Shown: one piece after another, positions 1 to 64,000 of the stretch
Layout of the letters: every line of letters starts with the position of its first letter
Position numbering within the stretch: the stretch's first letter is position 1
NCBI GenBank assembly: GCA_031546725.1
Contig: JAVBJZ010000007.1
Location: 788-64,787 of the forward strand
Direction of reading: 5' to 3'
Origin: Azospirillum sp.
GTDB taxonomy: Bacteria > Pseudomonadota > Alphaproteobacteria > Azospirillales > Azospirillaceae
DNA length: 64,000 bases
Made by a program: the position numbers and the translations under genes
The notes under the pieces: model-generated
Databases searched by the model: none
The model's input: the letters and a program-made list of their open reading frames with translations, nothing else
What the model was told of the DNA's origin: nothing

Positions 1-11
1 CGCTGGCTCCG

Positions 12-662
12 ATGCCCACCGCATCGCACGCCGTTGTCATTCTGCACGGCCTCGGGCGCACACGGCGCTGCATGCGCCCGATGGCGCACGCCCTGGCGAC
101 GGCGGGTTTTCGCGTCGCCGATATCACCTACCCCAGCCTCATGCGCGGAATTACCGACCACGCCGCCCAGGTGGACCGCGTCCTCCTCGGCCTTGAGGGC
201 GCACAGACAGTATCCTTTGTCGGGCACAGCCTCGGTTGTCTGGTGATTCGGGCTTGCCTGGCCGGCGTGCGCCCATGGAACGGCGCACTGCGCCCAACGC
301 GAGCCGTGCTGATCGGGGGGCCAAACAACGGGGCGGCCTTCGCTGACGCCCTCAAGAATTTCAGCCCGTTCCGCACCACGGGGCCGAGCGGGCTGGCCTG
401 CACCACGGGGATGGCGCACACCGTCCCGCCCATGGCTGCCGATGTCGCCTTCGGCCTCATCGCCGGCGGCACGGGCAAGTCCGGCTACAACCCGTTCCTC
501 AACGGCGACAATGATGGCATTGTCAGCGTGCGGGAATCCCGCCTCGGCGGGGCCGCTGACTTTTTGCTCTTACCCTCGTTCCACACCTTCATCATGGCGC
601 ACCCCGCCGCCATAGCGGCGACAGCACGCTTCCTTCACACCGGCGGCTTCGCCACACCGTAA
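12..662 (+). CDS. alpha/beta-fold hydrolase (esterase/lipase-like)
   Basis: VILHGLGR oxyanion motif, nucleophile elbow GHSLG, DGIV and C-terminal His (FHTF). Confidence 0.85.
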   Translation: MPTASHAVVILHGLGRTRRCMRPMAHALATAGFRVADITYPSLMRGITDHAAQVDRVLLGLEGAQTVSFVGHSLGCLVIRACLAGVRPWNGALRPTRAVLIGGPNNGAAFADALKNFSPFRTTGPSGLACTTGMAHTVPPMAADVAFGLIAGGTGKSGYNPFLNGDNDGIVSVRESRLGGAADFLLLPSFHTFIMAHPAAIAATARFLHTGGFATP

Positions 663-680
663 GCGGCGTTCCTTCCCATA

Positions 681-725
681 GCTTACAGCCACACCCTTTA
701 CGGCCACGTCCTTTACGGCCACGCT
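681..725. repeat. 15-bp tandem repeat x3 (degenerate), intergenic
   Basis: GCTTACAGCCACACC / CTTTACGGCCACGTC / CTTTACGGCCACGCT at 681, 696, 711. Confidence 0.85.
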
Positions 726-729
726 ATAG

Positions 730-744
730 GTTCACTTTTTGTTC
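730..744 (+). promoter_or_regulatory. alphaproteobacterial LexA (SOS) box
   Basis: GTTC-ACTTTTT-GTTC, an exact GTTC-N7-GTTC match, 112 bp upstream of the ORF at 857. Confidence 0.65.
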
Positions 745-856
745 TTGAAGCCCGTACGGTCGCCTCCATATTTAGGGCCCGGCTTTATGGTTAACGCCAA
801 CGCAGCGCTCCCCGCAACGGATGGTGTGCGGGGCGCTTGTCTAGAGGACCCGAGCG

Positions 857-1645
857 ATGGGACGTATGAGCAAGACCGACACCACCGCTGAAACCAGTGG
901 GATGGAAAGCAAAACCAAAACACCGGAGAAAGCTGCGGTGAGCGCCCCGCGCGCTGATAGTCTCTATCTATGGAATCGCTTGAAGCGGACGGACCCGAAA
1001 GCAACCAAGCCTTTCGCCCGCCCCGGCGGCTTTCGCGGCACACAGATCGATCCGACTTGGCGCCTCCAGATGATGACCGAGGTGTTCGGTCCGGTCGGCA
1101 AGGGCTGGGGGTATGAACAGATGGACTGGACCATCGCCGAGCGCATGGTCTTCATCTGCGCCCATGTCTGGTACATCGACCCGCAAACCGGCCAAACATG
1201 CTGGACCGGCCCGCAATGGGGCGGCACCGAAATGCTGCGCCGGCGCAACGGAATCGAGGCGCCGGACGACGAATGCTTCAAGATGTCGATGACCGACGCG
1301 GTGGGCAAATGCCTGCTGCAATTGGGCCTCGGCGCTGACATCTACATGGGCCAGTTCGACGATTCCAAATACCGCGAGGAGTCCGAGGCCTATTACGCCA
1401 TCAAGGCCAACCCCGCGCTTCAGCCCGAGGCCATCCAGGCTTTCGAGAGCGAGGTGAAGGGGCGCCTGGACGCCTGTCTTGACCTGGATGATTTGGAAGA
1501 GGTCTGGCGCGCCGGCGTCAGCGTTCATCTGCGCGAGATCGGCACAGTGGACAAGGCGGCCCAGCACCGCATCACCGCTCTGTTCGCCCAGAAGAAGGGC
1601 GAAATCATCAAGCGCGAGGAGGCCGACGGTCGTGAGGCCGCGTGA
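857..1645 (+). CDS. phage-type Rad52/Rad22 (Sak-like) single-strand annealing protein, putative
   Basis: LWNRLKRTDP..TKPF...GGFRGTQIDPTWRLQMMTEVFGP.G.GWG and KMSMTDAVGKCLLQLGLGADIYMG resemble Rad52-like phage recombinases (from memory). RBS GAGGA at 844-848. Alternative start 866. Confidence 0.6.
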   Translation: MGRMSKTDTTAETSGMESKTKTPEKAAVSAPRADSLYLWNRLKRTDPKATKPFARPGGFRGTQIDPTWRLQMMTEVFGPVGKGWGYEQMDWTIAERMVFICAHVWYIDPQTGQTCWTGPQWGGTEMLRRRNGIEAPDDECFKMSMTDAVGKCLLQLGLGADIYMGQFDDSKYREESEAYYAIKANPALQPEAIQAFESEVKGRLDACLDLDDLEEVWRAGVSVHLREIGTVDKAAQHRITALFAQKKGEIIKREEADGREAA

Positions 1646-1651
1646 CGCCCC

Positions 1652-2017
1652 ATGCATGTCAAGGGAATGATGACCGCCCACACGGAACGTTCCCCCAGCG
1701 GCCTGTTCCGCATGTCCGTCTGGGAAAACGACATGGAACGCACCTACACGCAAATGCCGGCCTGGTATTGGAACCATGCTGAGCGGCGCTGGCATTTCGC
1801 CCGCTGGGTCGAGATGGAGGCCAGCGGCATGGCGATGCTGCTGGCGCGGCACCTGCGCTCGGACACCCCCTTGGAAACCGCCGGACCAACGCGCCGCATG
1901 CTTGACCTGCTGATGCATGACGCGCACTGGGCCCAGCGCGCCACCGAACAGCCTGCCGCCCAACAGCCTCCCGCCCCCTCTGGCCGGACAGCCGCGTGGC
2001 GTCAGGAAAAATCGTAA
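1652..2017 (+). CDS. hypothetical protein (Trp/Met-rich)
   Basis: Starts 6 nt after the upstream stop, same strand; no family recognised. Start may be 1667/1670. Confidence 0.6.
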   Translation: MHVKGMMTAHTERSPSGLFRMSVWENDMERTYTQMPAWYWNHAERRWHFARWVEMEASGMAMLLARHLRSDTPLETAGPTRRMLDLLMHDAHWAQRATEQPAAQQPPAPSGRTAAWRQEKS

Positions 2018-2034
2018 AGAAAGGACCAAAGGCG

Positions 2035-2343
2035 ATGACCATCGAGGAGGTCCAAGCCCGTCTGCGCGCAGCGCATGCCCGCATCGGGCATGAGGGCCGC
2101 TTCGCCCTGACCCTCATCTCCAGCAAAACCGACGAGGCATACCTCACGCATTGGTTCCGCCCCGACCCCACCGCCTTCGAGGAATGCAAGGCGGTGGGCT
2201 CCGGCGCCCTCACCGACTGTCTGGCGGCGCTGGAGCGCTATACCGCCGGTTATCACCGCCAACCCACGCCGGAGGAAATCGGTCGCACCCTCGGCCTGAT
2301 CCGATCAGCCGAAGGCCGCCGTTTCCTGATGGTCGCGGAGTGA
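2035..2343 (+). CDS. hypothetical protein
   Basis: ATG at 2035 (MTIEEVQARL) after AAAGGA; third gene of the apparent operon, convergent on tex. Confidence 0.65.
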   Translation: MTIEEVQARLRAAHARIGHEGRFALTLISSKTDEAYLTHWFRPDPTAFEECKAVGSGALTDCLAALERYTAGYHRQPTPEEIGRTLGLIRSAEGRRFLMVAE

Positions 2344-2350
2344 TGACGTC

Positions 2351-4690
2351 TTAGCGCTTCTTCTCCTTGGCCCGGGCGAACGCATCGGCGAAGGCGCCGC
2401 TGGGCGGGGCGACCTCGGCGCGGGGCTCCGCTGGCTTCTTCACCGCTGGCTTGCTCTGCTGGGCCTTGGCCGGCGCGGCGCGGCGCTCATCCCGTTGCCC
2501 CTCCCTCTGCGGCGATGGTGCGGCGACCGGCTCGCTCAGGCGCATGGTCAGGGCGATCCGCTTGCGCGGCAAGTCCACCTCTTGGACCTTCACCTTGACG
2601 ATGTCGCCGGCCTTCACCACCGCGTGCGGGTCCTTCACGAAGCTGTTGGCGAGCTGCGAGATATGCACCAGCCCATCCTGGTGCACGCCCACATCGACGA
2701 AAGCCCCAAAGGCGGTGACGTTGGTCACCACCCCCTCCAGCAGCATGCCGGGCTGGAGATCCTTCAGCTCGTTGACCCCCTCCTTGAACACGGCGGCCTT
2801 GAATTCCGGGCGCGGGTCACGGCCGGGCTTCTCCAGCTCTTTCAGGATATCCTCCACCGTCGGCAAGCCAAAGCGTGCGTCGGTGAAGTCCTCGGCGTTC
2901 AGCGACCGCAGGTAGCGCGCGTCCCCGATCACCGCGCTCAGTTCCTTGCCGAGCGTCTTCAAAATACGCTCGACCACCGGGTAGGCTTCGGGGTGCACGG
3001 CCGAACCGTCCAGCGGCGTGTCGCCACCCCGGATGCGCAGGAAGCCAGCGGCCTGCTCAAAGGTCTTCGGCCCGAGGCGCGACACCTCCAGAAGCTGCTT
3101 GCGCGACCGGAACGCGCCGTTGGCGTCGCGGTATTCGACGATGTTGCGGGCGGTGGTCTCATTCAGGCCGGACACGCGGGTCAGAAGCGGGATGGAGGCG
3201 GTGTTGAGATCGACACCGACGGCGTTCACGCAATCCTCAACCACCGCGTCCAGCGAGCGCGCCAGCTTCTGCGGGGCCACATCGTGCTGGTACTGGCCGA
3301 CACCGATGGATTTCGGCTCGATCTTCACCAACTCGGCCAGCGGGTCTTGCAGACGCCGCGCGATGGACACCGCGCCGCGCAGGCTGACGTCAAGCTGCGG
3401 GAACTCCGCCGCGGCGGTCGCTGAGGCCGAATACACCGACGCCCCGGCCTCCGACACCATGATCTTCGACAGCTTCAGTTCCGGGTGGCGGGCGAAGAGA
3501 TCGGCGACCAGCTTGTCGGTCTCGCGCGAGGCGGTGCCGTTGCCGATGGCGATCAGCTCCGCCTTGTGGCGCACGGCCAGCGCGGCGATAACGGCGATGG
3601 AGCCATCCCAATCGTTGCGGGGCTGGTGCGGGTAGATGGTGGAGGTCTCCACCAGCTTGCCGGTGGCGTCCACCACCGCAACCTTGACGCCGGTGCGGAT
3701 GCCCGGATCGAGGCCAATGGTGGAGCGCATGCCGGCGGGGGCCGCCAGCAGCAGATCGTGCAGATTGCGAGCGAAGACACGAATCGCCTCATCCTCGGCC
3801 TGTTCGCGCAGAGCTGCGGTCAAATCGGTTTCGATGTGCGGACCGATTTTCAGCTTCCAGGTCCAGCGCACCACATCGGCCAGCCATTTGTCCGCCGGAC
3901 GCCCCAGATCACGGATGCCGGTGTGAACCGCAATCGTGCCCTCGGCTGGATGCTTGGCTCCCGGCTCGACATCCAGGTCAAGGCGCAGGTCAAGCACACC
4001 CTGGGCGCGGGCGCGGAACAGCGCCAGCGCGCGGTGCGACGGGATCTGTTTCCACGACTCGGAAAAGTCGAAATAATCGGAGAATTTGGCGCCCTCGGCC
4101 CGCTTCTCCTCAACGACCTTTGAGAAGATCTTGCCTTGCTCCGCCATGGTCGTGCGCAGGCGACCGACCAATTCGGCATCCTCGCCAAAACGCTCAACCA
4201 GAATATGCCGGGCGCCGTCCAGCGCCGCCTTGACGTCGGCCACTTCCTTGGCGGGATCGACAAAAGCGGCGGCCTCGGCCTCCGGCGCCTTGCCGGGATC
4301 AGCCAGCAACTGGTCGGCCAGCGGCTCCAACCCCGCCTCACGGGCGATCTGCGCCTTGGTGCGGCGCTTGGGCTTGTAGGGAAGGTAAAGGTCTTCCAGG
4401 CGCGTCTTGGTGTCCGCCGCCTGGATCTGCCCCGCCAGCTCCGGCGTCAGCTTGCCTTGCTCCTGGACGGAAGCGAGAATCGCGGCGCGGCGATCCTCCA
4501 ACTCGCGCAGATAGCCCAGCCGCTCCTCAAGCGTGCGGAGGTGCGTGTCGTCAAGGCCGCCGGTGGCCTCCTTGCGGTAGCGCGCGATGAAGGGAACCGT
4601 CGAGCCTTCGTCAAGCAAGGTGACGGCGGCGGCGACCTGATTTTCGCGGACCTGGAGTTCGTCGGCGATGCGCTGGCTGATCGAAAGCAT
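2351..4690 (-). CDS. tex: Tex family RNA-binding transcriptional accessory protein
   Basis: [21 protein letters not shown]-terminus, YqgF-like [11 protein letters not shown], HhH motifs, C-terminal S1 domain ([17 protein letters not shown]). Confidence 0.97.
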
Positions 4691-4779
4691 GACAGGACGT
4701 GACCATGGTGAATGCAAAGCGGTCCTATACCCCGGAGGAGACGCTGCGTGCCAGGGGGGATTCGGCGATGAATTTACGG

Positions 4780-7700
4780 TTACTTCAAGAATGAGAGAAC
4801 CAACCCCTTCTGTGGAGAGGCCAAGGCGGCGATCTGCTCATCGGTGAAGGCCTGGACATTGCTGGCTCCAAGATCCGCAATCTGCGTCATGGTCAACCCT
4901 TTGACCGCCGCTGTCGTCAGCCATTGCGCGTTCGCGCCGGAATGATCGTTTCCAGTGCTCAAGAGGTCATTAAGCAATGCCGTGGACATGACGGAGAGCT
5001 GGGTCGCGGTGAAGCCTTTCATCTGCGCCGAACTCAGATTATCCAGGACATCCGTTGCAAACGCCTTGACCTGCGCGGTCGAGAGAGCGGCGATTTGCGT
5101 CGCGGCCAGCCCATGGACATGCTCGGCGTCCAAGTCCCCGATCTGGCCGGACGACAAGGCCCTGATCTGCGTCACGGTCAGGTCTTTGATAAGATTTTTG
5201 TCCCAATGGGCGACATCCAGGGCGGAAATGGACACACCGCTGACAAACTTCTCTGCGTAAGGCGTAACCCCGTACAGACCCAAGAGCGCATCAACCTGGC
5301 TGGTGTTCATCGCCCCCACCTGCGCCAGGGTAAGTCCCTTGAGCTGGTTGGCGCTCAGATCGCCAATTTGGTCCGCCGTCAAGACTTTGATCTGGTTAAC
5401 GGTCATCGCACCGATCTGTCCGGCGTTCAAACTATCGAACAGATCGGTGGGATCAGCCGCCGTCCCCGTCAGAAGCGTGATCTGGTCCGAGGACAGAGCC
5501 CGGATCTGGGCTGTGGTCAGGGCGCCGACATTGGCCGCGCCCAGACCTGTAATACCCGACCCCAGAGCGGTGATGCTGGCCGCGGACAAGGCCACGACTT
5601 GATTTGTTGACAAACGGGCCAGATCAGCCTGAGCAATTCCTTTCATTTGGGCTGCGGACAAGGCGGCGACCTGGGTCGTGGTCAGAGCCGCAGCCCGATC
5701 CGTTGCGAGCGCGCCAATCTGCGTCGTCGTGAGAGCCCTGATCTGAGCGTTGGTCAGCGCGGAAATTTGGGCGTCCGTCAGATTAGCGACATCCAAAGCA
5801 GCGATCTGCGCCGTGGTCAGGCCTGCGACATCGCTGGTTTTCATCCCCATAATCTGCGTCGCGGTCAAAGCCGCGAGCTGGGCCGCGGACAAAGCGTTGA
5901 TCTGGGTGGCGGTCAGGGCCCTGACCCCATCGGCGGTCAAGCCAGAAAGCTGCAACGGCGACAAGGCGCTTATGGTCAACTTCGCAATCTGCGCCGCCGA
6001 AAGGACGCTGATTTCGTCTCTCGTCAACGCCGCAGAGAGCGTGCTGATGAGGGTGGCAGGCACATCGCTGATATCAAGGGCGCCTCCCGCCGAATAAGGA
6101 GCTTTCAGCTTGCTCGCAAGTATAGTTTTCTGATCGACCGTAAGCCCGATTAATTGCTGATCCGTCAAGGCGTCAACCTGCGGACGGGTTAATGATAAAA
6201 GTTGCGTTATGGAAAAATTACTTAGATTAGCGCCGATGAGCGCCCGAAACTGCGTCAGCGGCAACGCCTGGATCTGCGCCGTCGTCAAGTCACTGATGCC
6301 GCCAAGCAAGAGAGAAAGGTCCAATCCTGCGATCTGAGTGAAAGTCAAGCTCTGGATCTGTGCTTTGCTGAGCGTCATCGTGCTTAAGATGGCGTTAAGC
6401 TGCGCTGAAGACAAAGCCGCGATCTGGCCTTTGGTGGCAGGGGTGCTGATGCTCAGATCCCAGATCTGTACCTGCGTCAACTTCTGAAACCAGCCGGGGC
6501 TCACACCGGCAAGCTGAGCATTCGTCAAGCTGTCGATTTGCTCCTTCTCTTTCTTGAGATCACCACCCGTCAGGGCTTGGACCTGATACTTATCCAGCGC
6601 CTCAAGCTGCGTGGCCGTCAGCGCCGCCACTCCCCTTGGGAGTAGATTCCAAATAAGATTTCCCTCCAGACCTTGAATTTGGGTTGGCGTCAAGGTCTTG
6701 ATGAGAGAATCTTTCTTAAGAAGATCGGTTATATCATAGTACTGTAGCGCATCATTTAGCGAAAAATCTGAGTAATTAATCGAAAAACCTAAAGAACTAT
6801 AGTAATTATACAGTGATTCAAAATCATTTAAAATTTCTTTTTTCATTATTGCCGCTTGATTTAAATTAAAACTCTTAATACATTCAACAGCTTCCCAATA
6901 ATAATAAACCGTTGATGAGTTCCAATACGCATCAATATTCCGGCACACATCTAAAATTTGCGCAGATGTTGTACCTTTTGTCTGACCAATTGTCATTACA
7001 CCGAATTGGTCGACCGTCAACACGCCACCCATAGCGCCAATCTGCGTTGCTGAAAGGGCTTTGAATTGGGTGAGCGACAGTTTGTCGAACGGTATTTCCT
7101 TGGTTTGGGAAGGGTTCAGGGCCGCAAACTGGGTCTTGGTGAATCCCCTCACCTGATCTGTTGTCAGCCCGCGAATCTGTGTCTCGCTAAAACCCTTGAC
7201 CGCAGCCGTGGTGAGGTTGCCGATCTGCGTTCTCGTCAGCGCATTGAGTTGGGCCATGGTCAAATCGGCAATCTGGGCCGCCGTAAAGCCCGCAACCGCA
7301 GCCGTGGTCAATATACCGATCTGTACAGGCGTCAATCCATCGATCTGGTCCATGTCCGCGTTTGCACCCGTTCCCCCAGCGCTCAAACGAGCAAGCTGGG
7401 TGGCGGTCAATGCGGCGACGGCATCGTAATCCAAGGCGCCAATCTGCGTAGAGTTCAATGCTGCAAATTGAACGGTGCTCAAAGAACCAAGCATGGCCCC
7501 GTTCAACGCACCGATAGCCATGGTGGTGAGATGACTGATTTGCGAATCGGTAAAGGCTGCAATCTGATTTTTTGTGAAAATGTTAATGTCCTCTGGCGTC
7601 AAACCAGCAACCGCTAAGGAATCCAGTTTCTTGATTTGCGATGTTGTTAACACTCCGAGTTGGGTTCTTGTCAGAATACCAACAGCGGTTTCATCCAACT

Positions 7701-8286
7701 GCCCCACTTGCGTCACGGACAGCCGGCCAATCAATGCGCTGTCCAAGCCAAGAATCGCCCCAGTGCTCAGCGCGGCGAACTGGGTATCGCTCAGCGCATT
7801 CAGCTTGGCGCCCAAAGCACGGGCGTTCACCGTGTCCAGCTTGGCGATCTGGGCCGTGGTCAACGTGGCAAGAATTTCAGCACTCAACCCGGCGATTTGA
7901 CTGTTCGTTAGGGCATCGAACTGATCAGCGCTCAACTTCCGCATCAACACCGCAGTTTTACTGATGTCTGCAATAACAGCGGCGCTAAGCTTGCCAACAT
8001 CCAACGCCGCTATGGCGCCTGACGGTATCTTCTTAAATTGATCGATCGTCAAAGCGCCGATCGCCGAGGTGGACAAAGCCGCCACCCTGTCAGCGGGGGC
8101 GTCGCCGACGCTTCCCGCGCCCGTCAGCAGCAACGCAAACACGTCAGGTCTGAAGGCCAGAACTTGCGTTCCCGTAAGAAAAGCTATGCTTGCAGCGTCC
8201 CAATCAGCCGGCGCAAAAGTAGAAGCGGACCACCCGCTTATGATGCTTGTGCTTAAATTTTCGACACCGGCCCGGTCATACGGCAT
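4780..8286 (-). CDS. large 8-residue-period (L-T/S-x-x-Q-I) repeat protein, putative surface/secreted solenoid
   Basis: 1168-aa ORF with dozens of LTxxQIxxL units, RBS AAGGA upstream, no signal peptide, non-repeat insert at about 6705-6950. Confidence 0.85.
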
Positions 8287-8475
8287 AATCCGTCCTTATA
8301 GGAAAAGCACTCTCAATTTTCCGGCTTCCGCAAAGCATTAAGATGCAGCGCCAGCCTAGGTGTTATTGCAAACCGCCTCATGTCTTGTCAGCCCTCAAAT
8401 ACCGGGCAGCAACAAAATCCCATGGCGCAACCGTCATACGCCGCCTCGATCCACCCCCTTCCCTTGGAGCTTTCC

Positions 8476-8817
8476 ATGATCGCCGTCATCTTCGAGGTCT
8501 GGCCCACGCCAGAGGGCAAGGGCGACTATTTTGACATCGCCGCCAGCCTGCGGCCTGAGCTGGAGCGCGTTGACGGCTTTCTATCCGTTGAGCGCTTCCA
8601 GAGTCTCACGGACCCTGCCAAGCTGCTGTCGCTCTCCTTCTGGCGTGATGAGGCCGCGGTGACGGCATGGCGGACCCACGCTGAACACCGCAACGCCCAA
8701 GCCCAGGGGCGCGGTCATGTCTTTCAGGATTATCGCCTGCGGGTCGCCGCCGTCATGCGTGATTACGGCATGACCGAACGCGAAGCGGCGCCAGGGATCT
8801 TCGCGGATAAGGCATAG
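8476..8817 (+). CDS. antibiotic biosynthesis monooxygenase (ABM) family protein
   Basis: MIAVIFEV..P, GFLSVERFQSL, LSLSFWRDE, HRNAQAQGR..F.DYRLRVA motifs. Confidence 0.9.
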   Translation: MIAVIFEVWPTPEGKGDYFDIAASLRPELERVDGFLSVERFQSLTDPAKLLSLSFWRDEAAVTAWRTHAEHRNAQAQGRGHVFQDYRLRVAAVMRDYGMTEREAAPGIFADKA

Positions 8818-8919
8818 CCAGCGCGGCGCTATCGCGCCCAAGGCCTCGTTTTCTTCTTGCAAGAACGAAGAGGAAAGACTCTTACTTGACGAGCAGTCCT
8901 TGACGTCAGGTCTCCGGCC

Positions 8920-10953
8920 TTGAGTCTTCTGGTATCCGCAATCGCCTCTCTTCTGCTGCTGGCGGCGGTGGGAATGGCGGCGCCCCGGTCTTCGTTCACA
9001 CGCGGCATCGTGTATGGCGGGACGGCGGTGACCTGCGCGGCGACCACGCTGTGGGCGCTCCTGACTCTGGCCAAGGGCGGCGATCCCGTGGCGGTGGTGC
9101 TGCCTATCGGTCTGCCCTGGCTGCACGCTCATTTTCGCGCCGATGCGCTGTCGGTCTTTTTCTTGCTGGTGATCAACCTGACCGGCGCCACCGCCAGCCT
9201 GTTCGGCTGGGGGTATGAGCGCGCGCAGCACGATTCCCCTGGCGATCACCGGGCCGGGCCCGTGCTGCCGCTGTTCGCGCTGTTCATCGCCGGGATGAAT
9301 TTGGTGCTGGTCGCCGACGACGCCTATGTTTTCCTGGTGTCGTGGGAGTTCATGTCGCTGACCTCCTGGCTGCTGGTGCTGTCCACCCACCGCGACCCCG
9401 ACACGCCGCGCGCCGCGCGCGTCTATTTGATCATGGCGAGCTTTGGGACTTTGTGCCTGCTGCTCGCCTTCGGTCTGCTGGCGGGGGCGCACGGTGATTA
9501 CAGCTTTGCGGCGATCCGCAGCCACCCGCCCGCCACCGGGGCGGCGACGCTGTGCGTGTTGCTGGTGCTGGCCGGGGCGGGATCGAAGGCCGGCGTGGCG
9601 CCGCTGCACGTCTGGCTGCCGCTGGCCCATCCGGCGGCCCCCAGCCATGTGTCCGCCCTGATGTCCGGCGTCATGACCAAAGTCGCCATCTACGCCATGA
9701 TCCGCGTGATTTTCGATCTGGTCGGCGAACCGCTGTGGTGGTGGGGCGGCGTCATGCTGGCGTTCGGCGCGCTCACCGCGGTCATGGGCGTCTTGTATGC
9801 GTTGATGCAGGATGATGTGAAGCGCCTCCTGGCCTTTTCGACGGTGGAGAACATCGGCGCCATCGTCATCGCCCTGGGCATGGCGCTGGTCTTCAAGGCG
9901 GCGCATGTGCCGGTGATCGCAGGGCTGGCCCTGTCGGCGGCGCTGCTGCACGTGATCAACCATTCGCTGTTCAAAAGCCTGCTGTTCTTCGGCGCGGGCG
10001 CGGTGCTGTGCGCCACGCGCAGCCGGGATCTGGGGAGCATGGGCGGGCTGATCCACCGCATGCCGCACACGGCGCTGTTCATGCTGGTGGGGGCCGCCGC
10101 CATCTCCGCCCTGCCACCGCTCAACGGCTTCGTCGGCGAGTGGCTGCTGTTCCAGGCGATCCTCAACGGACCGGCGTTGCCGCAATGGTCGCTGAAGATC
10201 CTCATCGCCGTGGTCGGGGCGGCGGTGGCGTTGGCGGCGGCGCTGGCGGCGGCGTGTTTCGTGCGCCTGTACGGAACGGCGTTCCTCGGCCGCCCCCGCT
10301 CCCCCCAAGCAGCGCAGGCGCAGGAGGTCGGCTTGGCCATGCGGTTGGGCATGGCGATACCGGCGGTGCTGTGCGTACTGCTCGGCGTGCTGCCAACCCC
10401 GCTCATCCGCCTGTTCGCACCGGCGACGCGCCTGATGGTGGAGGCGGGACCGTTCGACGACCGCGCCTACCAATCCTGGTTCTGGCTGGCCCCCACCTCG
10501 GCAATCGGCAATTCGTACAATGGCCTGATCATGGCGGTGGTCATCGCCTTGCTGTCGCTGCTGCTGATCACGGCGATTCACCGCTGGGCCTCGAACCGTG
10601 TGCGCCGCTCAATCCCCTGGGGTTGCGGCTATGATGACCCGGACCCGACCGCCATCATCCAATACAGCCCCTCCAGCTTCAGCCAGCCGATCCGCCGCAC
10701 CTTTGGCGCATCGGTGTTCCGCGCCCGCGATCATGTCGATATGCCCGAGCCGGGGGACATCCGCCCCGCGCGTTTCCGCATGAGCTGGATCGACCCGGCC
10801 TGGCATTTGATCTTCACCCCCATCGGGCGGGCCGTGGACCGCCTCGCCGATCTGGTCAACCCTTTGCAATTCCTGACGATCCGCCGCTACCTGACGCTGA
10901 TGTTCATGGCCCTGGTGGCGTTGCTGATCCTGGTGGCGGTGGCGCAACAATGA
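8920..10953 (+). CDS. hyfB: Hyf/Ehr complex antiporter-like membrane subunit (HyfB/NuoL-like)
   Basis: FLVSWEFMSL, SKAGVAPLHVWLPLAHPAAPSHVSALMSG, KRLLAFSTVENIG, LPPLNGFVGEW. TTG start. Confidence 0.92.
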   Translation: MSLLVSAIASLLLLAAVGMAAPRSSFTRGIVYGGTAVTCAATTLWALLTLAKGGDPVAVVLPIGLPWLHAHFRADALSVFFLLVINLTGATASLFGWGYERAQHDSPGDHRAGPVLPLFALFIAGMNLVLVADDAYVFLVSWEFMSLTSWLLVLSTHRDPDTPRAARVYLIMASFGTLCLLLAFGLLAGAHGDYSFAAIRSHPPATGAATLCVLLVLAGAGSKAGVAPLHVWLPLAHPAAPSHVSALMSGVMTKVAIYAMIRVIFDLVGEPLWWWGGVMLAFGALTAVMGVLYALMQDDVKRLLAFSTVENIGAIVIALGMALVFKAAHVPVIAGLALSAALLHVINHSLFKSLLFFGAGAVLCATRSRDLGSMGGLIHRMPHTALFMLVGAAAISALPPLNGFVGEWLLFQAILNGPALPQWSLKILIAVVGAAVALAAALAAACFVRLYGTAFLGRPRSPQAAQAQEVGLAMRLGMAIPAVLCVLLGVLPTPLIRLFAPATRLMVEAGPFDDRAYQSWFWLAPTSAIGNSYNGLIMAVVIALLSLLLITAIHRWASNRVRRSIPWGCGYDDPDPTAIIQYSPSSFSQPIRRTFGASVFRARDHVDMPEPGDIRPARFRMSWIDPAWHLIFTPIGRAVDRLADLVNPLQFLTIRRYLTLMFMALVALLILVAVAQQ

Positions 10954-11918
10954 GCCTCGTCCTGACCATCCCGCTGCAAATTCTGCAAATGCTCCTGGTG
11001 CTGGCCTTGGCGCCGGGGCTGACCGGGTTCATCCGCCTGGTCAAGGCGCGCCTCGTCGGGCGGCGGGGCCCGTCAGTCATGCAACCCTACCGGGATATTT
11101 TACGCCTGCTGCGCAAAGACGTGGTGTTGGCGCACAACGCCTCCTGGCTGTTCCGCGCCACCCCTTATGTGATGTTCACCGCGCTGTGGCTGGCGGCGGG
11201 GCTGGTGCCGACTTTTTCCACGCAGTTGGCGCTGGCTCCCACCGCTGATCTCATCGCGTTGATCGCGCTTTTGGGATCGGCGCGCTTTTTCCTGGCGCTG
11301 GCCGGCATGGATGTGGGCACGAGCTTCGGCGGCATCGGTTCATCCCGTGAAATGATGATCGCGGCGCTGGCCGAGCCGGCCATGTTGATGGTTGTGTTCT
11401 CCCTGGCGATCCTGGTGCGCACCACCTCGCTGGCGGAGATCGCCGACTTCATGATGACCGGCATGGTCGGCCTGCGCATCTCGCTGGCGCTGGCGCTGAT
11501 TTCGCTGATCATGGTCGCCATCGCCGAGAACGCCCGCATCCCCGTCGACAACCCGGCCACGCATTTGGAGCTGACCATGGTGCACGAGGCCATGGTGCTG
11601 GAATATTCCGGCCGCCATCTGGCGCTGGTCGAGGCCGCCGGGATGCTCAAGCTGCTGCTTTATATGGCGCTGATCGCCTGCGTCTTCACGCCCTGGGGCA
11701 TGAGTGGAGGCATGGCCGGGGCGACGGCCACCCTGGCCATGATCCCCATCGGCGTCATCACCTTCATCGCCAAACTTCTGGTCGGCGGCGTCCTGCTGGC
11801 GGTGTTTGAGACGTCCATCGCCAAGATGCGGGTCTTCCGCGTCAGCGAATTCCTTGGCGGCGCGCTGCTGCTCAGCCTGCTTGGGGCCATCTTTCTTTAT
11901 GTGTCGCGGGGGGTGTGA
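10950..11918 (+). CDS. hyfC: Hyf/Ehr complex NuoH-like subunit (HyfC/HycD)
   Basis: RRGPSVMQPYRDILRLLRK, GIGSSRE, ENARIPVDNPATHLELTMVHEAMVLEYSG. 4-nt overlap with hyfB. Confidence 0.93.
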   Translation: MSLVLTIPLQILQMLLVLALAPGLTGFIRLVKARLVGRRGPSVMQPYRDILRLLRKDVVLAHNASWLFRATPYVMFTALWLAAGLVPTFSTQLALAPTADLIALIALLGSARFFLALAGMDVGTSFGGIGSSREMMIAALAEPAMLMVVFSLAILVRTTSLAEIADFMMTGMVGLRISLALALISLIMVAIAENARIPVDNPATHLELTMVHEAMVLEYSGRHLALVEAAGMLKLLLYMALIACVFTPWGMSGGMAGATATLAMIPIGVITFIAKLLVGGVLLAVFETSIAKMRVFRVSEFLGGALLLSLLGAIFLYVSRGV

Positions 11919-12580
11919 TGCTCGACCTCGGTTACGACATCGCGCATCTCATGGGGGCCATCGTTCTGCTGATGAGCTTTGCGCTGCTGTATCAACGCCG
12001 GCTTTTCTCGCTGCTCAACGTCTTCACCGTTCAGGCGCTGGCGTTGACGGCGGCGGCGGCGTGGCAGGGTTATACCCAGCACGCGCCCCATCTCTATGTG
12101 ACTGCGCTGCTGACGCTGGGCCTGAAAGCGATCCTCATCCCCGTGGCGCTGCACCGGATCATCGTGAAGCTGAACATCCAGCGCAGCATTGAGCCGGCGC
12201 TGTCCATCGGCCTGACCATGCTGATCGGCGTGTCGCTGGTGACGCTGTCGATCCTGCTGGTCATGCCGGTGACCGAACAGGCCACGGCGCTGACCCGCGA
12301 AGATCTGGCGCTGTCGCTGTCGGTGGTGCTGCTCGGGCTTTTGATGATGATCAGCCGCCGCAACGCGGTCAGCCAGGTTGTGGGCTTCATGTCCATCGAA
12401 AACGGGCTGATCCTGGCGGCCATCGGCGTCGCCGGCATGCCGCTGGTGATCGAGATGTCCATCGCCTTTTCGGTGATGGTGGCTTTTATCGTCTTTGGAA
12501 TTTTCCTCTTTCATATCCGTGAGCGCTTCGACACCCTGGATATGCAGCAGATCGACACCTTCCGGGGGGAGCGTCCGTGA
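11918..12580 (+). CDS. hyfE: Hyf/Ehr complex membrane subunit (HyfE-like)
   Basis: SQVVGFMSIENGLIL motif, multi-TM, operon position. Confidence 0.9.
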   Translation: MLDLGYDIAHLMGAIVLLMSFALLYQRRLFSLLNVFTVQALALTAAAAWQGYTQHAPHLYVTALLTLGLKAILIPVALHRIIVKLNIQRSIEPALSIGLTMLIGVSLVTLSILLVMPVTEQATALTREDLALSLSVVLLGLLMMISRRNAVSQVVGFMSIENGLILAAIGVAGMPLVIEMSIAFSVMVAFIVFGIFLFHIRERFDTLDMQQIDTFRGERP

Positions 12581-14010
12581 CCCTGATCCACGGCGTCGTT
12601 GCGTTGCCGCTGATCGCCGGGGCTATCCTGGCGACCGTGCCCAGCCCCTGGCTGGGCGCTCGGTTGAACGTGGCGGCGTCAGGGGTGACTCTGCTGCTGG
12701 CGCTGGCGCTGTTCACCGCCCCACCGGCGGCGGATGCGTTGTTCGTGATCGACGCCTTCAACAGCGCGCTGATCGGGCTGACCGCCTTTGTCGGCTTCAC
12801 CACCAGCCTGTTCTCGGTCTCCTACATCGGGCGCGACGTTAAGACGGGCACGCTCCGGCCCCGCGCCGTGCGTTTTTACCACGCCATGTATCAGGCGTTC
12901 ATGTTCACCATGCTGCTGGCCCTGTCCGCCAACAATCTGGGGGTGATGTGGGTGGCGGTGGAGGGGGCGACGCTGACCACCGTTTTGATGGTCAGCCTCT
13001 ACCGCACGGCGGCGAGCATCGAGGCGGCGTGGAAGTATTTCATCCTCTGCGGTGTTGGCATTGCGCTGGCGCTGTTTGGAACCATCCTCATCTACCTCGC
13101 CGCCCAGCCGGTGATGGGGCCGGGCATGGCGGCGATGACCTGGACCAGATTGATCGAGAACGTCGCCGCGATCGACGCCAACATCCTGAACCTCGCCTTC
13201 GTGTTTTTGCTGGTCGGCTATGGAACCAAAGTCGGTCTGGCGCCGCTGCACGCCTGGTTGCCGGACGCGCACGCCGAGGGGCCGACGCCGATCTCAGCCG
13301 TGCTTTCGGGCTTGCTGCTGAATGTGGCGCTGTACGCCGTGCTGCGCTTCAAGATGCTGCTGGCGGCCAATGGTCGGGCCCTGCCCTCAGGGCCGTTGAT
13401 GATGTGCATGGGCCTGGGCTCATTGCTGCTGGCCGGTTTGATGCTGTACCGGCGGCGCGACATCAAGCGCTTCTTCGCCTACAGCTCGATCGAGCATATG
13501 GGAATCATCACCTTCGCCTTCGGCATGGGCGGCCCGCTGGCTAATTTCGCCGGGCTGCTGCACATGGCGATGCACAGCCTGACCAAGTCGGCGATCTTCT
13601 ACGCCGTCGGCCATGTGACGCAAGCCAAGGGCACGCAGAGCCTCAACCGGATCAGCGGCCTGACGGTAAGCCACCCGGCGCTGGGCTGGGGGTTGCTGCT
13701 GGGGGTGGTGGCGATAGCCGGCCTGCCTCCCTTCGGGGTTTTCATGAGCGAGTTCTTGCTGATCACCACGACCTTCGCACGCGAACCCTTGCTGGCCCTG
13801 CCGCTGGTGGTGGGCCTGCTGATCGCTTTCGGGGCGCTGGTTCTGCGCGTCCAACAGCTTTGCTTCGGCGCGGTGGAGGACGACGCAGCGCCGATCTGCG
13901 GTTCGCTGATACCGTTGTACACGCATCTGGGGCTGGTGCTGGCAGCCGGTATCTGGCTGCCGGCCCCCCTGGTCGCCTGGCTCCAAACCGTCGCGACTCT
14001 GTTGGGATAA
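12577..14010 (+). CDS. hyfF: Hyf/Ehr complex antiporter-like subunit (HyfF-like)
   Basis: MWVAVEGATL, EAAWKYFILC, TKVGLAPLHAWLPDAHAEGPTPISAVLSG, KRFFAYSSIEHMG. Confidence 0.93.
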   Translation: MTLIHGVVALPLIAGAILATVPSPWLGARLNVAASGVTLLLALALFTAPPAADALFVIDAFNSALIGLTAFVGFTTSLFSVSYIGRDVKTGTLRPRAVRFYHAMYQAFMFTMLLALSANNLGVMWVAVEGATLTTVLMVSLYRTAASIEAAWKYFILCGVGIALALFGTILIYLAAQPVMGPGMAAMTWTRLIENVAAIDANILNLAFVFLLVGYGTKVGLAPLHAWLPDAHAEGPTPISAVLSGLLLNVALYAVLRFKMLLAANGRALPSGPLMMCMGLGSLLLAGLMLYRRRDIKRFFAYSSIEHMGIITFAFGMGGPLANFAGLLHMAMHSLTKSAIFYAVGHVTQAKGTQSLNRISGLTVSHPALGWGLLLGVVAIAGLPPFGVFMSEFLLITTTFAREPLLALPLVVGLLIAFGALVLRVQQLCFGAVEDDAAPICGSLIPLYTHLGLVLAAGIWLPAPLVAWLQTVATLLG

Positions 14011-14014
14011 GGCC

Positions 14015-15577
14015 ATGCTGTTCGGTGACGATCCTCTCATCGGCCTTTTGTCGCGCATCGGCGCCCCGGTGGTGGAACACCGGCCCTGGCCGCGCTACAC
14101 CACCACGCCGGAGGGATGGCGCAGCGTGATCGAGGCGTTGGCGGTCAACCCCTGGTCGCTGCTCGGCCTGTGGGCTGAACCCGGCGTGGTGCACGCGGCG
14201 TTGCGTGAGGATCGAACCGGCGGGGTGGCGGTGCTCTCGCTTGATTGCCTGGACGGCTCCTTCCCCAGCCTCAGCGGCGTGCGCCCCAGCGCCGTGCGGT
14301 TGGAACGCGCCATTCAGGATTTGTACGGCCTCAAGGCGGAGGGGTTGACCGACCCCCGCCCCTGGCTCGACCACGGCGTCTGGGATGTGCGCCATCCCCT
14401 GGCGGACCACCCATCCCCGCAAAGCCCACCTCCGCCCTACCGCTTCCTGCCCGTTGAAGGCGAAGGGTTGCACCAGATCGCCGTCGGCCCGGTGCACGCC
14501 GGCATCATCGAGCCCGGCCACTTCCGCTTCACCTGCAACGGGGAAACGGTGGTCCGCCTGGAGCAGCGTCTGGGCTGGGTGCACAAGGGCGTTGAAGGGC
14601 TGATGCGCGGCAAGAGCCTCGATGACGCGGCGAAACTGGCCGCCCGCGTTTCCGGTGACAGCACGGTCGCCCATTCCCTGGCCTTCGCGCGGGCGGTGGA
14701 GGCGGCGCTGGGCGTCGCCGTGCCGCTGCGCGCGGTGTGGCTGCGCGCCCTGATGGCCGAGCTGGAGCGTCTGGCCAACCATTTCGGCGATATCGGCGCG
14801 GTGTGCAACGACGCCGCCTTCGCCTTCATGCTGGCCGCCTTGAGCCCGTTGCGCGAGATGGTTTTGCAAACCGCCGACGCCTGTTTCGGCCACCGGCTGA
14901 TGATGGACCGCGTGGCGCCCGGCGGTGTGGCGATGGACATCGCAGCCGACGGCGTCCCTCGCCTTTTGGCCATGGCCGCTGAACTGCGCCGCCGCTTCCT
15001 GCCGTTGGTGCGCGTCTACGACCAGAAGGCAAGCCTGCAAGACCGCACGGTTGGCGCCGGAATCATCTCCGCCAGCCTGGTGAACCGCTTCGGCGTCGGC
15101 GGCTTCATCGGTCGGGCGTCGGGGCGTGGCATGGACGCCCGGCGCAGCCCGTCCTACCCACCCTATGAGGGGCTGGAATTCGACGTGCCGGTGTTGACCG
15201 ACGGCGATGTCAACGCCCGAATCTGGATTCGCATCCGCGAGGTGGAGCAGAGCCTTGGCCTGATCGAGCAGATCGTCAAGCGCATCCCCGGCGTGCCGCG
15301 CGACGTCCAGGGCGACACACCGCTCCCTCGCGCCGCGCTCGACTTGCCGAAGAGCGAAGGCCCATGGGAGGGAATGGCGCTGGTCGAAGGCTTCCGTGGC
15401 GCCGTCATGACCTGGGTGCGGGTGAGCGCCGACGGCCTCATCGACCGCTGCCACCCCTGTGACCCTTCCTGGTTCCAATGGCCACTCCTGGAAGCGGCGA
15501 TCGAGGGCAACATCGTTGCCGATTTCCCTTTGTGCAACAAGTCGTTCAACTGTTCCTACTCTGGACACGACCTGTAA
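14015..15577 (+). CDS. hyfG: Ehr large subunit (HyfG/HycE, NuoC-D fusion-like) lacking NiFe-binding cysteines
   Basis: GPVHAGIIEPGHFRF, LGWVHKGVE and ELERLANH motifs. L1 motif reads RVSGDSTVAH; C-terminus reads DFPLCNKSFNCSYSGHDL. Confidence 0.9.
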   Translation: MLFGDDPLIGLLSRIGAPVVEHRPWPRYTTTPEGWRSVIEALAVNPWSLLGLWAEPGVVHAALREDRTGGVAVLSLDCLDGSFPSLSGVRPSAVRLERAIQDLYGLKAEGLTDPRPWLDHGVWDVRHPLADHPSPQSPPPPYRFLPVEGEGLHQIAVGPVHAGIIEPGHFRFTCNGETVVRLEQRLGWVHKGVEGLMRGKSLDDAAKLAARVSGDSTVAHSLAFARAVEAALGVAVPLRAVWLRALMAELERLANHFGDIGAVCNDAAFAFMLAALSPLREMVLQTADACFGHRLMMDRVAPGGVAMDIAADGVPRLLAMAAELRRRFLPLVRVYDQKASLQDRTVGAGIISASLVNRFGVGGFIGRASGRGMDARRSPSYPPYEGLEFDVPVLTDGDVNARIWIRIREVEQSLGLIEQIVKRIPGVPRDVQGDTPLPRAALDLPKSEGPWEGMALVEGFRGAVMTWVRVSADGLIDRCHPCDPSWFQWPLLEAAIEGNIVADFPLCNKSFNCSYSGHDL

Positions 15578-15589
15578 GGGAGGGCGACG

Positions 15590-16126
15590 ATGCTCAAGCA
15601 CATACTCAAGGCCCTTCAGAACGGCCCGGTGACCATGGAGGGCCCGCCACCCTCCTCTGACGCGCAAGCGGAACTCGCCGTTCGGCTGCAAAAGGCCGCG
15701 CATGCCCGCCTTGGCCGCAGCCTGTCGATCCGCGCGGTGGACGCCGGCTCGTGCAATGGCTGTGAGCTGGAGATCCACGCGCTCAACAACCCGCTCTACG
15801 ACCTGGAACGCTTCGGCATCCGCTTCGTCGCCTCCCCGCGGCACGCCGATGTCTTGCTGGTGACCGGGCCGGTGACCAAGACCATGCGCGAAGCGCTGCA
15901 CCGCACCTGGGACGCGGCGCCGGACCCGAAATGGGTGGTCGCCTGCGGCGTCTGCGCCTTCGACGGCGGCTTGTTCAAAGACAGCTACGCCGTGCTTGGC
16001 GGCGTGTCCGCCGTGATCCCCGTCGACCTGCACATCCCCGGCTGCCCACCCCGCCCGGTTGATTTGCTGGCCGGGCTGTTGGCGCTGCTGGAAACCACCG
16101 CCAAGGAGGGGTGTCCAGCGCCTTGA
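15590..16126 (+). CDS. hyfI: Ehr small Fe-S subunit (HyfI/NuoB-like)
   Basis: GSCNGCELEI, SPRHADVLLVTGPVT, VACGVC, IPGCPP. Confidence 0.93.
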   Translation: MLKHILKALQNGPVTMEGPPPSSDAQAELAVRLQKAAHARLGRSLSIRAVDAGSCNGCELEIHALNNPLYDLERFGIRFVASPRHADVLLVTGPVTKTMREALHRTWDAAPDPKWVVACGVCAFDGGLFKDSYAVLGGVSAVIPVDLHIPGCPPRPVDLLAGLLALLETTAKEGCPAP

Positions 16127-16153
16127 ACAAGCCTGAACTGGACGGACGCTTCG

Positions 16154-16217
16154 TTGACATTGGTCCGTCGTGCATTAAACTGAGTTTACCCGAATTTACC
16201 GATTTTTTGGTAAACTC
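16154..16217 (+). promoter_or_regulatory. sigma70-type promoter with adjacent inverted-repeat operator
   Basis: TTGACA (16154-59)-N16-TAAACT (16176-81); GAGTTTACC (16182-90) ... GGTAAACTC (16209-17). Confidence 0.55.
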
Positions 16218-16243
16218 GATAAACTTGCTATAGGCTGCCCTCG

Positions 16244-17425
16244 ATGGACCGTGTCCAGAACCCGTTCGCCCCTGGAGCCGGCAATCCTCCGCCTGAGTTG
16301 ACAGGCCGCACTGTCGTGCTGGAGGAGGCAAGAATAGCGCTCCAGCGTATTGCTGTCGGTCGCTCCGTTCAGAGCTCCATTCTTGTGGGGCTGCGTGGGG
16401 TCGGAAAAACCGTCTTGCTTGTGCGCATCCAGAAGATGGCTGAAGAATTGGGATTCAAGACACACCTCTTTGAAGCTCACGAATCAAAGACTCTTACCGA
16501 ATTGATTGTACCAGGATTGCGCTCCATTCTTTTTTCTTTAAGCACATTTGAAAAAAGCAAGGACAAGGCGCGCCGAGCATTGCGGGTGCTCAAGAGCTTT
16601 CTGAACAGTTTCCAGATCAAGATCGGTGACATGGAGTTCGGGCTGGGAATCGACTCGGAGGCTGGGATAGCTGACAGTGGCGATTTGGAAGCAGACCTGC
16701 CGGCGCTGTTTGTCGCCATCGGAGAAGCCGCTAAAGCCGCGGGCCAACCCGTTGCATTAATGATTGATGAGCTCCAGTATGTTTCTGAAAAAGAATTCAG
16801 CGCGCTTATTATGGCTATCCATAAAATTAGCCAGACACAGCTTCCTTTGACTCTGATCGGCGCCGGCCTGCCTCAAATACTTGGCTTGGCTGGAGAATCT
16901 AAATCATATGCCGAACGTCTATTTAAGTATCCAAAGATTGGGGCTTTGATGGAAGAGGATGCGAAAGCCGCGATTGTTGGTCCAACGGAGGCAGAGGGTG
17001 CTAAAATTGACAGCGCCGCCATCTCAGAAATTCTTCGAGTGACAGAAAGATACCCCTATTTTCTTCAGCAATGGGGCCATGATGCGTGGAATATCGCAAC
17101 CGGTGACACTATCCACTATGATGATGTCGTCGCAGCGACCGCTGTCTCAATTCAGACGCTGGATGAAAGCTTCTTTCGTGTTCGTTTCGATCGATGCACA
17201 CCGACAGAAAAAAGATACATGCGCGCCTTGGCGGAGTTCGGCCCAGGCACCCATCGGTCTGGAGACATCGCCGATAAGCTTGGCCTCAAGACAACCACTG
17301 TTGGCCCAATACGTGGGAAGCTCATCAAAAAGGGCATGATCTATTCCCCCCAACATGGGGATACCGCCTTCACCGTCCCGCTATTCGATGCTTACATGAT
17401 GCGGGCCATGCCGATTCTGGAATGA
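16244..17425 (+). CDS. P-loop ATPase (AAA_16/ORC-Cdc6-like) with C-terminal winged HTH
   Basis: NPFAPGAG.PPPEL.GR N-terminus, Walker A GLRGVGKT, Walker B LMIDELQ, C-terminal SGDIADKLGLKTTTVGPIRGKLIKKG. Lower GC than flanks. Confidence 0.88.
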   Translation: MDRVQNPFAPGAGNPPPELTGRTVVLEEARIALQRIAVGRSVQSSILVGLRGVGKTVLLVRIQKMAEELGFKTHLFEAHESKTLTELIVPGLRSILFSLSTFEKSKDKARRALRVLKSFLNSFQIKIGDMEFGLGIDSEAGIADSGDLEADLPALFVAIGEAAKAAGQPVALMIDELQYVSEKEFSALIMAIHKISQTQLPLTLIGAGLPQILGLAGESKSYAERLFKYPKIGALMEEDAKAAIVGPTEAEGAKIDSAAISEILRVTERYPYFLQQWGHDAWNIATGDTIHYDDVVAATAVSIQTLDESFFRVRFDRCTPTEKRYMRALAEFGPGTHRSGDIADKLGLKTTTVGPIRGKLIKKGMIYSPQHGDTAFTVPLFDAYMMRAMPILE

Positions 17426-17434
17426 TCATCTCTC

Positions 17435-19573
17435 TCACCGTCCCAGCAGGGCGCTGAGCACATGGCTTTGCTGGTGGCCAAGGCTGACGGCGGAGTTGCC
17501 CAGGGGGTCGGTTCGGTTGGGGTCGGCGCCGGCGTCCATAAGCATGCGGACCACCGGCTCATTGCCGGCGTGGGCGGCGTACATCAAGGCCGTCCAGCCA
17601 TGGGCGGCGACGCGGTCCACCATGACGCCACGCGCCAGCAAGGCCTGCACCACACCGGTGTGACCGCGCGCGGCGGCGGCCATCAAGGCGGTCTTGCCAT
17701 CGTCGTTGCCGGCGTTCACATCGGCTCCGGCATCGGCAAGCAGAGCGATCATATCCTCCCGACCGTTCCAGGCGGCATACATCATGGCCGTCGCGCCGTC
17801 GCCGGTCCGCAGATTGGGATTGGCCCCCCGGTCGAGCAAGGGGCGCGCGGCGTCGCGCAGACCAGCCTCCGCCGCCAGCATCAGCGGGGTTTTGCCGTTT
17901 TCCAGGCGCTGGTTGGGGTTCTGCCCCGCCGCCAGGGCGGCGACCAGCGACGGGGTGTGATGCAGGAGCGCCCGCGTCGTTTCCTGATCGGTAAAGCCGC
18001 GCGCCGGAGCCGCTGGCGGCGGCCCAGAGAGCGGTGGACCAAAAAGCGGCGATGGAGGTGAGGTTTCGGCGCGCCGTCCACGCTCTTCGATGGCCCTGAT
18101 CTGGGCGCGCAACGCCGGATCGTCGGGATTGACCATCAAGGCCCGCTCGTAATAGCGCCGCGCCTCATCCACATCGCCGTCGGCTTCAGCCTGGGTGGCC
18201 CAACGGCGGTAGATGTCGGTGATGGCGGTGAGCAGCGCCGGAATCTCCGGCGAGGCCGGCGCCAATGCGCGGATACGCCGCACCGTCTCATAAGCGTTGT
18301 CCCCGAGCGGCGTGGTCAAGCGTCTGGTGCGGATCTGCCGGTGGGCCAGTTCAACCAGACCATCCACACGCTGCCCAGCCATCGGTTCGGACAGCGGCGG
18401 AATGGGTGGCCGCGCTGTGACCGGCGTGGATTCCATGAGTGAGGGAAGGGTGGGCGTCTCGCTCGGCGCCGAGGGTTCCGGCAGGGGCGCAACCGCGATG
18501 GAAACAGCGACGGGCGGGGTCAGGGCCGGTGGTGGTGGTGGCAAAACAACCGAAGGCGGAATGACCGGAGGCGGTGCGGTAAAGAGCGGCGGAAGCGGCC
18601 CCCGTTCGGCTGGCGCATGGTCGGGCTCAGGGAGAGCGGCCAGAGGCGACTCCGTGGGTGACTCCATGGGCTTGCGGCTGTCATGAAACGCCAGAGCGTC
18701 ATCATCCCGCGGCCAACCAAACGTTTCCTGCGACCACGCGCGAACCCCGCTTTCTACACGGACCCAGATTTTCCGGGCATCGGCGCTCACCCGCGCGGCG
18801 TATGCCTCGAATGATCGAATGTTCAGCGCCCTGATATCCAGGTCGGGATTCAGCTTTTGCACGGCCAGCGCGGTAACGCCTCCCATGGCGATCAGGATGA
18901 AGACGGCCACCCACCCCACCGCCGCGCGGCGGCGCGGGCGCATGGGGTGAGGGACGTTCTGCGACGACTCGACGCCGGGGCTGGTGACCAGCGGTTCCCC
19001 ATCGTCCTGCAACGCTGCCCCCGCCGCGTCGCCGGAAAGCCGGTAAATGACGCCCGCATCGCGGATGAATCGCTCCAGGCCGGCGCGCGCCAGCGTGTGT
19101 TCCAATTCCGGCGCGCCGGACAGCAAACTCTGCACACACCGCCCGCCCCCGCTCTCCGACCGGCTGAGATCGGCGAGATCGACCAGCGTGGCCGGGGTAA
19201 GACGATGGGCTTCATTCACGGCCAGCAGACCGCTGCCGGCAAGGTCAAGCTGCTCCTCCACCGCCTCGATGAACGCATCGAAGTTCTCGGCATCGAACCG
19301 CGTCGCCGAGACGGCAAGCAGATCTTCGACCTGCATGCCTTGCCGCGCCACCACCGGCAGCACCAGGGAACCGTCGGCGGCGACCTGCTCGATCAATCCC
19401 GCGAGCACCGCGCCCCGCCGGGCGCTCACGCTGTCGGTCAGCACAAGAAAACGCTTGCGGGCAAGCAACGCCAACAAAAGGCCCTCATACGCCTCCCGCT
19501 GATCGGGATGGAATCGTTGAACACTCCGGTCGGGCGTGGAGGCTGGCTTTTGCGCGTGTCGATCCATGACCAT
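17435..19573 (-). CDS. membrane-anchored ankyrin-repeat protein with degenerate ExeA-like N-terminal domain
   Basis: Four-plus ankyrin repeats (GKTPLMLAA, GATAMMYAA, GKTALMAAA, GWTALMYAA), TM segment AAVGWVAVFILIAMGGVTALAV, Pro-rich linker, TPR-like helix pair. Confidence 0.85.
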   Translation of the reverse strand: MVMDRHAQKPASTPDRSVQRFHPDQREAYEGLLLALLARKRFLVLTDSVSARRGAVLAGLIEQVAADGSLVLPVVARQGMQVEDLLAVSATRFDAENFDAFIEAVEEQLDLAGSGLLAVNEAHRLTPATLVDLADLSRSESGGGRCVQSLLSGAPELEHTLARAGLERFIRDAGVIYRLSGDAAGAALQDDGEPLVTSPGVESSQNVPHPMRPRRRAAVGWVAVFILIAMGGVTALAVQKLNPDLDIRALNIRSFEAYAARVSADARKIWVRVESGVRAWSQETFGWPRDDDALAFHDSRKPMESPTESPLAALPEPDHAPAERGPLPPLFTAPPPVIPPSVVLPPPPPALTPPVAVSIAVAPLPEPSAPSETPTLPSLMESTPVTARPPIPPLSEPMAGQRVDGLVELAHRQIRTRRLTTPLGDNAYETVRRIRALAPASPEIPALLTAITDIYRRWATQAEADGDVDEARRYYERALMVNPDDPALRAQIRAIEERGRRAETSPPSPLFGPPLSGPPPAAPARGFTDQETTRALLHHTPSLVAALAAGQNPNQRLENGKTPLMLAAEAGLRDAARPLLDRGANPNLRTGDGATAMMYAAWNGREDMIALLADAGADVNAGNDDGKTALMAAAARGHTGVVQALLARGVMVDRVAAHGWTALMYAAHAGNEPVVRMLMDAGADPNRTDPLGNSAVSLGHQQSHVLSALLGR

Positions 19574-19759
19574 GCCCTGACCAGTGAAAACAATGCCGTA
19601 ACGCTGACTCTAGAGGACGGGCGATCCCATGCGACGGTGCAAAAGGGCGGTGCTTCACCCTCTTTTGGAGCGGAGTCCGCGCCCAGAGGGTTGGTTGAAC
19701 CGGGGCTGTGCGCTATAGAGCGGGCGTCGCCTCATGGTAAAAAGCGAAAGAGTCCTTCC

Positions 19760-20671
19760 ATGCGCATCGGCATCGACCTCGGCGGCACCAAGATCGCCGC
19801 TGTCGCCCTGGATGAGATGGGTGTCGAATGCGCCCGCACCCGCGCCGACACGCCGCACGATTATCCGGCCACCCTGGCGGCCCTGGCCGATACGGTGTCC
19901 GGGTTGGAGCGGATGGTGGGACGAGCGACGGCCAGCGTCGGCATCAGCCTGCCGGGGGTGGTCGATGCGCGGGCGGGCACGGTGCGGGCGGTCAACCTGC
20001 CATGGCTTGACGAACAACCCTTCGCAGCATCCCTCAGCGAGCGAATCGGGCGTGATGTGCGGCTTGCCAACGATGGCAATTGCTTTGCGCTGTCAGAGGC
20101 GGTGGATGGGGCCGCCGCCGGCGCCGAAATGGTGTTCGGCGTCATCCTGGGCACCGGTGTGGGCGGTGGGCTGGTGGTGGACGGGCGCATCCTCGGCGGC
20201 GCCAACGCGCTGGCCGGGGAGTGGGGCCACACACCCCTGCCCTGGCGCACACCCGCCGATGGACCGCCGGAGAGGTGCGGCTGTGGCCGATTAGGCTGTA
20301 TCGAAACGCTGTTGAGCGGCGCCGGGCTTACCCGCCTGCACGCACGGCGCACCGATAAGAGCTTGTCACCACCGGAAATCGCCCACAGCGCCCAATCCGG
20401 TGACCCCGCGGCGCAGGCGACGCTGGACCATTACGCGGATGCGCTGGCCCGGGCATTGGCGATGATCGTCAATATTCTGGACCCCGACGCGATGGTGGTC
20501 GGGGGCGGGCTGTCGAATCTGGCTGGCGTGGTGGAGGTAACCGCCGTTCAGCTGGGGCGCTACGCCCTGGTGGCGCACCCGAACACCCGCATCGTCCGGG
20601 CCCGCTACGGCGCCGAAAGCGGCATGCGCGGCGCGGCGTGGTTGTGGTCGCGGAATGTGCAGACAGGGTAA
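19760..20671 (+). CDS. ROK family sugar kinase (NagK/Mak-like)
   Basis: MRIGIDLGGTKI, NDGNCFALSEA, ILGTGVGGG, GEWGH, Zn motif CGCGRLGCIET. Confidence 0.93.
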   Translation: MRIGIDLGGTKIAAVALDEMGVECARTRADTPHDYPATLAALADTVSGLERMVGRATASVGISLPGVVDARAGTVRAVNLPWLDEQPFAASLSERIGRDVRLANDGNCFALSEAVDGAAAGAEMVFGVILGTGVGGGLVVDGRILGGANALAGEWGHTPLPWRTPADGPPERCGCGRLGCIETLLSGAGLTRLHARRTDKSLSPPEIAHSAQSGDPAAQATLDHYADALARALAMIVNILDPDAMVVGGGLSNLAGVVEVTAVQLGRYALVAHPNTRIVRARYGAESGMRGAAWLWSRNVQTG

Positions 20672-20842
20672 AGGCTTGTTTCCCACGCGAACGACCCCGT
20701 CATAGGGGGCCGTTCGCGCCGGTATTCCTTAATCAATCGGTCATGGTCTGCCAGAAAAAGAAAACCGTGACCAAAGCCAGCAGAGCGATATCCATCGCGA
20801 AACTCCCGGATGTGATTGAGTGCATTGGCGCTTACGCACGCC

Positions 20843-20872
20843 GTTCCTATACGCCTGGTTCCTATACGCCAG
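20843..20872. repeat. 15-bp tandem duplication, intergenic
   Basis: GTTCCTATACGCCTG / GTTCCTATACGCCAG. Confidence 0.8.
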
Positions 20873-20898
20873 ATTTCACGGTGGTGGGAGCCCGCAGT

Positions 20899-22083
20899 TC
20901 AGCATTGTTCCATTTTTCCGCCGACCCAGGTCCTCCGTGGGATCAGATCGTCATCAAGATGCACGAGATCAGCCGCCATGCCCGGTGCGATACGGCCACG
21001 CCGGTCCGCCACGCCCAGGAATTCCGCTGGGTAGGTGGAGGCCATGCGCAACGCCTCCTCCACGGGAATGCCGACCAGCCGCACGCAGTTGCGCACCGCC
21101 GTCGCCATGTCGAGCGCTGAGCCAGCCAGCCGGCCATCGGCGCTGACACACCGGCCACCGCGCACCGTCACCGTTTGCCCGTAGAGCTGAAAATCGCCGG
21201 TCTGAGAATCGGGGGCCTGAGAATCGGGGGCCTGAGAATCGCTGTGGAAGGCCCCCACCGGCGGCATGGAATCGGTGACCAGGAACAGCTTGCCGCGCGG
21301 TTTCGCCTTCCAGGCCAGGCGCACGGCGGCGGGGTGCACGTGGTGGCCGTCCACCACGATGCCGCACCAGACCGAATCCTCGGCCAGCGCCGCCCCGACC
21401 GCACCGGGTTCCCGATGGCCCAGGGGGCTCATGGCGTTGTAGAGATGGGTGAAACCGCTGATCCCCGCCGCGATTCCCGCTTGCGCCTGTTCCCACGTCG
21501 CGGCGGTATGCCCGGCTGAAACACGAACGCCGTGCGCCACCAGGGCGCGGATCGTCTCGGCGGGCGCCGTCTCCGGGGCCAGAGTGACCAGCGTGCGGTT
21601 GGGCCCGAGCTGGGTCATCAGGTGAAAATCATCCTCATCGGGCAGCCCGATGAAGCGGGCGTCGTGCACTCCCCGGCGCTCGAAAGCGATGTGCGGCCCT
21701 TCGAGATGCAGGCCCAGCACACCCGGTTCATCATCGGCCAACGCGGCGGCGACCGCCTCCACCGCGCGGCGGCGCTGGCCCGGTGAATCGGTGATGAACG
21801 TCAGCAAAAGCCCGGTGACGCCAAAACGCCGATGAGCGGCGACGATACGCCGAATCGCCTCACGGTCCGGCTGATCGTTGAACAGAACGCCGCCACCGCC
21901 ATTGACCTGCGCGTCGATAAAGCCGGGAGCCAGCACGCCGCCGCCAAGATCATGCAGCACGGTCTGCGCGGGGATCTGCGCCAACGGCGCCACGCCAAGC
22001 ACCGAGTCACCATCGAGCAGCACCGCCGTATTGGAAAGGACGGCATCGCCGGTGTGGATGGTGGCATTGATAAGAGCGTCCAT
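20899..22083 (-). CDS. nagA: N-acetylglucosamine-6-phosphate deacetylase
   Basis: PGFIDAQVNGGGG, LHLEGP, VSAGHTAA, THLYNAMS, HVHP, VTDSM, LAGSAL. Confidence 0.95.
   Translation of the reverse strand: MDALINATIHTGDAVLSNTAVLLDGDSVLGVAPLAQIPAQTVLHDLGGGVLAPGFIDAQVNGGGGVLFNDQPDREAIRRIVAAHRRFGVTGLLLTFITDSPGQRRRAVEAVAAALADDEPGVLGLHLEGPHIAFERRGVHDARFIGLPDEDDFHLMTQLGPNRTLVTLAPETAPAETIRALVAHGVRVSAGHTAATWEQAQAGIAAGISGFTHLYNAMSPLGHREPGAVGAALAEDSVWCGIVVDGHHVHPAAVRLAWKAKPRGKLFLVTDSMPPVGAFHSDSQAPDSQAPDSQTGDFQLYGQTVTVRGGRCVSADGRLAGSALDMATAVRNCVRLVGIPVEEALRMASTYPAEFLGVADRRGRIAPGMAADLVHLDDDLIPRRTWVGGKMEQC
21187..21241. repeat. 15-bp in-frame tandem repeat in nagA (DSQAP units)
   Basis: CTGAGAATCGGGGGC x2 plus a partial copy and a degenerate leading copy; protein HSDSQAPDSQAPDSQTGDF. 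Confidence 0.9.
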
Positions 22084-22187
22084 GAGAGGCAAACCTGACC
22101 AGACAAAAAGAGCCCTTCTGCGCCTGGCTCAGGAGAAACCCCTGATCGTCGTCGTCGGGGATTGCCCAGCCGCCGGATTTCTGGCAG

Positions 22188-22255
22188 AAAAAAGGCCGCT
22201 GCATGCAGCGGCCTGAGTTTAGGGAGGAAACGCCCACGAAGGGCAATGCAGCAAT
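22188..22255 (-). ncRNA. suhB / MmgR (alpha-r8) family small RNA
   Basis: Minus strand: 5' hairpin GCCC-TTCGT-GGGC, conserved decamer TTTCCTCCCT (22230-22221), then terminator palindrome AGGCCGCTGCATGCAGCGGCCT plus TTTTT. 5' end approximate. Confidence 0.72.
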
Positions 22256-22259
22256 CGTC

Positions 22260-22271
22260 TGCTGCACTGCA
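22260..22271 (-). promoter_or_regulatory. PhaR/AniA-like operator upstream of the sRNA
   Basis: Minus strand TGCAGTGCAGCA fits the TGCRNYGCASMA motif I recall for Bradyrhizobium PhaR. Confidence 0.45.
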
Positions 22272-22417
22272 AAAAATATGCAGTAAACGACGATCTGGCA
22301 ACACCGAAGCAAAACCCCAATGGTGGGAATTCTGTGTTTTAAGGACGAAGTGTGGTCGTAGAGCCACACCGATCACAGCCATTCAAGGGCGCGGACTCTC
22401 CGATTTAGAGGCTGTCT

Positions 22418-23281
22418 GTGACTGAGGCGACGCCAACCCAACCACCGCCGCCCTCCGCCAATCGGCAGTTTGGCGCGTTCCTGACCGCTCTGTCTGAGCG
22501 AACCCCGGCTGAACAAACATTGGCTGGACAAACATTAGCTGGACGCAAGCTGGCGCTTTTTCTCGACTATGACGGCACATTGGCGCCCATCGTCGATCGC
22601 CCGGAACAGGCGCTTCTCAGCGACGCCACGCGGTCGGTCATCGCGAAACTCGCCGCGCTGTGCACGGTGGCGGTGGTGAGCGGTCGTGATCTCGATGACG
22701 TCCACCGGATGGTTGGACTGGACACGCTCGTCTACGCCGGCAGCCATGGCTTCGACATCCGTGGGCCAAATCTGCGCCTTCAGATCGGCCTGGAATACGT
22801 GCCGGCGCTGGAACGCGCCGCTGCAGCCTTGCGGGAACGGCTGGGCGCTGGAAAGGAGACGGGCGTGCTGGTTGAGCACAAGCGCTTCGCTGTCGCCGTC
22901 CACACGCGGCTCGCCTCGCCTGAAGCCAAATCCATGGCCGCCGCCGCGGTGCGCGCGGTGGCGGCGGGGGAGAACGGGCTGCGCATCACCGGCGGCAAGG
23001 AAATCCTGGAACTGCGCCCGAATCTGCCCTGGGACAAGGGGCGGGCGGTGCTGGCCCTGCTGGACGCGCTGGGGGGGCCGGACACGCTGCCGCTTTACAT
23101 CGGCGACGACGAGACCGACGAGGACGCCTTGCGTGCCCTGCACGGGCGCGGCATCGGCATCCGCGTCATGGACAGCCCGACCGATTCGGCTGCGGACTGG
23201 AGCCTGGCTGATCCTTATGAGGTGCGGTTGTTCTTGGAGCGTCTTCAAAAGACCCTGGCTGAACGTCATAGGGCCTTATGA
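22418..23281 (+). CDS. otsB: trehalose-6-phosphate phosphatase
   Basis: HAD motifs FLDYDGTLAPIV, VVSGRDL, YAGSHG, ELRP..WDKG, YIGDDETDEDA. Confidence 0.95.
   Translation: MTEATPTQPPPPSANRQFGAFLTALSERTPAEQTLAGQTLAGRKLALFLDYDGTLAPIVDRPEQALLSDATRSVIAKLAALCTVAVVSGRDLDDVHRMVGLDTLVYAGSHGFDIRGPNLRLQIGLEYVPALERAAAALRERLGAGKETGVLVEHKRFAVAVHTRLASPEAKSMAAAAVRAVAAGENGLRITGGKEILELRPNLPWDKGRAVLALLDALGGPDTLPLYIGDDETDEDALRALHGRGIGIRVMDSPTDSAADWSLADPYEVRLFLERLQKTLAERHRAL
22511..22555. repeat. 15-bp in-frame tandem repeat in otsB (xQTLA units)
   Basis: GAACAAACATTGGCT / GGACAAACATTAGCT / GGACGCAAGCTGGCG = EQTLA GQTLA GRKLA. Confidence 0.8.
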
Positions 23282-23362
23282 ACCAAGACTCCCTCACGGC
23301 TGCGCTTTGAAGCGCCAGGAGTATAACCTTCGCCCTGGCTTTGCGTGAAATGACAGCTTTAC

Positions 23363-23396
23363 TGCGCGTAACGCGCAATATTTGTTGCCATAACAA
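23363..23396. promoter_or_regulatory. two adjacent palindromes upstream of the polysaccharide export genes (candidate operators)
   Basis: TGCGCGT-A-ACGCGCA (23363-77) and TTGTT-GCCAT-AACAA (23382-96). Confidence 0.3.
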
Positions 23397-23544
23397 CACA
23401 GAGGCGCGCAAAAACTGGAGCACTACGTCTTCATTGTTGCCTTGGAAGCACGGCATGGGCTGAGTTTGTCGTTCGTTTGCGACCGTCCCAACCGACGGGC
23501 GCACCAGAATAACGGCAAATGAGCCCTCAAGCGCGGTGCCCAAA

Positions 23545-24864
23545 ATGAAGAACACGTCTCTATCGATTCTTGCTTTTGCATCGATGGCCACCGCCCTGAC
23601 CAGCCAACCAGCGAGGGCGCAAGAGATGCCGCTGGGGCTGCCGCTGGAGCTGGAACGCGGCGAAACCGTTCTGCAACGCCACCGCCCGGAGGTGGAACAG
23701 CTCGGCGTGCGCGCCGGGTCATTCCTTATCCTGCCGCGCATCGAAGCCGGCGCCACCTACGACACCAACGTCTTTTTGACCGACACCGACACGCGGCACG
23801 ACTGGTTGTTCATCGTCCGGCCCAGTGTCGACGTGAAGTCGAACTTTTCAAGCCACGCGCTGAATTTCAGCGCGTCCGGTGACTTCGGTCGCTACAGCGA
23901 GTTCGACAGCGAGAATTACGACGATTACCGGGTGGCGGTCGACGGGCGCTATGACATCGGGCGCGAGACGGCGCTCAGCGGCAATTTGTTTCACAGCCGC
24001 TTCCACGAGGGACGCTCGGACCCCGATGCTTTCGCCAGCGGCGTCATCAACCCCTTCCAGGTCGGCAACTTCGCCGAGCCCGTCGTCTATTACGGCACCG
24101 GCGGCGAAGTCGCCCTGACGCAAGGCTTCAACCGCATCCACGTGCGCTTGAGCGCCCAGGCCACCAACTATGACTACAATGACATCGCCCTTGTCGGCGG
24201 CGGCAAGGATTCGCTGGAAGACCGCAACCGCTGGGAATACGGGACGGCGCTGCGCGTCGGCTATGACCTCGGCACCGGCTATCAGCCCTTCGTGCAAGCC
24301 GCCTACACCCGAACCGACTACGAGCGCGCCACTGATTTCTCCGGCCGCGACCGTGATGCGAACGGGTATGAGTTCGATGTCGGCGCCGCCTTCGCTCTGA
24401 ACGGCCTGATGACCGGCGAGATCTTCGCCGGCTATTTGACCCGGCAGTATGAAGACCATCAGGTCAAGGACTTCAGCGGCTTATCCATCGGCGGTCAGCT
24501 TAATTGGACGGTCACCCAGCTGACCACCATCAGCGGTCGTCTCGCCCGCCAAATCCACGAGACGGACGTGACGCTTGGCGATCAGCTCGCATCCAACTAC
24601 ACAAGGACCATCGTCGCCCTTGGCGTCGATCACGAACTGCGGCGCAACCTGCTGCTTAACGCGCGCCTGCAATGGCGTCAGGATGACTTCAACGGGATCC
24701 CCCGCACCGACAATGTCTACACCGCCACAGCCGGCGCCACCTATCTGATCAACCGGAACCTCTTCTTGAACGGCGGATACACCTACGAGACTCGGAAATC
24801 GAATGTTTCCGGCCTCGACTATAAGGACAATCTGCTGTTCTTGCGCCTTGGGGTGCAAATGTAG
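23545..24864 (+). CDS. outer-membrane beta-barrel protein associated with polysaccharide export
   Basis: Sec signal (ARA-Q), G.RAGSF...P motif, alternating beta-strand pattern, C-terminal LFLRLGVQM. Confidence 0.85.
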   Translation: MKNTSLSILAFASMATALTSQPARAQEMPLGLPLELERGETVLQRHRPEVEQLGVRAGSFLILPRIEAGATYDTNVFLTDTDTRHDWLFIVRPSVDVKSNFSSHALNFSASGDFGRYSEFDSENYDDYRVAVDGRYDIGRETALSGNLFHSRFHEGRSDPDAFASGVINPFQVGNFAEPVVYYGTGGEVALTQGFNRIHVRLSAQATNYDYNDIALVGGGKDSLEDRNRWEYGTALRVGYDLGTGYQPFVQAAYTRTDYERATDFSGRDRDANGYEFDVGAAFALNGLMTGEIFAGYLTRQYEDHQVKDFSGLSIGGQLNWTVTQLTTISGRLARQIHETDVTLGDQLASNYTRTIVALGVDHELRRNLLLNARLQWRQDDFNGIPRTDNVYTATAGATYLINRNLFLNGGYTYETRKSNVSGLDYKDNLLFLRLGVQM

Positions 24865-24965
24865 GAATCGTTGCGTTTAGAGCCGATCGCGTTCGGCTAA
24901 AAGCCGGATGCGTGAATCGGCCCCTTAGTGAATCGGCTCGTCAAATCAAATAGCTGAAACGCTCG

Positions 24966-24993
24966 ACGCCCACCGAAAGGTGGGCGTTTTCTT
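24966..24993 (+). terminator. Rho-independent terminator
   Basis: ACGCCCACC-GAAA-GGTGGGCGT followed by TTTCTT. Confidence 0.8.
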
Positions 24994-25176
24994 ATGCGCA
25001 TGGCATAGGCCCTTGACGTTTGCACGTGGTGAGTCTCGACCGGGTGGATTAATCCGACTCCACTTTTTCCCAAACCCCATCGACTTGCTAGGCTTGACAG
25101 TAAGACCTCGGGTGAGTCGTTCGCTAACGCCTTCCTGCCGGTCCTGGAGTTCACGAGCTTAGGGAAGGTTTTCCGG

Positions 25177-25755
25177 ATGAATCGACGTATGGTATTCCGC
25201 ACGCTCGGGTTCACCGCTGTCGGCGCCGGTTTTGCCCTCAGCGGCTGCGCCAGCCAAGACGCCCCATTTGAACCAGCGGAACTCACGCCACAGGCGAACG
25301 AGTACCGGCTTGGTGCGGGCGACGCCTTGCGTGTCATCGTGTTCGGTGAAGAACAATTGTCCGGCGAGTTTCGCCTCGATGCGGTAGGCCGTGTAGCGAT
25401 GCCGTTGATCGGCGAAGTGCAGGCCAAGAACAAGACCACCCGCGATCTGGAAAAGGACATCGCCAAACGCCTGCAGGCCGGCTATGTCAAGGACGCCAAG
25501 GTCAGTGTCGAGGTGCTGAACTTCCGCCCCTTCTTTATTCTGGGAGAGGTGCGCAACCCCGGCCAATACGCCTATGTCAACGGCATGTCCGCGCTGTCCG
25601 CGGTCGCCATGGCCGGCGGCTACACCTACCGCGCCAAGGAGGATTACATCCTCGTCTCACGCGGCAGCGACCCGACCAAACAGATCTATAAGGCGCCGAT
25701 CACCACGCCGGTGATGCCCGACGACGTCGTCCGCATCCCCGAACGCTATTTCTGA
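25177..25755 (+). CDS. short OPX (Wza/GumB-like) polysaccharide export lipoprotein
   Basis: Lipobox LSGC; Poly_export YRLGAGDALRV.VFGE, MPLIGEV; SLBB domain GEVRNPGQY, AVAMAGGYT; 192 aa. Confidence 0.92.
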   Translation: MNRRMVFRTLGFTAVGAGFALSGCASQDAPFEPAELTPQANEYRLGAGDALRVIVFGEEQLSGEFRLDAVGRVAMPLIGEVQAKNKTTRDLEKDIAKRLQAGYVKDAKVSVEVLNFRPFFILGEVRNPGQYAYVNGMSALSAVAMAGGYTYRAKEDYILVSRGSDPTKQIYKAPITTPVMPDDVVRIPERYF

Positions 25756-25793
25756 GCCTTGCGCCGGAAGGCTTGGAGCAAGCCTTCCGGTAT

Positions 25794-25955
25794 CTATACA
25801 TAGGCCAAGATCAAGAACGCGTTTATCACGATCACCGCAGCCACCGCCAGGATAAGCCCGGTTGTCCGCAACGCTCCTTGCCGGTGCAGCGCCACGGCGG
25901 TCCCTATAACGGCGATACTCAGAAAAAGGAGCGTAAATTCACGGTCTGTCATCAT
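25794..25955 (-). CDS. small two-TM membrane protein
   Basis: MMTDREFTLLFLSIAVIGTAVALHRQGALRTTGLILAVAAVIVINAFLILAYV; follows the Sel1 gene on the same strand. Confidence 0.55.
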   Translation of the reverse strand: MMTDREFTLLFLSIAVIGTAVALHRQGALRTTGLILAVAAVIVINAFLILAYV

Positions 25956-26023
25956 GCGTGGACACCGCCCATCATCCTTATACGATGGGGACAATAGGCA
26001 TCTCCGGCTGCGCTGAACAAGCC

Positions 26024-27322
26024 TTACTCTTGCTCCGCCCCCTCCTCCGGGGCCGGCAATCCGAACTCGGCATAGCCTTGGCGCACATTGTTCCGCTGGG
26101 CGGGGCTGGCGCGTTTCCAGGCGAAATCCAGCCATTGCCGGGCGCGAATCCTGTCCGGGTCGCCAAGCCGGCCACGACCGATGATCAGGCCAAGGTTAAG
26201 CGCGGCGTCGACATGCCCTTGCCGGGCGGCTTTCTCAAACCACTGGGCGGCCATGTGCGGGTCGGCTTTCATGGCGTGCCCACGGTAATGGCACAGGCCC
26301 AGTTCGAACTGCGCGGCGGCATGCCCTTGTTCAGCCGCCATACGGAACCACAGCGCCGCGTCGAACAGGTCCGGCGCACCCACCTGCCCTTGCCGATACA
26401 CGCAGCCGAGCCGCCATTGAGCGGACGGGTCCCCCTGCCGCGCCGCCCGGCGCAGCAGCGCGACCGCCCGCCCCATATCCGGCGCTGCGCCTTGCCCCGT
26501 GGCGTGCAGCGCGGCCAAATGGATCATCGACGGCGTATGGTGGCGCTCGACCGCTCGCCGGAACCAGACGACGGCGTGCGCCGGGTCGCGCAGCGATTCC
26601 GGCGCCGTGAGGTACAGCATCCCCAACGCCCCCATGGCTTCGACATCACCGAGACCGGCGGCGATGCGCAGATGCCCCAGGGCTTCGTCTTCATTACGCT
26701 CGAGGTGGTCGCCGGCGATCCGAAGGCTCGCCATCACCCGATGAGCGTCAGCGCAACCGGCCTGCATGGACTGGCGCAACAGGGCGATGGCGCGCTCCGG
26801 GTCCGGCGCAACGCCAACGCCGTCGAGATAGCGGCGGGCCATATGGACCTGAGCCATGGCGTCGCCACCACACGCCGCGCGCTCCATCCACCGGAGCCCT
26901 TCCGCCTCGTTGCACGGCAGCTCGACACCGACCGGAAACAACAAAGCGCGGTTGGCCCGCGCTGCTTCAGCCGCAACGTCGCCGTACCATTGGTCCGGCG
27001 CATGCCCCCGCGGAAGCCTCTCCGAGCCACGAAGCAGCATCTGCCCGAGCAGGCGTTGCGCTTCCCCATTCCCCGCTTCAGCGGCCCGGCGCAGCCACAC
27101 CGCCGCCTCGGGGAAGTTGCGCACCACACCGCGCCCTTCGATGAAGCAGCGGGCAAGCAACAATTGGACGTCCGTGTCGCCCGTCCTGGCCCGCCGTTTC
27201 AGCGCGGAGATGGTGTGCGGGTTGCTGGTGAACAGCCTTTCCATGCGGCTGACCAGGGCCCAGAAGCGGCGCATCCATCCGCCTGAGCCCCCGCTTGGCC
27301 GGGTTTCCGCGTCAGGGCTCAC
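26024..27322 (-). CDS. Sel1-like repeat (SLR) protein
   Basis: Repeated A.x.LG..Y..G.G...D...A..W.x.AA..G units; GTG start overlaps the hlyD-like stop. Confidence 0.9.
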   Translation of the reverse strand: MSPDAETRPSGGSGGWMRRFWALVSRMERLFTSNPHTISALKRRARTGDTDVQLLLARCFIEGRGVVRNFPEAAVWLRRAAEAGNGEAQRLLGQMLLRGSERLPRGHAPDQWYGDVAAEAARANRALLFPVGVELPCNEAEGLRWMERAACGGDAMAQVHMARRYLDGVGVAPDPERAIALLRQSMQAGCADAHRVMASLRIAGDHLERNEDEALGHLRIAAGLGDVEAMGALGMLYLTAPESLRDPAHAVVWFRRAVERHHTPSMIHLAALHATGQGAAPDMGRAVALLRRAARQGDPSAQWRLGCVYRQGQVGAPDLFDAALWFRMAAEQGHAAAQFELGLCHYRGHAMKADPHMAAQWFEKAARQGHVDAALNLGLIIGRGRLGDPDRIRARQWLDFAWKRASPAQRNNVRQGYAEFGLPAPEEGAEQE

Positions 27323-28718
27323 GCATGCTCTCGCGCACGCCGCCCAACAAGGGGCGCAGAAGGTAGGAGATGACCGTCCGCTCTCCGACTTTAATGTCGG
27401 CGACCAGCGGCATGCCCGGCAGCAGCGGGTGGTTTTCCGGCACGTTGCGCAACGCGCTGTCCGTCAGCGTGATGCGAGCGCGGTAGTACAGGCCCGAACC
27501 GGCGCGCGGCATTCCGCCATCGGCGCCCCCCATCATGTTCTGATTGCCCACCTGCTCTGATTTTCCGGCGAAGGAATCCTCACTGATGGTGAGAACCACG
27601 CCCTTGGCCGCGCCATGTTCAAGAAAACTATAGGCATCGAACTTGACTTGCACCGCGTCGCCGGCACGGACAAAGCCGATGTCGCCGCCGTCGATCTGCG
27701 CCATCACTTCCAGGGGTGCGTTCATCGGCGCCAGCGTGAACAGCGGCTCCGCTTCGCGCAGAACCGCGTTGACGGAACGATTCGCCACCTCCAGCACGAT
27801 GGAATCGACGGGGGCGGTCAGAGTCACCAGTTGCTGGCGTTTCCTGGCCTTTTGCATCTGCTCGACCAAGCCGTCACGCTCGGTGCGTTGCTGGACCAGA
27901 GTTTGGGCGGTCTCGCTTTCCCATTGACCGACGAAGGCCGCGCGCTGGGCCTTGAGGTCGTCCAGCTCATGCTCGGCTTCCTCGGCGCTGGCGTTGGCGA
28001 CCACAAGGTTTCGCTCCGCCTCCAGGCGTCCCGCCGTGGCGGCCAGCGCGTTCAGTCGGCTGCCGGTCTGGTTGGCCGCCAGCATGTTGCGGATGCTCTC
28101 GATCTCGCGATAGCTGGTGAGCTGATCCGCGTAGAACCGCGCTTGACGGCGGTTGCTGGTCACCATCGCCAGGGAACGGGCCATGCGTTCGTCGTAACTG
28201 CGGGTCTGCGATTGAAAATGCTCCTGTCGGCTGCGCCACAGCGCCGTCTGGGTCAGCGTCACCTCCGGCGGCAGCGTGCCGGCCGGCTCGTACGGCGCGT
28301 TGGCCATTTCAGCGGCGAGGCGCGCGATCTGCGCGTCGAGCATCTGTATCCGCACGGCAAGCTGACCGACATCCGACGCCGTAAAAGTCGGGTCCAGGGT
28401 GGCCAGCACCTGGCCGGCGCGCACCACATCGCCGGCCTTGACGCTGACGCTCTTCAGGATCGAGGTCTCGATCGGTTGCAAGGTGATCGCCGTCTCGGTG
28501 GACACCAATTTGCCGTGCGCCACCACGACACGGTCGATCCTGGCCAGACACGCCCAGATGATCGCAGCCACGATCAACGCCACCAGCGCATAGAGCGTCG
28601 CGCGCAGGGTTTTCGGTTCTCCCTCGATCTCCGCCATACCCGACTGGAAATCATCGATGAACGGCGCGCTATCCGTCTCAGCCCTGCGGCTGGGCGTTTT
28701 GATCGGTACGACGCTCAT
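27312..28718 (-). CDS. HlyD family type I secretion periplasmic adaptor
   Basis: N-terminal TM, V.AGDVVRAGQVL, coiled coil, TLTAPVDS, DIGFVRAG, LLPGMPL.ADIKVGERTVISYLL. ATGA overlap with the ABC gene. Confidence 0.95.
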   Translation of the reverse strand: MSVVPIKTPSRRAETDSAPFIDDFQSGMAEIEGEPKTLRATLYALVALIVAAIIWACLARIDRVVVAHGKLVSTETAITLQPIETSILKSVSVKAGDVVRAGQVLATLDPTFTASDVGQLAVRIQMLDAQIARLAAEMANAPYEPAGTLPPEVTLTQTALWRSRQEHFQSQTRSYDERMARSLAMVTSNRRQARFYADQLTSYREIESIRNMLAANQTGSRLNALAATAGRLEAERNLVVANASAEEAEHELDDLKAQRAAFVGQWESETAQTLVQQRTERDGLVEQMQKARKRQQLVTLTAPVDSIVLEVANRSVNAVLREAEPLFTLAPMNAPLEVMAQIDGGDIGFVRAGDAVQVKFDAYSFLEHGAAKGVVLTISEDSFAGKSEQVGNQNMMGGADGGMPRAGSGLYYRARITLTDSALRNVPENHPLLPGMPLVADIKVGERTVISYLLRPLLGGVRESMREP

Positions 28719-30856
28719 GACACGAGCCCCAGATGGCGATTCTGCTTGTGCCACAGGTGACGGTAGACATCGCAGCGGCCCAGCAAATCATGGTGCCGTC
28801 CCTGATCAGCGACCTTTCCCTGCTCCATCACCAGAATGGAATCACAGGCGACCAGCGATGAAAGGCGGTGCGAAATGATGATCAGCGTGCGCCCCCTGGC
28901 GATGCCCGTCAGGTTCGCCTGCACGATCGCCTCGCTTTCGGCGTCGAGCGCGCTGGTCGCTTCGTCCAGGATCAGAATGGGTGGGTCGATCAGCAGGGCG
29001 CGGGCGATGGCCAGGCGCTGGCGCTGGCCGCCGGACAAATTGCTCGACCCCTCCTCCAGCATGGTGTCGAAGCCGTGCGGCAGGCGCTCGATGAACTCAT
29101 CGGCGCCCGCCAGGCGGGCGGCCTCCATGACGTCCTCGAACGCCGCCTCCGGCTTCGCGGCGGCGATGTTTTCGCGGATAGTTCCATGGAACAGGAAGCT
29201 GTCTTGCAAAACCACGCCGATGCTGGTGCGCAGATGATCCAGGTCGATCGCGCGCACATCGTGACCATCGATTTTGATCATGCCGTCTTGCGGGCGGTGC
29301 AAGGCTTGCAACAAGCGGGTGAGCGTCGTCTTGCCGGAGCCGCTGCGGCCCATGACGCCGACCATCGCCCCCTTGGGGATGGTGAACGACACGCCGTCCA
29401 GCGCCGGGGTCGCCGATCCTGGATAGGCGAAGCGGACATCGGTGAACGCCACCGTCCCCTCGATCGGGGTGTGCAGCCCCCGCCCCGTGCGCCCCTGCTC
29501 CGAGGGGTGATTCATGATCTGCCCGAGCATGCGCACGGACAGCGACATCTCCTGGAACGGCTGGATCATCTGCGACAGCCCGACGAGCGGCTGGGTGACG
29601 CGCGCGGCGATGATTTTAAAGGCGATCAGCGCGCCGACCATCATGTCACCGTTGAAAACCAGATAAGCGCCCATGGCCATCACCGCGATCTGCGCGCCCT
29701 TGTCGATCGGGTTGATGAGCGTCTGTGCGATGGCCGCGCCGTTCGCCATGGCGAATCGTCGCCGGATGGCGCGAAACAGCAGCCGATCCCAAGCCCGGCG
29801 CTGCTGCGCGTCGAGCGCCAACGCCTTGACGGTGCGCATGCCCTGGATGGTCTCGACCAGGAAGCCCTGAAGCCGCGCCTCGGCCTGATAGAGCGCGTTC
29901 ATGCGCCGGCCCATCACCGGCAGCATCACCACCATGACCAGGCACAACAGCCCCGCCGAACTCAGCACGACCACCGCCAGTTCAGCGCTGTAGGCGAACA
30001 TCAGCGGAATGAGGACGATCAGACCGACGGCGTCCAAAAGCGTCACGAACAATTGGCCGGTCAGGAAATAACGGACCCGCTCGGTTTGCAGCATGTTCTT
30101 CGTGATGACGCCGGTCGAGGCGCGCTCGAAGAAATCCATGGGCAGACTGACCAGCTTTGCGAAAGTCTTCACCCCGACCTGCGCGTCGATCCTGTTCGAG
30201 GCATAGAGCATCAAGCGGCGGCGCAGGTACAAAAACACCGTTTCAAACAGCACGGCGCCCGCCATGCCGACGACCAGAACGTTCAGCGTGCCGAGGCTGT
30301 GATGCACCAGCACCCGGTCGATGATGATCTGCACGAAGACCGGCATCGCCACCGCCAGCACGCTGAGCACCAGGGCCGCCACCGCCACATCCCGGAAAAT
30401 TCGGCGGTGGGTCATGATGAGCGGCATGAACCAAGCGAAGCCGAACGGCGTCTCGTCCTCCTCATCGAGGGTGGCGCGTTTGACCAGGATCGCATCACCG
30501 TTCCAGGCGGCCTTCAGGCGGGTTTCGTCAAGCGGAAGCGGCGCAGGGCTGCCGGCGAGCGGGTCGCGGATCATCGTCACCGGTGTGTCGTTCAACGTCT
30601 CAAACCCGACGATGAGCACGCAATTGCCGTTCCGCAGCCTGGCGATGATGGGAAAAGCCTGATCGAGGCCGCCCAGATCCGCCCATTTCACCCGAAGTGA
30701 ACGCGCCTGAAGGCCGATGGCGTTGGCGATGCTCAGCACCAGGCGGGTCGACGGCTCCCCCGCATCGAGGGCATAGTCATGGCGCAGGCGTTCAGCGGAG
30801 GTCTCGACCCCTCGCGCACGGGCCACCTCCGCCAAACATTTCAAGGCGCTGTGCAT
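28715..30856 (-). CDS. type I secretion ABC transporter with inactive C39-like domain (HlyB type)
   Basis: C39-like N-terminus without catalytic Cys/His (HSALKCL; GNCVL), TMD, GRSGSGKT, LSGGQRQR, ILDEATS. Confidence 0.95.
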   Translation of the reverse strand: MHSALKCLAEVARARGVETSAERLRHDYALDAGEPSTRLVLSIANAIGLQARSLRVKWADLGGLDQAFPIIARLRNGNCVLIVGFETLNDTPVTMIRDPLAGSPAPLPLDETRLKAAWNGDAILVKRATLDEEDETPFGFAWFMPLIMTHRRIFRDVAVAALVLSVLAVAMPVFVQIIIDRVLVHHSLGTLNVLVVGMAGAVLFETVFLYLRRRLMLYASNRIDAQVGVKTFAKLVSLPMDFFERASTGVITKNMLQTERVRYFLTGQLFVTLLDAVGLIVLIPLMFAYSAELAVVVLSSAGLLCLVMVVMLPVMGRRMNALYQAEARLQGFLVETIQGMRTVKALALDAQQRRAWDRLLFRAIRRRFAMANGAAIAQTLINPIDKGAQIAVMAMGAYLVFNGDMMVGALIAFKIIAARVTQPLVGLSQMIQPFQEMSLSVRMLGQIMNHPSEQGRTGRGLHTPIEGTVAFTDVRFAYPGSATPALDGVSFTIPKGAMVGVMGRSGSGKTTLTRLLQALHRPQDGMIKIDGHDVRAIDLDHLRTSIGVVLQDSFLFHGTIRENIAAAKPEAAFEDVMEAARLAGADEFIERLPHGFDTMLEEGSSNLSGGQRQRLAIARALLIDPPILILDEATSALDAESEAIVQANLTGIARGRTLIIISHRLSSLVACDSILVMEQGKVADQGRHHDLLGRCDVYRHLWHKQNRHLGLVS

Positions 30857-30975
30857 GACCGGCCTTCATCATGGTCAGGGTGTTCCTCACATGAACACCC
30901 GAACCCGGAGAAGGTGCCCGCCACCGGGATTTGGTATAAAGTCGAGCGTGTCGGAAGGGACCAAAGCACGAGGGG

Positions 30976-31212
30976 ATGGGTGTGACGGTAAGAGAGTTAG
31001 ATGTGCGCGGCCTGTCCTGTCCGCTGCCGATTCTACGGACACGGGCGCTTCTCGACCGCATGGCCGAGGGTGAAGAGGTGATCGTCTACGTGACCGATCC
31101 CGCCTCGGTGATCGACTTTCGTCACTTTTGCAACATCACGGCCAACGAACTGATCGCGCACGAAACCCGTGAAGACGCGGTGTTCGTCTACCGCATCCGC
31201 CGCCACGCCTAA
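30976..31212 (+). CDS. tusA: TusA/SirA family sulfurtransferase
   Basis: LDVRGLSCPLP motif, TDP.S..D, 78 aa. Confidence 0.9.
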   Translation: MGVTVRELDVRGLSCPLPILRTRALLDRMAEGEEVIVYVTDPASVIDFRHFCNITANELIAHETREDAVFVYRIRRHA

Positions 31213-31228
31213 GGATTCACCGCCTGTC

Positions 31229-32470
31229 ATGATCAACGCCCATCCCATCTCCCCGCCATCCTTGCGCCCCGGTGCGGTCATCCACGGTCCGGGATCGGCG
31301 TCCATCGACATTTTGCTCGACCGCTTCACCAGCGAGCTGATCCGCCGCGGTTTCCGGGTGGGGGGGGTGGTGCAGCGCAATTACGGCATGCGTGATGACT
31401 GCTCGGATCGGATGGAGATGGTGGATGTCGCCACCGGCTACGCCTTTGGCATTTCCCAAAATCTGGGCCGGGAATCACGCGCCTGCCGTGTCGATCCGGC
31501 GGGTGTGGCCGACGCCAGCCAAGCAATCCGCCGCGCCATCGCCAAACAGCCCGACCTGATCGTCGTAAACAAATTCGCCGGGTTGGAGGCGCATGGCGAG
31601 GGCCTGTCGACAGAGATGCTCGCCGCGATCGCCGAGGGAATCCCGGTGCTGACCAGCGTCGGCAGCCGCTTCCTCAATGAATGGCAGAACTTCACCGGCG
31701 GCTACACCGACCTCCTGGCGCCGGACATGGACGCGCTGTGGCGCTGGTGGGGCCCGCACCGGCTGTATGAGGATCTGGCGCTGAGCGTTGAGGACGCCGA
31801 GGTTCGCCGCATCATCATCGGCGCCAAGTGGATCATGGTGGAAACAGTGGCCGGGGCTGTCGGGCTCGTCGCTCGCCCCACCACTGCGGCCCTCTCCCTG
31901 CCCGAAACCCACGGCGGCGGCGCCAGCCTGAAGGCGCTGGCGTTGCAGGCCGCACGGTCATGGGACCCTCTGGAGATCGCCATCGGCATCGCGGCGGTAA
32001 ACGCGCACCACAACCACGCCAACCAAAGCGGCCCGGCTATCAACGGCCTTGACCTCTACGGCGCTATACAGGGGCGGGTTGTGGTGATCGGCGGCTTCCC
32101 GCAAATCGCCCAGCGCCTGCCACACGCCCATGTTATCGAGATCGCCCCCCGCCCTGGCGAATACCCGCAACCCGCTTGCGAATGGTTGCTGCCCGGCGCC
32201 GACGCCGTGGTGGTCACGGCCTCGGCTCTGGCCAACCGGACATTGCCCCAACTGCTGACCGCCGCCCGAACCGCGCCGGCGCCCGGCGCCCGCCTGGCGC
32301 TGGTCGGACCGGGAACACCGCTCACCGCACGGCTGTTCGCTTATGGCGTCGAGACTCTGTGTGGGTTTGTCGCGGTGGACGCGCCCGCGCTGGCGGAGGT
32401 GATCCTCGCCGGTGGCTCATCGAAGCAGTTCCACAAGCATGGCCGCTTCGTGACGCTGCACCGCCCATGA
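31229..32470 (+). CDS. DUF2478 - DUF364 (Rossmann-like) fusion protein
   Basis: N-terminal RVGGVVQ, ISQNLG..S.ACRVD, DLIVVNKF..LEA.GEG, IPVLTSV; C-terminal VVVIGGFP, ADAVVVTASALAN.TL, LVGPGTP. Confidence 0.7.
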   Translation: MINAHPISPPSLRPGAVIHGPGSASIDILLDRFTSELIRRGFRVGGVVQRNYGMRDDCSDRMEMVDVATGYAFGISQNLGRESRACRVDPAGVADASQAIRRAIAKQPDLIVVNKFAGLEAHGEGLSTEMLAAIAEGIPVLTSVGSRFLNEWQNFTGGYTDLLAPDMDALWRWWGPHRLYEDLALSVEDAEVRRIIIGAKWIMVETVAGAVGLVARPTTAALSLPETHGGGASLKALALQAARSWDPLEIAIGIAAVNAHHNHANQSGPAINGLDLYGAIQGRVVVIGGFPQIAQRLPHAHVIEIAPRPGEYPQPACEWLLPGADAVVVTASALANRTLPQLLTAARTAPAPGARLALVGPGTPLTARLFAYGVETLCGFVAVDAPALAEVILAGGSSKQFHKHGRFVTLHRP

Positions 32471-32501
32471 TCCTTCATTCCGATTGAGGCAAAAGCCTCC
32501 C

Positions 32502-33758
32502 TCACCCCAACAGCCCGGTGAAGGGCATAAAGCTGACGATGTCGCCTTCCCGGATCGTGCTGGCGGCGGCGGGCATGTCCACCAGCCCGTCGGACTCCAC
32601 CATGGAGGTCAGCACGCCGGAACTGTCGCTTGGAAATTTGCGCGCCACCGGGCGGCCATCGGCGTCCTTCTCCAAACGCACCCGTAGGAATTCCTGCCGA
32701 CCGGGCTTTTTGGTGAAGGAGAATCCCGCCACCACCAGAGAACGGGGCATCGACGCAGACCCGCCGCCGCCCATCAGGCTCAACACCAGCGGTCGGCCAA
32801 CCAGCATAAAGGTCACCATGGCCGACACCGGGTTGCCGGGCAGGCCAAGGAAGGCGGCGGCGCCTACCCGCCCCAAAGCCAGCGGTTTTCCGGGCTTGAT
32901 CGCCAGCGTCCACAGATCGATCGCCCCCAGCGCGGTGACCGCCGCCTTGACGTGATCCTCCTCCCCCACCGAGACGCCGCCGGAGGTGATGATCAAATGG
33001 GCCCATTGCGCCGCATCCGCCAGCGCCGCCCGCACCACCTCGGCCTTGTCCGCCAGAATGCCAAGATCCCGCACCTCGACCCCCAGCGCCGTGAGCTGCG
33101 CGTTGAGGGTGTAACGGTTCGCATCGTAGATGGCGTGTGACGGCTTGGCCGTGCCGGGTTCCCGCAGTTCATCCCCGGTGGAAAACAGCACCACCCGCAG
33201 GCGTTGGCGCACCGGCAGCGTGGCGCTCCCCACAGCCGCCGCCAGCCCCACTTCCTGTGCACGCAGGAGCCGGCCCGCCTCCAGGACCACGGCCCCGGCT
33301 TTCATGTCCTCACCAGCCGGGCGGATGTTGTCGCCGGGCTCGGGCAGAGAGAGGACGGTGACCGCGCCATCCTCGGCCCGGCAATCCTCCTGCATGACGA
33401 CGGTGTCCGCGCCCGCCGGCAGCGGCGCGCCGGTGAAAATGCGCACCGCCTCGCCAGGGGCGACGGCGCCCTCGAAAGACGCTCCCGCCGGGACCCGCCC
33501 CACCAGCCGCCGCCGCAGCGGCGCCGCCGCGGCGTCAGAAGAGGCATAGGCATAGCCATCCATCGCCGACACGGCAACCGGCGGCACGTCCACCGGCGCG
33601 GTCACCGGCGCGGCCAGGACTCGGCCCAGCGACAGGCCCACCGGCACCGTCTCGACGCCGGTGACCACACCGTAACGCTGCAACACATGGTCCAGAACCG
33701 CATCGAGCGGCATCGGACCGGCTTTTTTGGCGGGGCTGCTGCAACAATCCATAACCAT
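32502..33758 (-). CDS. moeA: molybdopterin molybdotransferase
   Basis: SAMDGYA, RIFTGAPLP.GADTVVMQE, STGDEL, SGGVSVGEEDHVK, IKPGKP, LPGNPVS. Confidence 0.96.
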   Translation of the reverse strand: MVMDCCSSPAKKAGPMPLDAVLDHVLQRYGVVTGVETVPVGLSLGRVLAAPVTAPVDVPPVAVSAMDGYAYASSDAAAAPLRRRLVGRVPAGASFEGAVAPGEAVRIFTGAPLPAGADTVVMQEDCRAEDGAVTVLSLPEPGDNIRPAGEDMKAGAVVLEAGRLLRAQEVGLAAAVGSATLPVRQRLRVVLFSTGDELREPGTAKPSHAIYDANRYTLNAQLTALGVEVRDLGILADKAEVVRAALADAAQWAHLIITSGGVSVGEEDHVKAAVTALGAIDLWTLAIKPGKPLALGRVGAAAFLGLPGNPVSAMVTFMLVGRPLVLSLMGGGGSASMPRSLVVAGFSFTKKPGRQEFLRVRLEKDADGRPVARKFPSDSSGVLTSMVESDGLVDMPAAASTIREGDIVSFMPFTGLLG

Positions 33759-33815
33759 ACCTCTCCTCGCGTCCTACGCGGTGCTCATAGCATACGAAAG
33801 CGGATCGAAGCCGCT

Positions 33816-34865
33816 TCAGTTTGTTACCGGAAGCATGAAGATCTGCCCAGGGTAGATCCGGTCCGGGTCGCGGATCTGGTCGCGGTTGGCCTGGTAAATC
33901 GTGGTGTAACGCACCCCATCACCATAAGAACGGCGTGCGATGCGCCACAGGCTGTTGCCCGGTTGTACGACCACGCTGCCTTCCGGTGGCAGGTCTTTCG
34001 GCATCTCCGAGACCTGAACCGGCAACTCGACACGCGCGCTCACCGTGCCGGAATCGCCGATCTGGTCAGCGCGCAACATGTAGATGTTGGGATCGATGCT
34101 GCGCTCCGGGCTCAGCCGCCAATGTCCCTTGGGGTCGGTGGCGGCGCGACCGATCAGGATGTTGTCCAGGTAAAGATGCACGGAACTGCCCGGCTGCGCC
34201 CGCCCGCCCATGGCGACTCGCCCGTTTGCATCATAATCCACCGTCTCCACCGACACCCCACTGGGTGGTGCTGGCGGCGGGGTTTTAACCGGCTCCGCTT
34301 CAGCCCCGGTCGGCTCCGCCTCCGGTTTGGTTTCAACAGAGAGCGGGGTTTGCAGAACGGTGCTGGCGCCGGGCCCCTCACGCGGAACAGCCACCGCCAG
34401 CGCTTGACCAGGCTGTTCGGGAATCGCCAGCACCACCACACGCCCGGACGGCGTGGTCTCATCACCCTGACGAGCGGTCATGCTGAGTTCACGGCTGCCC
34501 ACCGGCAACGGTTGCGCTGGCAGCAGCACCCATTCACCGCGCGTGTCGGCCGTCACCTCACCGATGGGTCGGTTTGCATCGAATACCGAGACCACGGCGC
34601 CGGGCGCGGCGCGGCCAGCGATCACCGCCTCGCCATCGGGCATCACACGGACCACATCGAACTGTGGCGCGTTCACCGCCTCAGGCTTGGTTTTCTCAGG
34701 CCCGATCTGGGGTTTTACGACCTGGATCGGCTGCGCGGTCTGTGCGATCGGCGGAGCTGATTTTTTGTTTTCTTCATTGCGGCTGGGTGCTGTCAAAAGA
34801 CTATAAGAAACCGTCGCCGCCAAAATGGCGGCCACCACCGCACCAAGAAACAGAGTCTGTCTCAC
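33816..34865 (-). CDS. LysM peptidoglycan-binding protein with Ig-like domains
   Basis: N-terminal anchor, FDVVRV.PDG.AVIAGRA, C-terminal VVQPGNSLWRIARRSYGDG.RYTTIYQANRDQIRDPDRIYPGQ. Confidence 0.92.
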   Translation of the reverse strand: MRQTLFLGAVVAAILAATVSYSLLTAPSRNEENKKSAPPIAQTAQPIQVVKPQIGPEKTKPEAVNAPQFDVVRVMPDGEAVIAGRAAPGAVVSVFDANRPIGEVTADTRGEWVLLPAQPLPVGSRELSMTARQGDETTPSGRVVVLAIPEQPGQALAVAVPREGPGASTVLQTPLSVETKPEAEPTGAEAEPVKTPPPAPPSGVSVETVDYDANGRVAMGGRAQPGSSVHLYLDNILIGRAATDPKGHWRLSPERSIDPNIYMLRADQIGDSGTVSARVELPVQVSEMPKDLPPEGSVVVQPGNSLWRIARRSYGDGVRYTTIYQANRDQIRDPDRIYPGQIFMLPVTN

Positions 34866-35150
34866 CGCCGCATCCTAAGCTGGCGCCCGGTCGGCTGGGC
34901 CAAGCGCTGGGGCAAGTATCGATGGGTCGCGAAGCGGGATCAATGGCCGTATGCGGTACCCCCTGAACTCTTTTGGCAAAAGAGCGCCCCTTTCCGCAGA
35001 GGTGATCCCGATGTGACAAGCCGGGGGGAGAGGCTGTGGCCGACTCCCCCGGCGTCGATGGCCCATGCGCTGCGGATTCCGGTTCAAATCGAACCGGAAT
35101 CCGCTGTAGACAAGGCACGCAATCGAGAACGAACAACGAAGGTTCCTGGG

Positions 35151-35735
35151 ATGAAAACTCCGAACGCCGTCTGTGTGTATTGTGGCGCCTCCAGCCGTGT
35201 CTCCGATGTCTACAAGATGGCTGGGCATAAGCTGGGCGTCGGCTTGGCGGAGCGTAAGATCCAGGTCGTCTACGGCGGTGGCCGGGTTGGGCTGATGGGT
35301 ATCGTCGCCGACGCCGCCATCGGCGCGGGAGGAAGCGTGGTCGGCATCATCCCCGACCATATCCAGGCCCTGGAGGTGGAGCACACCGGCCTGAGTGAGT
35401 TGCATGTGGTCGACAGCATGCACACACGCAAGCGCATGATGGTCGACCGTTCAGACGCCTTCATCGTTCTGCCCGGCGGGATCGGCACCCTGGACGAAAC
35501 ATTTGAAGTGCTGACCTGGAAACAGTTGCGCCTGCACGATAAACCAATCGTCATCGTCGATGTCGACGGCTATTGGGCGCCGCTGGTCGCGATGATCGAA
35601 CACATGATCACGCAGGGATTCTGCCAGCCCGCACACCGCCGCCTGTTCACCGTGGTGAACAGGGTGGAGGATGTGTTCGACGCCCTGAACCGCGAACCCG
35701 AACCGATGGTGTCACCCGAGACGAAGTGGCTCTGA
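35151..35735 (+). CDS. LOG family (TIGR00730) nucleotide phosphoribohydrolase
   Basis: VCVYCGAS, YGGGRVGLMG, MHTRK, PGGIGTLDE signature. Confidence 0.94.
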   Translation: MKTPNAVCVYCGASSRVSDVYKMAGHKLGVGLAERKIQVVYGGGRVGLMGIVADAAIGAGGSVVGIIPDHIQALEVEHTGLSELHVVDSMHTRKRMMVDRSDAFIVLPGGIGTLDETFEVLTWKQLRLHDKPIVIVDVDGYWAPLVAMIEHMITQGFCQPAHRRLFTVVNRVEDVFDALNREPEPMVSPETKWL

Positions 35736-35749
35736 AGCCGTCCCCTTAC

Positions 35750-36748
35750 TCAGGCCGTCCCAACCGGCCCCCCGGATGGGCGGACAGAGCGGCAGAAGCG
35801 CTTCAGGGTGTCTATGGTTGTGGCCAGCGCCGTCTCCGGCACATCGAAGACGGCGCTGTCCACGAAGCGACCATCGGAACCGGACAGGCTGACCTCCAGC
35901 GAGCCGGGAATCCACAGCACCTCGGCATCCAGCAGGCCGTCGTCAACCTCAGCCCGCGCCACTTCGATGAAGCGCTGGAGGTCCTTCAGGTCGGCCCCTT
36001 CCTCCCACGGCTCCTCAGCGACGAACTCCAAAAGGTCGGTCAGCCCGCCCACGGGCCGGCAACGGGTGATGCGCTGGTCGGCCCGGGCGACAGCGGTGGA
36101 GAAATCCTCGATGGCGGCGCCGATGCGCTCAACCTCCTCCTCGCTCTCCTCGTCCTCCCAGGCGTCATCCTCGCCGCCATCGCGCAACGCCTCGTCGAAC
36201 AGACCGACAAAGGCCAGCAAACGCGGCCCCTCGTCGGTTTCGGCGGTCATTTCCTGGTCCACGGCATAACGTGCGGCATCGTCGAAAGACACGAGCATAC
36301 GGCGCAGCAAAGCCCGGCGATCCATCGCTTCGAGATAGGAGAGCTGCTCCGGATCGAACCACACCGGCAACAGGCGAACCCGTTCTTGCGGCTTCAGCAG
36401 GTTGACCGAGGTGAAAGCCTCTTCGATCGCCTCCACCGATGGCGGGGTATGGGCATCCCCCTCCATCTCGGCGACAAACCAGTACAGACTGGTGGAGACG
36501 GCCTGGCCATCCTCGTCGACGCGCTCGACGAACTCAGCCAAGGTCTCGACATCATCCATGAAGGGCATGTGTTCGCCCTCCTTCAGTCTGGACATTGTCG
36601 CCTCGATCAGCGCCTGCCGGCCACCATCCAGCACCTCGTCCAGTTCCTCATCGAAGCGGGGATCTTCGGTCCGCCAGAGGTGAGCCAACCGATCGGCCAG
36701 CGTCGCTTCGATATGGGCCTTCTCCTGCCCGTCGTCCCTCTTGCCCAC
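35750..36748 (-). CDS. uncharacterised acidic protein
   Basis: 332-aa ORF, Asp/Glu-rich, normal codon usage, RBS-like GGAG upstream; family not recognised. Confidence 0.75.
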   Translation of the reverse strand: MGKRDDGQEKAHIEATLADRLAHLWRTEDPRFDEELDEVLDGGRQALIEATMSRLKEGEHMPFMDDVETLAEFVERVDEDGQAVSTSLYWFVAEMEGDAHTPPSVEAIEEAFTSVNLLKPQERVRLLPVWFDPEQLSYLEAMDRRALLRRMLVSFDDAARYAVDQEMTAETDEGPRLLAFVGLFDEALRDGGEDDAWEDEESEEEVERIGAAIEDFSTAVARADQRITRCRPVGGLTDLLEFVAEEPWEEGADLKDLQRFIEVARAEVDDGLLDAEVLWIPGSLEVSLSGSDGRFVDSAVFDVPETALATTIDTLKRFCRSVRPSGGPVGTA

Positions 36749-36885
36749 GCCCCATCTCCACTAAGCATTCCCTGATCAGCAGGGGATCTTAGGGACCTCG
36801 GCCTCACCCGTCCAGCATTGCAGCGATGGCCTTCGGGGCTATCGTTCAGGAATTCGGCGGCGCTGCGCCGCCGCGCGCGCCTGTT

Positions 36886-37311
36886 TCAGTCTCCTGACGC
36901 CTCCCGCACCTCGAAGTCGTGGGTGATCTGGGCCATAGCGCCCAGCATCACCGAGGCCGAGCAATATTTCTCCGCCGACAGCGCGATCGCGCGTTCAACC
37001 TTCGTGGGGTCAAGGGCGCGGCCGGTCACCACGAAATGCGCGTGGATCCTGGTGAACACCTTGGGATCGGTCTCGGCGCGCTCGGCGTCGAGTTCAACCC
37101 AGCAGTCGGTCACCGTCTGGCGGCCCTTTTGCAAGATCGTCACCACATCGATCGACGAGCAGCCGCCCATGCCCAGCAGCAGCATCTCCATAGGCCGGAT
37201 TCCCAGGTCACGCCCGCCCACGGTCGGGGCGGCGTCCATGACCACACTGTGCCCGCTTCCCGATTCACCGACGAACATCAGGCCTTCCACCCACTTCACA
37301 CGCGCCTTCAT
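36886..37311 (-). CDS. OsmC family protein (YhfA-like)
   Basis: MKARVKWVEG, RPMEMLLLGMGGCSSIDV, LSAEKYCSAS. Confidence 0.93.
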   Translation of the reverse strand: MKARVKWVEGLMFVGESGSGHSVVMDAAPTVGGRDLGIRPMEMLLLGMGGCSSIDVVTILQKGRQTVTDCWVELDAERAETDPKVFTRIHAHFVVTGRALDPTKVERAIALSAEKYCSASVMLGAMAQITHDFEVREASGD

Positions 37312-37402
37312 CGCTTCGCCTCCATTGCTCTCAATGATTTTTGAGGCTAAAGGGGGTGATCCCCTGGCGCAAGCCTGCCGCGACTCTGCACCCGAAAGCC
37401 GC

Positions 37403-38887
37403 ATGACGTCGCCGTGCGTGGCGTCTGGCCAATGCGGAGCGATTGCGACGCCTCCCTGCCCACACCACGTTGGAGAAGACACGCCCCCCTGTGGCGCTTA
37501 TGCTCTCCCTCCATCCGCCGGAACGCCGTTGGTCTTCATTCCCTTTCCCTACACCGTCCCCGCCACCGCCTTCCGCCCCCTCGCCGGGCAGGCTTACGCC
37601 ATGCTGCTGGACAGCGCCGTGACCGACGGTGAGCGAGGCCGTTTCTCCATCATCGCCGTTGAGCCCGTCCGGGTGATTGAGGCGACGAACGGGCAGGTGC
37701 GGGTGAACGGCGCGTTGGTGTCCGGCGACCCCTTCGCGGTGCTGGAACGGGAGTTGGGAGCCTGCCGCCAATCAACAGCGGACCCGGTCCCCTTCACCGG
37801 CGGGGCGATAGGCTTTCTTGGCTACGAATTGTCACGGACACTGGAGCGGCTGCCGGCGCGGCACGGCAATCCCCATGGGTTGCCGGATATGCTCGTCGGA
37901 ATCTATGAGACCGTCGCCGTCTTCGACCAGAAAGAGCAGCAGGCCTGGGCCACAGGCCCGGACGCGCTGGGGTTGGCCCGGCGGCTCTCTGCCCCACTGT
38001 CGCCAGCCCCATCATTTCCGCCCATGACGGCGGCCGCACGCTGGATCCCTGACCTGGAGCGTAGCGCGTACATGCAGCGGGTGCAGCGGGTTCTGGATTA
38101 CATCTACGCCGGCGATATTTTCCAAGCCAACTTCACCCAGCGCTTCGTGGCGCCCCGTCCCCCGGAAATCCCTGCCTATGCGCTGTACGAACGGTTGCGG
38201 AGCATAAGCCCGGCTCCGTTCTCCGCCTTCCTCAACGGCGGGCCGGCCCTGCAAATCGCCAGTGTTTCACCCGAGCGCTTCCTGCGCCTGTCGGCGGGCG
38301 GAGCGGTCGAGTCGCGGCCAATCAAAGGCACCCGCCCCCGCCACGCCGACCCAGCCGCCGACCGCGCCGCAGCGGAAGACCTTCTGGCCAGCACCAAGGA
38401 CCACGCCGAAAACCTGATGATCGTCGATTTGATGCGCAACGACCTATCGCGCGTCTGCGCGGTGGGTTCGGTCCGTGCGCCGAAACTGGTGGGGCTGGAG
38501 AGTTTCGCTTCCGCCCACCACCTCGTCTCTTCGGTGACCGGGCGCTTGCGCCCTGGGCTCGGGCCGGTGGATCTGCTGCGCGCCGCCTTTCCCGGTGGCT
38601 CCATCACCGGCGCGCCCAAGGTCCGCGCCATGGAGATCATCGATGAGTTGGAAGAATCCCGTCGCGGCGCCTATTGCGGCAGCGTGGTATGGATCGGTTT
38701 CGATGGCGCCATGGACAGCAGCATCGTCATCCGCACCCTATCGATAACCAGCGATGCCGTGATCGCCCAGGCCGGGGGTGGTATCGTCGCCGATTCCGAC
38801 CCCGCTGCGGAGTGGGAGGAGATGCTGGTGAAAATCCGCCCGCAACTGACCGTCCTGTCCGGCAGCGTAGAAGAGGAATGGGGATGA
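37403..38887 (+). CDS. pabB: aminodeoxychorismate synthase component I
   Basis: LLDSA, FTGGAIGFLGYE, GDIFQAN, SPERFL, SRPIKGT, AENLMIVDLMRND, FPGGSITGAPK. Start uncertain. Confidence 0.9.
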   Translation: MTSPCVASGQCGAIATPPCPHHVGEDTPPCGAYALPPSAGTPLVFIPFPYTVPATAFRPLAGQAYAMLLDSAVTDGERGRFSIIAVEPVRVIEATNGQVRVNGALVSGDPFAVLERELGACRQSTADPVPFTGGAIGFLGYELSRTLERLPARHGNPHGLPDMLVGIYETVAVFDQKEQQAWATGPDALGLARRLSAPLSPAPSFPPMTAAARWIPDLERSAYMQRVQRVLDYIYAGDIFQANFTQRFVAPRPPEIPAYALYERLRSISPAPFSAFLNGGPALQIASVSPERFLRLSAGGAVESRPIKGTRPRHADPAADRAAAEDLLASTKDHAENLMIVDLMRNDLSRVCAVGSVRAPKLVGLESFASAHHLVSSVTGRLRPGLGPVDLLRAAFPGGSITGAPKVRAMEIIDELEESRRGAYCGSVVWIGFDGAMDSSIVIRTLSITSDAVIAQAGGGIVADSDPAAEWEEMLVKIRPQLTVLSGSVEEEWG

Positions 38888-39711
38888 CCCATGTATGGCT
38901 GAACGATGCGCTGGTGGCCGAGGAGCAAGCCCGCATCGCCCCCACCGACCGTGGTTTGCTGCTGGGCGATGGCCTGTTCGAGACACTGCGCGTCGCCTCC
39001 GGTCGGCCACGCCACCTGGAGCGCCATTTGGCGCGGCTGCGGGCCGGGGCGGCGGTTCTCGACATGCCGGTACCGCTCGATGATGCCGGCGTCGCGGCGG
39101 CCATGGCCGCCCTGCTGGAAGCGCGCGGCCTGAACGAGGCGTCGTTGCGCCTGACGCTGACGCGCGGCGCGGCCCCGCGCGGCTTGTTGCCGCCGTCTCA
39201 ACCGACGCCGACTCTGCTGATCACCGCCGCCCCCCTGCCCCCGCCGCTGCCGCCAGCGCGTGTCGTGGTGGCCACCGCCACCCGACGCAACGAGCACTCC
39301 CCCCTTGCGCGCATCAAATCGCTGAACTGTCTTGATAGTGTGCTTGCCCGGCAGGAGGCGGCGCGCCAGGGGGCCGATGACTCGCTGCTGCTCAACACCG
39401 CCGGGCGGGTGGCCGAAGCATCGGCCGCCAATCTGTTTCTGGTGCTTGACCGAACACTGATCACCCCACCGATAAGCGAAGGTGCGCTGCCCGGCGTGCT
39501 GCGCGCCGCCGTGATGGACGCCTTCGCCGTGGAGGAGCGCACGGTGTCGGTGGACGACGCCTTGCGGGCTGAAGAGCTTTTCCTGACCAGCAGCCTGGGC
39601 GTCCGACCGGTGATCGCCCTAAACGGCAGGCCGGTGCAGATGGGGGAATGGGCGGCGGTGATCGCGGTTGTGCTTAACGCTGAGACGGTGGCCCCCACCG
39701 CCGCCGAGTGA
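38884..39711 (+). CDS. pabC: class IV aminotransferase / aminodeoxychorismate lyase
   Basis: DRGLLLGDGLFET, IKSLN, EASAANLF, LPGVLR. ATGA-coupled to pabB. Confidence 0.88.
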   Translation: MTHVWLNDALVAEEQARIAPTDRGLLLGDGLFETLRVASGRPRHLERHLARLRAGAAVLDMPVPLDDAGVAAAMAALLEARGLNEASLRLTLTRGAAPRGLLPPSQPTPTLLITAAPLPPPLPPARVVVATATRRNEHSPLARIKSLNCLDSVLARQEAARQGADDSLLLNTAGRVAEASAANLFLVLDRTLITPPISEGALPGVLRAAVMDAFAVEERTVSVDDALRAEELFLTSSLGVRPVIALNGRPVQMGEWAAVIAVVLNAETVAPTAAE

Positions 39712-39723
39712 TGCGCAAGGGGA

Positions 39724-41154
39724 TCAATCGTCTGTGGCGAAGGGGTTCTTGCGTTTGCGCAGGACAAGACGAACCGGCACGCCGGGCAAGTCGAAGGCGT
39801 CGCGGAGGCCGGCGATCAGGTAGCGCTGATAGGCTTCCGGCAGATCGAGCGGCTTGTTCACGAACAGCGCGAAGGTCGGCGGACGGGCCTTCACTTGCGT
39901 CATGTAGCGAATCTTCAGCCGGCGCCCTTCCACCAGGGGCGGCGGGTGATGTTCCAGCACGCCTTCCAGCCAGCGGTTGAGCTGCGCGGTCGGTATGCGG
40001 CGGTTCCACACATCATAGGTCGCCAGCACCGCATCCAGCAGCGTGTCCAGCTTCTGCTGCTTGAGCGCGGAAATGGTGACGGCCTGCACACCCTTGGCCT
40101 GGGCGAACGATGCCTCGAGCCTGTCCTCAACCTGGCGGAGCGCCATGGCGCGATTCTCGACCGCATCCCATTTGTTGATCGCCAGAACCAGCGCCCGGCC
40201 TTCATCGAACACCGTGCGGGCGATGGTCAGATCCTGCTTGTCGAGACTCTGGTCGGGATCCACCACCAGCACCACGACCTGCGCCATGCGCACGACACGC
40301 AAAGCGTCGGCGACAGCCAGCTTCTCCACCTTCTCGTCGACACGGGCGCGACGGCGGATGCCGGCGGTGTCCACCAGGCGGAAGTTGCGGTTGCGCCATG
40401 TCCAGTCCACGGCGATGGCGTCGCGAGTCATGCCGGCCTCTGGGCCGGTCAGCACCCGCTCCTCACCGATCAGGCTGTTGAGCAGCGTGGACTTGCCGAC
40501 ATTCGGGCGGCCAACGATGGCGACCTGGATGGGCTTGACGCGCTCTTCCTCTGGCTCCGGCAGGTCGCCGATGCCTTCGATTTCCCCATCGGGGACCGCT
40601 GCCTTCACCGCCCCCTTGGGCGTGCTGCGACGCCGCCGTGGCGCCGGCTCCTGCTCCTCCTTGGGGGCGTAGGGCAGCAGCGCCTCGACCAGATCGGCCA
40701 TGCCCTCGCCATGCTCGGCGGAGAGCGGCACGGGATCGCCCAGGCCCAATTCGAACGCCTCATACAGGCCGGGCATGCCGGCCTTTCCTTCCGCCTTGTT
40801 GGCGACCAGGATGACAGGCGTCTTCGAGCGGCGCAGCAGCGTCGCGAAGTGACGGTCAAGCGGTGACACGCCGGCGCGGGCGTCGATCAGGAACAACGCC
40901 ACATCGGCGCGCACCAGCGCCTGTTCAGTCTGGCGGCGCATGCGCGCTTCCAGACTGTTGTCGGTCACATCCTCGAGACCGGCGGTGTCGACGATGGTGA
41001 AAGACAAGCCACCGACGAAGCCCTCAGCCGAGCGCCAATCGCGGGTCACCCCCGGCGTATCATCCACCAGCGCCAGCTTCTTGCCAGCCAAACGGTTGAA
41101 GAGCGTCGACTTGCCAACATTCGGGCGGCCAATAATGGCGACTGTAAACGGCAT
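39724..41154 (-). CDS. der: ribosome biogenesis GTPase Der/EngA
   Basis: Two G domains ([10 protein letters not shown] x2, DTAG x2), KH-like C-terminus. Confidence 0.97.
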
Positions 41155-41181
41155 GCAGCCGGAAATCCTTAAACAAGCGGG

Positions 41182-42525
41182 TCAGCGAAAAGCGCTGAGC
41201 GTCCCATTGTCGCTCAACACATAAAGGGTATTGTTCGCAACGACCGGCGGCAAGTAGGTGGACGTCGGTAAACTGTAGCGCCCGACCTCCTTCCCGTTGG
41301 TCGGATCCAGCGCCGCCAGCACGCCATGCGACCCGGTCAGCCACAGCCGGTTGCCGGCCAGAACCGGCCCGGCCCAGGTGATGCCCCCCGTCTTGTCCTT
41401 GGGGTTCTTGAACACCTCAAGCTGACTGACCCAGCGCACGCCACCGGACTTGCGGGAGATCGCCAGCACCTCGTTATCATTGTCGACAACGAACAGAGTG
41501 TCGCCAGCCAGCCACGGAGTCTGCTTGCCGCCAACCTCGGCTTCCCACAAGCGGGCCCCCATGCGCTCATCCAACGCCACCATGCGGCCGGCATGACCGA
41601 TGGCGTAGACCTGACCACGGTCAATCACCGGCAGACCCTGAATATCGGTCATGCTGGCCAGCGCACCACCACGACGGATCATCGCCAGACTATCCTGCCA
41701 GGCGATCCGGCCATTCTCGATGCGCAGCCCAAACAACTCACCCGAGGAATACGGCGCCACCACCAGCGTCCCGCTGGCGGCTGGGCTGGACGATCCCAGC
41801 AGGCCGGCGTTTTCCAGAATACCGGAGTGATTCCACTTCACGGAGCCATCGTCGGCTGACAAGGCGAAGGCTTGGTTGTCGAGCGTCAGCACGAAGACGG
41901 CGCCGCTCATCACCGTGGGCGCGCCACGCACCGGCCCGGCGATATGCTTGCGCCACACCACAGCCCCGTTGGCCGGATCAAGCGCCAGCACCTCACCATA
42001 GCCGGTGGCGGCGAACAGCTTGCCATCGGCGAAGGCGACCCCGCCGCCCATGGAATCGCCACGGCGCTTTTCTGGCCGCACATCGACGCGCCAGAGCTGG
42101 CTGCCGGTGCGTTCATCGAGCGCGGCGATGTGGGCGTCGGCGTCCATGGCGTAGATGCGCCCCTGGGCGATCACCGGGGTGCTCAACAGCATCTCCGCGC
42201 TGCTGGAGCCGCTGCCGATGCTGGCGCGCCAGGCCTGGACAGGCGCCGCCGCCAGATCCAGGTGCCCCATCGCGTGGCTGGGATTGCCGCCAGCCTGCGC
42301 CCAGGCCTCATTCACCTGCGCCGCCGGCAGCACCACTCCTTCACCGGAAAGGCGTTGATCCGCTTCCACCTTGTGGCCGCTGACCAGCACGGAAACACGT
42401 TCACCAGGCAAGGGTGGCGCCGGAGTCTTGCTGAAGAAATCGCCAACGGTGTCGCAGCCGGCCAGCAACAGGCCAAGCAGGGATGTCGTGAGAAGGGCGC
42501 CGCAGCGACGGTTTGTCCAGGTCAT
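41182..42525 (-). CDS. bamB: PQQ-like beta-propeller lipoprotein (BamB-like)
   Basis: Lipobox LAGC, repeated W-containing propeller blades, yfgM-bamB-der synteny. Confidence 0.85.
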   Translation of the reverse strand: MTWTNRRCGALLTTSLLGLLLAGCDTVGDFFSKTPAPPLPGERVSVLVSGHKVEADQRLSGEGVVLPAAQVNEAWAQAGGNPSHAMGHLDLAAAPVQAWRASIGSGSSSAEMLLSTPVIAQGRIYAMDADAHIAALDERTGSQLWRVDVRPEKRRGDSMGGGVAFADGKLFAATGYGEVLALDPANGAVVWRKHIAGPVRGAPTVMSGAVFVLTLDNQAFALSADDGSVKWNHSGILENAGLLGSSSPAASGTLVVAPYSSGELFGLRIENGRIAWQDSLAMIRRGGALASMTDIQGLPVIDRGQVYAIGHAGRMVALDERMGARLWEAEVGGKQTPWLAGDTLFVVDNDNEVLAISRKSGGVRWVSQLEVFKNPKDKTGGITWAGPVLAGNRLWLTGSHGVLAALDPTNGKEVGRYSLPTSTYLPPVVANNTLYVLSDNGTLSAFR

Positions 42526-43169
42526 CAGCTCTTGCCGTATAGAGCGGCGAGTTCGGCGGCCCGTGAGCGTACGCCCGACGGAGCCAGCGAATCATCCGCA
42601 AGTTGCTGAAAGAGGGTGCGGGCGCGTTCGGTGTCGCCGGTGCGCACGGCGAGCAACGCCATCATCTCACGCGCCGAGAAGCGCCAAGCGTTGCCATCCG
42701 CCGTCAGCGGTTGCAGACGCGTTTGCAACGCGGCGGCGTCGCCGCCGCCAATCTGCTGGGTGATGGACAGCAAGACCGCGAGATCGCGGTAAGTGACGTC
42801 CACCTGGGCGTTGGCGGCGACAGAATCATAAATCGCCACGGCTTCGGCGCTCTTGCCTTCACCGACGTACAACGCCGCCTCGTTGAGGTGGGCCAACACC
42901 GCCAGTTCGGCGGGAGCCGTGAGCGCGTAGGAAGACAGCGCCTCGATCCCTTTGGCCGGGCTGGCCTGGGTCTGCGTCAAGGCGTTGACCAGTTGGCCCG
43001 TCACAGCTTCACGCTGCGACGTCCGCCAGCCCTGCCAAACCTGATAGCCGGCGGTGGCGGCGACGATCAGCACCGCCACGGCGCCAATGACGCCACCATA
43101 GCGCTTCGCCAACCGCGACATCCGATCGCGGCGGAGATCCTCGTCGACTTCTTGGAAAATGTCGCTCAT
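42525..43169 (-). CDS. YfgM-like TPR membrane protein
   Basis: MSDIFQEVDEDLRRDR, single TM, TPR-like helices; upstream of bamB-der. Confidence 0.88.
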   Translation of the reverse strand: MSDIFQEVDEDLRRDRMSRLAKRYGGVIGAVAVLIVAATAGYQVWQGWRTSQREAVTGQLVNALTQTQASPAKGIEALSSYALTAPAELAVLAHLNEAALYVGEGKSAEAVAIYDSVAANAQVDVTYRDLAVLLSITQQIGGGDAAALQTRLQPLTADGNAWRFSAREMMALLAVRTGDTERARTLFQQLADDSLAPSGVRSRAAELAALYGKS

Positions 43170-43364
43170 GGCTTAGACAGCGTCCTCATGGGGCAACCCG
43201 ATCAGATACCCAAGATGGAGTCTCAACAAAGGGTCCAGGTAGCAGAGGCCGGCACGCCCGGTCAAGGTCGCTCACCGTCCGTCACACTTATGATGGCGCA
43301 AAGGTCACACGCGCGCGGTGCGACGTCCGCCTGAACGCCACCGATTCACCAGACGCTGCATAAT

Positions 43365-43397
43365 AAAAAAACCTCCTCTTCCAGGATGGAAGAGGAG
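43365..43397 (-). terminator. Rho-independent terminator of the LuxR gene
   Basis: CTCCTCTTCCA-GGA-TGGAAGAGGAG hairpin; A7 at 43365-71 gives a U-tract on the minus strand. Confidence 0.75.
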
Positions 43398-43432
43398 ATT
43401 GAGAGACAAAACCGACTGTCAGAATGATTTCA

Positions 43433-44077
43433 TCAAGAAGCCATGGCCGCCGCCGTGATGACCGCCTGGGTCCGGTTCTTGACGCCTAATGATTTGAAGA
43501 TCGCGGTAACATGGATTTTAACCGTGCCTTCAGACAGGCCAAGCTCATAGGCGATCTGTTTGTTTGATTTGCCGGCGCTCAGGCACTCCAGCACCTCGCG
43601 CTGACGCTGGGTCAGGCCATAATTGCCGCCACGCCCGGTGGATTCGTCCGCATGGCGGTTCAGAGCATTATCGACACCAAAAGTGATGGCGCCCGGCGGC
43701 ACATAGATCCCGCCAGAGAACACCAGGTTAAGCGCGCCCATCATGACCTTTACGCTGCTCGATTTCGGGATGTAGCCCGTCACCCCATGGTCAAGCGCGT
43801 TGCGGATATCGCTGAGTGTCTCTGATGCGGAAATGACCACCACCGGCGTACCGGGCAGCAGGTTCTGCACCTCGCGCATGCCCTCGAAACCCGACCAACC
43901 GGGCATATGCAGATCCATCAGCACAATATCGAACGGCGCGCTGCTGCGGCATTGTTCAATTAGTTCACTGAAGGTTCCCGCCTCGAAGAACTCGGCATCA
44001 GCGTGCAACTGCTCAAGCAGACGGCGCAGGCCTTCGCGAAACAACAGATGGTCGTCACCGATCAGAATCTTCATCAT
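43433..44077 (-). CDS. NarL/LuxR family response regulator (resembles Azospirillum FlcA, from memory)
   Basis: Canonical REC (GDDH, LMDLHMP, SASE, YIPKS) plus LTQRQREVL..GKSNKQIA..LSEGTVKIH. Confidence 0.92.
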   Translation of the reverse strand: MMKILIGDDHLLFREGLRRLLEQLHADAEFFEAGTFSELIEQCRSSAPFDIVLMDLHMPGWSGFEGMREVQNLLPGTPVVVISASETLSDIRNALDHGVTGYIPKSSSVKVMMGALNLVFSGGIYVPPGAITFGVDNALNRHADESTGRGGNYGLTQRQREVLECLSAGKSNKQIAYELGLSEGTVKIHVTAIFKSLGVKNRTQAVITAAAMAS

Positions 44078-44795
44078 CCCCGCCTATCCTATTTTAACCC
44101 GACCAGATCGACCGGACGGTATTTATCCAAGTATCCCTTCTTGCTTGAAGGGACTGTGTATTTTGCCGACAGTATCGGCGTCTGTTGACAAGACAGCTAC
44201 CACAATCGATCGTGCCTAAATATATCAACAAGCGCCATAGAGCCTTTGCCGTCGGACCATTACCCTTGGTGGTCACGAACGTTACACTAACCAGAACAAA
44301 AGTCATAGGTAGTTTGTGACTTAAAATTATCACATACAAAAGTATGCATATAGAATAATGGAAATATTTGGTAGAAATAATCCATATTTGGCGTCGATAA
44401 AAATCATTATTCATAATTTTTAGAAAATTAGACACGACCTCCACAACAACCACGAATGTCGAGGCATAGCATAACCATGCGCATTGGTCATACCTCGACG
44501 CGCTCTTTTGCTCAATATCAGCACGGATGGAGTATCACAAGGAGATCAACTATCGCCAATAATCGTCGCCTTGACGATCTCGCATGACAAGCTATCGTTT
44601 AATTTACAAGGAAACAGTCAAAATTATAAAATCAAAATATGCCGGTATGTTCCTTTGCAGATTTATATAAGGCTTTCCTAAAAAATTATGGAAGACGACG
44701 GCATTTCTGCTGATCCCGATGCGGAAGGTGACTCGACAAGAAGCGGAGCCCGGAAAGGGGCCGCCCGTGGATGCCCCCAAGCCAGAGCTGACTCC

Positions 44796-45542
44796 ATGCA
44801 CCCAACCCATGAGCACGCGCCCGAGAAAGCATCGCCATCGTCCCGCAACGCGGTGAGCCCCATGCATGTCTGTCTCATTCTCGACAACAACGGCCTTACG
44901 GACACCGTCGTCCAGGCACTGGAAAAGGCGGGTCGGCACCGACTCACCGTCTTCCATACCCTGAGCGAACTGACGCAGAGCACGCTGACGCCCGACGCCA
45001 TCCTGATCGGCCTGCAACAGTTCACGGCGTTGCGGGAAAACGAGCCTATGGTGTACCTGCGCCTGTCACGGCGCTCGCGCATCGTCGTCGTCCTTTCGTC
45101 CCGTGAACTGCTGGACGCCGCCCATATCCTCGCCTTCGCCGACGCCTGGGTGTTCGAAGACATCAACGTCGATCGCATCAACGAACTGCTGGACCTCGGT
45201 CTGGAAGGGCATTGCCTGATGCCCAAGCAGTTCCTGTCGCGTCTTGGCGTGGATGAGATCCGACTCACTCTGCTGCCTCGCCTCTCGGCGCCGGAGTTTC
45301 AGACTCTGCGCCTGCTTGGACAGGGACTCAACAACCGCACCATCGCCAACGGACTGGAGTTATCCGAGGCGGTGATCAAATCGATGGTGCGCAGCGTCCT
45401 GTCCAAGCTGCATTTTCGCAACCGCACCGAAGCCGGCGTCTTCGCCGCACGCCAGCAGGGTGCGCTGCAATCGGCTCGGGACGGCGCGGTTCCGCCGATC
45501 GCCCAACCCCACCATCTCCCTCAGATCAGCCGTTTGGCCTGA
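44796..45542 (+). CDS. LuxR family regulator with pseudo-receiver domain
   Basis: HTH GLNNRTIA..LSEAVIKSMV..LHFRNRTEA; REC lacks the phospho-Asp (ILIGLQ) and Lys. Start uncertain (44688-44862). Confidence 0.85.
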   Translation: MHPTHEHAPEKASPSSRNAVSPMHVCLILDNNGLTDTVVQALEKAGRHRLTVFHTLSELTQSTLTPDAILIGLQQFTALRENEPMVYLRLSRRSRIVVVLSSRELLDAAHILAFADAWVFEDINVDRINELLDLGLEGHCLMPKQFLSRLGVDEIRLTLLPRLSAPEFQTLRLLGQGLNNRTIANGLELSEAVIKSMVRSVLSKLHFRNRTEAGVFAARQQGALQSARDGAVPPIAQPHHLPQISRLA

Positions 45543-45602
45543 GGCAAGGTGCGGTCACCGCAGTTTCGCTGCGACGACCGCACCGTCATCATACAGGAAG
45601 GA

Positions 45603-46295
45603 TCACTGGTGAACCGCCGCCGCGTTCACCACGGCGCCGCCGGCGAACTCGCCACCGATACCGTTGTTGAGCGCCCAGATGGCCGCCTGCGTGCGGTTGG
45701 AGGCGTTGATCTTGCGCAACAGGCTCTTGAGATGAACCTTGACGGTCGCTTCGGTGATGTTCAGATGGTTGGCGATCATCTTGTTGGAATCGCCATTGAG
45801 CAGGCAGCGCAGAATTTGCACCTCGCGCTGCGACAAGCCCTTGCGTGAGACCGGCATATCGGCGCCATTGCCGTTGACGCGCCCGCTGATCAACAGCGCC
45901 GCCAGATGCGTCGGGAACACCTTTTCCCCCATCATCACCAAACGCAGCGACTGCGCCAGCGCGTCCGAGGACAGGTCCTTCATCAAATAACCATCCGCAC
46001 CGGCTTCAAGCGCGTTGGCCAAACGGCGGGTGCACAACTCGCTGGTGAGAATGACCATGCGGGCCTCTGGCAGCACGGCGCGCAGACGGCGCATGCCCTC
46101 CGCCTCCTCATCGCCGCCGCTCACCAGATCGAGCAGAATCAACTGGGGGTGCGTACCGCCTTCAACCGCAGACACCGCCTCGCGCAAATTGCCGGCTTCG
46201 GCAACGATCTGAAAAGGCGAATCATCCAGGAGGCGCTTCAGACCCTCCCGAAAGAGCTTGTTCGAGTCGATCAGAAAGGCTCGTACTGGTTCCAT
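45603..46295 (-). CDS. NarL/LuxR family response regulator
   Basis: LILLDL, VILTSE, YLMKD; LSQREVQIL..GDSNKMIA..ITEATVKVH. Confidence 0.92.
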   Translation of the reverse strand: MEPVRAFLIDSNKLFREGLKRLLDDSPFQIVAEAGNLREAVSAVEGGTHPQLILLDLVSGGDEEAEGMRRLRAVLPEARMVILTSELCTRRLANALEAGADGYLMKDLSSDALAQSLRLVMMGEKVFPTHLAALLISGRVNGNGADMPVSRKGLSQREVQILRCLLNGDSNKMIANHLNITEATVKVHLKSLLRKINASNRTQAAIWALNNGIGGEFAGGAVVNAAAVHQ

Positions 46296-46762
46296 TGTCA
46301 ACTCCCGCGATATCCGGATATTTTCGCAAGTCCCCATCGGTACTTTTGCCGGTATCGGCTGCGTTCAGCCTCCCAACAGCGCCACTCCATCGCATCTTTG
46401 TGCCGATATTTTGGATGAAGATACCCCCGTGTCGCAGTTATCGATACCGCTCCGTGGTATTAATGGATGAACGCATTGGGTATATGCGTAAAGCTATTTA
46501 CAAAAATGGAACAGCCAATTGGCTTTCAAATGATCAGCAATCTCTTTACGTGTCAATTTTTTTGGGTCATCTTAACACTATATTGACAATATAATATCAT
46601 TTCTTAAGAAATTAACAAATTCCAAACACCCCAGAGTTACAAATAACCGAGTTCATGGCTATAAAAAGCGCACCCCCCACAAATTTGTTTACACTTTTCT
46701 TCCAAAAATAAGGCGTTCTTACGCTCAAGCCGCTATGCCTTTAGTCATAGGATTGTCATGGC

Positions 46763-47029
46763 TTGCATCGACGCAAGAGCTGGCGGCTCCCCAAACGCCC
46801 GGCGTATTGTCCAGCCGTCCGCGCTGGCCGCCAGCGCCTGTGGAGCATCATTGCGTTGGTTTGGAAAATTACCGGCCTGTTGGCCCTGGCCTATTTGCTT
46901 TTGCTGGCGCGCAGCGCCTGGAAGCAAGGGGAAATCCGTCAGTATCTCTGGAGCTTAGCCATCATCGCCGGGATCCTCGCCTTCATCACCGCAGCGCTGC
47001 TGTTCACGGTGATGGTGAGCAACCAGTAA
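46763..47029 (+). CDS. small two-TM membrane protein
   Basis: Two hydrophobic segments (WKITGLLALAYLLLLA; LWSLAIIAGILAFITAALLFTVMV); true start probably downstream of 46763. Confidence 0.5.
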   Translation: MHRRKSWRLPKRPAYCPAVRAGRQRLWSIIALVWKITGLLALAYLLLLARSAWKQGEIRQYLWSLAIIAGILAFITAALLFTVMVSNQ

Positions 47030-47070
47030 ACACGCCGCCGGCGCTGGTGCAGCCAGCGCCGGCGGCCGGA

Positions 47071-48585
47071 TCAGATTTGCGCACGCTCGTGAGCAAGCCG
47101 CATCAGCACGTACTGGCGCATCATCTGGTTGCGAAAACGGTAGCGAAAACGCCCAGGCTCGGGCACCGCCGCCAAGACATTGCCGTGGTCTTCATCGGAT
47201 AACCGCTTGAGCATCCCATCAAGATCGGCAAAGACCGGCATGCCCTCGGGACCGGTCAGTTCTTTGGGATCGAAAACGCCGTATTCATCGGCCGGGCATA
47301 ACGCGGCGGCGTGCAGCACATCTTCCAACTCGACACGCCGGGCGCCGGCAAGCGCCCGATTGTAAGAGTCGACGATACCGCGTTCCGCCTCTTGCAGGCA
47401 GCGATTGGCCGCGTAAGCAAGATCGACGCGCTCAACGGTCGTCGCCTCCCGGCTGATAGCGCTGCGCGCCGCGTGCAGACCAAGCAATTGCGCATAATAG
47501 GGCAGCCCACGGACAAACTCCGCGATGCGGCGGACCACATCCGGCGCGAAGCCGATCCCCGCGTTCTCCCCTCCGGCTTGAATCAACCGCTCGATCTCTT
47601 TGTCAGTCATCAAGGGCAGGTGCACGGGCGCCAGTGACCGCTGAATCGAGGGGTGCTTGCCAAGCAACTGGTCAAGATTTTCGGCCACGCCGACGATCAG
47701 CAAGGTTACGGAGATTGAGCTGTCAGTCAGGTTTTTCAGCATTTCCGCGAGCTTGTTGCGAAAATCCTCGTCGGTGATGCGGTCGTATTCGTCGAGAATC
47801 AGCAACGCATGCGTGCCGTAGATACCGGCAAGCACCTCGTTCAGCTCGGTGACGCTGAAGCTACCCTCTGGCAACAGCTCGTTGAAGCTGGTGAAGGTGC
47901 GGCGCGCCGCGAAGGGGTTATCCATCCCCGAGCGGTAGTAGGTGGAGGGAATGCGCCGCAGTAAATGACGAAAACTGTCCTCGAAGCTCAACTCGGCGCT
48001 GCATGTCAGCTTGAGCGCCAAATACCCGGCTTGCGCCGCGATCTGCTCGATGGCGTTGGCCACGGACGTCTTGCCACGACCACGGTCACCGAACAGGATG
48101 ACATGCGCCCGCTCTTCCTCGATGGCCGAGATGATGCGCTTGAGCGCGGCAGTGCGGCCAACGAACAAGGCGTTCAGCGCCTGCTTTGGCCGGGTTGGCG
48201 TGAACGCCTCGCGCAGGCGACCGTTCATTTCCGGCGTCAACCCGGTCAACAGCGCCGGCGCCGTGCCGCGCGGTCCTCGCAGGCCGGTGTTTACCGGCAT
48301 GGTGAAGCGCGGCAGGTCGTGATCACCGCCGCCGGAACCAGCGTCGCCGAGTTGTCGGCCATGCTGGGTCGGCGTCATTCCCGCTCCGGGCACCGCACGC
48401 AACCGTGGCGGCCCACCCATGCTGACAGGGGACCGCAGGGGCCCCGAGGGTGATCCTGGAGCCCCCATCCCGGTGAAGCCTGCCGGATTCTCGCCCTCCT
48501 TGGCGCCCGGGGCGTTGAGGCCCGGACCGCCCGTAGCATCGTCGTCCACACCGGCGCTGCGCCGTTTCCGAAAAAAATTCCGCAT
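47071..48585 (-). CDS. AAA+ ATPase (ORC/Cdc6-like) with low-complexity N-terminal extension
   Basis: LREAFTP..P, FVGR, Walker A GDRGRGKT, Walker B LILDEYD, PYYAQLLG. Alternative start 48651. Confidence 0.87.
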   Translation of the reverse strand: MRNFFRKRRSAGVDDDATGGPGLNAPGAKEGENPAGFTGMGAPGSPSGPLRSPVSMGGPPRLRAVPGAGMTPTQHGRQLGDAGSGGGDHDLPRFTMPVNTGLRGPRGTAPALLTGLTPEMNGRLREAFTPTRPKQALNALFVGRTAALKRIISAIEEERAHVILFGDRGRGKTSVANAIEQIAAQAGYLALKLTCSAELSFEDSFRHLLRRIPSTYYRSGMDNPFAARRTFTSFNELLPEGSFSVTELNEVLAGIYGTHALLILDEYDRITDEDFRNKLAEMLKNLTDSSISVTLLIVGVAENLDQLLGKHPSIQRSLAPVHLPLMTDKEIERLIQAGGENAGIGFAPDVVRRIAEFVRGLPYYAQLLGLHAARSAISREATTVERVDLAYAANRCLQEAERGIVDSYNRALAGARRVELEDVLHAAALCPADEYGVFDPKELTGPEGMPVFADLDGMLKRLSDEDHGNVLAAVPEPGRFRYRFRNQMMRQYVLMRLAHERAQI

Positions 48586-48832
48586 TGCCCCTGCTTCCCG
48601 ACCATCGTCACCAAGCGCCGGCTCCACCTCGTGAGAGCCGGCTCCATTCAAATATTTAAGGATGCCGAGGCGTGGGAGGGGCTGCGAAATCGGATATTAT
48701 ACTGATGCGGATATGGGTCTGCGTACTCTTCAATTCCTGAATATAATTTTTGGCAGAGAAATGTAGTTCTTTCCTTCTATTGATCGTCAAGCCGGCGCTT
48801 GCCCCGCAGCCGAAAGCCCAAGCTTAGCCCCA

Positions 48833-48931
48833 TCAAAGGCCAAGCGCGTAACCAAACAGCGTCCAAGCGTACAGCGTGGCCAGCAACGCGATCAGGGTGA
48901 ACATCTCTTTCAGAAACTCGAGCATCGGCAT
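48833..48931 (-). CDS. 32-aa single-TM small protein (below the ORF-track cutoff)
   Basis: MPMLEFLKEMFTLIALLATLYAWTLFGYALGL*, with GAGGA 8 nt before the ATG. Confidence 0.6.
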   Translation of the reverse strand: MPMLEFLKEMFTLIALLATLYAWTLFGYALGL

Positions 48932-49137
48932 GGCGCTGTTCCTCATATCGCGTGAGAGCGCCGAGGCTGACAGAACGAATTGCGAACTTCAAGCGTTAAG
49001 TTTCCTCTGTGTTCCCTATATCACCCCTTCTTGTGCCTGCATCCGCCATACCCCCTCGATGTGAGAGGAACGCCTGCGCTGCTGGCCGGACCTTCAACCA
49101 CGGGGTAACGAACTTTGCTGCAATGCGGCGGCCAATC

Positions 49138-49187
49138 TGGCATGCCATTTTGTCGTATCCTGCCATAATGGCATTGCGAAAATGCCG
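49138..49187. promoter_or_regulatory. candidate enhancer (UAS) for a sigma54 activator
   Basis: TGCCATTTTGTCG (49143), TGCCATAATGGCA (49161, palindrome), TGCGAAAATGCCG (49175); TGGCATGCCA palindrome at 49138. Confidence 0.5.
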
Positions 49188-49242
49188 CAGGCTACAGCCC
49201 CTTGCGGTAAGGTAGGTTATCTTTCGAAGTATCGTGGCGATT

Positions 49243-49258
49243 TGGCCCGGAACTTGCT
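49243..49258 (+). promoter_or_regulatory. sigma54 (-24/-12) promoter
   Basis: TGGCCCGGAACTTGCT: GG-N10-GC spacing, 1 mismatch to TGGCAC-N5-TTGCW; a sigma54 activator is encoded in the same locus. Confidence 0.75.
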
Positions 49259-49294
49259 GCTATTTAGGCGACCAAATCAGGAGTAACCGCCGCC

Positions 49295-49546
49295 ATGACC
49301 GTGACGAGAAAGACAATATTGGTTTTGGCAGCCGTACTGGCTGTAGGGGTGATGGCTGATGGAGCTCGGGCTGCTGCGGATGCGCAGCCGGCGCAGGCCA
49401 TCAAAGCAACGACCGCGAACCCCACCAAGGTCGTGGACAATCCCGTCGCGACGCACACCCCCTGGTACACGCCAGCGGGCCGGCGCGGGATGCCCGCACC
49501 CTATGATCTGAAGAACCGGGTCACCGGGTTGCCCCCGCAAAAATAA
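49295..49546 (+). CDS. small secreted protein of unknown function
   Basis: Sec-type signal (RKTILVLAAVLAVGVMADGARA), AGGAG RBS at 49279-83, first gene after the sigma54 promoter. Confidence 0.7.
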   Translation: MTVTRKTILVLAAVLAVGVMADGARAAADAQPAQAIKATTANPTKVVDNPVATHTPWYTPAGRRGMPAPYDLKNRVTGLPPQK

Positions 49547-49667
49547 GTTCTGGCCTCTGATCCCTCGGGAAACACTGGCCATTTCTGCGGTTCCAACCGC
49601 CCATCAACAACAGATCTCGTGCTCCATCGAGACACCAATCCTACGACTGTCAAAAGAAAGATTTATC

Positions 49668-49967
<300 letters not shown>

Positions 49968-49979
49968 TTCTTCCTATTG

Positions 49980-50010
49980 GGGCGGCCTCAATCGAGGCCG
50001 CCCTTTGTTT
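49980..50010 (+). terminator. Rho-independent terminator between the Met-rich peptide and the cytochrome gene
   Basis: GGGCGGCCTC-AATC-GAGGCCGCCC followed by TTTGTTT. Confidence 0.8.
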
Positions 50011-50033
50011 CACTCCGTAACAACGGGTGTGCG

Positions 50034-50867
50034 ATGAACGTCGGGAGACTGCTCTCCGCCGCGATGGGGCTGTTGCTGTGTGGTGCAGCGATACCGGCCA
50101 CCGCCGCTGACTATCAGCGTGAAGTTTGGTCGCCTCTGCACTTGGCGCCAAACACCGCGAAAGCTACAAATGCTGAATGTCTTGCTTGCCACAGCGAGAT
50201 TCTACAAGACAAGATCCGCGAAGTCTCGCCAGCTGGCAAGAAAACATCGGATATAGGCCCGACGTGGTACCAGACTCTGGACACGTACAAGGGGACGCAG
50301 GAAACTTTCCATGCCCGGCATTTGACGACTGCTTATGCCAAGAAGGTTATGGACCTGAAGTGTTCGACCTGCCACACCGGCCATGACCCACGCGAAGAGT
50401 CCATGGCGCGCCCGCGGGTTGAAAAACAGGATGGCAAATGGACCGCCATTCCCGTTGAGACGACATTCCGCTTGCGCAAGCAGGTCAACCCCGAGACCAC
50501 ATGCCTCATGTGCCACGGGAAATTCCCGTTCGAGAACATGAGCCTGCCGGACGAGTGGTCGAAGATTCGGACCGACATGGAAAATGAGGACGCCAAGAAT
50601 GGCTGTCTGACCTGCCATGCCGAGCAAACCCGCACGAACCGTCACCAGGTCACTTATCTGAAGGCCGCGAACATCGAGAAGCTGGCAAAGGATGATTCCG
50701 ACGTTTGCTATGGCTGCCACGGCGGCCGTGCTTGGTATCGGCTGTCCTTCCCGTATCCGCGTCACGATTGGCCGGATATGCCCGCTGACGTTCCCGACTG
50801 GGCTACGGACCGGCCCAAGCAATCCGAAGCTCGATTCCGGCTGGATGCAGGGACCGCCAAGCACTGA
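50034..50867 (+). CDS. periplasmic pentaheme cytochrome c
   Basis: Signal peptide (ATA-AD); five CxxCH motifs: CLACH, CSTCH, CLMCH, CLTCH, CYGCH; no TM anchor. Confidence 0.9.
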   Translation: MNVGRLLSAAMGLLLCGAAIPATAADYQREVWSPLHLAPNTAKATNAECLACHSEILQDKIREVSPAGKKTSDIGPTWYQTLDTYKGTQETFHARHLTTAYAKKVMDLKCSTCHTGHDPREESMARPRVEKQDGKWTAIPVETTFRLRKQVNPETTCLMCHGKFPFENMSLPDEWSKIRTDMENEDAKNGCLTCHAEQTRTNRHQVTYLKAANIEKLAKDDSDVCYGCHGGRAWYRLSFPYPRHDWPDMPADVPDWATDRPKQSEARFRLDAGTAKH

Positions 50868-50885
50868 CGCCAGAGGAAACTCATT

Positions 50886-53429
50886 ATGATTAAAATCGAT
50901 CGGAAGGACCTTCTGGCGCGTGCTCTTGAATTGTCGCGTCGCGACTTGTTCAAGGTAAGCGCCGGAGCCGGCGCCGCCGCCGCCACGGGGTTGACGCCGT
51001 TGCGGCCCGCTCATGGTTTTGCTTACGAGCCCTACCCCAAGGACGATGAGCTCACCACGGTGGTGACGTCGTGCGCGCATAATTGCGGTTCGCGCCATAT
51101 GCTGGTGGCGCACAAGAAGGGGGATGTCATCGTCCGTTTGTCCACGGATGATGGCCGCGCTCAGGGTGACGCCTACGGGACCGACACGGCGGAAACGCCT
51201 CAGTTGCGGGCATGTCTGCGTGGACGGTCGTATCGTTCGCGTCTCTACAGCCCCGAGCGGTTGCTCTACCCCATGGTGCGGACGGGTGAGCGCGGCGAGG
51301 GTAAGTTCAAGCGGGTCTCCTGGGATCTGGCGCTGGACCTGATTGCCGAAAAGATGGTCCGGCTGAAGGAAAAATACGGCCCGACGGCGATTCTCGATCA
51401 ATCCTACGCCGGCGCGTCCTACGGCGTTCTGCACAAGTCGGATCAGATCGAAGGGCTGCTGGCCCGCTTCCTTGGTATCTTCGGCTGCCGCACCAGCTCC
51501 TGGTCGGTGCCCAGCTACCAGGGAACCACCTTCAGCTCCCGCATCACCTACGGCACCATCGAGGACGGCAACGAAGACGACGCCTTCGCCCACTCGAAGC
51601 TGATCATCATGTGGGGATGGAACCCGGCCTATACGTTCCACGGCGGCAACACCCACTGGTACATGCGCACAGCCAAACAGAATGGCTGCAAGTTCGTCGT
51701 CGTCGATCCCCAGTACACGGATGCGGCTGCGGCTTATGACGCCTGGTGGATCCCCATCAAGCCGAATACCGACGCGGCCATGATGGCCGGGATGGCGTAT
51801 TATATTTTTGTCAATGAACTGCAGGATCAGCAGTTCATCGCCCGCTTCTGCCAGGGCGTCGATCCCAGCACCATGCCGGGCTGGGCTCAGGGTAAGGAAA
51901 GCTTCAAGGAATACATCCTCGGCATGTCCGATGGTGTGCCCAAGACCCCGCAATGGGCCGCGGCCATTTGCGGTGTTCCGGCGGAAACCATCGCCAAGCT
52001 GGCGCATATGTACGCCGCGACCAAGCCGGCGGCTCTCAAGGCGTCGTGGGCTCCGGGCCGTAACGCCTATGGCGAGCAGTACAACCGTATGGCGGCCGCC
52101 CTGCAGGCGATCACCGGCAACATCGGTAAGCTCGGCGGTTGCGCTGAAGGCGTGGGCAAGGGCTGGCATTCCGAAGGCGTGGCCTACCCCTACGACGAGT
52201 ATTCGAACGTCTGGTATGCCGCGATCAAGTCTGACCGCTGGGCCCATTGCGTCCTCAACTACCCCAATGTCAAGCGTGAAGAGATTGGCTGTTGGGAGCG
52301 GAGCGATGCGCTGGACGGGAAGATTCCAGACATCCGGGGCATCTGGTGGCATGGTTCCAACTGGTTCAACCAGCTGACCAACATCAACAAAGAAATCGAA
52401 GCCATCAAGAAGCTGGATTTCGTGGTGTGCAATGACGCCACACTCACCAGCTCGGCGCTCTTTGCTGATTTCGTGCTGCCGGCCTGCACCCACTTTGAAC
52501 GGCACGATGTGGCGTTGCCCTGGTACAAGGGGCACTACTACATCCATCGTCCCAAAGTCATCGAGCCCTTGGGCGAAAGCCGCACCGACTTCCAGATCTT
52601 CACCGAACTGGCCTACCGTCTTGGCTATGGCGAGAAGTATAACCCACGCTCCAAGCGGGATTACTTCTATGACAACGAAGCCACGGACGAAGCCTATCTG
52701 AAGACGTGGTGGGAAGAAAAGGTGATGCACCATCAAGGCGTCACCGTGGGTTGGGAAGAGTTCAAGAGCAAGGGCGTCCACAAGTTCAAGTTCGACAAAC
52801 CGCATGTGGCTTTTCGTGCTCAGATCGAAGACGGCGTGCCGTTCCAGACCGCGTCTGGTAAGATTGAAATCCTATCGACCAGCCTGGCCAACATCACGGA
52901 TTGGACCAAGACCCGGTATGGTTATCCCATCCCGGCCATTCCCAAATGGATCGAACCGTGGGAATCCTTGAACCATCCCAAGGCCAAGGACTTCCCCTTC
53001 CATCTCGTCAGCCCGCACCCGCGTTGGCGGACCCACTCGATCTTCAACAACATTCCGTGGCTGCGGGAGACTTTTGAACAGGAAGTCACCATCAACGCAT
53101 CCGACGCCGCCAAGCTGGGGATCAACACCGGCGATACGGTGGAGTTGTGGAACGATCGCGGCAAAACCGTGGTCCCCGTCTATGTCACCGAGCGGTGCAT
53201 GCCCGGCGTTCTGGTCCTGCACGAAGGTGCGTGGCTGGACATGGTTGACGGCGTTGATCGAGCCGGCAACCCGGATGTCCTGACCAAGGATGATCCCAGT
53301 CCGGCAGGGGCTTTCGCCTACAACACCGTTCTGTGCAACATCCGCAAGACCGACCTGGACCACCATCCCGGCTGGGACAAGACCGTAACCGCCCGCGCCG
53401 CCAAATGGCGGCGCGACACCAGAGCTTGA
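50886..53429 (+). CDS. DmsA-clade molybdopterin oxidoreductase catalytic subunit (Tat-exported)
   Basis: Tat motif SRRDLFK; C63-x3-C67-x3-H71...RAC110LRGRS; Ser210 aligns with the E. coli DmsA Mo-ligand Ser; PIKPNTDAAM, ADFVLP, RTHS motifs. Confidence 0.93.
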   Translation: MIKIDRKDLLARALELSRRDLFKVSAGAGAAAATGLTPLRPAHGFAYEPYPKDDELTTVVTSCAHNCGSRHMLVAHKKGDVIVRLSTDDGRAQGDAYGTDTAETPQLRACLRGRSYRSRLYSPERLLYPMVRTGERGEGKFKRVSWDLALDLIAEKMVRLKEKYGPTAILDQSYAGASYGVLHKSDQIEGLLARFLGIFGCRTSSWSVPSYQGTTFSSRITYGTIEDGNEDDAFAHSKLIIMWGWNPAYTFHGGNTHWYMRTAKQNGCKFVVVDPQYTDAAAAYDAWWIPIKPNTDAAMMAGMAYYIFVNELQDQQFIARFCQGVDPSTMPGWAQGKESFKEYILGMSDGVPKTPQWAAAICGVPAETIAKLAHMYAATKPAALKASWAPGRNAYGEQYNRMAAALQAITGNIGKLGGCAEGVGKGWHSEGVAYPYDEYSNVWYAAIKSDRWAHCVLNYPNVKREEIGCWERSDALDGKIPDIRGIWWHGSNWFNQLTNINKEIEAIKKLDFVVCNDATLTSSALFADFVLPACTHFERHDVALPWYKGHYYIHRPKVIEPLGESRTDFQIFTELAYRLGYGEKYNPRSKRDYFYDNEATDEAYLKTWWEEKVMHHQGVTVGWEEFKSKGVHKFKFDKPHVAFRAQIEDGVPFQTASGKIEILSTSLANITDWTKTRYGYPIPAIPKWIEPWESLNHPKAKDFPFHLVSPHPRWRTHSIFNNIPWLRETFEQEVTINASDAAKLGINTGDTVELWNDRGKTVVPVYVTERCMPGVLVLHEGAWLDMVDGVDRAGNPDVLTKDDPSPAGAFAYNTVLCNIRKTDLDHHPGWDKTVTARAAKWRRDTRA

Positions 53430-53446
53430 TGTGAGGGGTGGCGAGA

Positions 53447-54121
53447 ATGACGACCCAGCCCAAATCGAAGATGGAACTTCGGCAAGCGGCTCAAAAAGCT
53501 GTCGAAGACCGTAAGACCTACACGCCCGTGGTGCCCAAAGAGCAGTTCGGTTTCATCCACAACAATGTGGAATGCATCGGCTGCCGGGCCTGCGAGATTG
53601 CGTGCAAGGATAAGAACGGCCTGCCACCCGGTCCGCGGTTCCGCCGCGTGCTGTATGTGGAAGGCGGGACTTTCCCTGAGGTCTATGCCTACAAGGTCAA
53701 TCTGTCTTGCAACCATTGCGCCGAACCGGCGTGCTTGCCGACCTGCCCCACCGGGGCGATCACCAAGCGGGCCGACAATGGCGTGGTGGACATCGACTCC
53801 ACCTTGTGTATCGGGTGTCGCCGGTGTGAGGCGGCCTGTCCTTATGGGGCCCCGCAGTGGGATCCTGAGGCGCAGGTCATTAAAAAGTGCAACATGTGCA
53901 TCGATGAACTCGATGCTGGCCGCAAACCCTATTGCGTTATGGCCTGCATGATGCGCGTGTTGGACATTGGTCCTATCGACCAGCTGCGGGAGGGAACATA
54001 CCCAACCAAGGCCATGGGGCCGAATGACAAGCCGGTTCGTCGTGTCAAGGACATGTCGAATCCGGAACTGACCAACGCCTCGATTGTGTTCATCGCCCAT
54101 CCGAAAGCCCGAGTAGACTAA
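53447..54121 (+). CDS. DmsB-like 4x[4Fe-4S] electron transfer subunit
   Basis: CIGCRACEIAC, CNHCAEPACLPTCP, CIGCRRCEAACP, CNMC...CVMAC. Confidence 0.94.
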   Translation: MTTQPKSKMELRQAAQKAVEDRKTYTPVVPKEQFGFIHNNVECIGCRACEIACKDKNGLPPGPRFRRVLYVEGGTFPEVYAYKVNLSCNHCAEPACLPTCPTGAITKRADNGVVDIDSTLCIGCRRCEAACPYGAPQWDPEAQVIKKCNMCIDELDAGRKPYCVMACMMRVLDIGPIDQLREGTYPTKAMGPNDKPVRRVKDMSNPELTNASIVFIAHPKARVD

Positions 54122-54837
54122 TGGTTGAAGCCGCCGAGTTAGAGGTTAGCCTGCGTCATGCCATCGCTGCCGATTTGGAAATGTTGGCGGCCATACATGA
54201 TCGCGAGCCAGACGCCGAGATGGTGGGGGTGTTGCAAAGCAGCAAATTCCCACTCTGCTTGACCCTTCCCCTCGATGATCCCGAGGCGGTGGTGGCCGGG
54301 CAAGTCATGGCGGCGATCCTCGACTCATTCGGTTCCGCATTGTCCGCCGAGGACGCCGACGAATTGGCGGCGTCCTACGCGGATGTTTATCTGCTCAACG
54401 GGTGCGGCTGTTCTCCCTATGCCTCACCGTGGCTGGATAAAGACGGGCTGGTGCGCCAGGAACCCATGCTTGACGTGCGGGCCTGGTTTGCCCGTCATCA
54501 CTTGCGCGTGCCCGACTCAGCGCTGCGTGCTGATGATCATTTGTCCATGCTTTTGCTTTTCCTGGCTCATCTGATCCGCTCGGGGGACGAGAAAGCGGGG
54601 GACGAGAAAACGGGAGAGGTGGAAGCCGCCGAATTCCTCAGCCGCTATGTGACGAATTGGCTTCCCTCTTTCGCCAAAGCGCTGGTCAGTCGGCATGGCC
54701 CTCCCTTCTATGCGGCTTTGGCGGTCCTGACCTCGGCCTATACCGAGGCGTTGGCCGCCCTGCTCCCTGAAGTGGAGGTTCCCGTGGCGGCTCCGCCGGA
54801 GCCGGTCTGCGCGCCTCGTGATCATGTGCATTTTTAA
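54121..54837 (+). CDS. TorD/DmsD family molybdoenzyme chaperone
   Basis: SPYASPWL, DDHLSMLLLFLAHL, FL..Y...WLPSF, FYAALA.LT. Confidence 0.9.
   Translation: MVEAAELEVSLRHAIAADLEMLAAIHDREPDAEMVGVLQSSKFPLCLTLPLDDPEAVVAGQVMAAILDSFGSALSAEDADELAASYADVYLLNGCGCSPYASPWLDKDGLVRQEPMLDVRAWFARHHLRVPDSALRADDHLSMLLLFLAHLIRSGDEKAGDEKTGEVEAAEFLSRYVTNWLPSFAKALVSRHGPPFYAALAVLTSAYTEALAALLPEVEVPVAAPPEPVCAPRDHVHF
54583..54612. repeat. 15-bp in-frame duplication in the chaperone gene (GDEKA/GDEKT)
   Basis: GGGGACGAGAAAGCG / GGGGACGAGAAAACG. Confidence 0.8.
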
Positions 54838-54920
54838 AGGCCAGACGTAAATTCTGAAGACTGAGCATAGACAGGCCAACACCAAGTACTATCCATCCTA
54901 TTCATCGTGAATCTATTTGT

Positions 54921-54969
54921 TTACAGCGGATTTCAGTTCAGCTTGAACCGAAATCCGCTGTAATTTTTT
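54921..54969 (+). terminator. long-stem Rho-independent terminator ending the oxidoreductase operon
   Basis: TTACAGCGGATTTC...GAAATCCGCTGTAA perfect 14-bp stem plus inner GTTCA/TGAAC, followed by TTTTTT. Confidence 0.85.
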
Positions 54970-55111
54970 GCCCGCCCTTCAAGATGAAGGCTTTTTTACT
55001 TAATGCACAGGATGCAAGCATATAAGGCTTGAATCCATCCGGCTCGATCGCGGTAGACTCGAAAACTCCGGCAGATCTTTCCCGGCTGATTTTTCAAGGT
55101 GGTGTCACGTT

Positions 55112-57007
55112 ATGGGATCGTGGGTAACCGCAAGGTTGGGGCGGGTTTTTGGCTTTGCTCTCGGGCTTGTGTTGTTGTCGGCGCTGCTGGTGTTTCTGGC
55201 GCTGTTCATCGGGGCCTATCAGTGGCAGATCGGGCATGAGCGCACCCGGCTGTCGGAACAGACGGCGCTGTTGTTGCAGGCGGCGCTGGAGAACGCCATG
55301 CTGAAGCGTGACCTGCCCGGTCTGCAAACGATCGTCGATCGCTTGGGACAGCAGGAAGGGGTTCGGCAGGTTCTCATCGTCAATCCCAGCGGAGAGGTGC
55401 GGTTCGCCTCCAACCGCCAGATGCTCAATCATCATTTCCTGACCGACAATGATTCCGGGTGCCGGGAATGCCATCAACAGAACACGGCGCGTGGCCGGAC
55501 ACTGTTTATGGTGGATAAAAACGGGCAAGAGGTTTTGCGCGGCGTCGATCCCGTCCGCAATCGGGAGCCGTGCCAACAATGCCACGGCCCGTTGAGCGAA
55601 CACCCGATCAACGGCGTTTTGATCATCGATTATGACGCCGCGGCCATTCGGACGACGGCGCTGCATGGCGCGCTGGCCTTTTTAGGGGCGGGGGCCATGG
55701 TGGTTCTGCTGGTGACCACGACGCTGTGGTGGCTGTTGCGCCGCCGGGTTCTTGACCGGCTGGAGGTGTTGGGGGCGGCCAACCGCGCCGTCGAAAGGGG
55801 CGTGCTGGACGTTCGGGTTCCCGAGGACGGCAGGGATGAAATCGCTGATCTCGCCCGCGGCTTCAATGAGATGACCGAGACGTTGCGCGCCCGCATGCGC
55901 GACATCCGTGACCGTGAAGCCTTCCTCCAGGCGATGATCGACGCCGTGCCCGATGGATTGCGTGTCATCGCCGCCAACAGCATGATCGTGACGGCGAACC
56001 GCACCTACCGTCGTCAATTGGGTCTGGATGACAGCCAGCCGTTGGCGGGCCAGACCTGCTACAACTCCAGCCACGGCGCTTCCGAGCCCTGTCCTCCCAC
56101 CCTGATCGCCTGCCCGCTGAATATTCTGGCTCGTGAAAAAGAGCCGCTGAAGACCGTGCATCAGCATATCCGCCGGGATGGCTCCACCGTCCATATGGAA
56201 GTCTACGCCGCCCCCATGATGCTGGAACAACAGGGGCGGGAGAGCTTTTATGTGGTCGAATCCATCCGTGATCTTAGCGAGGATATACGTTTTTCCCACG
56301 GGCAGAAGCTGTCTTCCGTCGGGCAGTTGGCGGCGGGGGTCGCCCATGAGATCCGCAACCCGCTCGCATCGATCCGCCTGGCTTTGGAAGGGCTGCTCCG
56401 CGATATCGAAGCCGGCGGGACCAGCGCTGAGGTTTTGACCTATTTACGGCTGGTGGATGGCCAGATCGACAAATGCATCGATGTCAGCAACCGCTTGCTA
56501 AAGCTTTCCGCCGTCGGGGGAGAGCAAAAGACCCTTGTGGATATTGGGCAAGCGGTTGAGGAAACCCTCTCCTTGGTTCACTGGCATGCCGAAACCTTGG
56601 GCATTGAGATTATCTTCACCCCCGATCCCAGTTCTCCCCGGATTTTGGCGGTGGATGGCGATGTGCGGATGGTGGCGTTGAATCTGATCCAGAATTCCTT
56701 TCATTCCATGCCCACGGGCGGTCGCCTGCTGGTCGATGTCCGTTCCGACGCCAAGCAGGTGGCGCTGATTGTCACGGACACCGGGGTGGGCATAAAACCC
56801 GAGTATCGCCGCCACATTTTTGAGCCATTCTTCAGTCATCGCGCCGACACCGAACAAGGAACGGGTTTGGGCCTGGCTATTTGCAAGAGCATCGTTGAAG
56901 GATTGTCCGGCTCCATTCACGTGGAAAGCCAACCGGGACAAGGCGCTTGCTTCACCGTCCTGTTTCCATCAGCGGAAGCAGCCATGGCTGCGGAGAATCG
57001 GGTATGA
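55112..57007 (+). CDS. sensor histidine kinase with periplasmic di-heme c motifs, HAMP and Cys-containing PAS
   Basis: TM1-periplasm (CRECH, CQQCH)-TM2-HAMP-PAS; H-box AHEIRNPL; N, G1 (DTGVGI), F and G2 (GTGLGL) boxes. Confidence 0.93.
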   Translation: MGSWVTARLGRVFGFALGLVLLSALLVFLALFIGAYQWQIGHERTRLSEQTALLLQAALENAMLKRDLPGLQTIVDRLGQQEGVRQVLIVNPSGEVRFASNRQMLNHHFLTDNDSGCRECHQQNTARGRTLFMVDKNGQEVLRGVDPVRNREPCQQCHGPLSEHPINGVLIIDYDAAAIRTTALHGALAFLGAGAMVVLLVTTTLWWLLRRRVLDRLEVLGAANRAVERGVLDVRVPEDGRDEIADLARGFNEMTETLRARMRDIRDREAFLQAMIDAVPDGLRVIAANSMIVTANRTYRRQLGLDDSQPLAGQTCYNSSHGASEPCPPTLIACPLNILAREKEPLKTVHQHIRRDGSTVHMEVYAAPMMLEQQGRESFYVVESIRDLSEDIRFSHGQKLSSVGQLAAGVAHEIRNPLASIRLALEGLLRDIEAGGTSAEVLTYLRLVDGQIDKCIDVSNRLLKLSAVGGEQKTLVDIGQAVEETLSLVHWHAETLGIEIIFTPDPSSPRILAVDGDVRMVALNLIQNSFHSMPTGGRLLVDVRSDAKQVALIVTDTGVGIKPEYRRHIFEPFFSHRADTEQGTGLGLAICKSIVEGLSGSIHVESQPGQGACFTVLFPSAEAAMAAENRV

Positions 57008-58350
57008 CACGGCGTATCCTGGTTATTGAAGATGACGCCATCCTCAATACTTTGCTGTGCAACCATCTGACCCGCGTCGGCTATGACGCCAGCGCGGCGC
57101 GGCGCTGGAGCGAAGCCGAGGCTTGGCTTGCCGCCGAATCCGCCGACCTCATCATCCTGGATGTCAATCTTCCCGACGCCGACGGCCTGGAAATGCTGCC
57201 GCATCTGGCGCCGCATCAACCGGTGATCATTCTCACCGCCTATGGATCGGTGCAGACCGCTGTCCGGGCGGTCAAAGCCGGCGCCGCCGAATATTTGGTC
57301 AAGCCCATCAACATCGATGAGCTGGAAGTCGTGGTCAGCCGCGCCATCGAAATGGCCACCATCAAACGGGAACACAGCTTCATCAAAGACCGGCTGGCGG
57401 TGCGCCCGGATAATTTGATGGTGGGAGCCGGGCGTGGGATCAGCGAGGTCCGCCGGTTGATCGAGGCGGTGGCGCCCTCGGACATGACGGTCTTGATCCA
57501 GGGCGAAAGCGGCGCTGGAAAAGAACTGGTGGCCCAGGCGATCCATGCCCGCTCCAAGCGGGACCGGCATACCTTTGTGGCGGTGGATTGCTGCACCTTG
57601 CAACGGACCTTGTTCGAGTCCGAACTGTTCGGTCACGAAAAAGGGGCGTTTACCGGGGCCGATCGGCAAAAGAAAGGGCTGATCGAGGGGGCCGAGGACG
57701 GGACCCTGTTTCTCGACGAAATCGGCGAAATCGAACCGGCCATCCAAGCCAAACTGTTGCGCGTCCTGGAAACCGGGCGCTACCGACGGCTGGGAGGAAC
57801 CAAGGATCTCAGCGCCAATGTCCGCATTGTCGCCGCGACCAACCGAGACTTAGCGGCGATGAGCCGGGATGGCCAGTTCCGACCGGATTTATTCTACCGC
57901 TTGAACGGCTTCGTCATCCATGTCCCCCCCCTGCGTGAGCGGCGCGAGGATATTTCTCAACTGGCGCAACATTTTGTCCGCAATCATGATTTTTCTCGTC
58001 GAATCAACAAGGAAATTTCTCAGTCAGCGCTTGATGTTCTCAAGAAATACAATTGGCCCGGCAACATCCGGGAATTAAGGAATTTTGTTGAGCGCGCCAT
58101 TATTTTATCAGGGGATGCAGAAATAATAGGTGAGGAATTTTTTTCTTTCCATGGACCTCAAAAATCATCTCAGCCAACAACTGAAGTTATGGATATTTTT
58201 GCCAATGATCCCCCATTGGAAGAGATAGAACGCTATTATATTGCTTATCTTCTGAAGAAATACGGTGGGCATCGGTCCTTGGTTGCGCAAAAACTGGGGA
58301 TCAGCGAGCGGAATATCTATCGGCTGATTCGCCGTTATGAGCTGGACTGA
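57004..58350 (+). CDS. sigma54-dependent (NtrC family) response regulator
   Basis: REC (EDD, ILDVNLP), [31 protein letters not shown], Fis HTH. ATGA-coupled to the kinase. Confidence 0.95.
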
Positions 58351-59370
58351 TCAACCCCCGACCACCGCGCCGAGAGTCCTTACGAGTCTTTCCTGCGCCG
58401 CGAAATCCGCGGGCAAGCCAAAACGCAGCCATTCCCGCTGATCCTCGAAAGACCGCACCATCACCCCGGCGGCGCCCAGGGCCTTGACCATCTCCGGCGC
58501 TCGGCTGTGGCTGGCCAGCCGAAACAGCGGCGTGCCACCCAGCACCACCAAGCCAAGCGCAGCCAGGCATCGATCCAGCTCCGCCGCAGCCTCTACCAAC
58601 CGGCAGCGCGTGGCGGCGATCCACGGAGCATCGCGCAACGCCTGCGTGGCCACCGTCAGCACGGGCCCCGGCGCCGCCCAAGGGCCAAAGGCATCCCGCA
58701 GCGTCTCCGCCAGCCTGGGCTCCGTCACCGCGAAGCCAAGCCGCGCGCCGGCCAGACCGAAGAATTTGCCAAAGGAACGCAGCACCACCAACCCTGGCCG
58801 GTCCACCAGACCGGCGACGCTGATCTCGGGCGTCACCTCGGCGAACGCCTCGTCCACGATCAAGACCCCGCCACGTCCGGCGAATTGTTCGGCCAGCGCC
58901 AGGACATCCGTGGGAGCGATGATGCGCCCGTCGGGGTTGTTCGGGTTGACGATCACCCCGATAGCGCCGTCCATATCCTCACGCCGGTCGACCGTTCGTA
59001 CGGTATGACCGGCCAGGGCCCAGGCGCGGGCGTGCTCGGCGTATGTCGGCCCCAGCACCGTCACCCGCCCCGGCTTCCACAGGCGGGGCATCATCTGAAT
59101 CAGCGCCTGCGATCCCGGCGCCACGACGATGTGCGCCGCCGACGGCGCCCCGTATGCGTCGCTGGCGGCGCTTCGCAACGCCAGCGAAGCGCTGCGGTTG
59201 GGCAGGCGCGCCCAGGCGTCCAAGGAAATCGCCGGAAGCGGATAAGGCCAGGGGTTGATGCCGGTGGACAGGTCCACCCATGGCTCGGGCGCCTGTGGAA
59301 ACGCCGCGCGCGCCGCATCCAGGTCACCACCATGCAGGACTCGCTTGGTCCCATCCGCCGTTTCGGCCAT
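58351..59370 (-). CDS. cobD: threonine-phosphate decarboxylase
   Basis: LHGGDL, DLSTGINPWPYP, VNPNNPDG, VDEAF, LRSFGKFFGLAGARLG. Confidence 0.93.
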   Translation of the reverse strand: MAETADGTKRVLHGGDLDAARAAFPQAPEPWVDLSTGINPWPYPLPAISLDAWARLPNRSASLALRSAASDAYGAPSAAHIVVAPGSQALIQMMPRLWKPGRVTVLGPTYAEHARAWALAGHTVRTVDRREDMDGAIGVIVNPNNPDGRIIAPTDVLALAEQFAGRGGVLIVDEAFAEVTPEISVAGLVDRPGLVVLRSFGKFFGLAGARLGFAVTEPRLAETLRDAFGPWAAPGPVLTVATQALRDAPWIAATRCRLVEAAAELDRCLAALGLVVLGGTPLFRLASHSRAPEMVKALGAAGVMVRSFEDQREWLRFGLPADFAAQERLVRTLGAVVGG

Positions 59371-59403
59371 GATCACGCCTTCTTTCGTTATTGGCTTTCG
59401 CTA

Positions 59404-60450
59404 TTGGATGCGCCGCCCGTGGACTTTAGCCCGATCGTGCTCGCCGCCGCCCTCGCCATCGAGGCCACCGTCGGATACCCGCCTGTGCTTTATGCGCGGG
59501 TGCGCCACCCCGTGGTGTGGGTTGGCGCCCTCATAGCCCGCTTGGACCGGATGCTCAACCACAACGACGCCCCGGCGTGGCGGCGGCGGTTGGCCGGGGT
59601 GCTGGCGCTGGGCGTGCTGCTGGGCGTGGTGGGGGCCGCCGCCTCGCTGGTCGCCGGGATCTGCCGGACTCTGCCGCTGGGCTGGGTGTGGGAAGGGGCC
59701 TTGGCCTCCACCTTGTTGGCGCAACGCAGCCTGTCCGAGCATGTCATGGCCGTGGCCACAGCCTTGCGCACCGGCGGGCTGGCGGCCGGGCGCAGAGCGG
59801 TGGGACGCATCGTCGGGCGCGATCCCGCCACGCTCGATGAACCCGCCGTCGCCCGGGCCGCCATCGAGAGCCTGGCGGAGAACTTCTCCGACGGCGTGGT
59901 GGCGCCGGCTTTCTGGCTGCTGATCGGTGGGCTGCCGGGAATAGCCGTGTACAAGGCCATCAACACCGCCGACAGCATGATCGGCCACCGCACGCCACGG
60001 CACGAAGCCTTCGGCTGGGCCGCGGCCCGCCTTGACGATCTGGTGAACCTGCCCGGCTCGCGCCTTGCCGCCGCGCTGCTCATCGCCGCGGCGGCCATCG
60101 GCGGCGGCGCCTTGCCGAAACAGGCCTGGGCCAGCGTGCGCAAGGACGCGGCGCATCACCGCTCCCCCAACGCCGGCTGGCCGGAAGCGGCGATGGCCGG
60201 CGCCCTGGATCTGCGGCTTGGCGGTCCCCGCACCTATGGCGGCGTCCGCATCATGGATTCCTGGCTTGGCTCCGGCCGCACCGCCGCAACGCCGCACGAC
60301 ATCGACAGAGCGTTGAGGCTGTATCGCCGGGCGTGCCTGATTCTGATGGGAGCGGCGGCGGCGCTAGCCGTGGTCCTGGTCGGGGTGGCGATGCTGCTGC
60401 CCGTGCTTGTGCTGGGAGCCATCGTCCTGCTCGCCGTGAAGCGTGGTTAA
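59404..60450 (+). CDS. cbiB: adenosylcobinamide-phosphate synthase
   Basis: HPVVWVG, IVGRD, AIESLAENFSDGVVAP, YKAINTADSMIGH, SPNAGWPEAAMA. Start approximately 59404-59419. Confidence 0.92.
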   Translation: MDAPPVDFSPIVLAAALAIEATVGYPPVLYARVRHPVVWVGALIARLDRMLNHNDAPAWRRRLAGVLALGVLLGVVGAAASLVAGICRTLPLGWVWEGALASTLLAQRSLSEHVMAVATALRTGGLAAGRRAVGRIVGRDPATLDEPAVARAAIESLAENFSDGVVAPAFWLLIGGLPGIAVYKAINTADSMIGHRTPRHEAFGWAAARLDDLVNLPGSRLAAALLIAAAAIGGGALPKQAWASVRKDAAHHRSPNAGWPEAAMAGALDLRLGGPRTYGGVRIMDSWLGSGRTAATPHDIDRALRLYRRACLILMGAAAALAVVLVGVAMLLPVLVLGAIVLLAVKRG

Positions 60451-60471
60451 GGCGGACGGGAAAGGTTGAGT

Positions 60472-60600
60472 CTACTTGCTGGCCGCGCGCTCAATGGCCG
60501 AGCCGCTCGCCTTGATGTCCTGCCCAATGCCCTGAACCGTGTTGCACCCCGCAAGCAGAGCCGCCGCCATCGATACGACAAGCACAAGAATGGTCTTCAT
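60472..60600 (-). CDS. entericidin A/B family lipoprotein
   Basis: MKTILVLVVSMAAALLAG-CNTVQGIGQDIKASGSAIERAA; AGGAG RBS. Confidence 0.9.
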   Translation of the reverse strand: MKTILVLVVSMAAALLAGCNTVQGIGQDIKASGSAIERAASK

Positions 60601-60711
60601 GAATACCTCTCCTGAACAACGGCATGGCGCCGCTCTCGCTTCCTGGCATGAGGGCTGCGCCAAAGAAAGTCAAGGCAGGGGTGCGGAAAGTCGAGCCGGA
60701 CGTCCTACAGC

Positions 60712-61995
60712 TCAACAGCGGTCGATCCGCCACAGGCGGCAGGAAATAACCAGCGCGATGGCCAGCAGGACGCTGTTGAAGCCCGCCACCATGGGCCAGC
60801 CGCCTTCCGCCCAGAACCAGCCGCCGGCTGATCCCATCGTGCTTGAGCCCAGATAATAGGCCAGCAGATAGAGCGACGAGGCATAGCCCTTATTCCCCAC
60901 GGCCATCAGCCCGACCCAGCCGCTGGCGACGGAATGGGCGATGAAGAAGCCGATGGTCACGGCGACCACCCCGCCGATCACCCCGGCCAGCGAGGGGAGC
61001 AGCGATAGAAGCATCCCAGCCACCATGATGAGGACACCAGCCACCAGGACCGAGCCGCGCCCGAATCGATCCGCCATCCAGCCCGCCACCGAGGACGACA
61101 CGACACCGAACAGCAACACCGTGAAGATCGCGCTGATCTGCGCGTGGCTGAAGTTATACGGCGCCGCGACCAGCCGGAACGTCATGTAGTTGAACGTGCT
61201 CACGAAGACGCCGAGGCCAAGGAATCCCATCACGAACAGCAGCGGAAGGCCAGGACTGCGCACATGCTTGAGCCAGGCGTCGCAATGATGCGCCAAGGCG
61301 GCCCTTGGTTTTCGGACAAAATTCCGCGACGCCGGCAAAAGCAGAAAGAAGCCGAGCGCCGAGATAAGGTCAATCAGGCCGAGCGTCCCCAGCGCAACGC
61401 GCCAGGATGTGAACTCGGTCAACACGCCGATCCCAACCCGGCCCAGCATGGCGCCAAGCCCTGTCCCGCCAACGTAAAGCCCCATGGCGGAACCCAGCGC
61501 CCTGGGATGGATTTCCTCGGCGAGATAGGCCATGGCCACCGCCGGCACCCCACCGAGCACGAACCCCTCCAGCGCGCGCAAGACCAGCATCATATGCCAG
61601 TCTGGGGTGATCGCGCAGCCCAGGTGGAGAAGGGCCGCGCCCGCCATCGAGATGAACATCAGCCCCCGGCGACCGACCGACTCGGAAAGAGCGCCGGCGC
61701 ACAGGATGGCGAACGCAAGGAAGCCCGTCGTTACGGACAGGACCAGCGAACTTTCGGAAGGGCTGAGATGGAATTCAGCCGCCAGGTTCGGCAGCAGGGG
61801 TTGCACGGCGTAAATCAGCGAAAAGCTTGAAAATCCCGCCAGGAAAAGCGCCAGGCTGGTCCGCCGGAAAGCCGCCGTCCCAGGTTCCGTCCATAGGGCG
61901 GCTGGCGGGGGTGGCGGCGCAGGGGGTATATCATCGTGCGGCGGTTGCGGATCTGGCCGCAAGAGGGTCGGGGTGGAAGGGGATCCGGGGCTCAC
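60712..61995 (-). CDS. MFS transporter (YnfM-like)
   Basis: FSLIYAVQPLLP, SESVGRR, AVAMAYLAEE, ADRFGR; 12-TM pattern. Confidence 0.92.
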   Translation of the reverse strand: MSPGSPSTPTLLRPDPQPPHDDIPPAPPPPPAALWTEPGTAAFRRTSLALFLAGFSSFSLIYAVQPLLPNLAAEFHLSPSESSLVLSVTTGFLAFAILCAGALSESVGRRGLMFISMAGAALLHLGCAITPDWHMMLVLRALEGFVLGGVPAVAMAYLAEEIHPRALGSAMGLYVGGTGLGAMLGRVGIGVLTEFTSWRVALGTLGLIDLISALGFFLLLPASRNFVRKPRAALAHHCDAWLKHVRSPGLPLLFVMGFLGLGVFVSTFNYMTFRLVAAPYNFSHAQISAIFTVLLFGVVSSSVAGWMADRFGRGSVLVAGVLIMVAGMLLSLLPSLAGVIGGVVAVTIGFFIAHSVASGWVGLMAVGNKGYASSLYLLAYYLGSSTMGSAGGWFWAEGGWPMVAGFNSVLLAIALVISCRLWRIDRC

Positions 61996-62329
61996 ATCGG
62001 GCCTTTTCTTTTATGAACGGCCAGACTGTAGCGGAGACTGCGTTATCGCAGGCCAGCAATTTTTATGGAACAGATGTGTGATCTTTTATGTCAGGCATGA
62101 AGATCATAGAGGGAATGGGCTTCAATCCACGTCTCAACTCCTTATCACCACCGCCATACAGAGAGTCTACGCACAGCCTGTGGTCGCACACGATGCCCGC
62201 AATCTTTCCATGGGAATTTATTTGTGGCTCTGCTTACAAATTTTTAATCTCTGGCTTATAAAAATATTCATGATAGACTAAATGTATACAATGTGACATC
62301 TGTACATATTCATCCGAAAGGGAATTCCC

Positions 62330-63823
<1,494 letters not shown>

Positions 63824-64000
63824 AGCCGGCGCCCAAGCGCGGTCCAAGCCCGCTCCGTCGGGCCCTGCTCCGCCGGTTGAGCGGGCGTTCTCTGTGGAGT
63901 GTGACGGATGCGCGCAAGCACGCCGAACGAGCAGACCAGGTTTGCATCGACGTTAATATACTAGTATGTAGTTCCCGTACAGAATGGGTGCTGAACGGCG

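What the first reader, a model, noticed from the sequence alone, without database searches (positions are those of the whole stretch)
730..2343. LexA-box-preceded three-gene operon encoding a phage-type Rad52-like annealing protein, with no prophage around it
Seen: an exact GTTC-N7-GTTC upstream of a tightly packed operon (857-2343), an imperfect leader hairpin at about 804-838, host-like GC, and housekeeping neighbours. Known: this is the alphaproteobacterial LexA consensus, and Rad52/Sak-like single-strand annealing proteins are typically phage-encoded. Inference: a domesticated, SOS-inducible RecA-independent annealing or repair module with two unknown partners.
Basis: partly seen in the sequence, partly recalled or inferred. 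Interest (0 to 1): 0.66.

Follow-up and report, generated by a model that had tools for sequence, protein, structure and literature searches.

The report
SOS-boxed domesticated phage recombinase operon, exonuclease deleted
This is a phage-derived DNA-recombination operon (a Rad52-like strand-annealing protein plus two unknown small proteins) that Azospirillum-type bacteria have kept as a host gene cluster behind a conserved DNA-damage (LexA) operator, and in this genome its usual fourth gene, a YqaJ exonuclease, has been cleanly deleted.

Summary
GTTCACTTTTTGTTC lies at 730-744. Three tightly packed genes follow: 857-1645, 1652-2017 and 2035-2343. GC is host-like and the neighbours are not phage genes.

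One match to the box pattern is weak evidence (4 in the window, 1.5 expected). Its conservation is not weak: the same box lies upstream of the orthologous cluster in 59 of 63 related loci, directly against a conserved TTGAA / CATATT promoter-like pair.

Gene 1 matches no Pfam or NCBIfam family. Its AlphaFold model matches only human RAD52, and a family profile finds only RAD52 among solved structures. It is a Rad52-superfamily annealing protein.

The window has lost about 0.9 kb of yqaJ. A 7-codon scar ORF remains at 821-844. The "leader hairpin" lies on this scar and folds no better than shuffled sequence.

Genes 1-3 are under purifying selection (dN/dS 0.14-0.52; the housekeeping neighbour Tex 0.17-0.21). 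Genes 2 and 3 stay unknown.

Damage induction, LexA binding and annealing are inferred, not shown. No paper describing such a module was found.

The parts
730..744 (+). [quoted passage not shown]
   Evidence: Exact match. The same box, consensus GTTCnnnTTTTGTTC, lies upstream of the orthologous cluster in 59 of 63 loci. It has the highest information content in the anchored alignment. The motif comes from the literature. Binding was not tested.
745..772 (+). Promoter-like elements: TTGAAG (745-750), a 16-nt spacer, CATATT (767-772). The first hexamer starts directly after the box.
   Evidence: TTGAA and CCATATT are nearly invariant in 60 aligned promoter regions. The consensus scan did not call a promoter at its thresholds, so this is an inference from conservation. 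The transcript start is not resolved.
773..818 (+). Retained 5' leader of the ancestral yqaJ gene, including the conserved TTATGGTTAACGCC at 785-798
   Evidence: Window 713-798 aligns with the region upstream of yqaJ in L002, L003, L004 and L006 at 77-80% identity.
819..844 (+). Deletion scar of yqaJ. The junction lies in a short stretch similar to both flanks (GG.GTG, about 819-833). What remains is a 7-codon ORF, ATG 821 to TAG 844 (MVCGALV*), whose end matches the yqaJ C-terminus (..QLV*).
Evidence: About 36 nt of window (799-834) replace about 940 nt of L004 (5040-5978), which is nearly the whole yqaJ ORF at 5074-5988. tblastn finds no YqaJ anywhere in the 64 kb.
857..1645 (+). Gene 1: Rad52-superfamily single-strand annealing protein (SSAP), 262 aa. 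Disordered N-terminus (1-31), a beta/alpha core (about 35-165) and a helical C-terminal domain (170-262). The ribosome-binding site GAGGA is at 844-848.
   Evidence: No Pfam, NCBIfam or PDB sequence match for the single protein. PHROG 7838, E 3.6e-42, is labelled 'exonuclease', which is probably a mislabel. AF2 pLDDT 76.6, above 85 in most of the core. Foldseek finds RAD52 and phage Rad52/Sak3/ERF proteins. The profile finds RAD52. dN/dS 0.14-0.22.
1652..2017 (+). Gene 2: conserved small protein of unknown function. Its core of about 85 aa reads SPSGLF..WE..P.WY..R..F..WV.AEA..LA..L....DA.WAR.
   Evidence: Follows gene 1 in 55 of 64 loci, 29-69% identity. No Pfam, NCBIfam, PHROG or PADLOC match. 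dN/dS 0.35-0.52.
2035..2343 (+). Gene 3: conserved small protein of unknown function with an alpha-beta-beta-beta-alpha fold. Its last three residues are A-A-E in nearly all orthologues. It is of phage origin.
   Evidence: Orthologues in the same clusters. A 53% identical copy lies about 1 kb upstream of the SSAP paralogue, with one gene between, in a real prophage early region, L065. AF2 pLDDT 85; no significant PDB fold match, best E 0.17. dN/dS 0.22-0.34.

Best explanation
This is the local copy of a phage-derived two-component recombinase module that has become a vertically inherited host locus in Azospirillum and related Rhodospirillales. The ancestral cluster is yqaJ (a lambda-Exo-type 5'-3' exonuclease), then g1 (a Rad52-superfamily single-strand annealing protein), then g2 and g3.

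The cluster lies behind a promoter whose first hexamer touches a GTTC-N7-GTTC LexA operator. The proposed mechanism has three steps. LexA holds the promoter shut. DNA damage leads to LexA self-cleavage, which releases it. The exonuclease then resects double-strand ends and the annealing protein pairs the exposed complementary single strands. This would give RecET/Red-like, largely RecA-independent repair or fork rescue. g2 and g3 would act as accessory factors.

In this genome a deletion of about 0.9 kb, between short similar sequences, removed yqaJ. It left the operator, the promoter, the leader and the g1 ribosome-binding site. The annealing protein and the two small proteins are now the first genes behind the operator. 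They would have to work alone, or with an exonuclease encoded elsewhere.

Shown: the anatomy, the fold, the conservation of genes and box, the deletion and purifying selection. Inferred: LexA binding, damage induction, annealing activity and the cellular role.
For: - Fold and family. The AF2 model of g1 matches human RAD52 in the top 21 PDB matches (E down to 1.9e-5, probability 1.0, target TM 0.41-0.50). It also matches phage proteins named Rad52/59/22, Sak3 and ERF. A profile of 42 diverse family members finds only RAD52 below E 1 among 177,635 PDB sequences (E 0.018). That alignment covers RAD52 57-159 and includes the K..(A/V)TD..K helix.
- Family size and neighbours. The family has 4398 clusters at 50% identity. 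Distant members lie next to YqaJ, a PD-(D/E)XK nuclease or Sipho_Gp157.
- Exonuclease partner. A YqaJ gene (PF09588) directly precedes g1 in about 50 loci and lies within 6 kb in others.
- Operator. The box is present in 59 of 63 loci. It stays upstream of g1 where yqaJ lies elsewhere, and L053 and L054 have a second box beside the relocated yqaJ. Box, TTGAA and CCATATT form the conserved block. The motif is published.
- Domestication. No phage genes flank the cluster. The cluster is convergent with Tex throughout Azospirillum. dS of g1 matches dS of Tex for the same genome pairs, and dN/dS is 0.14-0.22 against 0.17-0.21 for Tex. A true prophage copy of the module (L065: g3-like gene, SSAP paralogue, HNH, NinB, integrase) shows the likely source.
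- Deletion.
Against: - No experimental or transcript evidence for damage induction was available.
- The consensus promoter scan found no sigma-70 site.
- RNA contigs of a related Azospirillum cover sequence 86 nt upstream of the box. They also break just before g1. The transcript start and co-transcription are therefore unresolved, and there is clearly some expression without deliberate damage.
- g1 matches no curated Rad52 sequence model. The RAD52 profile match is marginal (E 0.018).
- TM scores are moderate, because the C-terminal helices are placed with low confidence.
- The exonuclease is missing here, so the two-component mechanism cannot run as described in this genome unless another nuclease substitutes.
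- The deletion could not be checked against reads or against an independent assembly.
- LexA binding to this motif has not, to my knowledge, been shown in Azospirillum itself.
Confidence: 0.65

Rival explanations
1. In this genome the module is on its way out. Loss of the exonuclease disabled the system, and g1-g3 are relics that have not yet picked up disabling mutations.
For: yqaJ is deleted only here among the roughly 60 orthologous loci examined. The palindrome kept in most relatives' promoter spacers is degenerate here. Pairwise dN/dS averages over long branches and cannot detect recent relaxation.
Against: g1, g2 and g3 are full length and keep all invariant residues. The box, both hexamers and the ribosome-binding site are intact. 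dN/dS for the window is no higher than for pairs of relatives. In other genera g1-g2-g3 lie behind their own box without an adjacent yqaJ, so the three-gene unit can be expressed on its own.
Confidence: 0.2
2. g1 is a DdrA-like DNA-end protection protein rather than an annealase. It would bind 3' single-stranded ends after damage and shield them from nucleases until repair.
For: DdrA of Deinococcus is a host-encoded, damage-induced Rad52 homologue (PMC515370, listed). From my own knowledge, not checked here, it protects DNA ends. The window's g1 has no partner exonuclease.
Against: In nearly all relatives g1 is paired with a lambda-Exo-type exonuclease, often with overlapping or adjacent reading frames. 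That is the signature of exo/annealase recombinases. The closest structural neighbours among phage proteins are annotated as annealases.
Confidence: 0.12
3. The conserved GTTC-N7-GTTC element is not a LexA site, or is not the main control. Another regulator, perhaps one that binds the conserved spacer palindrome, or a constitutive upstream promoter, governs expression.
For: A palindrome cTGCG-N4-CGCAg between the two hexamers is conserved in most loci. RNA contigs from ordinary cultures cover the cluster and begin upstream of the box. The extended first half-site (AGGTTC) departs from the Caulobacter consensus (T/A)TGTTC.
Against: The four-base repeats and the T before the second repeat are the invariant positions, exactly as in the published motif. 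The box follows both g1 and yqaJ when they are separated. Extra boxes lie in front of a neighbouring small gene beside a RecD2-like helicase in other genera, which suggests a damage-response neighbourhood.
Confidence: 0.1
4. The cluster serves mobile-element or phage conflict, for example superinfection exclusion, support of a satellite or gene transfer agent, or defence, rather than host DNA repair.
For: All recognisable parts come from phage: PHROG matches, the prophage paralogue L065 and the phage g3 homologue.
Against: No match to 5027 defence-system models. No integrase or structural genes nearby. The cluster is stably syntenic and appears vertically inherited across genera.
Confidence: 0.06

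Closest known systems
Phage exonuclease/annealase recombinases with a YqaJ-type exonuclease: lambda Red-alpha/Red-beta, Rac RecE/RecT, B. subtilis skin-element YqaJ/YqaK
   Same: In relatives the layout is the same: a lambda-Exo/YqaJ-fold exonuclease directly followed by a Rad52-superfamily annealing protein, with small accessory genes.
   Different: Here the pair is a conserved host locus on Azospirillum chromids, not part of a prophage. It lies behind a LexA-type operator. The annealase belongs to a clade that Pfam does not cover. In this window the exonuclease is deleted.
Rad52 / Sak / Sak3 / ERF annealing proteins (Rad52 superfamily)
   Same: The predicted core fold and the helix motif K..(A/V)TD..K align with the RAD52 N-terminal DNA-binding domain. 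Phage Rad52/Sak3/ERF models are the structural neighbours.
   Different: No match to any Pfam or NCBIfam model, for the window protein or for 42 diverse relatives. Identity to RAD52 is 13-19%. A conserved helical C-terminal domain of about 90 aa is specific to this family.
DdrA of Deinococcus radiodurans
   Same: A bacterial, chromosomally encoded Rad52-family protein that belongs to a DNA-damage regulon (PMC515370).
   Different: From my own knowledge: DdrA is controlled by the Deinococcus-specific damage-response regulators, not by LexA, stands alone without an exonuclease partner, and protects DNA ends. No direct sequence comparison was made here.
Alphaproteobacterial SOS regulon (LexA, GTTC-N7-GTTC)
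   Same: Same operator type, placed at the promoter.
   Different: In the papers found here, the described regulons of Caulobacter, Rhodobacter and the rhizobia include no exonuclease/annealase module.

Membership tests
Rad52-superfamily single-strand annealing proteins | N-terminal DNA-binding core with the Rad52 beta-beta-beta-alpha fold | tested here: met
   AF2 model, core pLDDT mostly 85-94. The top 21 Foldseek PDB matches are all RAD52: E 1.9e-5 to 1e-2, probability 0.99-1.0, target TM 0.41-0.50. This rests on a predicted structure only.
Rad52-superfamily single-strand annealing proteins | Sequence match to a curated family model (Pfam Rad52_Rad22, or the RecT, ERF or Sak models) | tested here: not met
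   No Pfam or NCBIfam match at E <= 1 for g1 and none for 42 diverse relatives. The only sequence-level link is the profile match to RAD52 at E 0.018.
Rad52-superfamily single-strand annealing proteins | Oligomeric ring, single-stranded DNA binding and strand annealing | not testable with these tools
   Needs a multimer prediction, electron microscopy or biochemistry.
Two-component exonuclease/annealase recombinase (Red or RecET type) | A 5'-3' exonuclease gene next to the annealase gene | tested here: not met
   Not met in the window: no YqaJ in 64 kb, and a deletion scar at 819-844. Met in about 50 orthologous loci.
Two-component exonuclease/annealase recombinase (Red or RecET type) | Located in a phage or prophage | tested here: not met
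   No phage genes in the flanks of the window or of L001. The locus is conserved and syntenic across genera.
Alphaproteobacterial LexA (SOS) regulon | [quoted passage not shown] | tested here: met
   Exact match at 730-744, 113 nt before the g1 ATG. The second half matches TGTTC of the Caulobacter consensus.
Alphaproteobacterial LexA (SOS) regulon | Operator conserved in orthologous promoters | tested here: met
   59 of 63 loci with upstream sequence carry an exact box, and L023 differs by one base. The box has the highest information content in the anchored alignment.
Alphaproteobacterial LexA (SOS) regulon | Operator overlaps or touches core promoter elements | tested here: inconclusive
   A conserved TTGAA starts directly after the box and CATATT follows after 16-17 nt. 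The consensus scan called no promoter, and RNA contigs do not fix the transcript start.
Alphaproteobacterial LexA (SOS) regulon | LexA binding, and recA/lexA-dependent induction by DNA damage | not testable with these tools
   No runs were found for the window. The RNA runs of a relative are unstranded contigs from unknown conditions.
Decaying prophage remnant | Patchy distribution, phage flanks, pseudogenes or relaxed selection | tested here: not met
   Present in every orthologous locus retrieved. The flanks are not phage. dN/dS is 0.14-0.52 and dS matches Tex. The one decay-like event is the yqaJ deletion in this window.
Known anti-phage defence systems (PADLOC) | Match to a defence-system protein model | tested here: not met
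   No match for g1, g2, g3 or the L004 YqaJ at E <= 0.01.

The most novel reading that the evidence does not exclude
Azospirillum and its relatives carry a previously unrecognised host DNA-repair pathway that belongs to the SOS response. It would be a captured phage exonuclease/annealase system with two new accessory proteins (g2 and g3), performing RecA-independent single-strand annealing after DNA damage. Such a system could contribute to the repeat-mediated replicon rearrangements for which Azospirillum is known (my own knowledge, not checked here). The natural exonuclease-less variant in this window would show that the annealase and its two partners are kept on their own.
Probability: 0.35. 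Interest if true: 0.72.

Novelty: new variant of a known kind. Interest (0 to 1): 0.58.

Why it matters
Exonuclease/annealase pairs are regarded as phage tools. Bacteria are generally thought to rely on RecA for homologous repair. A family-wide, vertically inherited copy placed under the host's damage repressor would be a clear case of a phage recombination system recruited into the SOS response.

The organisms are easy to work with. A. brasilense and A. lipoferum are culturable and genetically tractable, so induction, LexA binding and repair phenotypes can be tested directly.

The work also gives a function to a large unannotated protein family (4398 clusters at 50% identity). Pfam does not cover this family, and PHROGs labels it 'exonuclease'. 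The cluster could also provide native recombineering parts for Azospirillum and related plant-associated alphaproteobacteria.

The deletion variant is a natural experiment on whether the annealase needs its exonuclease.

Tried and rejected
- The single g1 sequence against Pfam, NCBIfam and PDB sequences gave nothing. Pfam on 42 diverse relatives also gave nothing relevant.
- PHROGs calls the g1 family 'exonuclease'. I rejected that label. The fold is Rad52-like, and the real exonuclease is the neighbouring YqaJ.
- The leader hairpin was rejected as a regulatory element (z = -0.44, and it lies on the deletion scar).
- The other three box matches in the window were examined as possible SOS genes. 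Two are inside genes. One lies before a 32-codon hydrophobic ORF. None is a canonical SOS gene, so the window offers no internal control for the motif.
- g2 has only one word-sharing homologue and no PHROG or Pfam match among 13 orthologues.
- g3 gave a confident model but no significant fold match. Some weak matches share its alpha-beta-beta-beta-alpha order, as in double-stranded-RNA-binding domains, all at E > 0.1.
- PADLOC gave nothing.
- The deletion could not be checked against reads or another assembly: no runs and no contig on record.
- The left flank cannot be extended. The hydrolase has no counterpart in any related locus.
- RNA contigs of a related Azospirillum show expression, but they are unstranded, so they settle neither the transcript start nor co-transcription.
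- Four literature searches for a LexA-controlled YqaJ/annealase module found no such description.
Full report
**1. What is in the sequence**

The + strand carries GTTCACTTTTTGTTC at 730-744. Three ORFs follow in the same direction:
- g1, 857-1645, 262 aa
- g2, 1652-2017, 121 aa (orthologue alignments suggest the true start may be 1667 or 1670)
- g3, 2035-2343, 102 aa

The gaps between them are 6 and 17 nt. Tex (2351-4717) converges on g3 with a 7-nt gap. An alpha/beta hydrolase (12-662) lies upstream. GC is 0.59-0.67 in the operon and 0.65-0.70 beside it. To the right lie Tex, an ALTTAQ-repeat protein, hydrogenase/complex-I-like genes, a STAND ATPase and an ankyrin protein. No phage genes were found.

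**2. Is the box more than chance?**

As a bare pattern it is not. The window has 4 matches against 1.47 expected, and 9 of 100 shuffles reach 4. Two of the other matches lie inside genes, and none precedes a canonical SOS gene.

The case rests on comparison with relatives.
- I retrieved 77 loci that encode relatives of g1 from species-representative genomes, plus one from A. thermophilum.
- Where yqaJ directly precedes g1, an exact GTTC-N7-GTTC lies 103-200 nt before the yqaJ start in 47 of 50 loci. One exception, L023, differs by one base. Another, L058, has only 39 nt of upstream sequence. The third, L071, is a distant phage-type relative.
- Where yqaJ lies elsewhere (L044, L048, L050-L057), the box stays upstream of g1. 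L053 and L054 have a second box beside the relocated yqaJ.
- An ungapped alignment of 60 promoter regions anchored on the box shows near-maximal information at four places: GTTC, the T-run before the second GTTC, the TTGAA that starts directly after the box, and CCATATT 16-17 nt further on.

The motif is the published alphaproteobacterial LexA site, GTTC-N7-GTTC (PMC8565304; PMC3323433). The Caulobacter consensus is (T/A)TGTTC(N6)TGTTC (PMC13384398). The second half-site fits that consensus exactly. The flank of the first half-site (AGGTTC) does not.

A box that touches the first promoter hexamer is the geometry expected of a repressor, but this reading is an inference. The simple consensus scan called no promoter.

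**3. What g1 is**

- No Pfam, NCBIfam or PDB sequence match was found for the single protein.
- It matches PHROG 7838 (E 3.6e-42), which is labelled 'exonuclease'.
- Orthologues at 60-83% identity occur throughout Azospirillum and in Skermanella, Arenibaculum, Virgifigura, Aerophototrophica and Stellaceae. All are annotated 'hypothetical protein'.
- A profile search of 1.84 billion representative proteins found 4398 clusters at E <= 1e-3, so the family is large.
- The AlphaFold model has mean pLDDT 76.6 and mostly 85-94 in the core. It shows a disordered N-terminus, a beta/alpha core and a helical C-terminal domain.
- Foldseek against the PDB returns human RAD52 as the top 21 matches (best E 1.9e-5, probability 1.0).
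- Foldseek against predicted viral structures returns uncharacterised phage proteins (best E 8.9e-14) and proteins named Rad52/59/22, Sak3 and ERF.
- Independently, a profile of 42 diverse family members finds only RAD52 below E 1 among all PDB sequences (E 0.018). The alignment covers RAD52 residues 57-159. It places the family's invariant K142 and T146-D147 on the RAD52 helix ..K-E-A-V-T-D-G-L-K-R...

g1 is therefore a Rad52-superfamily annealing protein from a clade that curated libraries do not yet cover. The PHROG label is best read as carried over from the neighbouring gene.

**4. The missing gene**

In A. thermophilum a 322-aa YqaJ protein (PF09588; lambda-exonuclease family, TIGR03033) overlaps the start of the g1 orthologue by 4 nt. 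tblastn shows the same order, yqaJ-g1-g2-g3, in about 50 loci, usually convergent with Tex. The window has no YqaJ anywhere in its 64 kb.

DNA alignments locate the loss.
- Window 713-798 aligns with the region upstream of yqaJ in the closest relatives (L004 4954-5039).
- Window 835-883 aligns with the last codons of yqaJ and the start of g1 (L004 5979-6027).
- About 36 nt of window (799-834) therefore replace about 940 nt of L004.
- The junction lies in a short stretch similar to both flanks (GG.GTG, about 819-833). This is consistent with a deletion between short repeats.
- What remains is a 7-codon ORF, ATG 821 to TAG 844 (MVCGALV*). Its end matches the yqaJ C-terminus (QLV*). The g1 ribosome-binding site GAGGA (844-848) follows.

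No other locus among the roughly 60 shows this deletion. It could not be checked against reads or another assembly.

**5. Domesticated, not decaying**

- The flanks carry no integrase or structural genes, in the window or in L001.
- The cluster lies on 0.9-2 Mb chromids of Azospirillum.
- For the same genome pairs, dS of g1 tracks dS of Tex: window-L004 0.63 against 0.57, L004-L007 0.43 against 0.46, L007-L020 0.47 against 0.47. This fits vertical co-divergence.
- dN/dS is 0.14-0.22 for g1 in window comparisons, 0.17-0.21 for Tex, 0.22-0.34 for g3, 0.35-0.52 for g2, and 0.22-0.37 for yqaJ among relatives.
- No defence-system model matches.
- A true prophage copy exists in Azospirillum sp. A26 (L065). 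It runs: a g3-like gene (53% identical, also ending in AAE), a PHROG 'exonuclease', an SSAP paralogue (39%), HNH, NinB/Orf, a methyltransferase and an integrase. This shows the likely source, and it shows that g3 also comes from phage.
- Distant family members lie next to YqaJ, a PD-(D/E)XK nuclease, Sipho_Gp157 or DUF3127. These are the usual companions of phage annealases.

**6. g2 and g3**

- g3 folds confidently (pLDDT 85) as helix, three strands, helix and a short helix. It has no significant structural neighbour (best E 0.17).
- g2 has a conserved core of about 85 aa rich in Trp and Arg. It matches nothing.
- Both remain of unknown function. Their fixed position after the annealase suggests they are accessory factors, for example partners of the annealase or modulators of a host nuclease. 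That is speculation.

**7. Expression**

RNA-derived contigs from a related Azospirillum cover yqaJ, g1, g2 and g3. The cluster is therefore expressed in ordinary cultures. In three of four runs yqaJ and g1-onwards are separate contigs, and the second has 2.6- to 4.4-fold greater depth. Contig ends recur 86 nt upstream of the box, and 8-16 nt before the g1 ATG. The contigs are unstranded and each carries a single mean depth. They settle neither the transcript start nor co-transcription, and they say nothing about induction.

**8. Most likely mechanism**

LexA sits on the box and blocks the adjacent promoter. Damage triggers LexA cleavage and transcription of the cluster. YqaJ resects double-strand ends 5'-3', and g1 loads on the 3' single strand and anneals it to a complementary strand. 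The outcome would be RecET/Red-like repair or fork rescue that needs little or no RecA.

In this genome only the annealase and the two small proteins remain behind the operator. They may use single-stranded DNA made by other nucleases or at replication forks, as annealases do in oligo recombineering. Alternatively the locus may have begun to decay.

Anatomy, fold, conservation, selection and the deletion are shown. Binding, induction, annealing and the cellular role are inferred.

**9. Comparison with what is known, and novelty**

The parts are known kinds: a YqaJ/lambda-Exo exonuclease, a Rad52-superfamily annealase and an alphaproteobacterial LexA box. Four things are new in combination.
- The recombinase module is a conserved host locus across a bacterial family.
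- It is under the host damage operator.
- Its annealase clade and two partner proteins are uncharacterised.
- A natural variant without the exonuclease exists.

DdrA of Deinococcus is the nearest precedent for a host-encoded, damage-regulated Rad52-like protein (PMC515370). It has a different regulator and no exonuclease partner. Four literature searches found no description of a LexA-controlled YqaJ/annealase module. The library is incomplete, so this is absence of evidence only.

I rate it a new variant of a known kind, with interest 0.58.

Noticed in passing
window 48833-48987 (minus strand): The only other intergenic GTTC-N7-GTTC in the window (GTTCGCAATTCGTTC, 48973-48987) lies 42 nt before a 32-codon, strongly hydrophobic ORF (48931 down to 48833, MPMLEFLKEMFTLIALLATLYAWTLFGYALGL) that has a GAGGAA ribosome-binding site. 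It resembles the small SOS-controlled membrane peptides of the TisB/DinQ kind. A STAND/AAA ATPase gene (47071-48651) follows on the same strand.
   Followed up: partly
promoter spacer in related loci, e.g. L020 4909-4925; window 751-766: Between the TTGAA and CATATT hexamers most orthologous promoters carry a conserved palindrome, cTGCG-N4-CGCAg. It is seen in Azospirillum, Skermanella, Arenibaculum and Aerophototrophica, and could be a second operator. It is weak in the window's closest relatives and degenerate in the window.
   Followed up: partly
L050 7738-8145, L054 7465-7815 and L057 7424-7801 (minus strand); helicase at L050 8681-10975 and L054 8360-10633: In genera outside Azospirillum, a conserved ORF of about 110 aa on the minus strand (M.YLP.IELTPQVR..LARGAL.L.PGQWVR) lies just after g3. 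In L050, L056 and L057 a GTTC-N7-GTTC box lies close to its start; L054 has none there. A RecD2-like helicase follows. This suggests a wider damage-response gene neighbourhood.
   Followed up: partly
C-termini of g1 (window 1637-1642) and g3 (window 2332-2340): In the aligned sets, 25 of 26 g1 sequences end in Ala-Ala or Val-Ala, and 28 of 29 g3 sequences (plus the prophage copy) end in Ala-Ala-Glu. The g1 ending resembles ClpX-type C-terminal degradation signals, but this is only a recalled resemblance.
   Followed up: no
window 4780-8286 (minus strand): An 1168-aa ALTTAQ-repeat protein (PF20080, E 3e-80) contains a low-GC stretch (0.40 at 6501-7000, against about 0.65 around it). It lies between Tex and the hydrogenase-like genes. 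In A. thermophilum (L001) those genes come next after Tex, about 0.8 kb away.
   Followed up: no
L020 4802 and 5985-5993 (the latter corresponds to window 841-849): RNA contigs from two independent studies of a related Azospirillum end at the same places: 86 nt upstream of the box, and 8-16 nt before the g1 start. The g1-onwards contig has 2.6- to 4.4-fold greater depth than the yqaJ contig. This could mean an internal promoter or a processing site in front of g1.
   Followed up: partly
PHROG families 7838, 7792 and 2489; L065 5222-5986: PHROG 7838, which g1 and its prophage paralogue match strongly, is labelled 'exonuclease', although the fold is that of a Rad52-like annealase. The 254-aa L065 protein that matches PHROG 10477, also labelled 'exonuclease', is an Ala/Lys-rich, probably coiled protein. 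A protein at the same position in L066 matches Sipho_Gp157. Both labels look unreliable.
   Followed up: partly
NZ_CP032342.1, NZ_CP033315.1, NZ_CP033317.1 and NZ_CP033321.1 (A. brasilense replicons): Short matches of 107 nt at 75% identity to the g1 core occur on other A. brasilense replicons. They probably mark prophage paralogues like L065.
   Followed up: no

Follow-up and report, generated by a model that had tools for sequence, protein, structure and literature searches.

A sigma-54-controlled proteobacterial operon encoding a secreted Gly-Met-Ser/Gly triplet protein and a periplasmic, cytochrome-fed molybdenum S-oxide-type reductase

Gene content and control elements of the locus

The locus described here lies in a 64,000-nucleotide stretch of Azospirillum sp. 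DNA (the window), and all the elements which a first-pass annotation had listed from the letters alone were found in its sequence (Table 1). That annotation had placed a sigma-54 promoter at position 49,138. A promoter is indeed present, but the element at that position lacks GC at -12 and forms an enhancer-type palindrome, and the best -24/-12 element (TGGCCCGGAACTTGCT) ends 37 nt before the first gene. Promoter scores of at least 13 occur in 23 of 45 related loci and in 0 of 45 sequences in each of two controls, and scores of at least 12 in 34 of the 45 against 6 and 1 in the controls. The element stands upstream of the small-protein and Met-rich genes, and its distance from the latter (about 430-530 nt) is the same in most loci. 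Moreover, 10 of 29 related loci carry the sequence TGCCA-N3-TGGCA at roughly -160 and -95 relative to the promoter, with 17 sites observed against about 0.2 expected. The palindromes are probable binding sites of the sigma-54 activator.

Table 1. Features of the operon and its control region, in window coordinates
Feature	Position	Strand	Description
Enhancer-like palindromes upstream of promoter	49138..49173	+	TGGCATGCCA (49138-49147) and TGCCATAATGGCA (49161-49173)
Sigma-54 promoter (-24 GG / -12 GC)	49243..49258	+	TGGCCCGGAACTTGCT; weight-matrix score 13.6 of 14.6
Small secreted protein, 83 aa	49295..49546	+	Divergent, shortened member of the conserved ~100 aa family 'small X'
Secreted Gly-Met-Ser/Gly repeat protein, 99 aa	49668..49967	+	Sec signal peptide ending AFA|QG
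GC-rich hairpin, 11 bp stem, T-rich tail	49979..50014 (hairpin 49979-50004)	+	Between Met-rich and cytochrome genes; T tract weak
Periplasmic pentaheme c-type cytochrome, 277 aa	50034..50867	+	Five CxxCH motifs
Tat-exported Mo-bisPGD catalytic subunit, 847 aa	50886..53429	+	Tat signal SRRDLFK; Ser210 ligand
DmsB-like FeS subunit, 227 aa	53438..54121	+	Four [4Fe-4S] motifs, no signal peptide
TorD/DmsD-family maturation chaperone, 238 aa	54121..54837	+	PF02613, E = 1e-21
Terminator-like hairpin and T run	54976..55000	+	Marks end of structural operon
Sensor histidine kinase, 631 aa	55112..57007	+	TM, periplasmic heme-c domain, TM, HAMP, PAS, HisKA, HATPase
Sigma-54-dependent response regulator	57004..58350 (listed ORF 56947-58350)	+	Receiver, AAA+ sigma-54 interaction domain, Fis-type HTH

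The first gene encodes what had been noted simply as a small secreted protein. It is present, and it can be added that it belongs to a conserved but unannotated family with the C-terminal motif WYTPF..PGM.G.YD(I/L)R.WH, comprising 268 clusters at 50% identity, all of them unnamed and outside the models of Pfam and NCBIfam. Some members occur as fusions in which a membrane-anchored monoheme cytochrome c comes first, which suggests that the small protein may serve in docking or as an adaptor. The second gene encodes the Met-rich protein, with 26 Met in total and, as first counted, 25 after the signal peptide, in a mature chain of 78 residues. The mature chains of 43 homologues contain 39% Gly, 27% Met and 15% Ser. 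An unbroken G-X-Y register covers a median of 89% of the chain, with Met at position X in 92% of triplets, and the register persists where Met is replaced (GQK, GQQ). Length varies by repeat expansion from about 60 to 435 aa, and long versions are interrupted by short aromatic hairpin-like spacers (YFKITPQGQIFFYPAS, WVCTQWT).

The reductase genes follow, with the pentaheme cytochrome, DmsB-like subunit and TorD/DmsD chaperone all in place as annotated. The cytochrome matches NrfB-type pentaheme and NapC/NirT models only weakly, has no match among PDB sequences, and is the presumed electron donor to the FeS subunit. Its description as soluble is plausible for the protein in the window, given the AxA-type site at the end of its signal peptide, but does not hold for many relatives, which are TM-tethered or fused to an anchored monoheme cytochrome c. 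The Tat signal and Ser ligand claimed for the catalytic subunit were confirmed. Ser210 aligns with the Mo-ligand Ser147 of Rhodobacter DMSO reductase (DorA), and Tyr174 with DorA Tyr114, while an invariant Gly replaces Trp116; the idea of a wider funnel rests on this one aligned residue. An N-terminal cluster motif reads C63-x3-C67-x3-H71...C110. The subunit scores 622 bits against TIGR02166, under the cutoff of 777.7, and shares 36% identity with E. coli DmsA and 74-83% with relatives in three proteobacterial classes. It belongs to a distinct clade adjoining DmsA/YnfE. Its predicted structure has a pLDDT of 41, too low for use. The FeS subunit scores 196 bits against TIGR02951, under the cutoff of 214.1, and is probably co-exported with the Tat-signal subunit.

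Hairpins are also present at both annotated terminators, the first with a weak T tract and the second with a T run. Most loci carry a hairpin like the first one behind the stop codon of the Met-rich gene, with z < -2 in 29 of 46, and the one in the window is probably a partial terminator or an mRNA-stabilising 3' end. Downstream of the structural genes come the kinase and then the sigma-54 activator, as first described. The kinase carries the two periplasmic CxxCH motifs claimed for it, at residues 117 and 154, although only the second is conserved (C154-x2-C-H158 in 54 of 54 homologues, the first in 7 of 54). The regulator (PF00158, E = 2e-65) likely starts at the ATG at 57004, overlapping the kinase stop codon. 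The shared promoter, the shared enhancer motif and the adjacent kinase and activator count in favour of the operon forming one regulon.

Conservation and transcript levels

The operon was compared across 80 species-level genomes carrying the same reductase subclade (Mo subunit 74-83% identity). The cytochrome lies directly upstream of the Mo subunit in 80/80 loci, and the order cytochrome, Mo subunit, FeS subunit is equally invariant (80/80). The chaperone gene is found in 73, the kinase is linked to the operon in 55, and the regulator is present in 53. The synteny of Met-rich genes with homologous reductases, by which the first-pass annotation had proposed to check its reading, proved strong: where at least 1.5 kb of DNA upstream of the cytochrome was available, a same-strand Gly-Met-X gene lies just upstream of it in 47 of 52 loci. 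With one chance Met-dense match in 511 kb of control sequence, this arrangement is far above chance and is not a random neighbourhood. A Met-dense G-M-X gene also lies upstream in 19 of the 28 loci whose upstream DNA is incomplete. In the other five of the 52 loci, the gene is absent from the 3.5 kb upstream of the cytochrome, while the small protein and the reductase are kept; therefore, the enzyme may not depend absolutely on the Met-rich protein.

The operon is carried by hundreds of proteobacterial species. Its loci range over alpha-, beta- and gammaproteobacteria, one of them on a conjugative plasmid of a cultured Rhodobacter, and the organism names of the 80 loci include marine symbionts as well as sludge, groundwater and soil bacteria. 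Many hosts are, from their names, denitrifiers with copper enzymes. In 14 loci a gene for a Trx-like/NHL lipoprotein is found downstream. Anchored MsrA-MsrB genes lie 3' of the regulator in three loci (L013, L018, L023), and an MsrB gene in another (L020). No published description of a Gly-Met/molybdoenzyme operon was found in the literature searched, in agreement with the first-pass annotation, and all database names are generic.

Expression was followed in metatranscriptome contigs of a lucinid-clam symbiont, with contigs from four runs aligned to a Ca. Thiodiazotropha locus. Contig depth is a crude proxy for expression and is inflated within the repeat, although the small-protein gene is non-repetitive. 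The 5' genes are about 10-300 times deeper than the reductase genes, and the fall is located at the conserved hairpin after the Met-rich gene. In X5 and X6 the small-protein gene reaches 1e5-4e5, whereas the reductase genes stay at about 1e3-4e3; the corresponding depths in X9 and X10 are 350-420 and 15-48. Read-through contigs join the Met-rich gene to the cytochrome gene across the hairpin. The whole operon lies far above neighbouring genes in two samples, and these data support co-expression of the Met-rich and reductase genes in a relative. Furthermore, the reductase genes stand about 10-100 times above the kinase/regulator genes and downstream neighbours in X5 and X6, but at baseline in X9 and X12, which counts in favour of an inducible operon. 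The genes dmsB and dmsD, not necessarily those of this operon, have been reported among the top-100 lucinid-symbiont transcripts in the low-oxygen upwelling season (PMC12172469).

A proposed rechargeable methionine sink and competing readings

The proposal to which we give about even credence is that the polymer is a methionine sink made in bulk, whose sulfoxides are re-reduced by the Ser-ligated molybdoenzyme with respiratory electrons. It builds on observed gene content, conserved synteny, promoter, expression gradient, Ser ligand and Tat signal; we infer what the enzyme reduces, which oxidant is involved, what the sensor detects, how the electrons travel and what the small protein does. The first-pass interpretation is partly supported, and within it enzyme action on the oxidised peptide, hypochlorite as the oxidant and oxidant sensing by the heme kinase stay hypothetical. 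The heme-c kinase and the sigma-54 activator would turn on the single promoter. The first transcript segment, encoding the small protein and the polymer, would accumulate far above the rest because the hairpin passes only a fraction of transcripts. The polymer would leave via Sec and load the periplasm with exposed thioethers, small residues flanking each Met. Oxidants would then turn its Met into methionine sulfoxide, which the Tat-exported Mo/FeS enzyme would return to Met. The respiratory chain would supply the electrons, probably by way of bc1 and c-type cytochromes, to the pentaheme cytochrome, which would pass them on to the enzyme.

An S-oxide or methionine-sulfoxide function fits the Ser ligand, the residue matching Tyr114, export by Tat and, in 3-4 loci, MsrAB genes beside the regulator. 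DorA-type enzymes can reduce protein-bound methionine sulfoxide (PMC7402097), and MrpX with YedY/MsrP provides a precedent for sacrificial-Met logic (PMC4436054). Against the sink, DmsA-family membership is a poor guide to substrate; Salmonella paralogues of DmsA were recently reported as sulfate reductases (PMC13524816). The loci without a Met-rich gene also weigh against it, as do G-M-X repeats occasionally found away from any reductase (P0246, P0256).

Possible, though rather unlikely, is that the enzyme respires some small oxide or oxyanion, for example iodate, chlorate, bromate, selenate, DMSO or TMAO, and that the polymer, not itself a substrate, only quenches a reactive product that arises in the active site, such as halite or hypohalous acid. 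Among named NCBIfam groups the reductase comes closest to 'DMSO/selenate family reductase', Shewanella Dms-type enzymes have been tied to iodate and bromate reduction (review PMC13488963), and chlorate reduction in E. coli yields Met-oxidising chlorite (PMC9805139). MrpX itself was discovered as a by-product quencher of (per)chlorate respiration (PMC4436054). In 9 loci the cytochrome is fused to an anchored class I cytochrome c, which would suit an energy-conserving respiratory branch. The reductases kept without a Met-rich gene also speak for this reading, as do the abundant symbiont dmsB/dmsD transcripts, with the reservation about their origin given above. However, the 80 loci share no conserved chlorite dismutase or peroxidase, nor any other enzyme that would handle the product, the hosts are too varied for an obvious shared rare oxyanion, and polymer mRNA at about 10-300 times enzyme mRNA seems beyond the need of a by-product trap. 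Moreover, the sulfoxides would still need a reductase, and no other is conserved in the locus.

Less probable is a periplasmic Cu(I)/Ag(I) sponge that shields the exported FeS/Mo enzyme from copper, or handles copper, with only an indirect link to the reductase. Met at every third residue gives a continuous MxxMxxM, and M-x-x-M spacing is a hallmark of segments that bind Cu(I), such as the Met motifs of Ctr1, CopA and CueO; the denitrifying hosts with copper enzymes agree with such a role. Nevertheless, the usual companions of Met in periplasmic copper sites are scarce in the homologues (His 0.3%, Asp 0.5%, Cys 0.6%), and conserved cop, cus, pco or multicopper-oxidase genes are missing from the 80 loci. 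The conserved partners are only redox proteins of an S-oxide-type reductase, and control lies with a heme-c kinase and a sigma-54 activator rather than a metal sensor of the CopRS/CusRS or CueR type.

A structural or chaperone-like polymer is somewhat more doubtful still. Here the Gly-X-Y chain would form a rod of collagen-like or polyproline-II type, or be the periplasmic equivalent of the (GGM)n tail of GroEL, scaffolding or escorting the reductase with Met redox incidental. The survival of the register without Met and the aromatic spacers favour it, as do precomputed Pfam Collagen matches and weak ones to models of collagen-like adhesins, and GroEL GGM tails form polyproline-II helices (PMC12571646). 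Yet a stable triple helix is unlikely with 1.4% Pro and few charged residues (about 5%), a length set by repeat expansion is odd for a fitted scaffold, and position X is specifically Met. Finally, the suggestion that the Met-rich ORF is no gene but a non-coding GC-rich tandem repeat open by accident, for which speak an 18-nt array (GGCATGGGCGGCATGTCC, 12.8 copies at 49734-49955) and other open frames (MPDMPP..., HGRHVR...), is effectively refuted by the in-frame Sec signal peptide in 46 loci, the frame kept constant in three classes despite differing DNA, abundant transcription downstream of the sigma-54 promoter, and Ser drawn from both codon families (TCN and AGY in 36 of 43 genes), which shows selection at the protein level.

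Relation to known systems

Several known systems share parts of this operon. DmsABC and YnfEFGH, the membrane-bound DMSO/selenate reductases of Enterobacteria, likewise export a Ser-ligated catalytic subunit through Tat, which has a cluster motif at its N-terminus, and combine it with a DmsB-type partner of four clusters and a chaperone of the TorD/DmsD family. However, the low identity of the present Mo subunit to E. coli DmsA and the sub-cutoff scores of both subunits set them apart, His71 stands in for the third Cys of the FS0 motif, and a pentaheme c-type cytochrome takes the place of a DmsC/NrfD-type quinol-oxidising anchor gene. DorCA and TorCA resemble the operon in their periplasmic Ser-ligated S-/N-oxide reductase, pentaheme c-type cytochrome supply and TorD-like chaperone, and Rhodobacter DorA is the best solved-structure match of the Mo subunit (E = 2.5e-78). 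In contrast to the present enzyme, DorA and TorA are monomeric, with neither FS0 cluster nor FeS subunit. TorC and DorC, each about 390 aa long, are quinol dehydrogenases of the NapC/NirT family, whereas the 277-aa cytochrome falls below that family's threshold, and regulation is by TorSR/DorSR instead of sigma-54.

PcrABCD of perchlorate reducers is controlled by the kinase PcrS and the sigma-54-dependent PcrR. It too is a soluble A-B molybdoenzyme of the periplasm that has a multiheme cytochrome c and a TorD-like chaperone at its side, and it lies on mobile DNA beside a Met-rich-peptide defence. PcrA is a type II, Asp-ligated enzyme, while the present subunit has Ser at the ligand position and scores 241 bits against the type II model TIGR03479 (cutoff 985); the present locus also has no cld gene. 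The kinase sensor recalls the Geobacter heme-c PAS sensors (GSU0582 / GSU0935, PDB 3B42), with one conserved CxxCH in a periplasmic domain between two TM helices and a conserved Met in the preceding helix. The match to 3B42 is weak (E = 0.31), the Geobacter proteins have chemoreceptor output in place of a histidine kinase, and the window's copy adds the second, non-conserved CxxCH.

The closest likeness in logic is MrpX with YedYZ (MsrPQ) of Azospira suillum PS, where a secreted Met-rich protein in excess and a periplasmic respiratory-fed molybdoenzyme form one small induced regulon (PMC4436054), proposed to work by sacrificial Met oxidation and enzymatic re-reduction. MrpX contains 20% Met and 44% charged residues (PMC4436054), against the strict G-M-X triplets and low charge found here. 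MsrP belongs to the sulfite-oxidase family and works with heme-b MsrQ, as opposed to a DMSO-reductase (Mo-bisPGD) family enzyme with an FeS subunit and a pentaheme cytochrome; its system uses the ECF sigma/anti-sigma pair SigF/NrsF instead of a heme-c kinase and sigma-54 activator, and the present operon has an extra conserved small protein. The operon is best explained as a mobile, periplasmic, sigma-54-controlled module, and by this analogy its best reading is that it would repeat the MrpX/MsrP logic, on a presumed methionine-sulfoxide substrate, with unrelated parts.

Gene organisation and secreted proteins of the operon

Every gene that the first-pass annotation had named in this locus was recovered by the ORF listing and the Pfam and NCBIfam scans. 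The GC content of the locus is 59-60% as compared with 65-68% in its flanks, and an Rfam scan of window positions 47000-59000 matched no known RNA.

Features of the operon and its regulatory genes in the window
Feature	Position	Strand	Basis or remark
Palindrome TGGCATGCCA, predicted enhancer site	49138 onward	+	start of the finding in the first-pass annotation
TGCCATAATGGCA, predicted enhancer site	49161-49173	+	3' of palindrome TGGCATGCCA
Sigma-54 promoter TGGCCCGGAACTTGCT	49243-49258	+	best match, 37 nt before first gene
Small secreted ORF	49295-49546	+	ORF listing
Met-rich ORF, 99 aa	49668-49967	+	ORF listing; Sec signal peptide (…AFA|QG)
GC hairpin, 11-bp stem, weak T tract	49979-50014	+	after Met-rich gene
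Cytochrome, five CxxCH motifs	50034-50867	+	ORF listing, Pfam/NCBIfam
Molybdopterin oxidoreductase (Mo subunit), Tat signal	50886-53429	+	Pfam/NCBIfam
Ferredoxin-like FeS subunit, four clusters	53438-54121	+	Pfam/NCBIfam
TorD-family chaperone	54121-54837	+	Pfam/NCBIfam
Hairpin and T run	54976-55000	+	3' of chaperone gene
Histidine kinase, TM-heme-c-TM-HAMP-PAS	55112-57007	+	Pfam/NCBIfam
Sigma-54 activator	likely start 57004, overlapping kinase stop codon	+	Pfam/NCBIfam

A STAND/AAA NTPase of 526 aa (window 47071-48651, minus strand) is encoded directly upstream of the operon, and LuxR-type response-regulator-like ORFs lie at window 43433-44077 and 45603-46337, both on the minus strand. GC falls to 0.55-0.57 in window 44000-48700, which may be the edge of an acquired segment. 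Elsewhere, six same-strand ORFs of 677, 322, 221, 477, 520, and 178 aa (window 8920-16126, plus strand), most with very hydrophobic N-termini, look by their sizes and N-termini like a membrane-bound hydrogenase-4/formate-hydrogenlyase or Mrp-type complex. Additionally, a methyl-accepting chemotaxis protein with two PAS domains is encoded at window 62330-63823 (plus strand) in a markedly AT-richer segment (GC 0.52).

The mature Met-rich chain of the window consists of G-M-S, G-M-G, and G-M-H/Q triplets only, with 25 Met in 78 residues, and is encoded by an 18-nt tandem array of 12.8 copies. Its counterparts in related loci of other genomes range from about 60 to 435 aa with up to 125 Met. The mature chains of 43 such proteins are composed of 38.6% Gly, 26.6% Met, 15.4% Ser, and 1.4% Pro, and charged residues make up about 5%. 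Unbroken Gly-X-Y register, counted in runs of at least four triplets, covers a median of 89% of each mature chain, and Met occupies position X in 2330 of 2524 triplets (92%), Y being mostly Ser or Gly. Beta-proteobacterial versions (GMSGMSGMEGQK…) keep Gly at each third residue, and long versions are broken up by the short aromatic motifs YFKITPQGQIFFYPAS, WVCTQWT, and GxWVWVPS. For Ser, TCN codons (1028) and AGY codons (260) are both in use, and 36 of 43 genes contain both families. Selection thus acts on the frame at the protein level, and the array is a genuine gene, which excludes a non-coding tandem repeat. In most loci a stable hairpin, a predicted attenuator, comes after the stop codon of the Met-rich gene (z < -2 in 29 of 46), several having U tracts.

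The Pfam scan of the window Met-rich protein gave no match and no globular domain. Precomputed PF01391 (collagen) matches exist on its relatives, and the Met-rich proteins weakly match Scl/Lcl collagen-like models, owing to the Gly-X-Y pattern. Long uninterrupted Gly-X-Y repeats are indeed shared with bacterial collagen-like proteins; unlike these, the Met-rich chain is poor in Pro and charged residues and has no trimerisation domain, a composition that argues against a stable triple helix. The (GGM)n tail of GroEL, reported as polyproline-II-like (PMC12571646), is a nearer physical analogue than collagen.

The repeat array is also open in other frames, giving (MPDMPP)n, (HAAHAG)n, and (HGRHVR)n. 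Spurious ORFs cover it at window 49650-50151 (minus) and 49619-50020 (plus), and long ones occur in every related locus, making the array a trap for gene callers. Further G-M-X genes were also met. A Sedimenticolaceae genome carries a second Gly-Met-Asn/Ser repeat gene (L070:2691-3659, 322 aa, 76 Met) adjoining the kinase gene about 3 kb upstream of the canonical copy. P0246 (L082:7001-7345) is a 114-aa secreted G-M-X protein whose tail is rich in Lys and whose gene has no reductase in its vicinity, and P0256 (L084:470-970) has a GM-rich N-terminus fused to DUF1236 beside clpB. A phmmer search with the repeat protein gave 20 matches, few because of composition correction, and one of three examined lay in canonical operon context, so the share of G-M-X proteins beside this reductase is anecdotal.

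In related loci, the interval between promoter and Met-rich gene is occupied by the gene for a conserved, secreted protein (about 100 aa) with the motif …IAG..P..RP..AP.I…PYP.SL.FL.DQG.WYTPF..PGM.G.YD(I/L)R.WH, of which the 83-aa ORF of the window is a shortened, divergent member. The family forms 268 clusters at 50% identity, all nameless, and no Pfam or NCBIfam model was found for it. Dechloromonas-type loci show the order Met-rich, small protein, cytochrome. In five loci no Met-rich gene was found within the 3.5 kb preceding the cytochrome, and the small protein is still encoded immediately ahead of the cytochrome. Moreover, in P0304, P0356, and P0363 the small protein is attached to the C-terminus of a TM-anchored class I monoheme cytochrome c plus linker, and in P0289, P0291, P0294, and P0316 a TM helix followed by a long Ala/Pro/Lys linker tethers it; such forms hint at docking of electron donors to the reductase complex. 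The AlphaFold2 model was poor and mostly coil (pLDDT 70, pTM 0.37). Judged by its arrangements, the small protein is probably part of the electron-transfer assembly, as a docking or adaptor element.

Reductase, electron entry, and regulation

By its matches to PF00384 and PF01568, the Mo subunit belongs to the DMSO-reductase family; it carries a Tat signal (PF10518 match, motif SRRDLFK) and an N-terminal cluster motif, C63-x3-C67-x3-H71…C110. Its Ser210 aligns with the Mo-ligand Ser147 and Tyr174 with Tyr114 of Rhodobacter DMSO reductase (DorA), and Gly176 replaces Trp116 of that enzyme; none of the three residues varies among 14 homologues drawn from three classes. The best model, TIGR02166 (DmsA/YnfE), gives 622 bits, below its cutoff of 777.7, PRK14990 (DmsA) gives 463 against a cutoff of 1600, and identity to E. 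coli DmsA is 36%. The Mo subunit is accordingly placed in a putative clade of its own next to DmsA/YnfE, with active-site residues of the S-/N-oxide type. Models for type II (perchlorate/chlorate/nitrate), TorA, PhsA, TtrA, and ArrA enzymes all score far below cutoffs, for instance TorA at 282-296 bits (cutoffs 909-1465) and the type II model TIGR03479 at 241 bits (cutoff 985). A PcrABCD perchlorate type, a TorCA type, and a tetrathionate/thiosulfate type are ruled out by HMM scores and the Ser ligand. A model of the Mo subunit built from a 14-sequence alignment was poor (pLDDT 41).

Several known systems share some of these features. As in DmsABC/YnfEFGH, the Mo subunit combines a Ser ligand with a Tat signal; unlike in those systems, both subunits fall under the family cutoffs (FeS subunit 196 bits against 214.1 for TIGR02951), and a pentaheme c-type cytochrome stands where DmsABC has its menaquinol-oxidising membrane anchor. 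No DmsC/NrfD-type anchor was found among the ORFs at 49138-58350 or among the families conserved in the best 80 of at least 573 related loci. The TorCAD/DorCAD enzymes are monomeric, whereas a DmsB-like subunit is encoded in all of these best 80 loci, and the cytochrome stays below the cutoff for the NapC/NirT family (PF03264, 18.6 against 24.1 bits). The type II enzymes (Pcr, Clr, Ser, Ddh, Ebd, Nar) are Asp-ligated, in contrast to the Ser found here. A PDB sequence search with the cytochrome gave no match, and in nine loci the cytochrome itself bears an N-terminal anchored class I monoheme cytochrome c module. Electrons may enter the reductase from the bc1/cytochrome c level.

A sigma-54 promoter had been listed in a finding that starts at 49138. 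Its presence is upheld, and the best -24/-12 element lies further downstream, at 49243-49258. The palindromes upstream of that element are best read as predicted enhancer sites for the sigma-54 activator; 10 of 29 related loci carry TGCCA-N3-TGGCA some 160 and 95 nt ahead of the promoter, 17 sites in all against 0.2 expected. The strict consensus TGGCAC-N5-TTGC with at most one mismatch did no better than shuffles across the window, and a first stringent scan gave promoters in 12 of 48 loci only, so these scans were replaced by a weight matrix (maximum 14.6) with two controls. Scores of at least 13 were reached in 23 of 45 loci versus 0 of 45 in each control, and of at least 12 in 34 of 45 versus 6 and 1. 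The distance from promoter to Met-rich start codon is usually 430-530 nt in related loci.

Both heme-c motifs reported for the periplasmic part of the kinase are present; conservation is confined to the second (C154…H158), found in 54 of 54 homologues, with both motifs in 7. The heme-c domain weakly resembles Geobacter single-heme PAS sensors (3B42, E = 0.31).

Distribution and expression in relatives

Homologues of the Mo subunit at 75-83% identity are abundant under generic or automatic names ('molybdopterin-dependent oxidoreductase', 'anaerobic dimethyl sulfoxide reductase subunit A'). A one-genome-per-species scan gave at least 573 encoding stretches, and the best 80 of these were analysed, to which the following counts refer. 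The carriers belong to the Rhodospirillales, Hyphomicrobiales, and Rhodobacterales, to the Rhodocyclales/Burkholderiales (Dechloromonas, Azonexus, Castellaniella, Methyloversatilis), and to the Competibacteraceae, Thiotrichales, Sedimenticola, and the lucinid symbionts Ca. Thiodiazotropha. Cytochrome, Mo, and FeS genes stand together in 80/80 loci; chaperone (73/80), kinase (55/80), and activator (53/80) counts are lowered because many contigs end within the locus. A Met-dense stretch was defined as a same-strand coding segment with 8 or more Met per 40 aa, no further than 3.5 kb ahead of the cytochrome. Such a stretch was present in 47 of the 52 loci for which 1.5 kb or more of upstream sequence was available and in 19 of the 28 with less, as against one chance match in 511 kb of downstream sequence. 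The expected co-occurrence of a Met-rich gene with this reductase subclade and pentaheme cytochrome is thereby borne out. The density scan was adopted because other searches undercount: tblastn with the window peptide found only 14/80 loci, and a (GMx) pattern of at least four units missed the beta-proteobacterial GMSGMSGQK variants. In all-against-all clustering, low-complexity and antisense ORFs fell together, and only well-behaved clusters were used.

The complete operon, with all genes 'hypothetical' or generically named, is also carried by the conjugative plasmid pEJ01 of the cultured Rhodobacter xanthinilyticus LPB0142. This copy and the GC contrast in the window point to horizontal spread. 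Other cultured carriers are Azospirillum rugosum IMMIB AFH-6, Dechloromonas sp. CZR5, Sedimentimonas flavescens B57, and Ruixingdingia sedimenti LG-4.

Several accompanying genes were observed. A cytoplasmic protein of about 355 aa follows the TorD gene in 41 of the best 80 loci (e.g., L069:5277-6344) and is absent from the window operon. It has two 4Fe-4S dicluster domains and extra Cys motifs, is called '4Fe-4S binding protein' in pEJ01, and may be a NapF-like maturation factor. Genes for anchored MsrA-MsrB fusions (L013:9973-11160, L018:17284-18426, and L023:10226-11416, all minus strand) or MsrB alone (L020:10450-10932) lie directly after the sigma-54 regulator gene and convergent to it. 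A lipoprotein with a thioredoxin-like/AhpC-TSA domain and NHL repeats (L031:14426-16018 and 13 other gammaproteobacterial loci) is encoded downstream of the operon on the same strand in Thiodiazotropha and Sedimenticola-type loci. Furthermore, the sigma-54 promoter is separated from the divergent kinase gene by a gene for a secreted protein of about 280-290 aa without a Pfam match (L036:5043-5888, plus strand, and cluster 16, 11 gammaproteobacterial loci); in the two samples with induced operon, the depth of this gene in L036 was raised as well, at about 700-4800 versus 28-132 for the kinase.

As no public sequencing run was found to contain window sequence, expression was read in relatives, chiefly from metatranscriptome contigs at locus L036 of Ca. 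Thiodiazotropha taylori. Contig depth is a crude measure that is inflated inside the repeat, and the non-repetitive small-protein gene was used.

Word depths of metatranscriptome contigs along locus L036 in runs X5, X6, X9, X10, and X12
Region	X5/X6	X9, X10, X12
Just upstream of promoter	244 (X6)	85 (X9); 0 (X10)
Small-protein gene, non-repetitive	1e5-4e5	350-420 (X9, X10)
Reductase genes	about 1e3-4e3	about 30 (X9); 15-48 (X10)
Kinase / regulator	28 / 132	near reductase level (X9, X12)
Downstream neighbours	1-40	near reductase level (X9, X12)

Transcription in L036 begins at the sigma-54 promoter, and strong induction of the operon is confined to some of the samples. By contig depth, the first two operon genes exceed the enzyme genes about 10-300-fold, and in some natural samples at least the operon lies 3-4 orders of magnitude over neighbour genes. 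A contig spanning L036 7914-9669 indicates read-through from the Met-rich into the cytochrome gene. The Dechloromonas version is transcribed in activated-sludge metatranscriptomes, at a coverage too thin, and too confounded by shared repeat words, for quantification. In lucinid symbionts, dmsB and dmsD, which may be the genes of this operon, are reported among the top-100 transcripts of the upwelling season (PMC12172469).

Proposed function and relation to known systems

Because a thioether-rich secreted polymer is tightly linked with an S-oxide-type molybdoenzyme across classes, we infer that methionine sulfoxide on the Gly-Met polymer would be the substrate of the Ser-ligated Mo enzyme, which would be a simple explanation of that linkage. 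This reading agrees with their shared sigma-54 regulon and with polymer mRNA far outnumbering enzyme mRNA. Small residues around every Met, together with Gly in place of Trp, would ease access of a backbone-bound sulfoxide to the buried Mo centre. Weak guilt by association comes from the MsrA-MsrB genes in three to four loci and from the Trx-like lipoprotein gene found in 14. A precedent for such Met-sponge logic is MrpX with MsrP (PMC4436054).

A serious rival is a respiratory reductase for small oxyanions or oxides, whose reactive product the polymer quenches; it draws on the DmsA/YnfE kinship of the Mo subunit, on electron input via cytochrome c, and on the five loci in which no Met-rich gene precedes the cytochrome, and is possible, if on the unlikely side. 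PMC13524816 reports Salmonella DmsA paralogues as sulfate reductases, which makes substrate calls by family membership unsafe. The MxxM spacing would suit a Cu(I)/Ag(I) sponge, but the partner proteins and regulator do not fit and His, Asp, and Cys are lacking in the polymer, so this role is quite improbable. A structural or chaperone-like polymer, fitting the Gly-X-Y register, is highly improbable with Pro nearly absent and Met so dominant at position X.

The polymer as substrate of the Mo enzyme could be extended to a proteinaceous redox mediator, in which Met/MetSO cycling funnels reactive oxidants (hypohalous acids, chlorite, peroxides, peroxynitrite, or halate-reduction products) into the respiratory chain, a proposal that is distinctly doubtful. 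Electrons would pass from bc1 through cytochrome c and the pentaheme cytochrome to the Mo enzyme, the small protein would dock electron donors, and the kinase, with His/Met-type heme c, would serve as a sensor of the periplasmic redox or oxidation state. If true, detoxification would double as respiration, possibly energy-conserving, the cell 'breathing' oxidants via a sacrificial polymer.

The operon resembles MrpX/MsrPQ in that a secreted Met-rich protein is encoded with a reductase, and the sacrificial-peptide logic claimed in the first-pass annotation is to that extent retained. The parts are not the same: peptide composition, enzyme family, electron wire, and regulator all differ. The Gly-Met chain is set apart from MrpX by its very different composition, and neither a sulfite-oxidase-family MsrP nor a heme-b MsrQ was found in the operon or its conserved neighbours, in agreement with the molybdoenzyme family, distinct from that of MsrP, annotated before. 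Likewise, SigF/NrsF and HprSR are replaced by the adjoining HAMP-PAS heme-c-motif kinase and sigma-54 activator with a -24/-12 promoter, as had been proposed for a heme-based sensor. The literature searched gave no published description of this operon, consistent with the earlier statement that none was known, and the database names are all generic.

To our knowledge, MrpX with MsrP is the sole rechargeable 'methionine sponge' described so far, and it has been regarded as a niche adjunct of (per)chlorate respiration and some pathogens. The present operon pairs a sacrificial Met protein with a Mo reductase from non-homologous components and is far more widely spread. The logic appears to have arisen independently here: peptide and molybdoenzyme come from unrelated families, a c-type cytochrome serves as the wire, and the sigma-54 circuit is heme-based. 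The apparently horizontal spread of the operon extends over several hundred alpha-, beta-, and gammaproteobacterial species, among them symbionts of animals, phosphate- and glycogen-accumulating organisms of wastewater, and bacteria associated with plants. Two or more protein families without a Pfam or NCBIfam model are defined by the operon, as is one DmsA-like clade. As cultured carriers exist, the predicted function is directly testable, and the strict G-M-X design offers a simple natural substrate for the study of Mo enzymes acting on peptide-bound sulfoxides.

What the first reader, a model, noticed from the sequence alone, without database searches (positions are those of the whole stretch)
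50034..54837. DmsAB-type reductase with no DmsC anchor, replaced by a soluble pentaheme cytochrome c
Seen: the operon, bounded by terminators at 49980 and 54921, has no polytopic membrane subunit; its only extra redox partner is a five-CxxCH protein with a cleavable signal and no TM anchor. Known: canonical DmsABC uses DmsC, and TorA/DorA use membrane-anchored TorC/DorC without a DmsB. Inference: a hybrid, freely diffusible periplasmic complex fed by cytochrome c, or running oxidatively into the cytochrome pool.
Basis: partly seen in the sequence, partly recalled or inferred. Interest (0 to 1): 0.66.

Follow-up and report, generated by a model that had tools for sequence, protein, structure and literature searches.

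The report
Poly-methionine protein with anchorless DmsAB-cytochrome reductase
The anchorless DmsAB-like molybdoenzyme with its five-heme cytochrome is real and found in at least 300 bacterial species, but it always travels with a secreted protein made of Gly-Met-X repeats, so it most likely reduces methionine sulfoxide on that protein as a periplasmic oxidant sink; this function is untested.

Summary
The genes are as described: a Sec-type cytochrome with five CxxCH, a Tat-exported DmsA-like subunit, a DmsB-like subunit and a TorD-like chaperone. No DmsC/NrfD anchor lies in the operon, the 64-kb window or 84 of 85 related loci.

The operon boundary is wrong. The hairpin at 49979-50004 is intercistronic. 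Transcription starts at a sigma-54 promoter (49243-49258). It first crosses a small secreted protein gene and a secreted (Gly-Met-X)25 peptide gene (32% Met).

This gene order, followed by a haem-c sensor kinase and a sigma-54 activator, recurs in alpha-, beta- and gammaproteobacteria. The Met-rich gene was present in all 57 loci with at least 1.5 kb upstream, against 5 of 4547 control segments. Wastewater metatranscriptome contigs on one relative support co-transcription.

In 12 of 86 loci the cytochrome is fused to a membrane-anchored c2/cy-like haem domain, linking it to the cytochrome c pool.

Best reading (about 0.5): a methionine-sulfoxide reductase that recycles a sacrificial poly-Met protein. 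This matches MrpX-MsrP in logic but uses different parts. Direction and substrate are unproven, and a high-potential c2-type donor argues against sulfoxide reduction. I found no paper describing the module.

The parts
49137..49174 (+). Upstream activator-type palindromes (CTGGCATGCCA; CTGCCA-TAA-TGGCAT), about 70-105 nt before the sigma-54 promoter. Presumed binding sites of the neighbouring sigma-54 activator.
   Evidence: Inverted repeat found. The consensus CTGNCA-N3-TGNCAG recurs 80-200 nt upstream of the promoter in alpha, beta and gamma relatives. CTGCCA occurs in 81% of upstream regions against 16% background. Binding is inferred.
49243..49258 (+). Sigma-54 (-24/-12) promoter TGGCCCGGAACTTGCT.
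   Evidence: It is the only match in the 64-kb window with one mismatch to TGGCAC-N5-TTGCW. Equivalent sites with at least 10 of 11 matches lie upstream of the small gene in 28 of 56 loci, against 1% of all 460-nt windows. In L064, RNA contigs begin 24-74 nt after the last base of the promoter match (8828) and none extends upstream of it.
49295..49546 (+). Small secreted protein (83 aa). It is a divergent copy of a conserved family of about 95-125 aa with the motif QG.W.TPF..PGM.G.YDIR..H. Function unknown.
   Evidence: A homologue lies upstream of the Met-rich gene in 58 of 86 sequences. No Pfam or NCBIfam family matches.
49668..49967 (+). Secreted poly-methionine protein. It has a 21-aa signal peptide and a 78-aa mature part made of 25 Gly-Met-(Ser/Gly/His) triplets (39 G, 25 M, 10 S). 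The DNA is a tandem repeat of period 18/27 at 49734-49955.
   Evidence: A Met-rich + strand ORF lies directly upstream of the cytochrome gene in 57 of 57 loci with at least 1.5 kb upstream, against 5 of 4547 control segments.
49979..50004 (+). Strong intercistronic hairpin (11 bp, 9 G-C) with a weak U-tract. Read as a partial terminator or mRNA-stabilising element between the Met-rich gene and the enzyme genes, not as an operon boundary.
   Evidence: A comparable hairpin follows the Met-rich stop codon in a subset of loci, such as L010, L023, L029, L033, L060, L062 and L074. In L064, RNA contig depth falls 2-3 fold at this junction. L064 itself shows no matching hairpin, so the depth drop is not evidence for the hairpin's action.
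50034..50867 (+). Periplasmic pentahaem cytochrome c (277 aa). It has five CxxCH motifs and four invariant plus one nearly invariant non-motif His, which suggests bis-His haems.
   Evidence: The family has 1638 clusters, all unnamed. It reaches no curated family threshold. Neither a sequence profile nor a fold search finds a solved relative.
50886..53429 (+). Tat-exported Mo-bisMGD catalytic subunit (847 aa), a sister group of DmsA/YnfE. The Mo-ligand Ser is residue 210 (51513-51515). The FS0 motif is C63-x3-C67-x3-H71...C110, with His (51096-51098) where DmsA has its third Cys.
53438..54121 (+). DmsB-like four-cluster Fe-S subunit (227 aa) with no signal peptide. It is presumed to be exported attached to the catalytic subunit.
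   Evidence: TIGR02951 scores 196 bits against a cut-off of 214. Four Cys groups are read from the translation.
54121..54837 (+). TorD/DmsD-family maturation chaperone (238 aa).
   Evidence: PF02613, 77.7 bits.
54921..54970 (+). Intrinsic terminator: a 14+5 bp hairpin followed by UUUUUU.
55112..57007 (+). Sensor histidine kinase. It has two TM segments flanking a periplasmic domain with two CxxCH motifs (residues 117 and 154), then HAMP, PAS, HisKA and HATPase domains.
   Evidence: It is syntenic in nearly all loci. At least one periplasmic CxxCH is present in 58 of 63 homologues.
57004..58350 (+). Sigma-54-dependent response regulator (receiver, AAA+ sigma-54 interaction domain and Fis-type HTH). 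Its ATG overlaps the kinase stop codon.

Best explanation
The locus is a self-contained periplasmic module controlled by sigma-54. One transcript, started at 49243-49258, encodes six products in order:
1. a small secreted protein of unknown role;
2. an abundant secreted poly(Gly-Met-X) protein;
3. a pentahaem cytochrome c;
4. a DmsA-like Mo-bisMGD subunit;
5. a DmsB-like Fe-S subunit;
6. a TorD-like chaperone.

The neighbouring haem-c sensor kinase and sigma-54 activator probably switch it on.

Proposed mechanism (inferred):
- The thioethers of the poly-Met protein are oxidised to methionine sulfoxide by periplasmic oxidants such as hypochlorite, chloramines, peroxide or peroxynitrite.
- The DmsAB-like enzyme reduces them back.
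- Electrons reach the enzyme through the pentahaem cytochrome, which takes over the role of DmsC. It draws on the c-type cytochrome pool rather than directly on quinol.

The result would be a catalytic oxidant sink powered by the respiratory chain. It has the logic of MrpX with MsrP/YedY but is built from different parts.

Shown: gene content, gene order, universal linkage, the promoter, co-transcription in a relative, the Ser-type active site and the fusions to c2/cy-like domains.

Inferred: the substrate, the direction of electron flow, the inducing signal and physical complex formation.
For: 1. Linkage. A + strand ORF with at least 8 Met in some 40-aa stretch lies directly upstream of the cytochrome gene in 57 of 57 loci with at least 1.5 kb upstream. 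It also does so in 15 of 16 loci with 500-1499 nt. Only 5 of 4547 control segments qualify, and in the window only this gene does. The relatives span alpha-, beta- and gammaproteobacteria.

2. One transcription unit.
- Sigma-54 promoters, UAS palindromes and an enriched TGATAA (IHF-like) word lie upstream of the small gene.
- In four wastewater metatranscriptomes, contigs on L064 start at 8852-8902, just after the promoter at 8813-8828.
- They cover small, Met-rich, cyt, A, B and D, and stop near 15060.
- One contig bridges the Met-rich 3' end into cyt and A.

3. Enzyme type.
- The best family is DmsA/YnfE (TIGR02166, 622 bits).
- Identity to E. coli DmsA is 37%.
- The Mo-ligand Ser is invariant: window S210 aligns with E. 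coli S205 and with Rhodobacter DorA S147.
- DmsA-, DorA- and TorZ-type enzymes reduce free or protein-bound methionine sulfoxide (titles and abstracts of PMC7402097 and PMC5122715; PMC13488963).

4. Precedent. A secreted Met-rich peptide co-transcribed with a periplasmic Mo methionine-sulfoxide reductase scavenges hypochlorite in Azospira (PMC4436054).

5. Electron route.
- The module has no DmsC and no other polytopic protein.
- Flanking genes are unrelated between loci: no Pfam family occurs in more than 2 of 92 flank proteins. The donor must therefore be a housekeeping component.
- 12 of 86 loci fuse a TM-anchored c2/cy-like haem domain to the pentahaem.
- At least five further loci (L004, L005, L084, L085, L089) add a monohaem cytochrome c gene.

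6. GM-repeat peptides found by homology search fell in or beside this same module in 2 of the 3 contexts examined.
Against: - No experiment bears on this family.
- Thermodynamics. From my own knowledge, DMSO/DMS is about +160 mV, and methionine sulfoxide is presumably similar. Typical c2/cy cytochromes sit at +250 to +350 mV, so electron flow from the c pool to a sulfoxide would be uphill. The fusions fit better with a high-potential acceptor or with the oxidative direction.
- The apparently bis-His pentahaem and the four [4Fe-4S] clusters are probably low-potential, which makes a c2-type entry point awkward.
- MxxM spacing is also a classic Cu(I)/Ag(I) binding pattern.
- The poly-Met protein has almost no charged residues, whereas MrpX has 44%.
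- The small conserved protein and the His in FS0 are unexplained.
- RNA evidence comes from assembled contigs of one relative, not from reads of this organism.
Confidence: 0.5

Rival explanations
1. High-potential oxyanion reductase with a protective sponge. The enzyme would reduce chlorate, bromate, iodate, selenate or a similar oxyanion with electrons from bc1 through the cytochrome c pool. The poly-Met protein would quench the reactive product (chlorite/HOCl, HOI, peroxide) and might be re-reduced by the same enzyme.
For: - The c2/cy-like fusions and extra monohaem cytochromes point to a cytochrome c-level donor, which suits acceptors above +300 mV.
- YnfE/YnfF (selenate) models score as well as DmsA models: 458 and 441 bits against 463.
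- Shewanella DmsEFAB reduces iodate and bromate, according to references listed in PMC13488963.
- Several hosts are from lineages that I know to includechlorate or selenate reducers (Azonexus/Dechloromonas relatives, Sedimenticola).
Against: - No chlorite dismutase or peroxidase gene is linked in the three annotated contexts.
- None appears among the 25 Pfam families listed for 92 flank proteins, and no family recurred in more than two of them.
- The module occurs in very diverse habitats, including groundwater, soil, wastewater and marine symbionts.
- A reductase that releases chlorite without Cld would be harmful.
- Nothing in the sequence was shown to favour anions.
Confidence: 0.15
2. Ordinary respiratory or assimilatory DMSO/S-oxide/N-oxide reductase that lost DmsC. 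The poly-Met protein would be an accessory, such as a decoy, a stabiliser or an unrelated passenger.
For: - DmsA/DmsB/DmsD-like parts are present.
- Public annotations read 'anaerobic dimethyl sulfoxide reductase subunit A'.
- A 'DMSO reductase-like' gene is among the most expressed genes in lucinid symbionts and was read as an alternative electron sink (PMC6872982; PMC12172469). Whether that gene is this cluster was not verified.
Against: - It does not explain the universal, co-transcribed and more highly expressed poly-Met gene.
- Control is by sigma-54 and a haem-c sensor, not by the FNR-type anaerobic control that I know for dmsABC.
- In the symbionts, expression coincides with aa3 and cbb3 oxidases.
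- The same thermodynamic objection applies to a cytochrome c-level donor.
Confidence: 0.15
3. Oxidative direction. The enzyme would be a thioether dehydrogenase acting on dimethyl sulfide, methionine or another reduced compound. Electrons would pass from Mo through Fe-S and the pentahaem to c2/cy and on to a terminal oxidase.
For: - Flow towards a c2/cy-type domain is downhill for a couple near +160 mV.
- The fusions resemble cytochrome cy, which I know to feed oxidases.
- Many hosts are aerobic methylotrophs or sulfur oxidisers, such as Hyphomicrobium, Thiodiazotropha and Sedimenticola.
- In lucinid symbionts a DMSO-reductase-like gene, not verified to be this cluster, is expressed together with the oxidases.
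Against: - As far as I know, all characterised Ser-ligated DmsA/DorA/TorA-type enzymes are reductases, and DMS dehydrogenase belongs to the NarG-like type II branch.
- Oxidising one's own secreted protein has no evident benefit.
- No gene for further DMSO metabolism is linked.
Confidence: 0.12
4. The poly-Met protein is a Cu(I)/Ag(I)-binding periplasmic protein. It would either be functionally independent of the enzyme or protect its Fe-S and Mo centres from copper.
For: The repeated M-x-x-M spacing in GMSGMGGM matches the Met motifs I know from Ctr1, CopA/PcoA and CusF. The composition is read.
Against: - No copper homeostasis gene is linked.
- His and Asp, common in bacterial periplasmic Cu-binding repeats, are absent.
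- Strict linkage to an S-oxide-reductase-type enzyme is left unexplained.
Confidence: 0.05

Closest known systems
E. coli DmsABC (with DmsD)
   Same: Both have a Tat-exported Mo-bisMGD subunit with a Ser Mo ligand and an N-terminal Fe-S (FS0) motif. Both have a four-cluster Fe-S subunit without its own signal peptide and a TorD/DmsD-family chaperone. Identity to DmsA is 37%.
   Different: - There is no DmsC.
- The FS0 third Cys is replaced by His in every family member examined.
- The subunits score below the curated cut-offs: 622 against 778 bits for A, and 196 against 214 bits for B.
- A pentahaem cytochrome, a poly-Met protein and a small protein are added.
- Control is by sigma-54 and a two-component system.
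MrpX with YedY1Z1 (MsrPQ) of Azospira suillum (PMC4436054)
   Same: Same logic: a secreted Met-rich sacrificial peptide is co-transcribed with a periplasmic molybdoenzyme methionine-sulfoxide reductase, under a dedicated envelope stress regulator.
   Different: - The Mo enzyme belongs to a different superfamily (sulfite-oxidase fold, not DMSO reductase family).
- The electron donor there is the membrane haem-b protein MsrQ, not a pentahaem c.
- The regulator there is SigF/NrsF, not a kinase with a sigma-54 activator.
- MrpX is 20% Met and 44% charged. Here the protein is (Gly-Met-X)n with 25-33% Met and almost no charge.
- The function here is inferred, not tested.
Shewanella DmsEFAB(GH)
   Same: A DmsAB-type enzyme without DmsC, supplied by a multihaem c-type cytochrome (my own knowledge). 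The DmsE family model gives a weak hit to the pentahaem (25 bits, E 1e-5).
   Different: DmsE is a decahaem working with an outer-membrane porin, DmsF, and an extracellular enzyme. No porin gene is present here. The score of 25 bits against a cut-off of 192 shows that the cytochrome is not a DmsE family member.
TorCA / DorCA / TorYZ (MtsZ)
   Same: Periplasmic S-/N-oxide reductases fed by a pentahaem cytochrome c. DorA and MtsZ reduce methionine sulfoxide (PMC7402097, PMC5122715).
   Different: TorC and DorC are membrane-anchored NapC/NirT-type quinol dehydrogenases, and those enzymes have no Fe-S subunit. Here PF03264 scores below its threshold (18.6 against 24.1 bits), a DmsB-like subunit is present, and the catalytic subunit is closer to DmsA (622 bits) than to TorA (296 bits).
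NrfB-NrfC(D) of the E. coli nitrite reductase system
   Same: It is a precedent for a soluble pentahaem cytochrome exchanging electrons with a DmsB-like four-cluster protein. The NrfB model gives the best, though weak, curated hit to the cytochrome (25.9 bits).
   Different: The score is far below the cut-off of 184. In Nrf the Fe-S protein sits on the NrfD membrane anchor and electrons flow outwards to NrfA.
Cytochrome cy / c552 (membrane-anchored c2-type cytochromes)
   Same: The N-terminal module fused to the pentahaem in 12 of 86 loci has the same layout: a TM helix, an Ala/Pro-rich linker and a class-I CxxCH domain with c2-like sequence.
   Different: Here the module is followed by the pentahaem domain. 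The fusion is absent from the window's protein.

Membership tests
DmsABC-type DMSO reductase | Catalytic subunit reaches the curated DmsA/YnfE family score | tested here: not met
   TIGR02166 scores 622.1 bits against a cut-off of 777.7. It is the best-scoring family but falls below threshold.
DmsABC-type DMSO reductase | Serine ligand to Mo | tested here: met
   Window S210 aligns with E. coli DmsA S205 (S176 in the older numbering) and with DorA S147. It is invariant in the alignment.
DmsABC-type DMSO reductase | FS0 motif Cys-x3-Cys-x3-Cys...Cys | tested here: not met
   The window has C63-x3-C67-x3-H71...C110. His replaces E. coli C71 in the window and in all seven homologues read.
DmsABC-type DMSO reductase | DmsB four-cluster subunit | tested here: inconclusive
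   TIGR02951 scores 196 bits against a cut-off of 214.1. Four Cys groups are present.
DmsABC-type DMSO reductase | DmsC (or NrfD-type) quinol-oxidising membrane anchor | tested here: not met
   No TM-rich ORF lies in the operon. tblastn with E. coli DmsC gives no hit in the window or in 84 of 85 loci. The single hit, in L039, is on the opposite strand beyond the regulators. No such Pfam family appears in the annotated contexts. The rest of the genome could not be examined.
TorCA/DorCA-type S-/N-oxide reductase | NapC/NirT-family membrane-anchored pentahaem cytochrome, and no Fe-S subunit | tested here: not met
   PF03264 scores 18.6 bits against 24.1. The window protein has a cleavable-looking signal peptide. 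A DmsB-like subunit is present.
MrpX-MsrPQ hypochlorite scavenging system | Secreted methionine-rich peptide co-transcribed with the reductase | tested here: met
   The mature peptide is 32% Met and has a signal peptide. Co-transcription was seen in relative L064. There is no sequence homology to MrpX, and none would be expected for such a low-complexity peptide.
MrpX-MsrPQ hypochlorite scavenging system | MsrP (sulfite-oxidase-family Mo enzyme) and MsrQ (haem-b membrane protein) | tested here: not met
   The Mo enzyme belongs to the DMSO reductase family (PF00384/PF01568). No MsrQ-like membrane protein is in the module.
MrpX-MsrPQ hypochlorite scavenging system | Methionine sulfoxide reductase activity and induction by reactive chlorine species | not testable with these tools
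   This needs an enzyme assay and expression experiments.
Shewanella DmsEFAB | DmsE-family decahaem cytochrome and DmsF outer-membrane porin | tested here: not met
   TIGR03508 scores 25.2 bits against a cut-off of 192.2, and there are five haem motifs, not ten. No additional large ORF lies in the operon.
Sigma-54-dependent operon with cognate two-component activator | -24/-12 promoter, upstream activator sites, and an adjacent activator with a sigma-54 interaction domain | tested here: met
   Actual activation was not tested.

The most novel reading that the evidence does not exclude
A widespread proteobacterial module makes a secreted, uncharged poly(Gly-Met-X) 'thioether sponge'. It regenerates the sponge with a dedicated DmsAB-type methionine-sulfoxide reductase wired through a new pentahaem cytochrome to the cytochrome c pool. 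Cells would then in effect respire periplasmic oxidants (hypochlorite, chloramines, peroxide, peroxynitrite) catalytically. A haem-c sensor kinase would detect the oxidant. This could also explain the puzzling, very high expression of a 'DMSO reductase-like' enzyme in oxygen-respiring lucinid symbionts.
Probability: 0.4. Interest if true: 0.85.

Novelty: new variant of a known kind. Interest (0 to 1): 0.74.

Why it matters
- The catalytic subunit is 75-83% identical across three proteobacterial classes. The cytochrome family has more than 1600 sequence clusters. The module occurs in at least 300 species, including wastewater denitrifiers, methylotrophs and sulfur-oxidising animal symbionts.
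- Every component beyond 'molybdopterin oxidoreductase' is annotated as hypothetical. I found no paper that describes the module.
- If the proposed function is right, it is a second, independently built sacrificial poly-methionine plus Mo-reductase antioxidant system. It would be powered from the cytochrome c level of the respiratory chain.
- It offers testable questions on three points: how a DmsB-type subunit docks a cytochrome instead of DmsC, what a His-ligated FS0 does, and what a haem-c kinase senses.
- It also warns that automatic 'anaerobic DMSO reductase' calls in metagenomes and symbiont transcriptomes may be misread as anaerobic respiration.

Tried and rejected
- **Structure of the cytochrome.** An AlphaFold2 model built with a 42-sequence alignment reached only mean pLDDT 60. 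Foldseek against the PDB gave no match with E <= 0.001. A sequence profile against PDB chains gave nothing relevant. No structural relative can be named.
- **RNA evidence for the window organism.** Only one metatranscriptome holds part of the window. It has an exact 216-nt contig over 49569-49784 and collapsed repeat contigs, too little to judge read-through.
- **Homology search with the Met-rich peptide.** Composition correction left only 37 hits. It could not show whether GM-repeat proteins also accompany MsrP or MsrAB elsewhere. Of three contexts examined, two were this module and one was unrelated.
- **Conserved neighbours.** I looked for Cld, Msr, quinol dehydrogenases and peroxidases. 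None recurs in the flanks.
- **Hairpin after the Met-rich gene.** It is present only in a subset of loci under a strict perfect-stem scan. I do not claim it as a universal attenuator.
- **Literature.**
  - Full-text searches for the repeat sequence, for Met-rich combined with DmsA or pentahaem, and for the host genera found no description of the module.
  - Koch and Dahl 2018, on dmsAB in Hyphomicrobium denitrificans, is not held. Whether their dmsAB is this family is unknown.
- **TorC-like 'hybrid' reading.** Rejected on family scores.
- **Curated families for the small protein and the Met-rich protein.** None was found. The collagen hit for the Azonexus protein only reflects its Gly-X-Y periodicity.


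Full report
**1. What is at the coordinates**

Four + strand ORFs fill 50034-54837.

- **50034-50867 (277 aa).** It has five CxxCH motifs, at residues 49, 110, 157, 191 and 225. It has a single N-terminal hydrophobic segment followed by ATA|AD. It only brushes generic multihaem Pfam models and reaches no curated family. The NrfB model scores 25.9 bits against 184, the DmsE family 25.2 against 192, and NapC/NirT 18.6 against 24.1.
- **50886-53429 (847 aa).** It carries a twin-arginine signal plus the PF00384 and PF01568 domains. Its best family is DmsA/YnfE (TIGR02166, 622 bits), below the cut-off of 778. It scores ahead of the BisC family (422 bits) and TorA (296 bits).
- **53438-54121.** A DmsB-like four-cluster protein without a signal peptide (196 bits against 214).
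- **54121-54837.** A TorD/DmsD-family chaperone.

None of the last three has a TM-like segment. E. coli DmsC finds nothing in the window by tblastn. The described objects are therefore real.

**2. The operon is larger than described**

Only 30 nt separate the hairpin at 49979-50004 from the cytochrome ATG. Two further genes lie upstream on the same strand.

- **49668-49967** encodes a signal peptide followed by 78 residues that are 25 Gly-Met-(Ser/Gly/His) triplets (39 G, 25 M, 10 S). The DNA is a tandem repeat of period 18/27.
- **49295-49546** encodes a small secreted protein.

The single best sigma-54 promoter match in the 64-kb window, TGGCCCGGAACTTGCT, lies at 49243-49258. It sits 37 nt before that small gene. 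Palindromes lie at 49137-49174. Directly downstream of the operon are a sensor kinase, whose periplasmic domain carries two CxxCH motifs, and a sigma-54-dependent response regulator.

**3. Conservation**

The catalytic subunit has relatives at 75-83% identity in Rhodospirillales, Hyphomicrobiales, Rhodocyclaceae/Azonexus, Castellaniella, Competibacter and Thiodiazotropha. All are named only 'molybdopterin-dependent oxidoreductase' or 'anaerobic DMSO reductase subunit A'.

Contexts in Competibacter, Azonexus and Thiodiazotropha show the same order. It runs small protein, one or two Met-rich proteins (20-27% Met, 185-348 aa), pentahaem cytochrome, A, B, D, kinase and sigma-54 regulator.

A scan of one genome per species found 300 species with the cytochrome. 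Of these, 80 loci were fetched.

- The order cyt-A-B-D-(gap)-kinase-regulator holds in practically all loci long enough to show it.
- A Met-rich + strand ORF lies immediately upstream of the cytochrome gene in 57 of 57 loci with at least 1.5 kb of upstream DNA, and in 15 of 16 with 500-1499 nt.
- Only 5 of 4547 control segments in the same loci qualify. In the window, only this gene does among 881 segments.
- Many contigs end inside the repeat, which explains why the linkage is easy to miss in assemblies.
- The small protein (consensus ...QG.W.TPF..PGM.G.YDIR..H) is found in 58 of 86 sequences. The window's copy is a shortened, divergent form.
- About half of the loci add a cytoplasmic polyferredoxin after the chaperone. 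The window does not.
- Flanking genes are unrelated between loci: no Pfam family occurs in more than 2 of 92 flank proteins. The module is therefore self-contained and carries no dedicated quinol dehydrogenase.

**4. Regulation and transcription**

- A sigma-54 promoter with at least 10 of 11 consensus positions lies 50-180 nt upstream of the small gene in 28 of 56 loci. With at least 9 of 11 positions the count is 39 of 56. The background is 1% and 4.6% of all 460-nt windows.
- Upstream of it, palindromes of the form CTGNCA-N3-TGNCAG and a TGATAA (IHF-like) word are enriched across classes.
- On locus L064 (a Rhodocyclales-type wastewater MAG), contigs of four metatranscriptomes begin at 8852-8902, just after the promoter at 8813-8828.
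- These contigs cover the small gene, the Met-rich gene, cyt, A, B and D, and end near 15060. Almost nothing maps upstream, and little maps over the regulators.
- One contig bridges the Met-rich 3' end into cyt and A.
- Contig depth for the small and Met-rich part is 2-3 times that for the enzyme genes.
- Contig depth is a crude measure and this is a relative, not the window organism. The boundaries nevertheless agree in all four runs.
- A strong hairpin after the Met-rich stop codon recurs in a subset of loci. I read the window's hairpin as a partial terminator or stabiliser that sets the ratio of sponge to enzyme. That is an inference.

**5. The enzyme**

Aligned with E. coli DmsA (37% identity), the Mo-ligand serine is conserved. 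Window S210 matches E. coli S205, and also DorA S147 in the PDB alignment. The first, second and fourth FS0 cysteines are conserved as well. The third is histidine in the window and in all seven homologues read. A Ser ligand is the hallmark of the S-/N-oxide reductase branch. What the Cys-to-His change does to FS0 is unknown.

**6. The cytochrome and the electron route**

- Four non-motif histidines are invariant and a fifth (H244) is nearly invariant, which suggests bis-His haems.
- The family has 1638 clusters, all unnamed.
- It has no solved relative detectable by sequence. A confident model could not be obtained.
- In 12 of 86 loci the ORF carries a sixth CxxCH. An N-terminal TM helix, an Ala/Pro-rich linker and a class-I domain with clear c2/cy-type sequence precede the pentahaem domain.
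- Many other relatives have a TM helix and linker without the extra haem.
- At least five further loci encode a separate monohaem cytochrome c inside the operon.

These fusions argue that the pentahaem's partner is a c2/cy-type cytochrome, that is, the bc1/cytochrome c level of the chain. They also show that 'soluble' is a feature of this window's variant and not of the family.

**7. Function**

The universal, co-transcribed partner is a protein that is essentially a string of methyl thioethers. The enzyme belongs to the branch that reduces sulfoxides. DmsA-, DorA- and TorZ-type enzymes are reported to reduce free or protein-bound methionine sulfoxide.

One precedent exists for a secreted Met-rich peptide recycled by a periplasmic Mo reductase to scavenge hypochlorite: MrpX with YedY in Azospira. 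I therefore favour a methionine-sulfoxide cycle acting as a periplasmic oxidant sink.

The main objection is energetic. A c2-type donor is normally far more positive than a sulfoxide couple. On that ground three alternatives stay open:
- reduction of a high-potential oxyanion, with the sponge quenching its reactive product;
- plain S-oxide respiration;
- the oxidative direction into the cytochrome pool.

A copper-binding role for the MxxM repeats is possible but does not explain the linkage.

Reports that a 'DMSO reductase-like' gene is among the most expressed genes and proteins of lucinid symbionts alongside aa3 and cbb3 oxidases would fit a non-respiratory, protective role. I could not verify that it is this cluster.

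**8. Comparison and novelty**

By parts, the module is closest to DmsABC, from which it differs in the anchor, the FS0 motif and the accessory genes. By logic, it is closest to MrpX-MsrPQ. It shares anchorlessness with Shewanella DmsEFAB and ArrAB, and a pentahaem donor with Tor/Dor, but belongs to none of these (see the membership table).

Full-text searches found no description of it. I rate it a new variant of a known kind. The architecture is firmly established here and the function is not.

Noticed in passing
window 55112-57007: The sensor kinase next to the operon has a periplasmic domain with two CxxCH haem-c motifs (residues 117 and 154) between two TM segments. At least one such motif is conserved in 58 of 63 homologous kinases. 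A haem-c sensor coupled to a sigma-54 activator is unusual, and its signal is unknown.
   Followed up: partly
L006, L009, L016, L020, L023, L037, L053 and others (contig ends 170-600 nt upstream of the cytochrome gene): Many public assemblies break inside or just after the GGCATG-rich repeat of the Met-rich gene. The poly-Met gene is therefore often truncated or missing from annotations.
   Followed up: yes
L001 12792-13934; L004 12511-13587; about 44 of 86 sequences: About half of the loci carry a cytoplasmic polyferredoxin of 340-380 aa after the chaperone gene. It has several CxxCxxCxxxC groups, a C-terminal CxxC...CxxC, and no signal peptide. It is absent from the window. It may be a NapF-like maturation factor.
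   Followed up: partly
P0145 (171 aa); P0124, P0148; L004 4429-5205: GM-repeat stretches also occur fused to other domains. In one case the partner is a class-I cytochrome c. In others it is a C-terminal domain with the motif KIRKINR.Y..S.V, which also occurs as a separate gene upstream of the Thiodiazotropha cluster.
   Followed up: no
L087 8001-8345: One GM-repeat secreted peptide lies outside this module, beside an unknown 134-aa gene and near metH/MTHFR genes. Not every such peptide is tied to the reductase.
   Followed up: no
window 49569-49784: An invertebrate-gut metatranscriptome (run X1) holds a contig identical to the 5' leader and start of the window's Met-rich gene (depth 15). It also holds a 212-nt contig with three mismatches over the end of the cytochrome gene (depth 4.4). 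This organism or a close relative is transcribing the locus there.
   Followed up: partly
window 49619-50151, both strands: The repeat creates long spurious ORFs in other frames and on the opposite strand, rich in His/Arg, Pro/Met or Cys/Arg/Pro. A gene caller could mistake them for genes.
   Followed up: no
window 43433-48651: Upstream of the module lie three LuxR-type regulators (two with receiver domains) and a 526-aa STAND/AAA NTPase with a long disordered N-terminus. None is conserved next to the module in other genomes.
   Followed up: no
L039 19289-20110 (- strand): This is the only weak DmsC-like hit in the 85 loci (27% identity, E 6e-5). It lies beyond the regulators on the opposite strand and probably belongs to a separate canonical dms operon.
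   Followed up: no
L003 6535-7092: The Azonexus Met-rich protein, (GMSGMSGQEGMAGQK)n, scores as a collagen triple-helix repeat (PF01391, E 9e-28). All these proteins have strict Gly-X-Y periodicity with Met at X. GroEL's GGM tails are reported to form polyproline-II helices (PMC12571646, title only), so a PPII or collagen-like conformation is worth testing.
   Followed up: no
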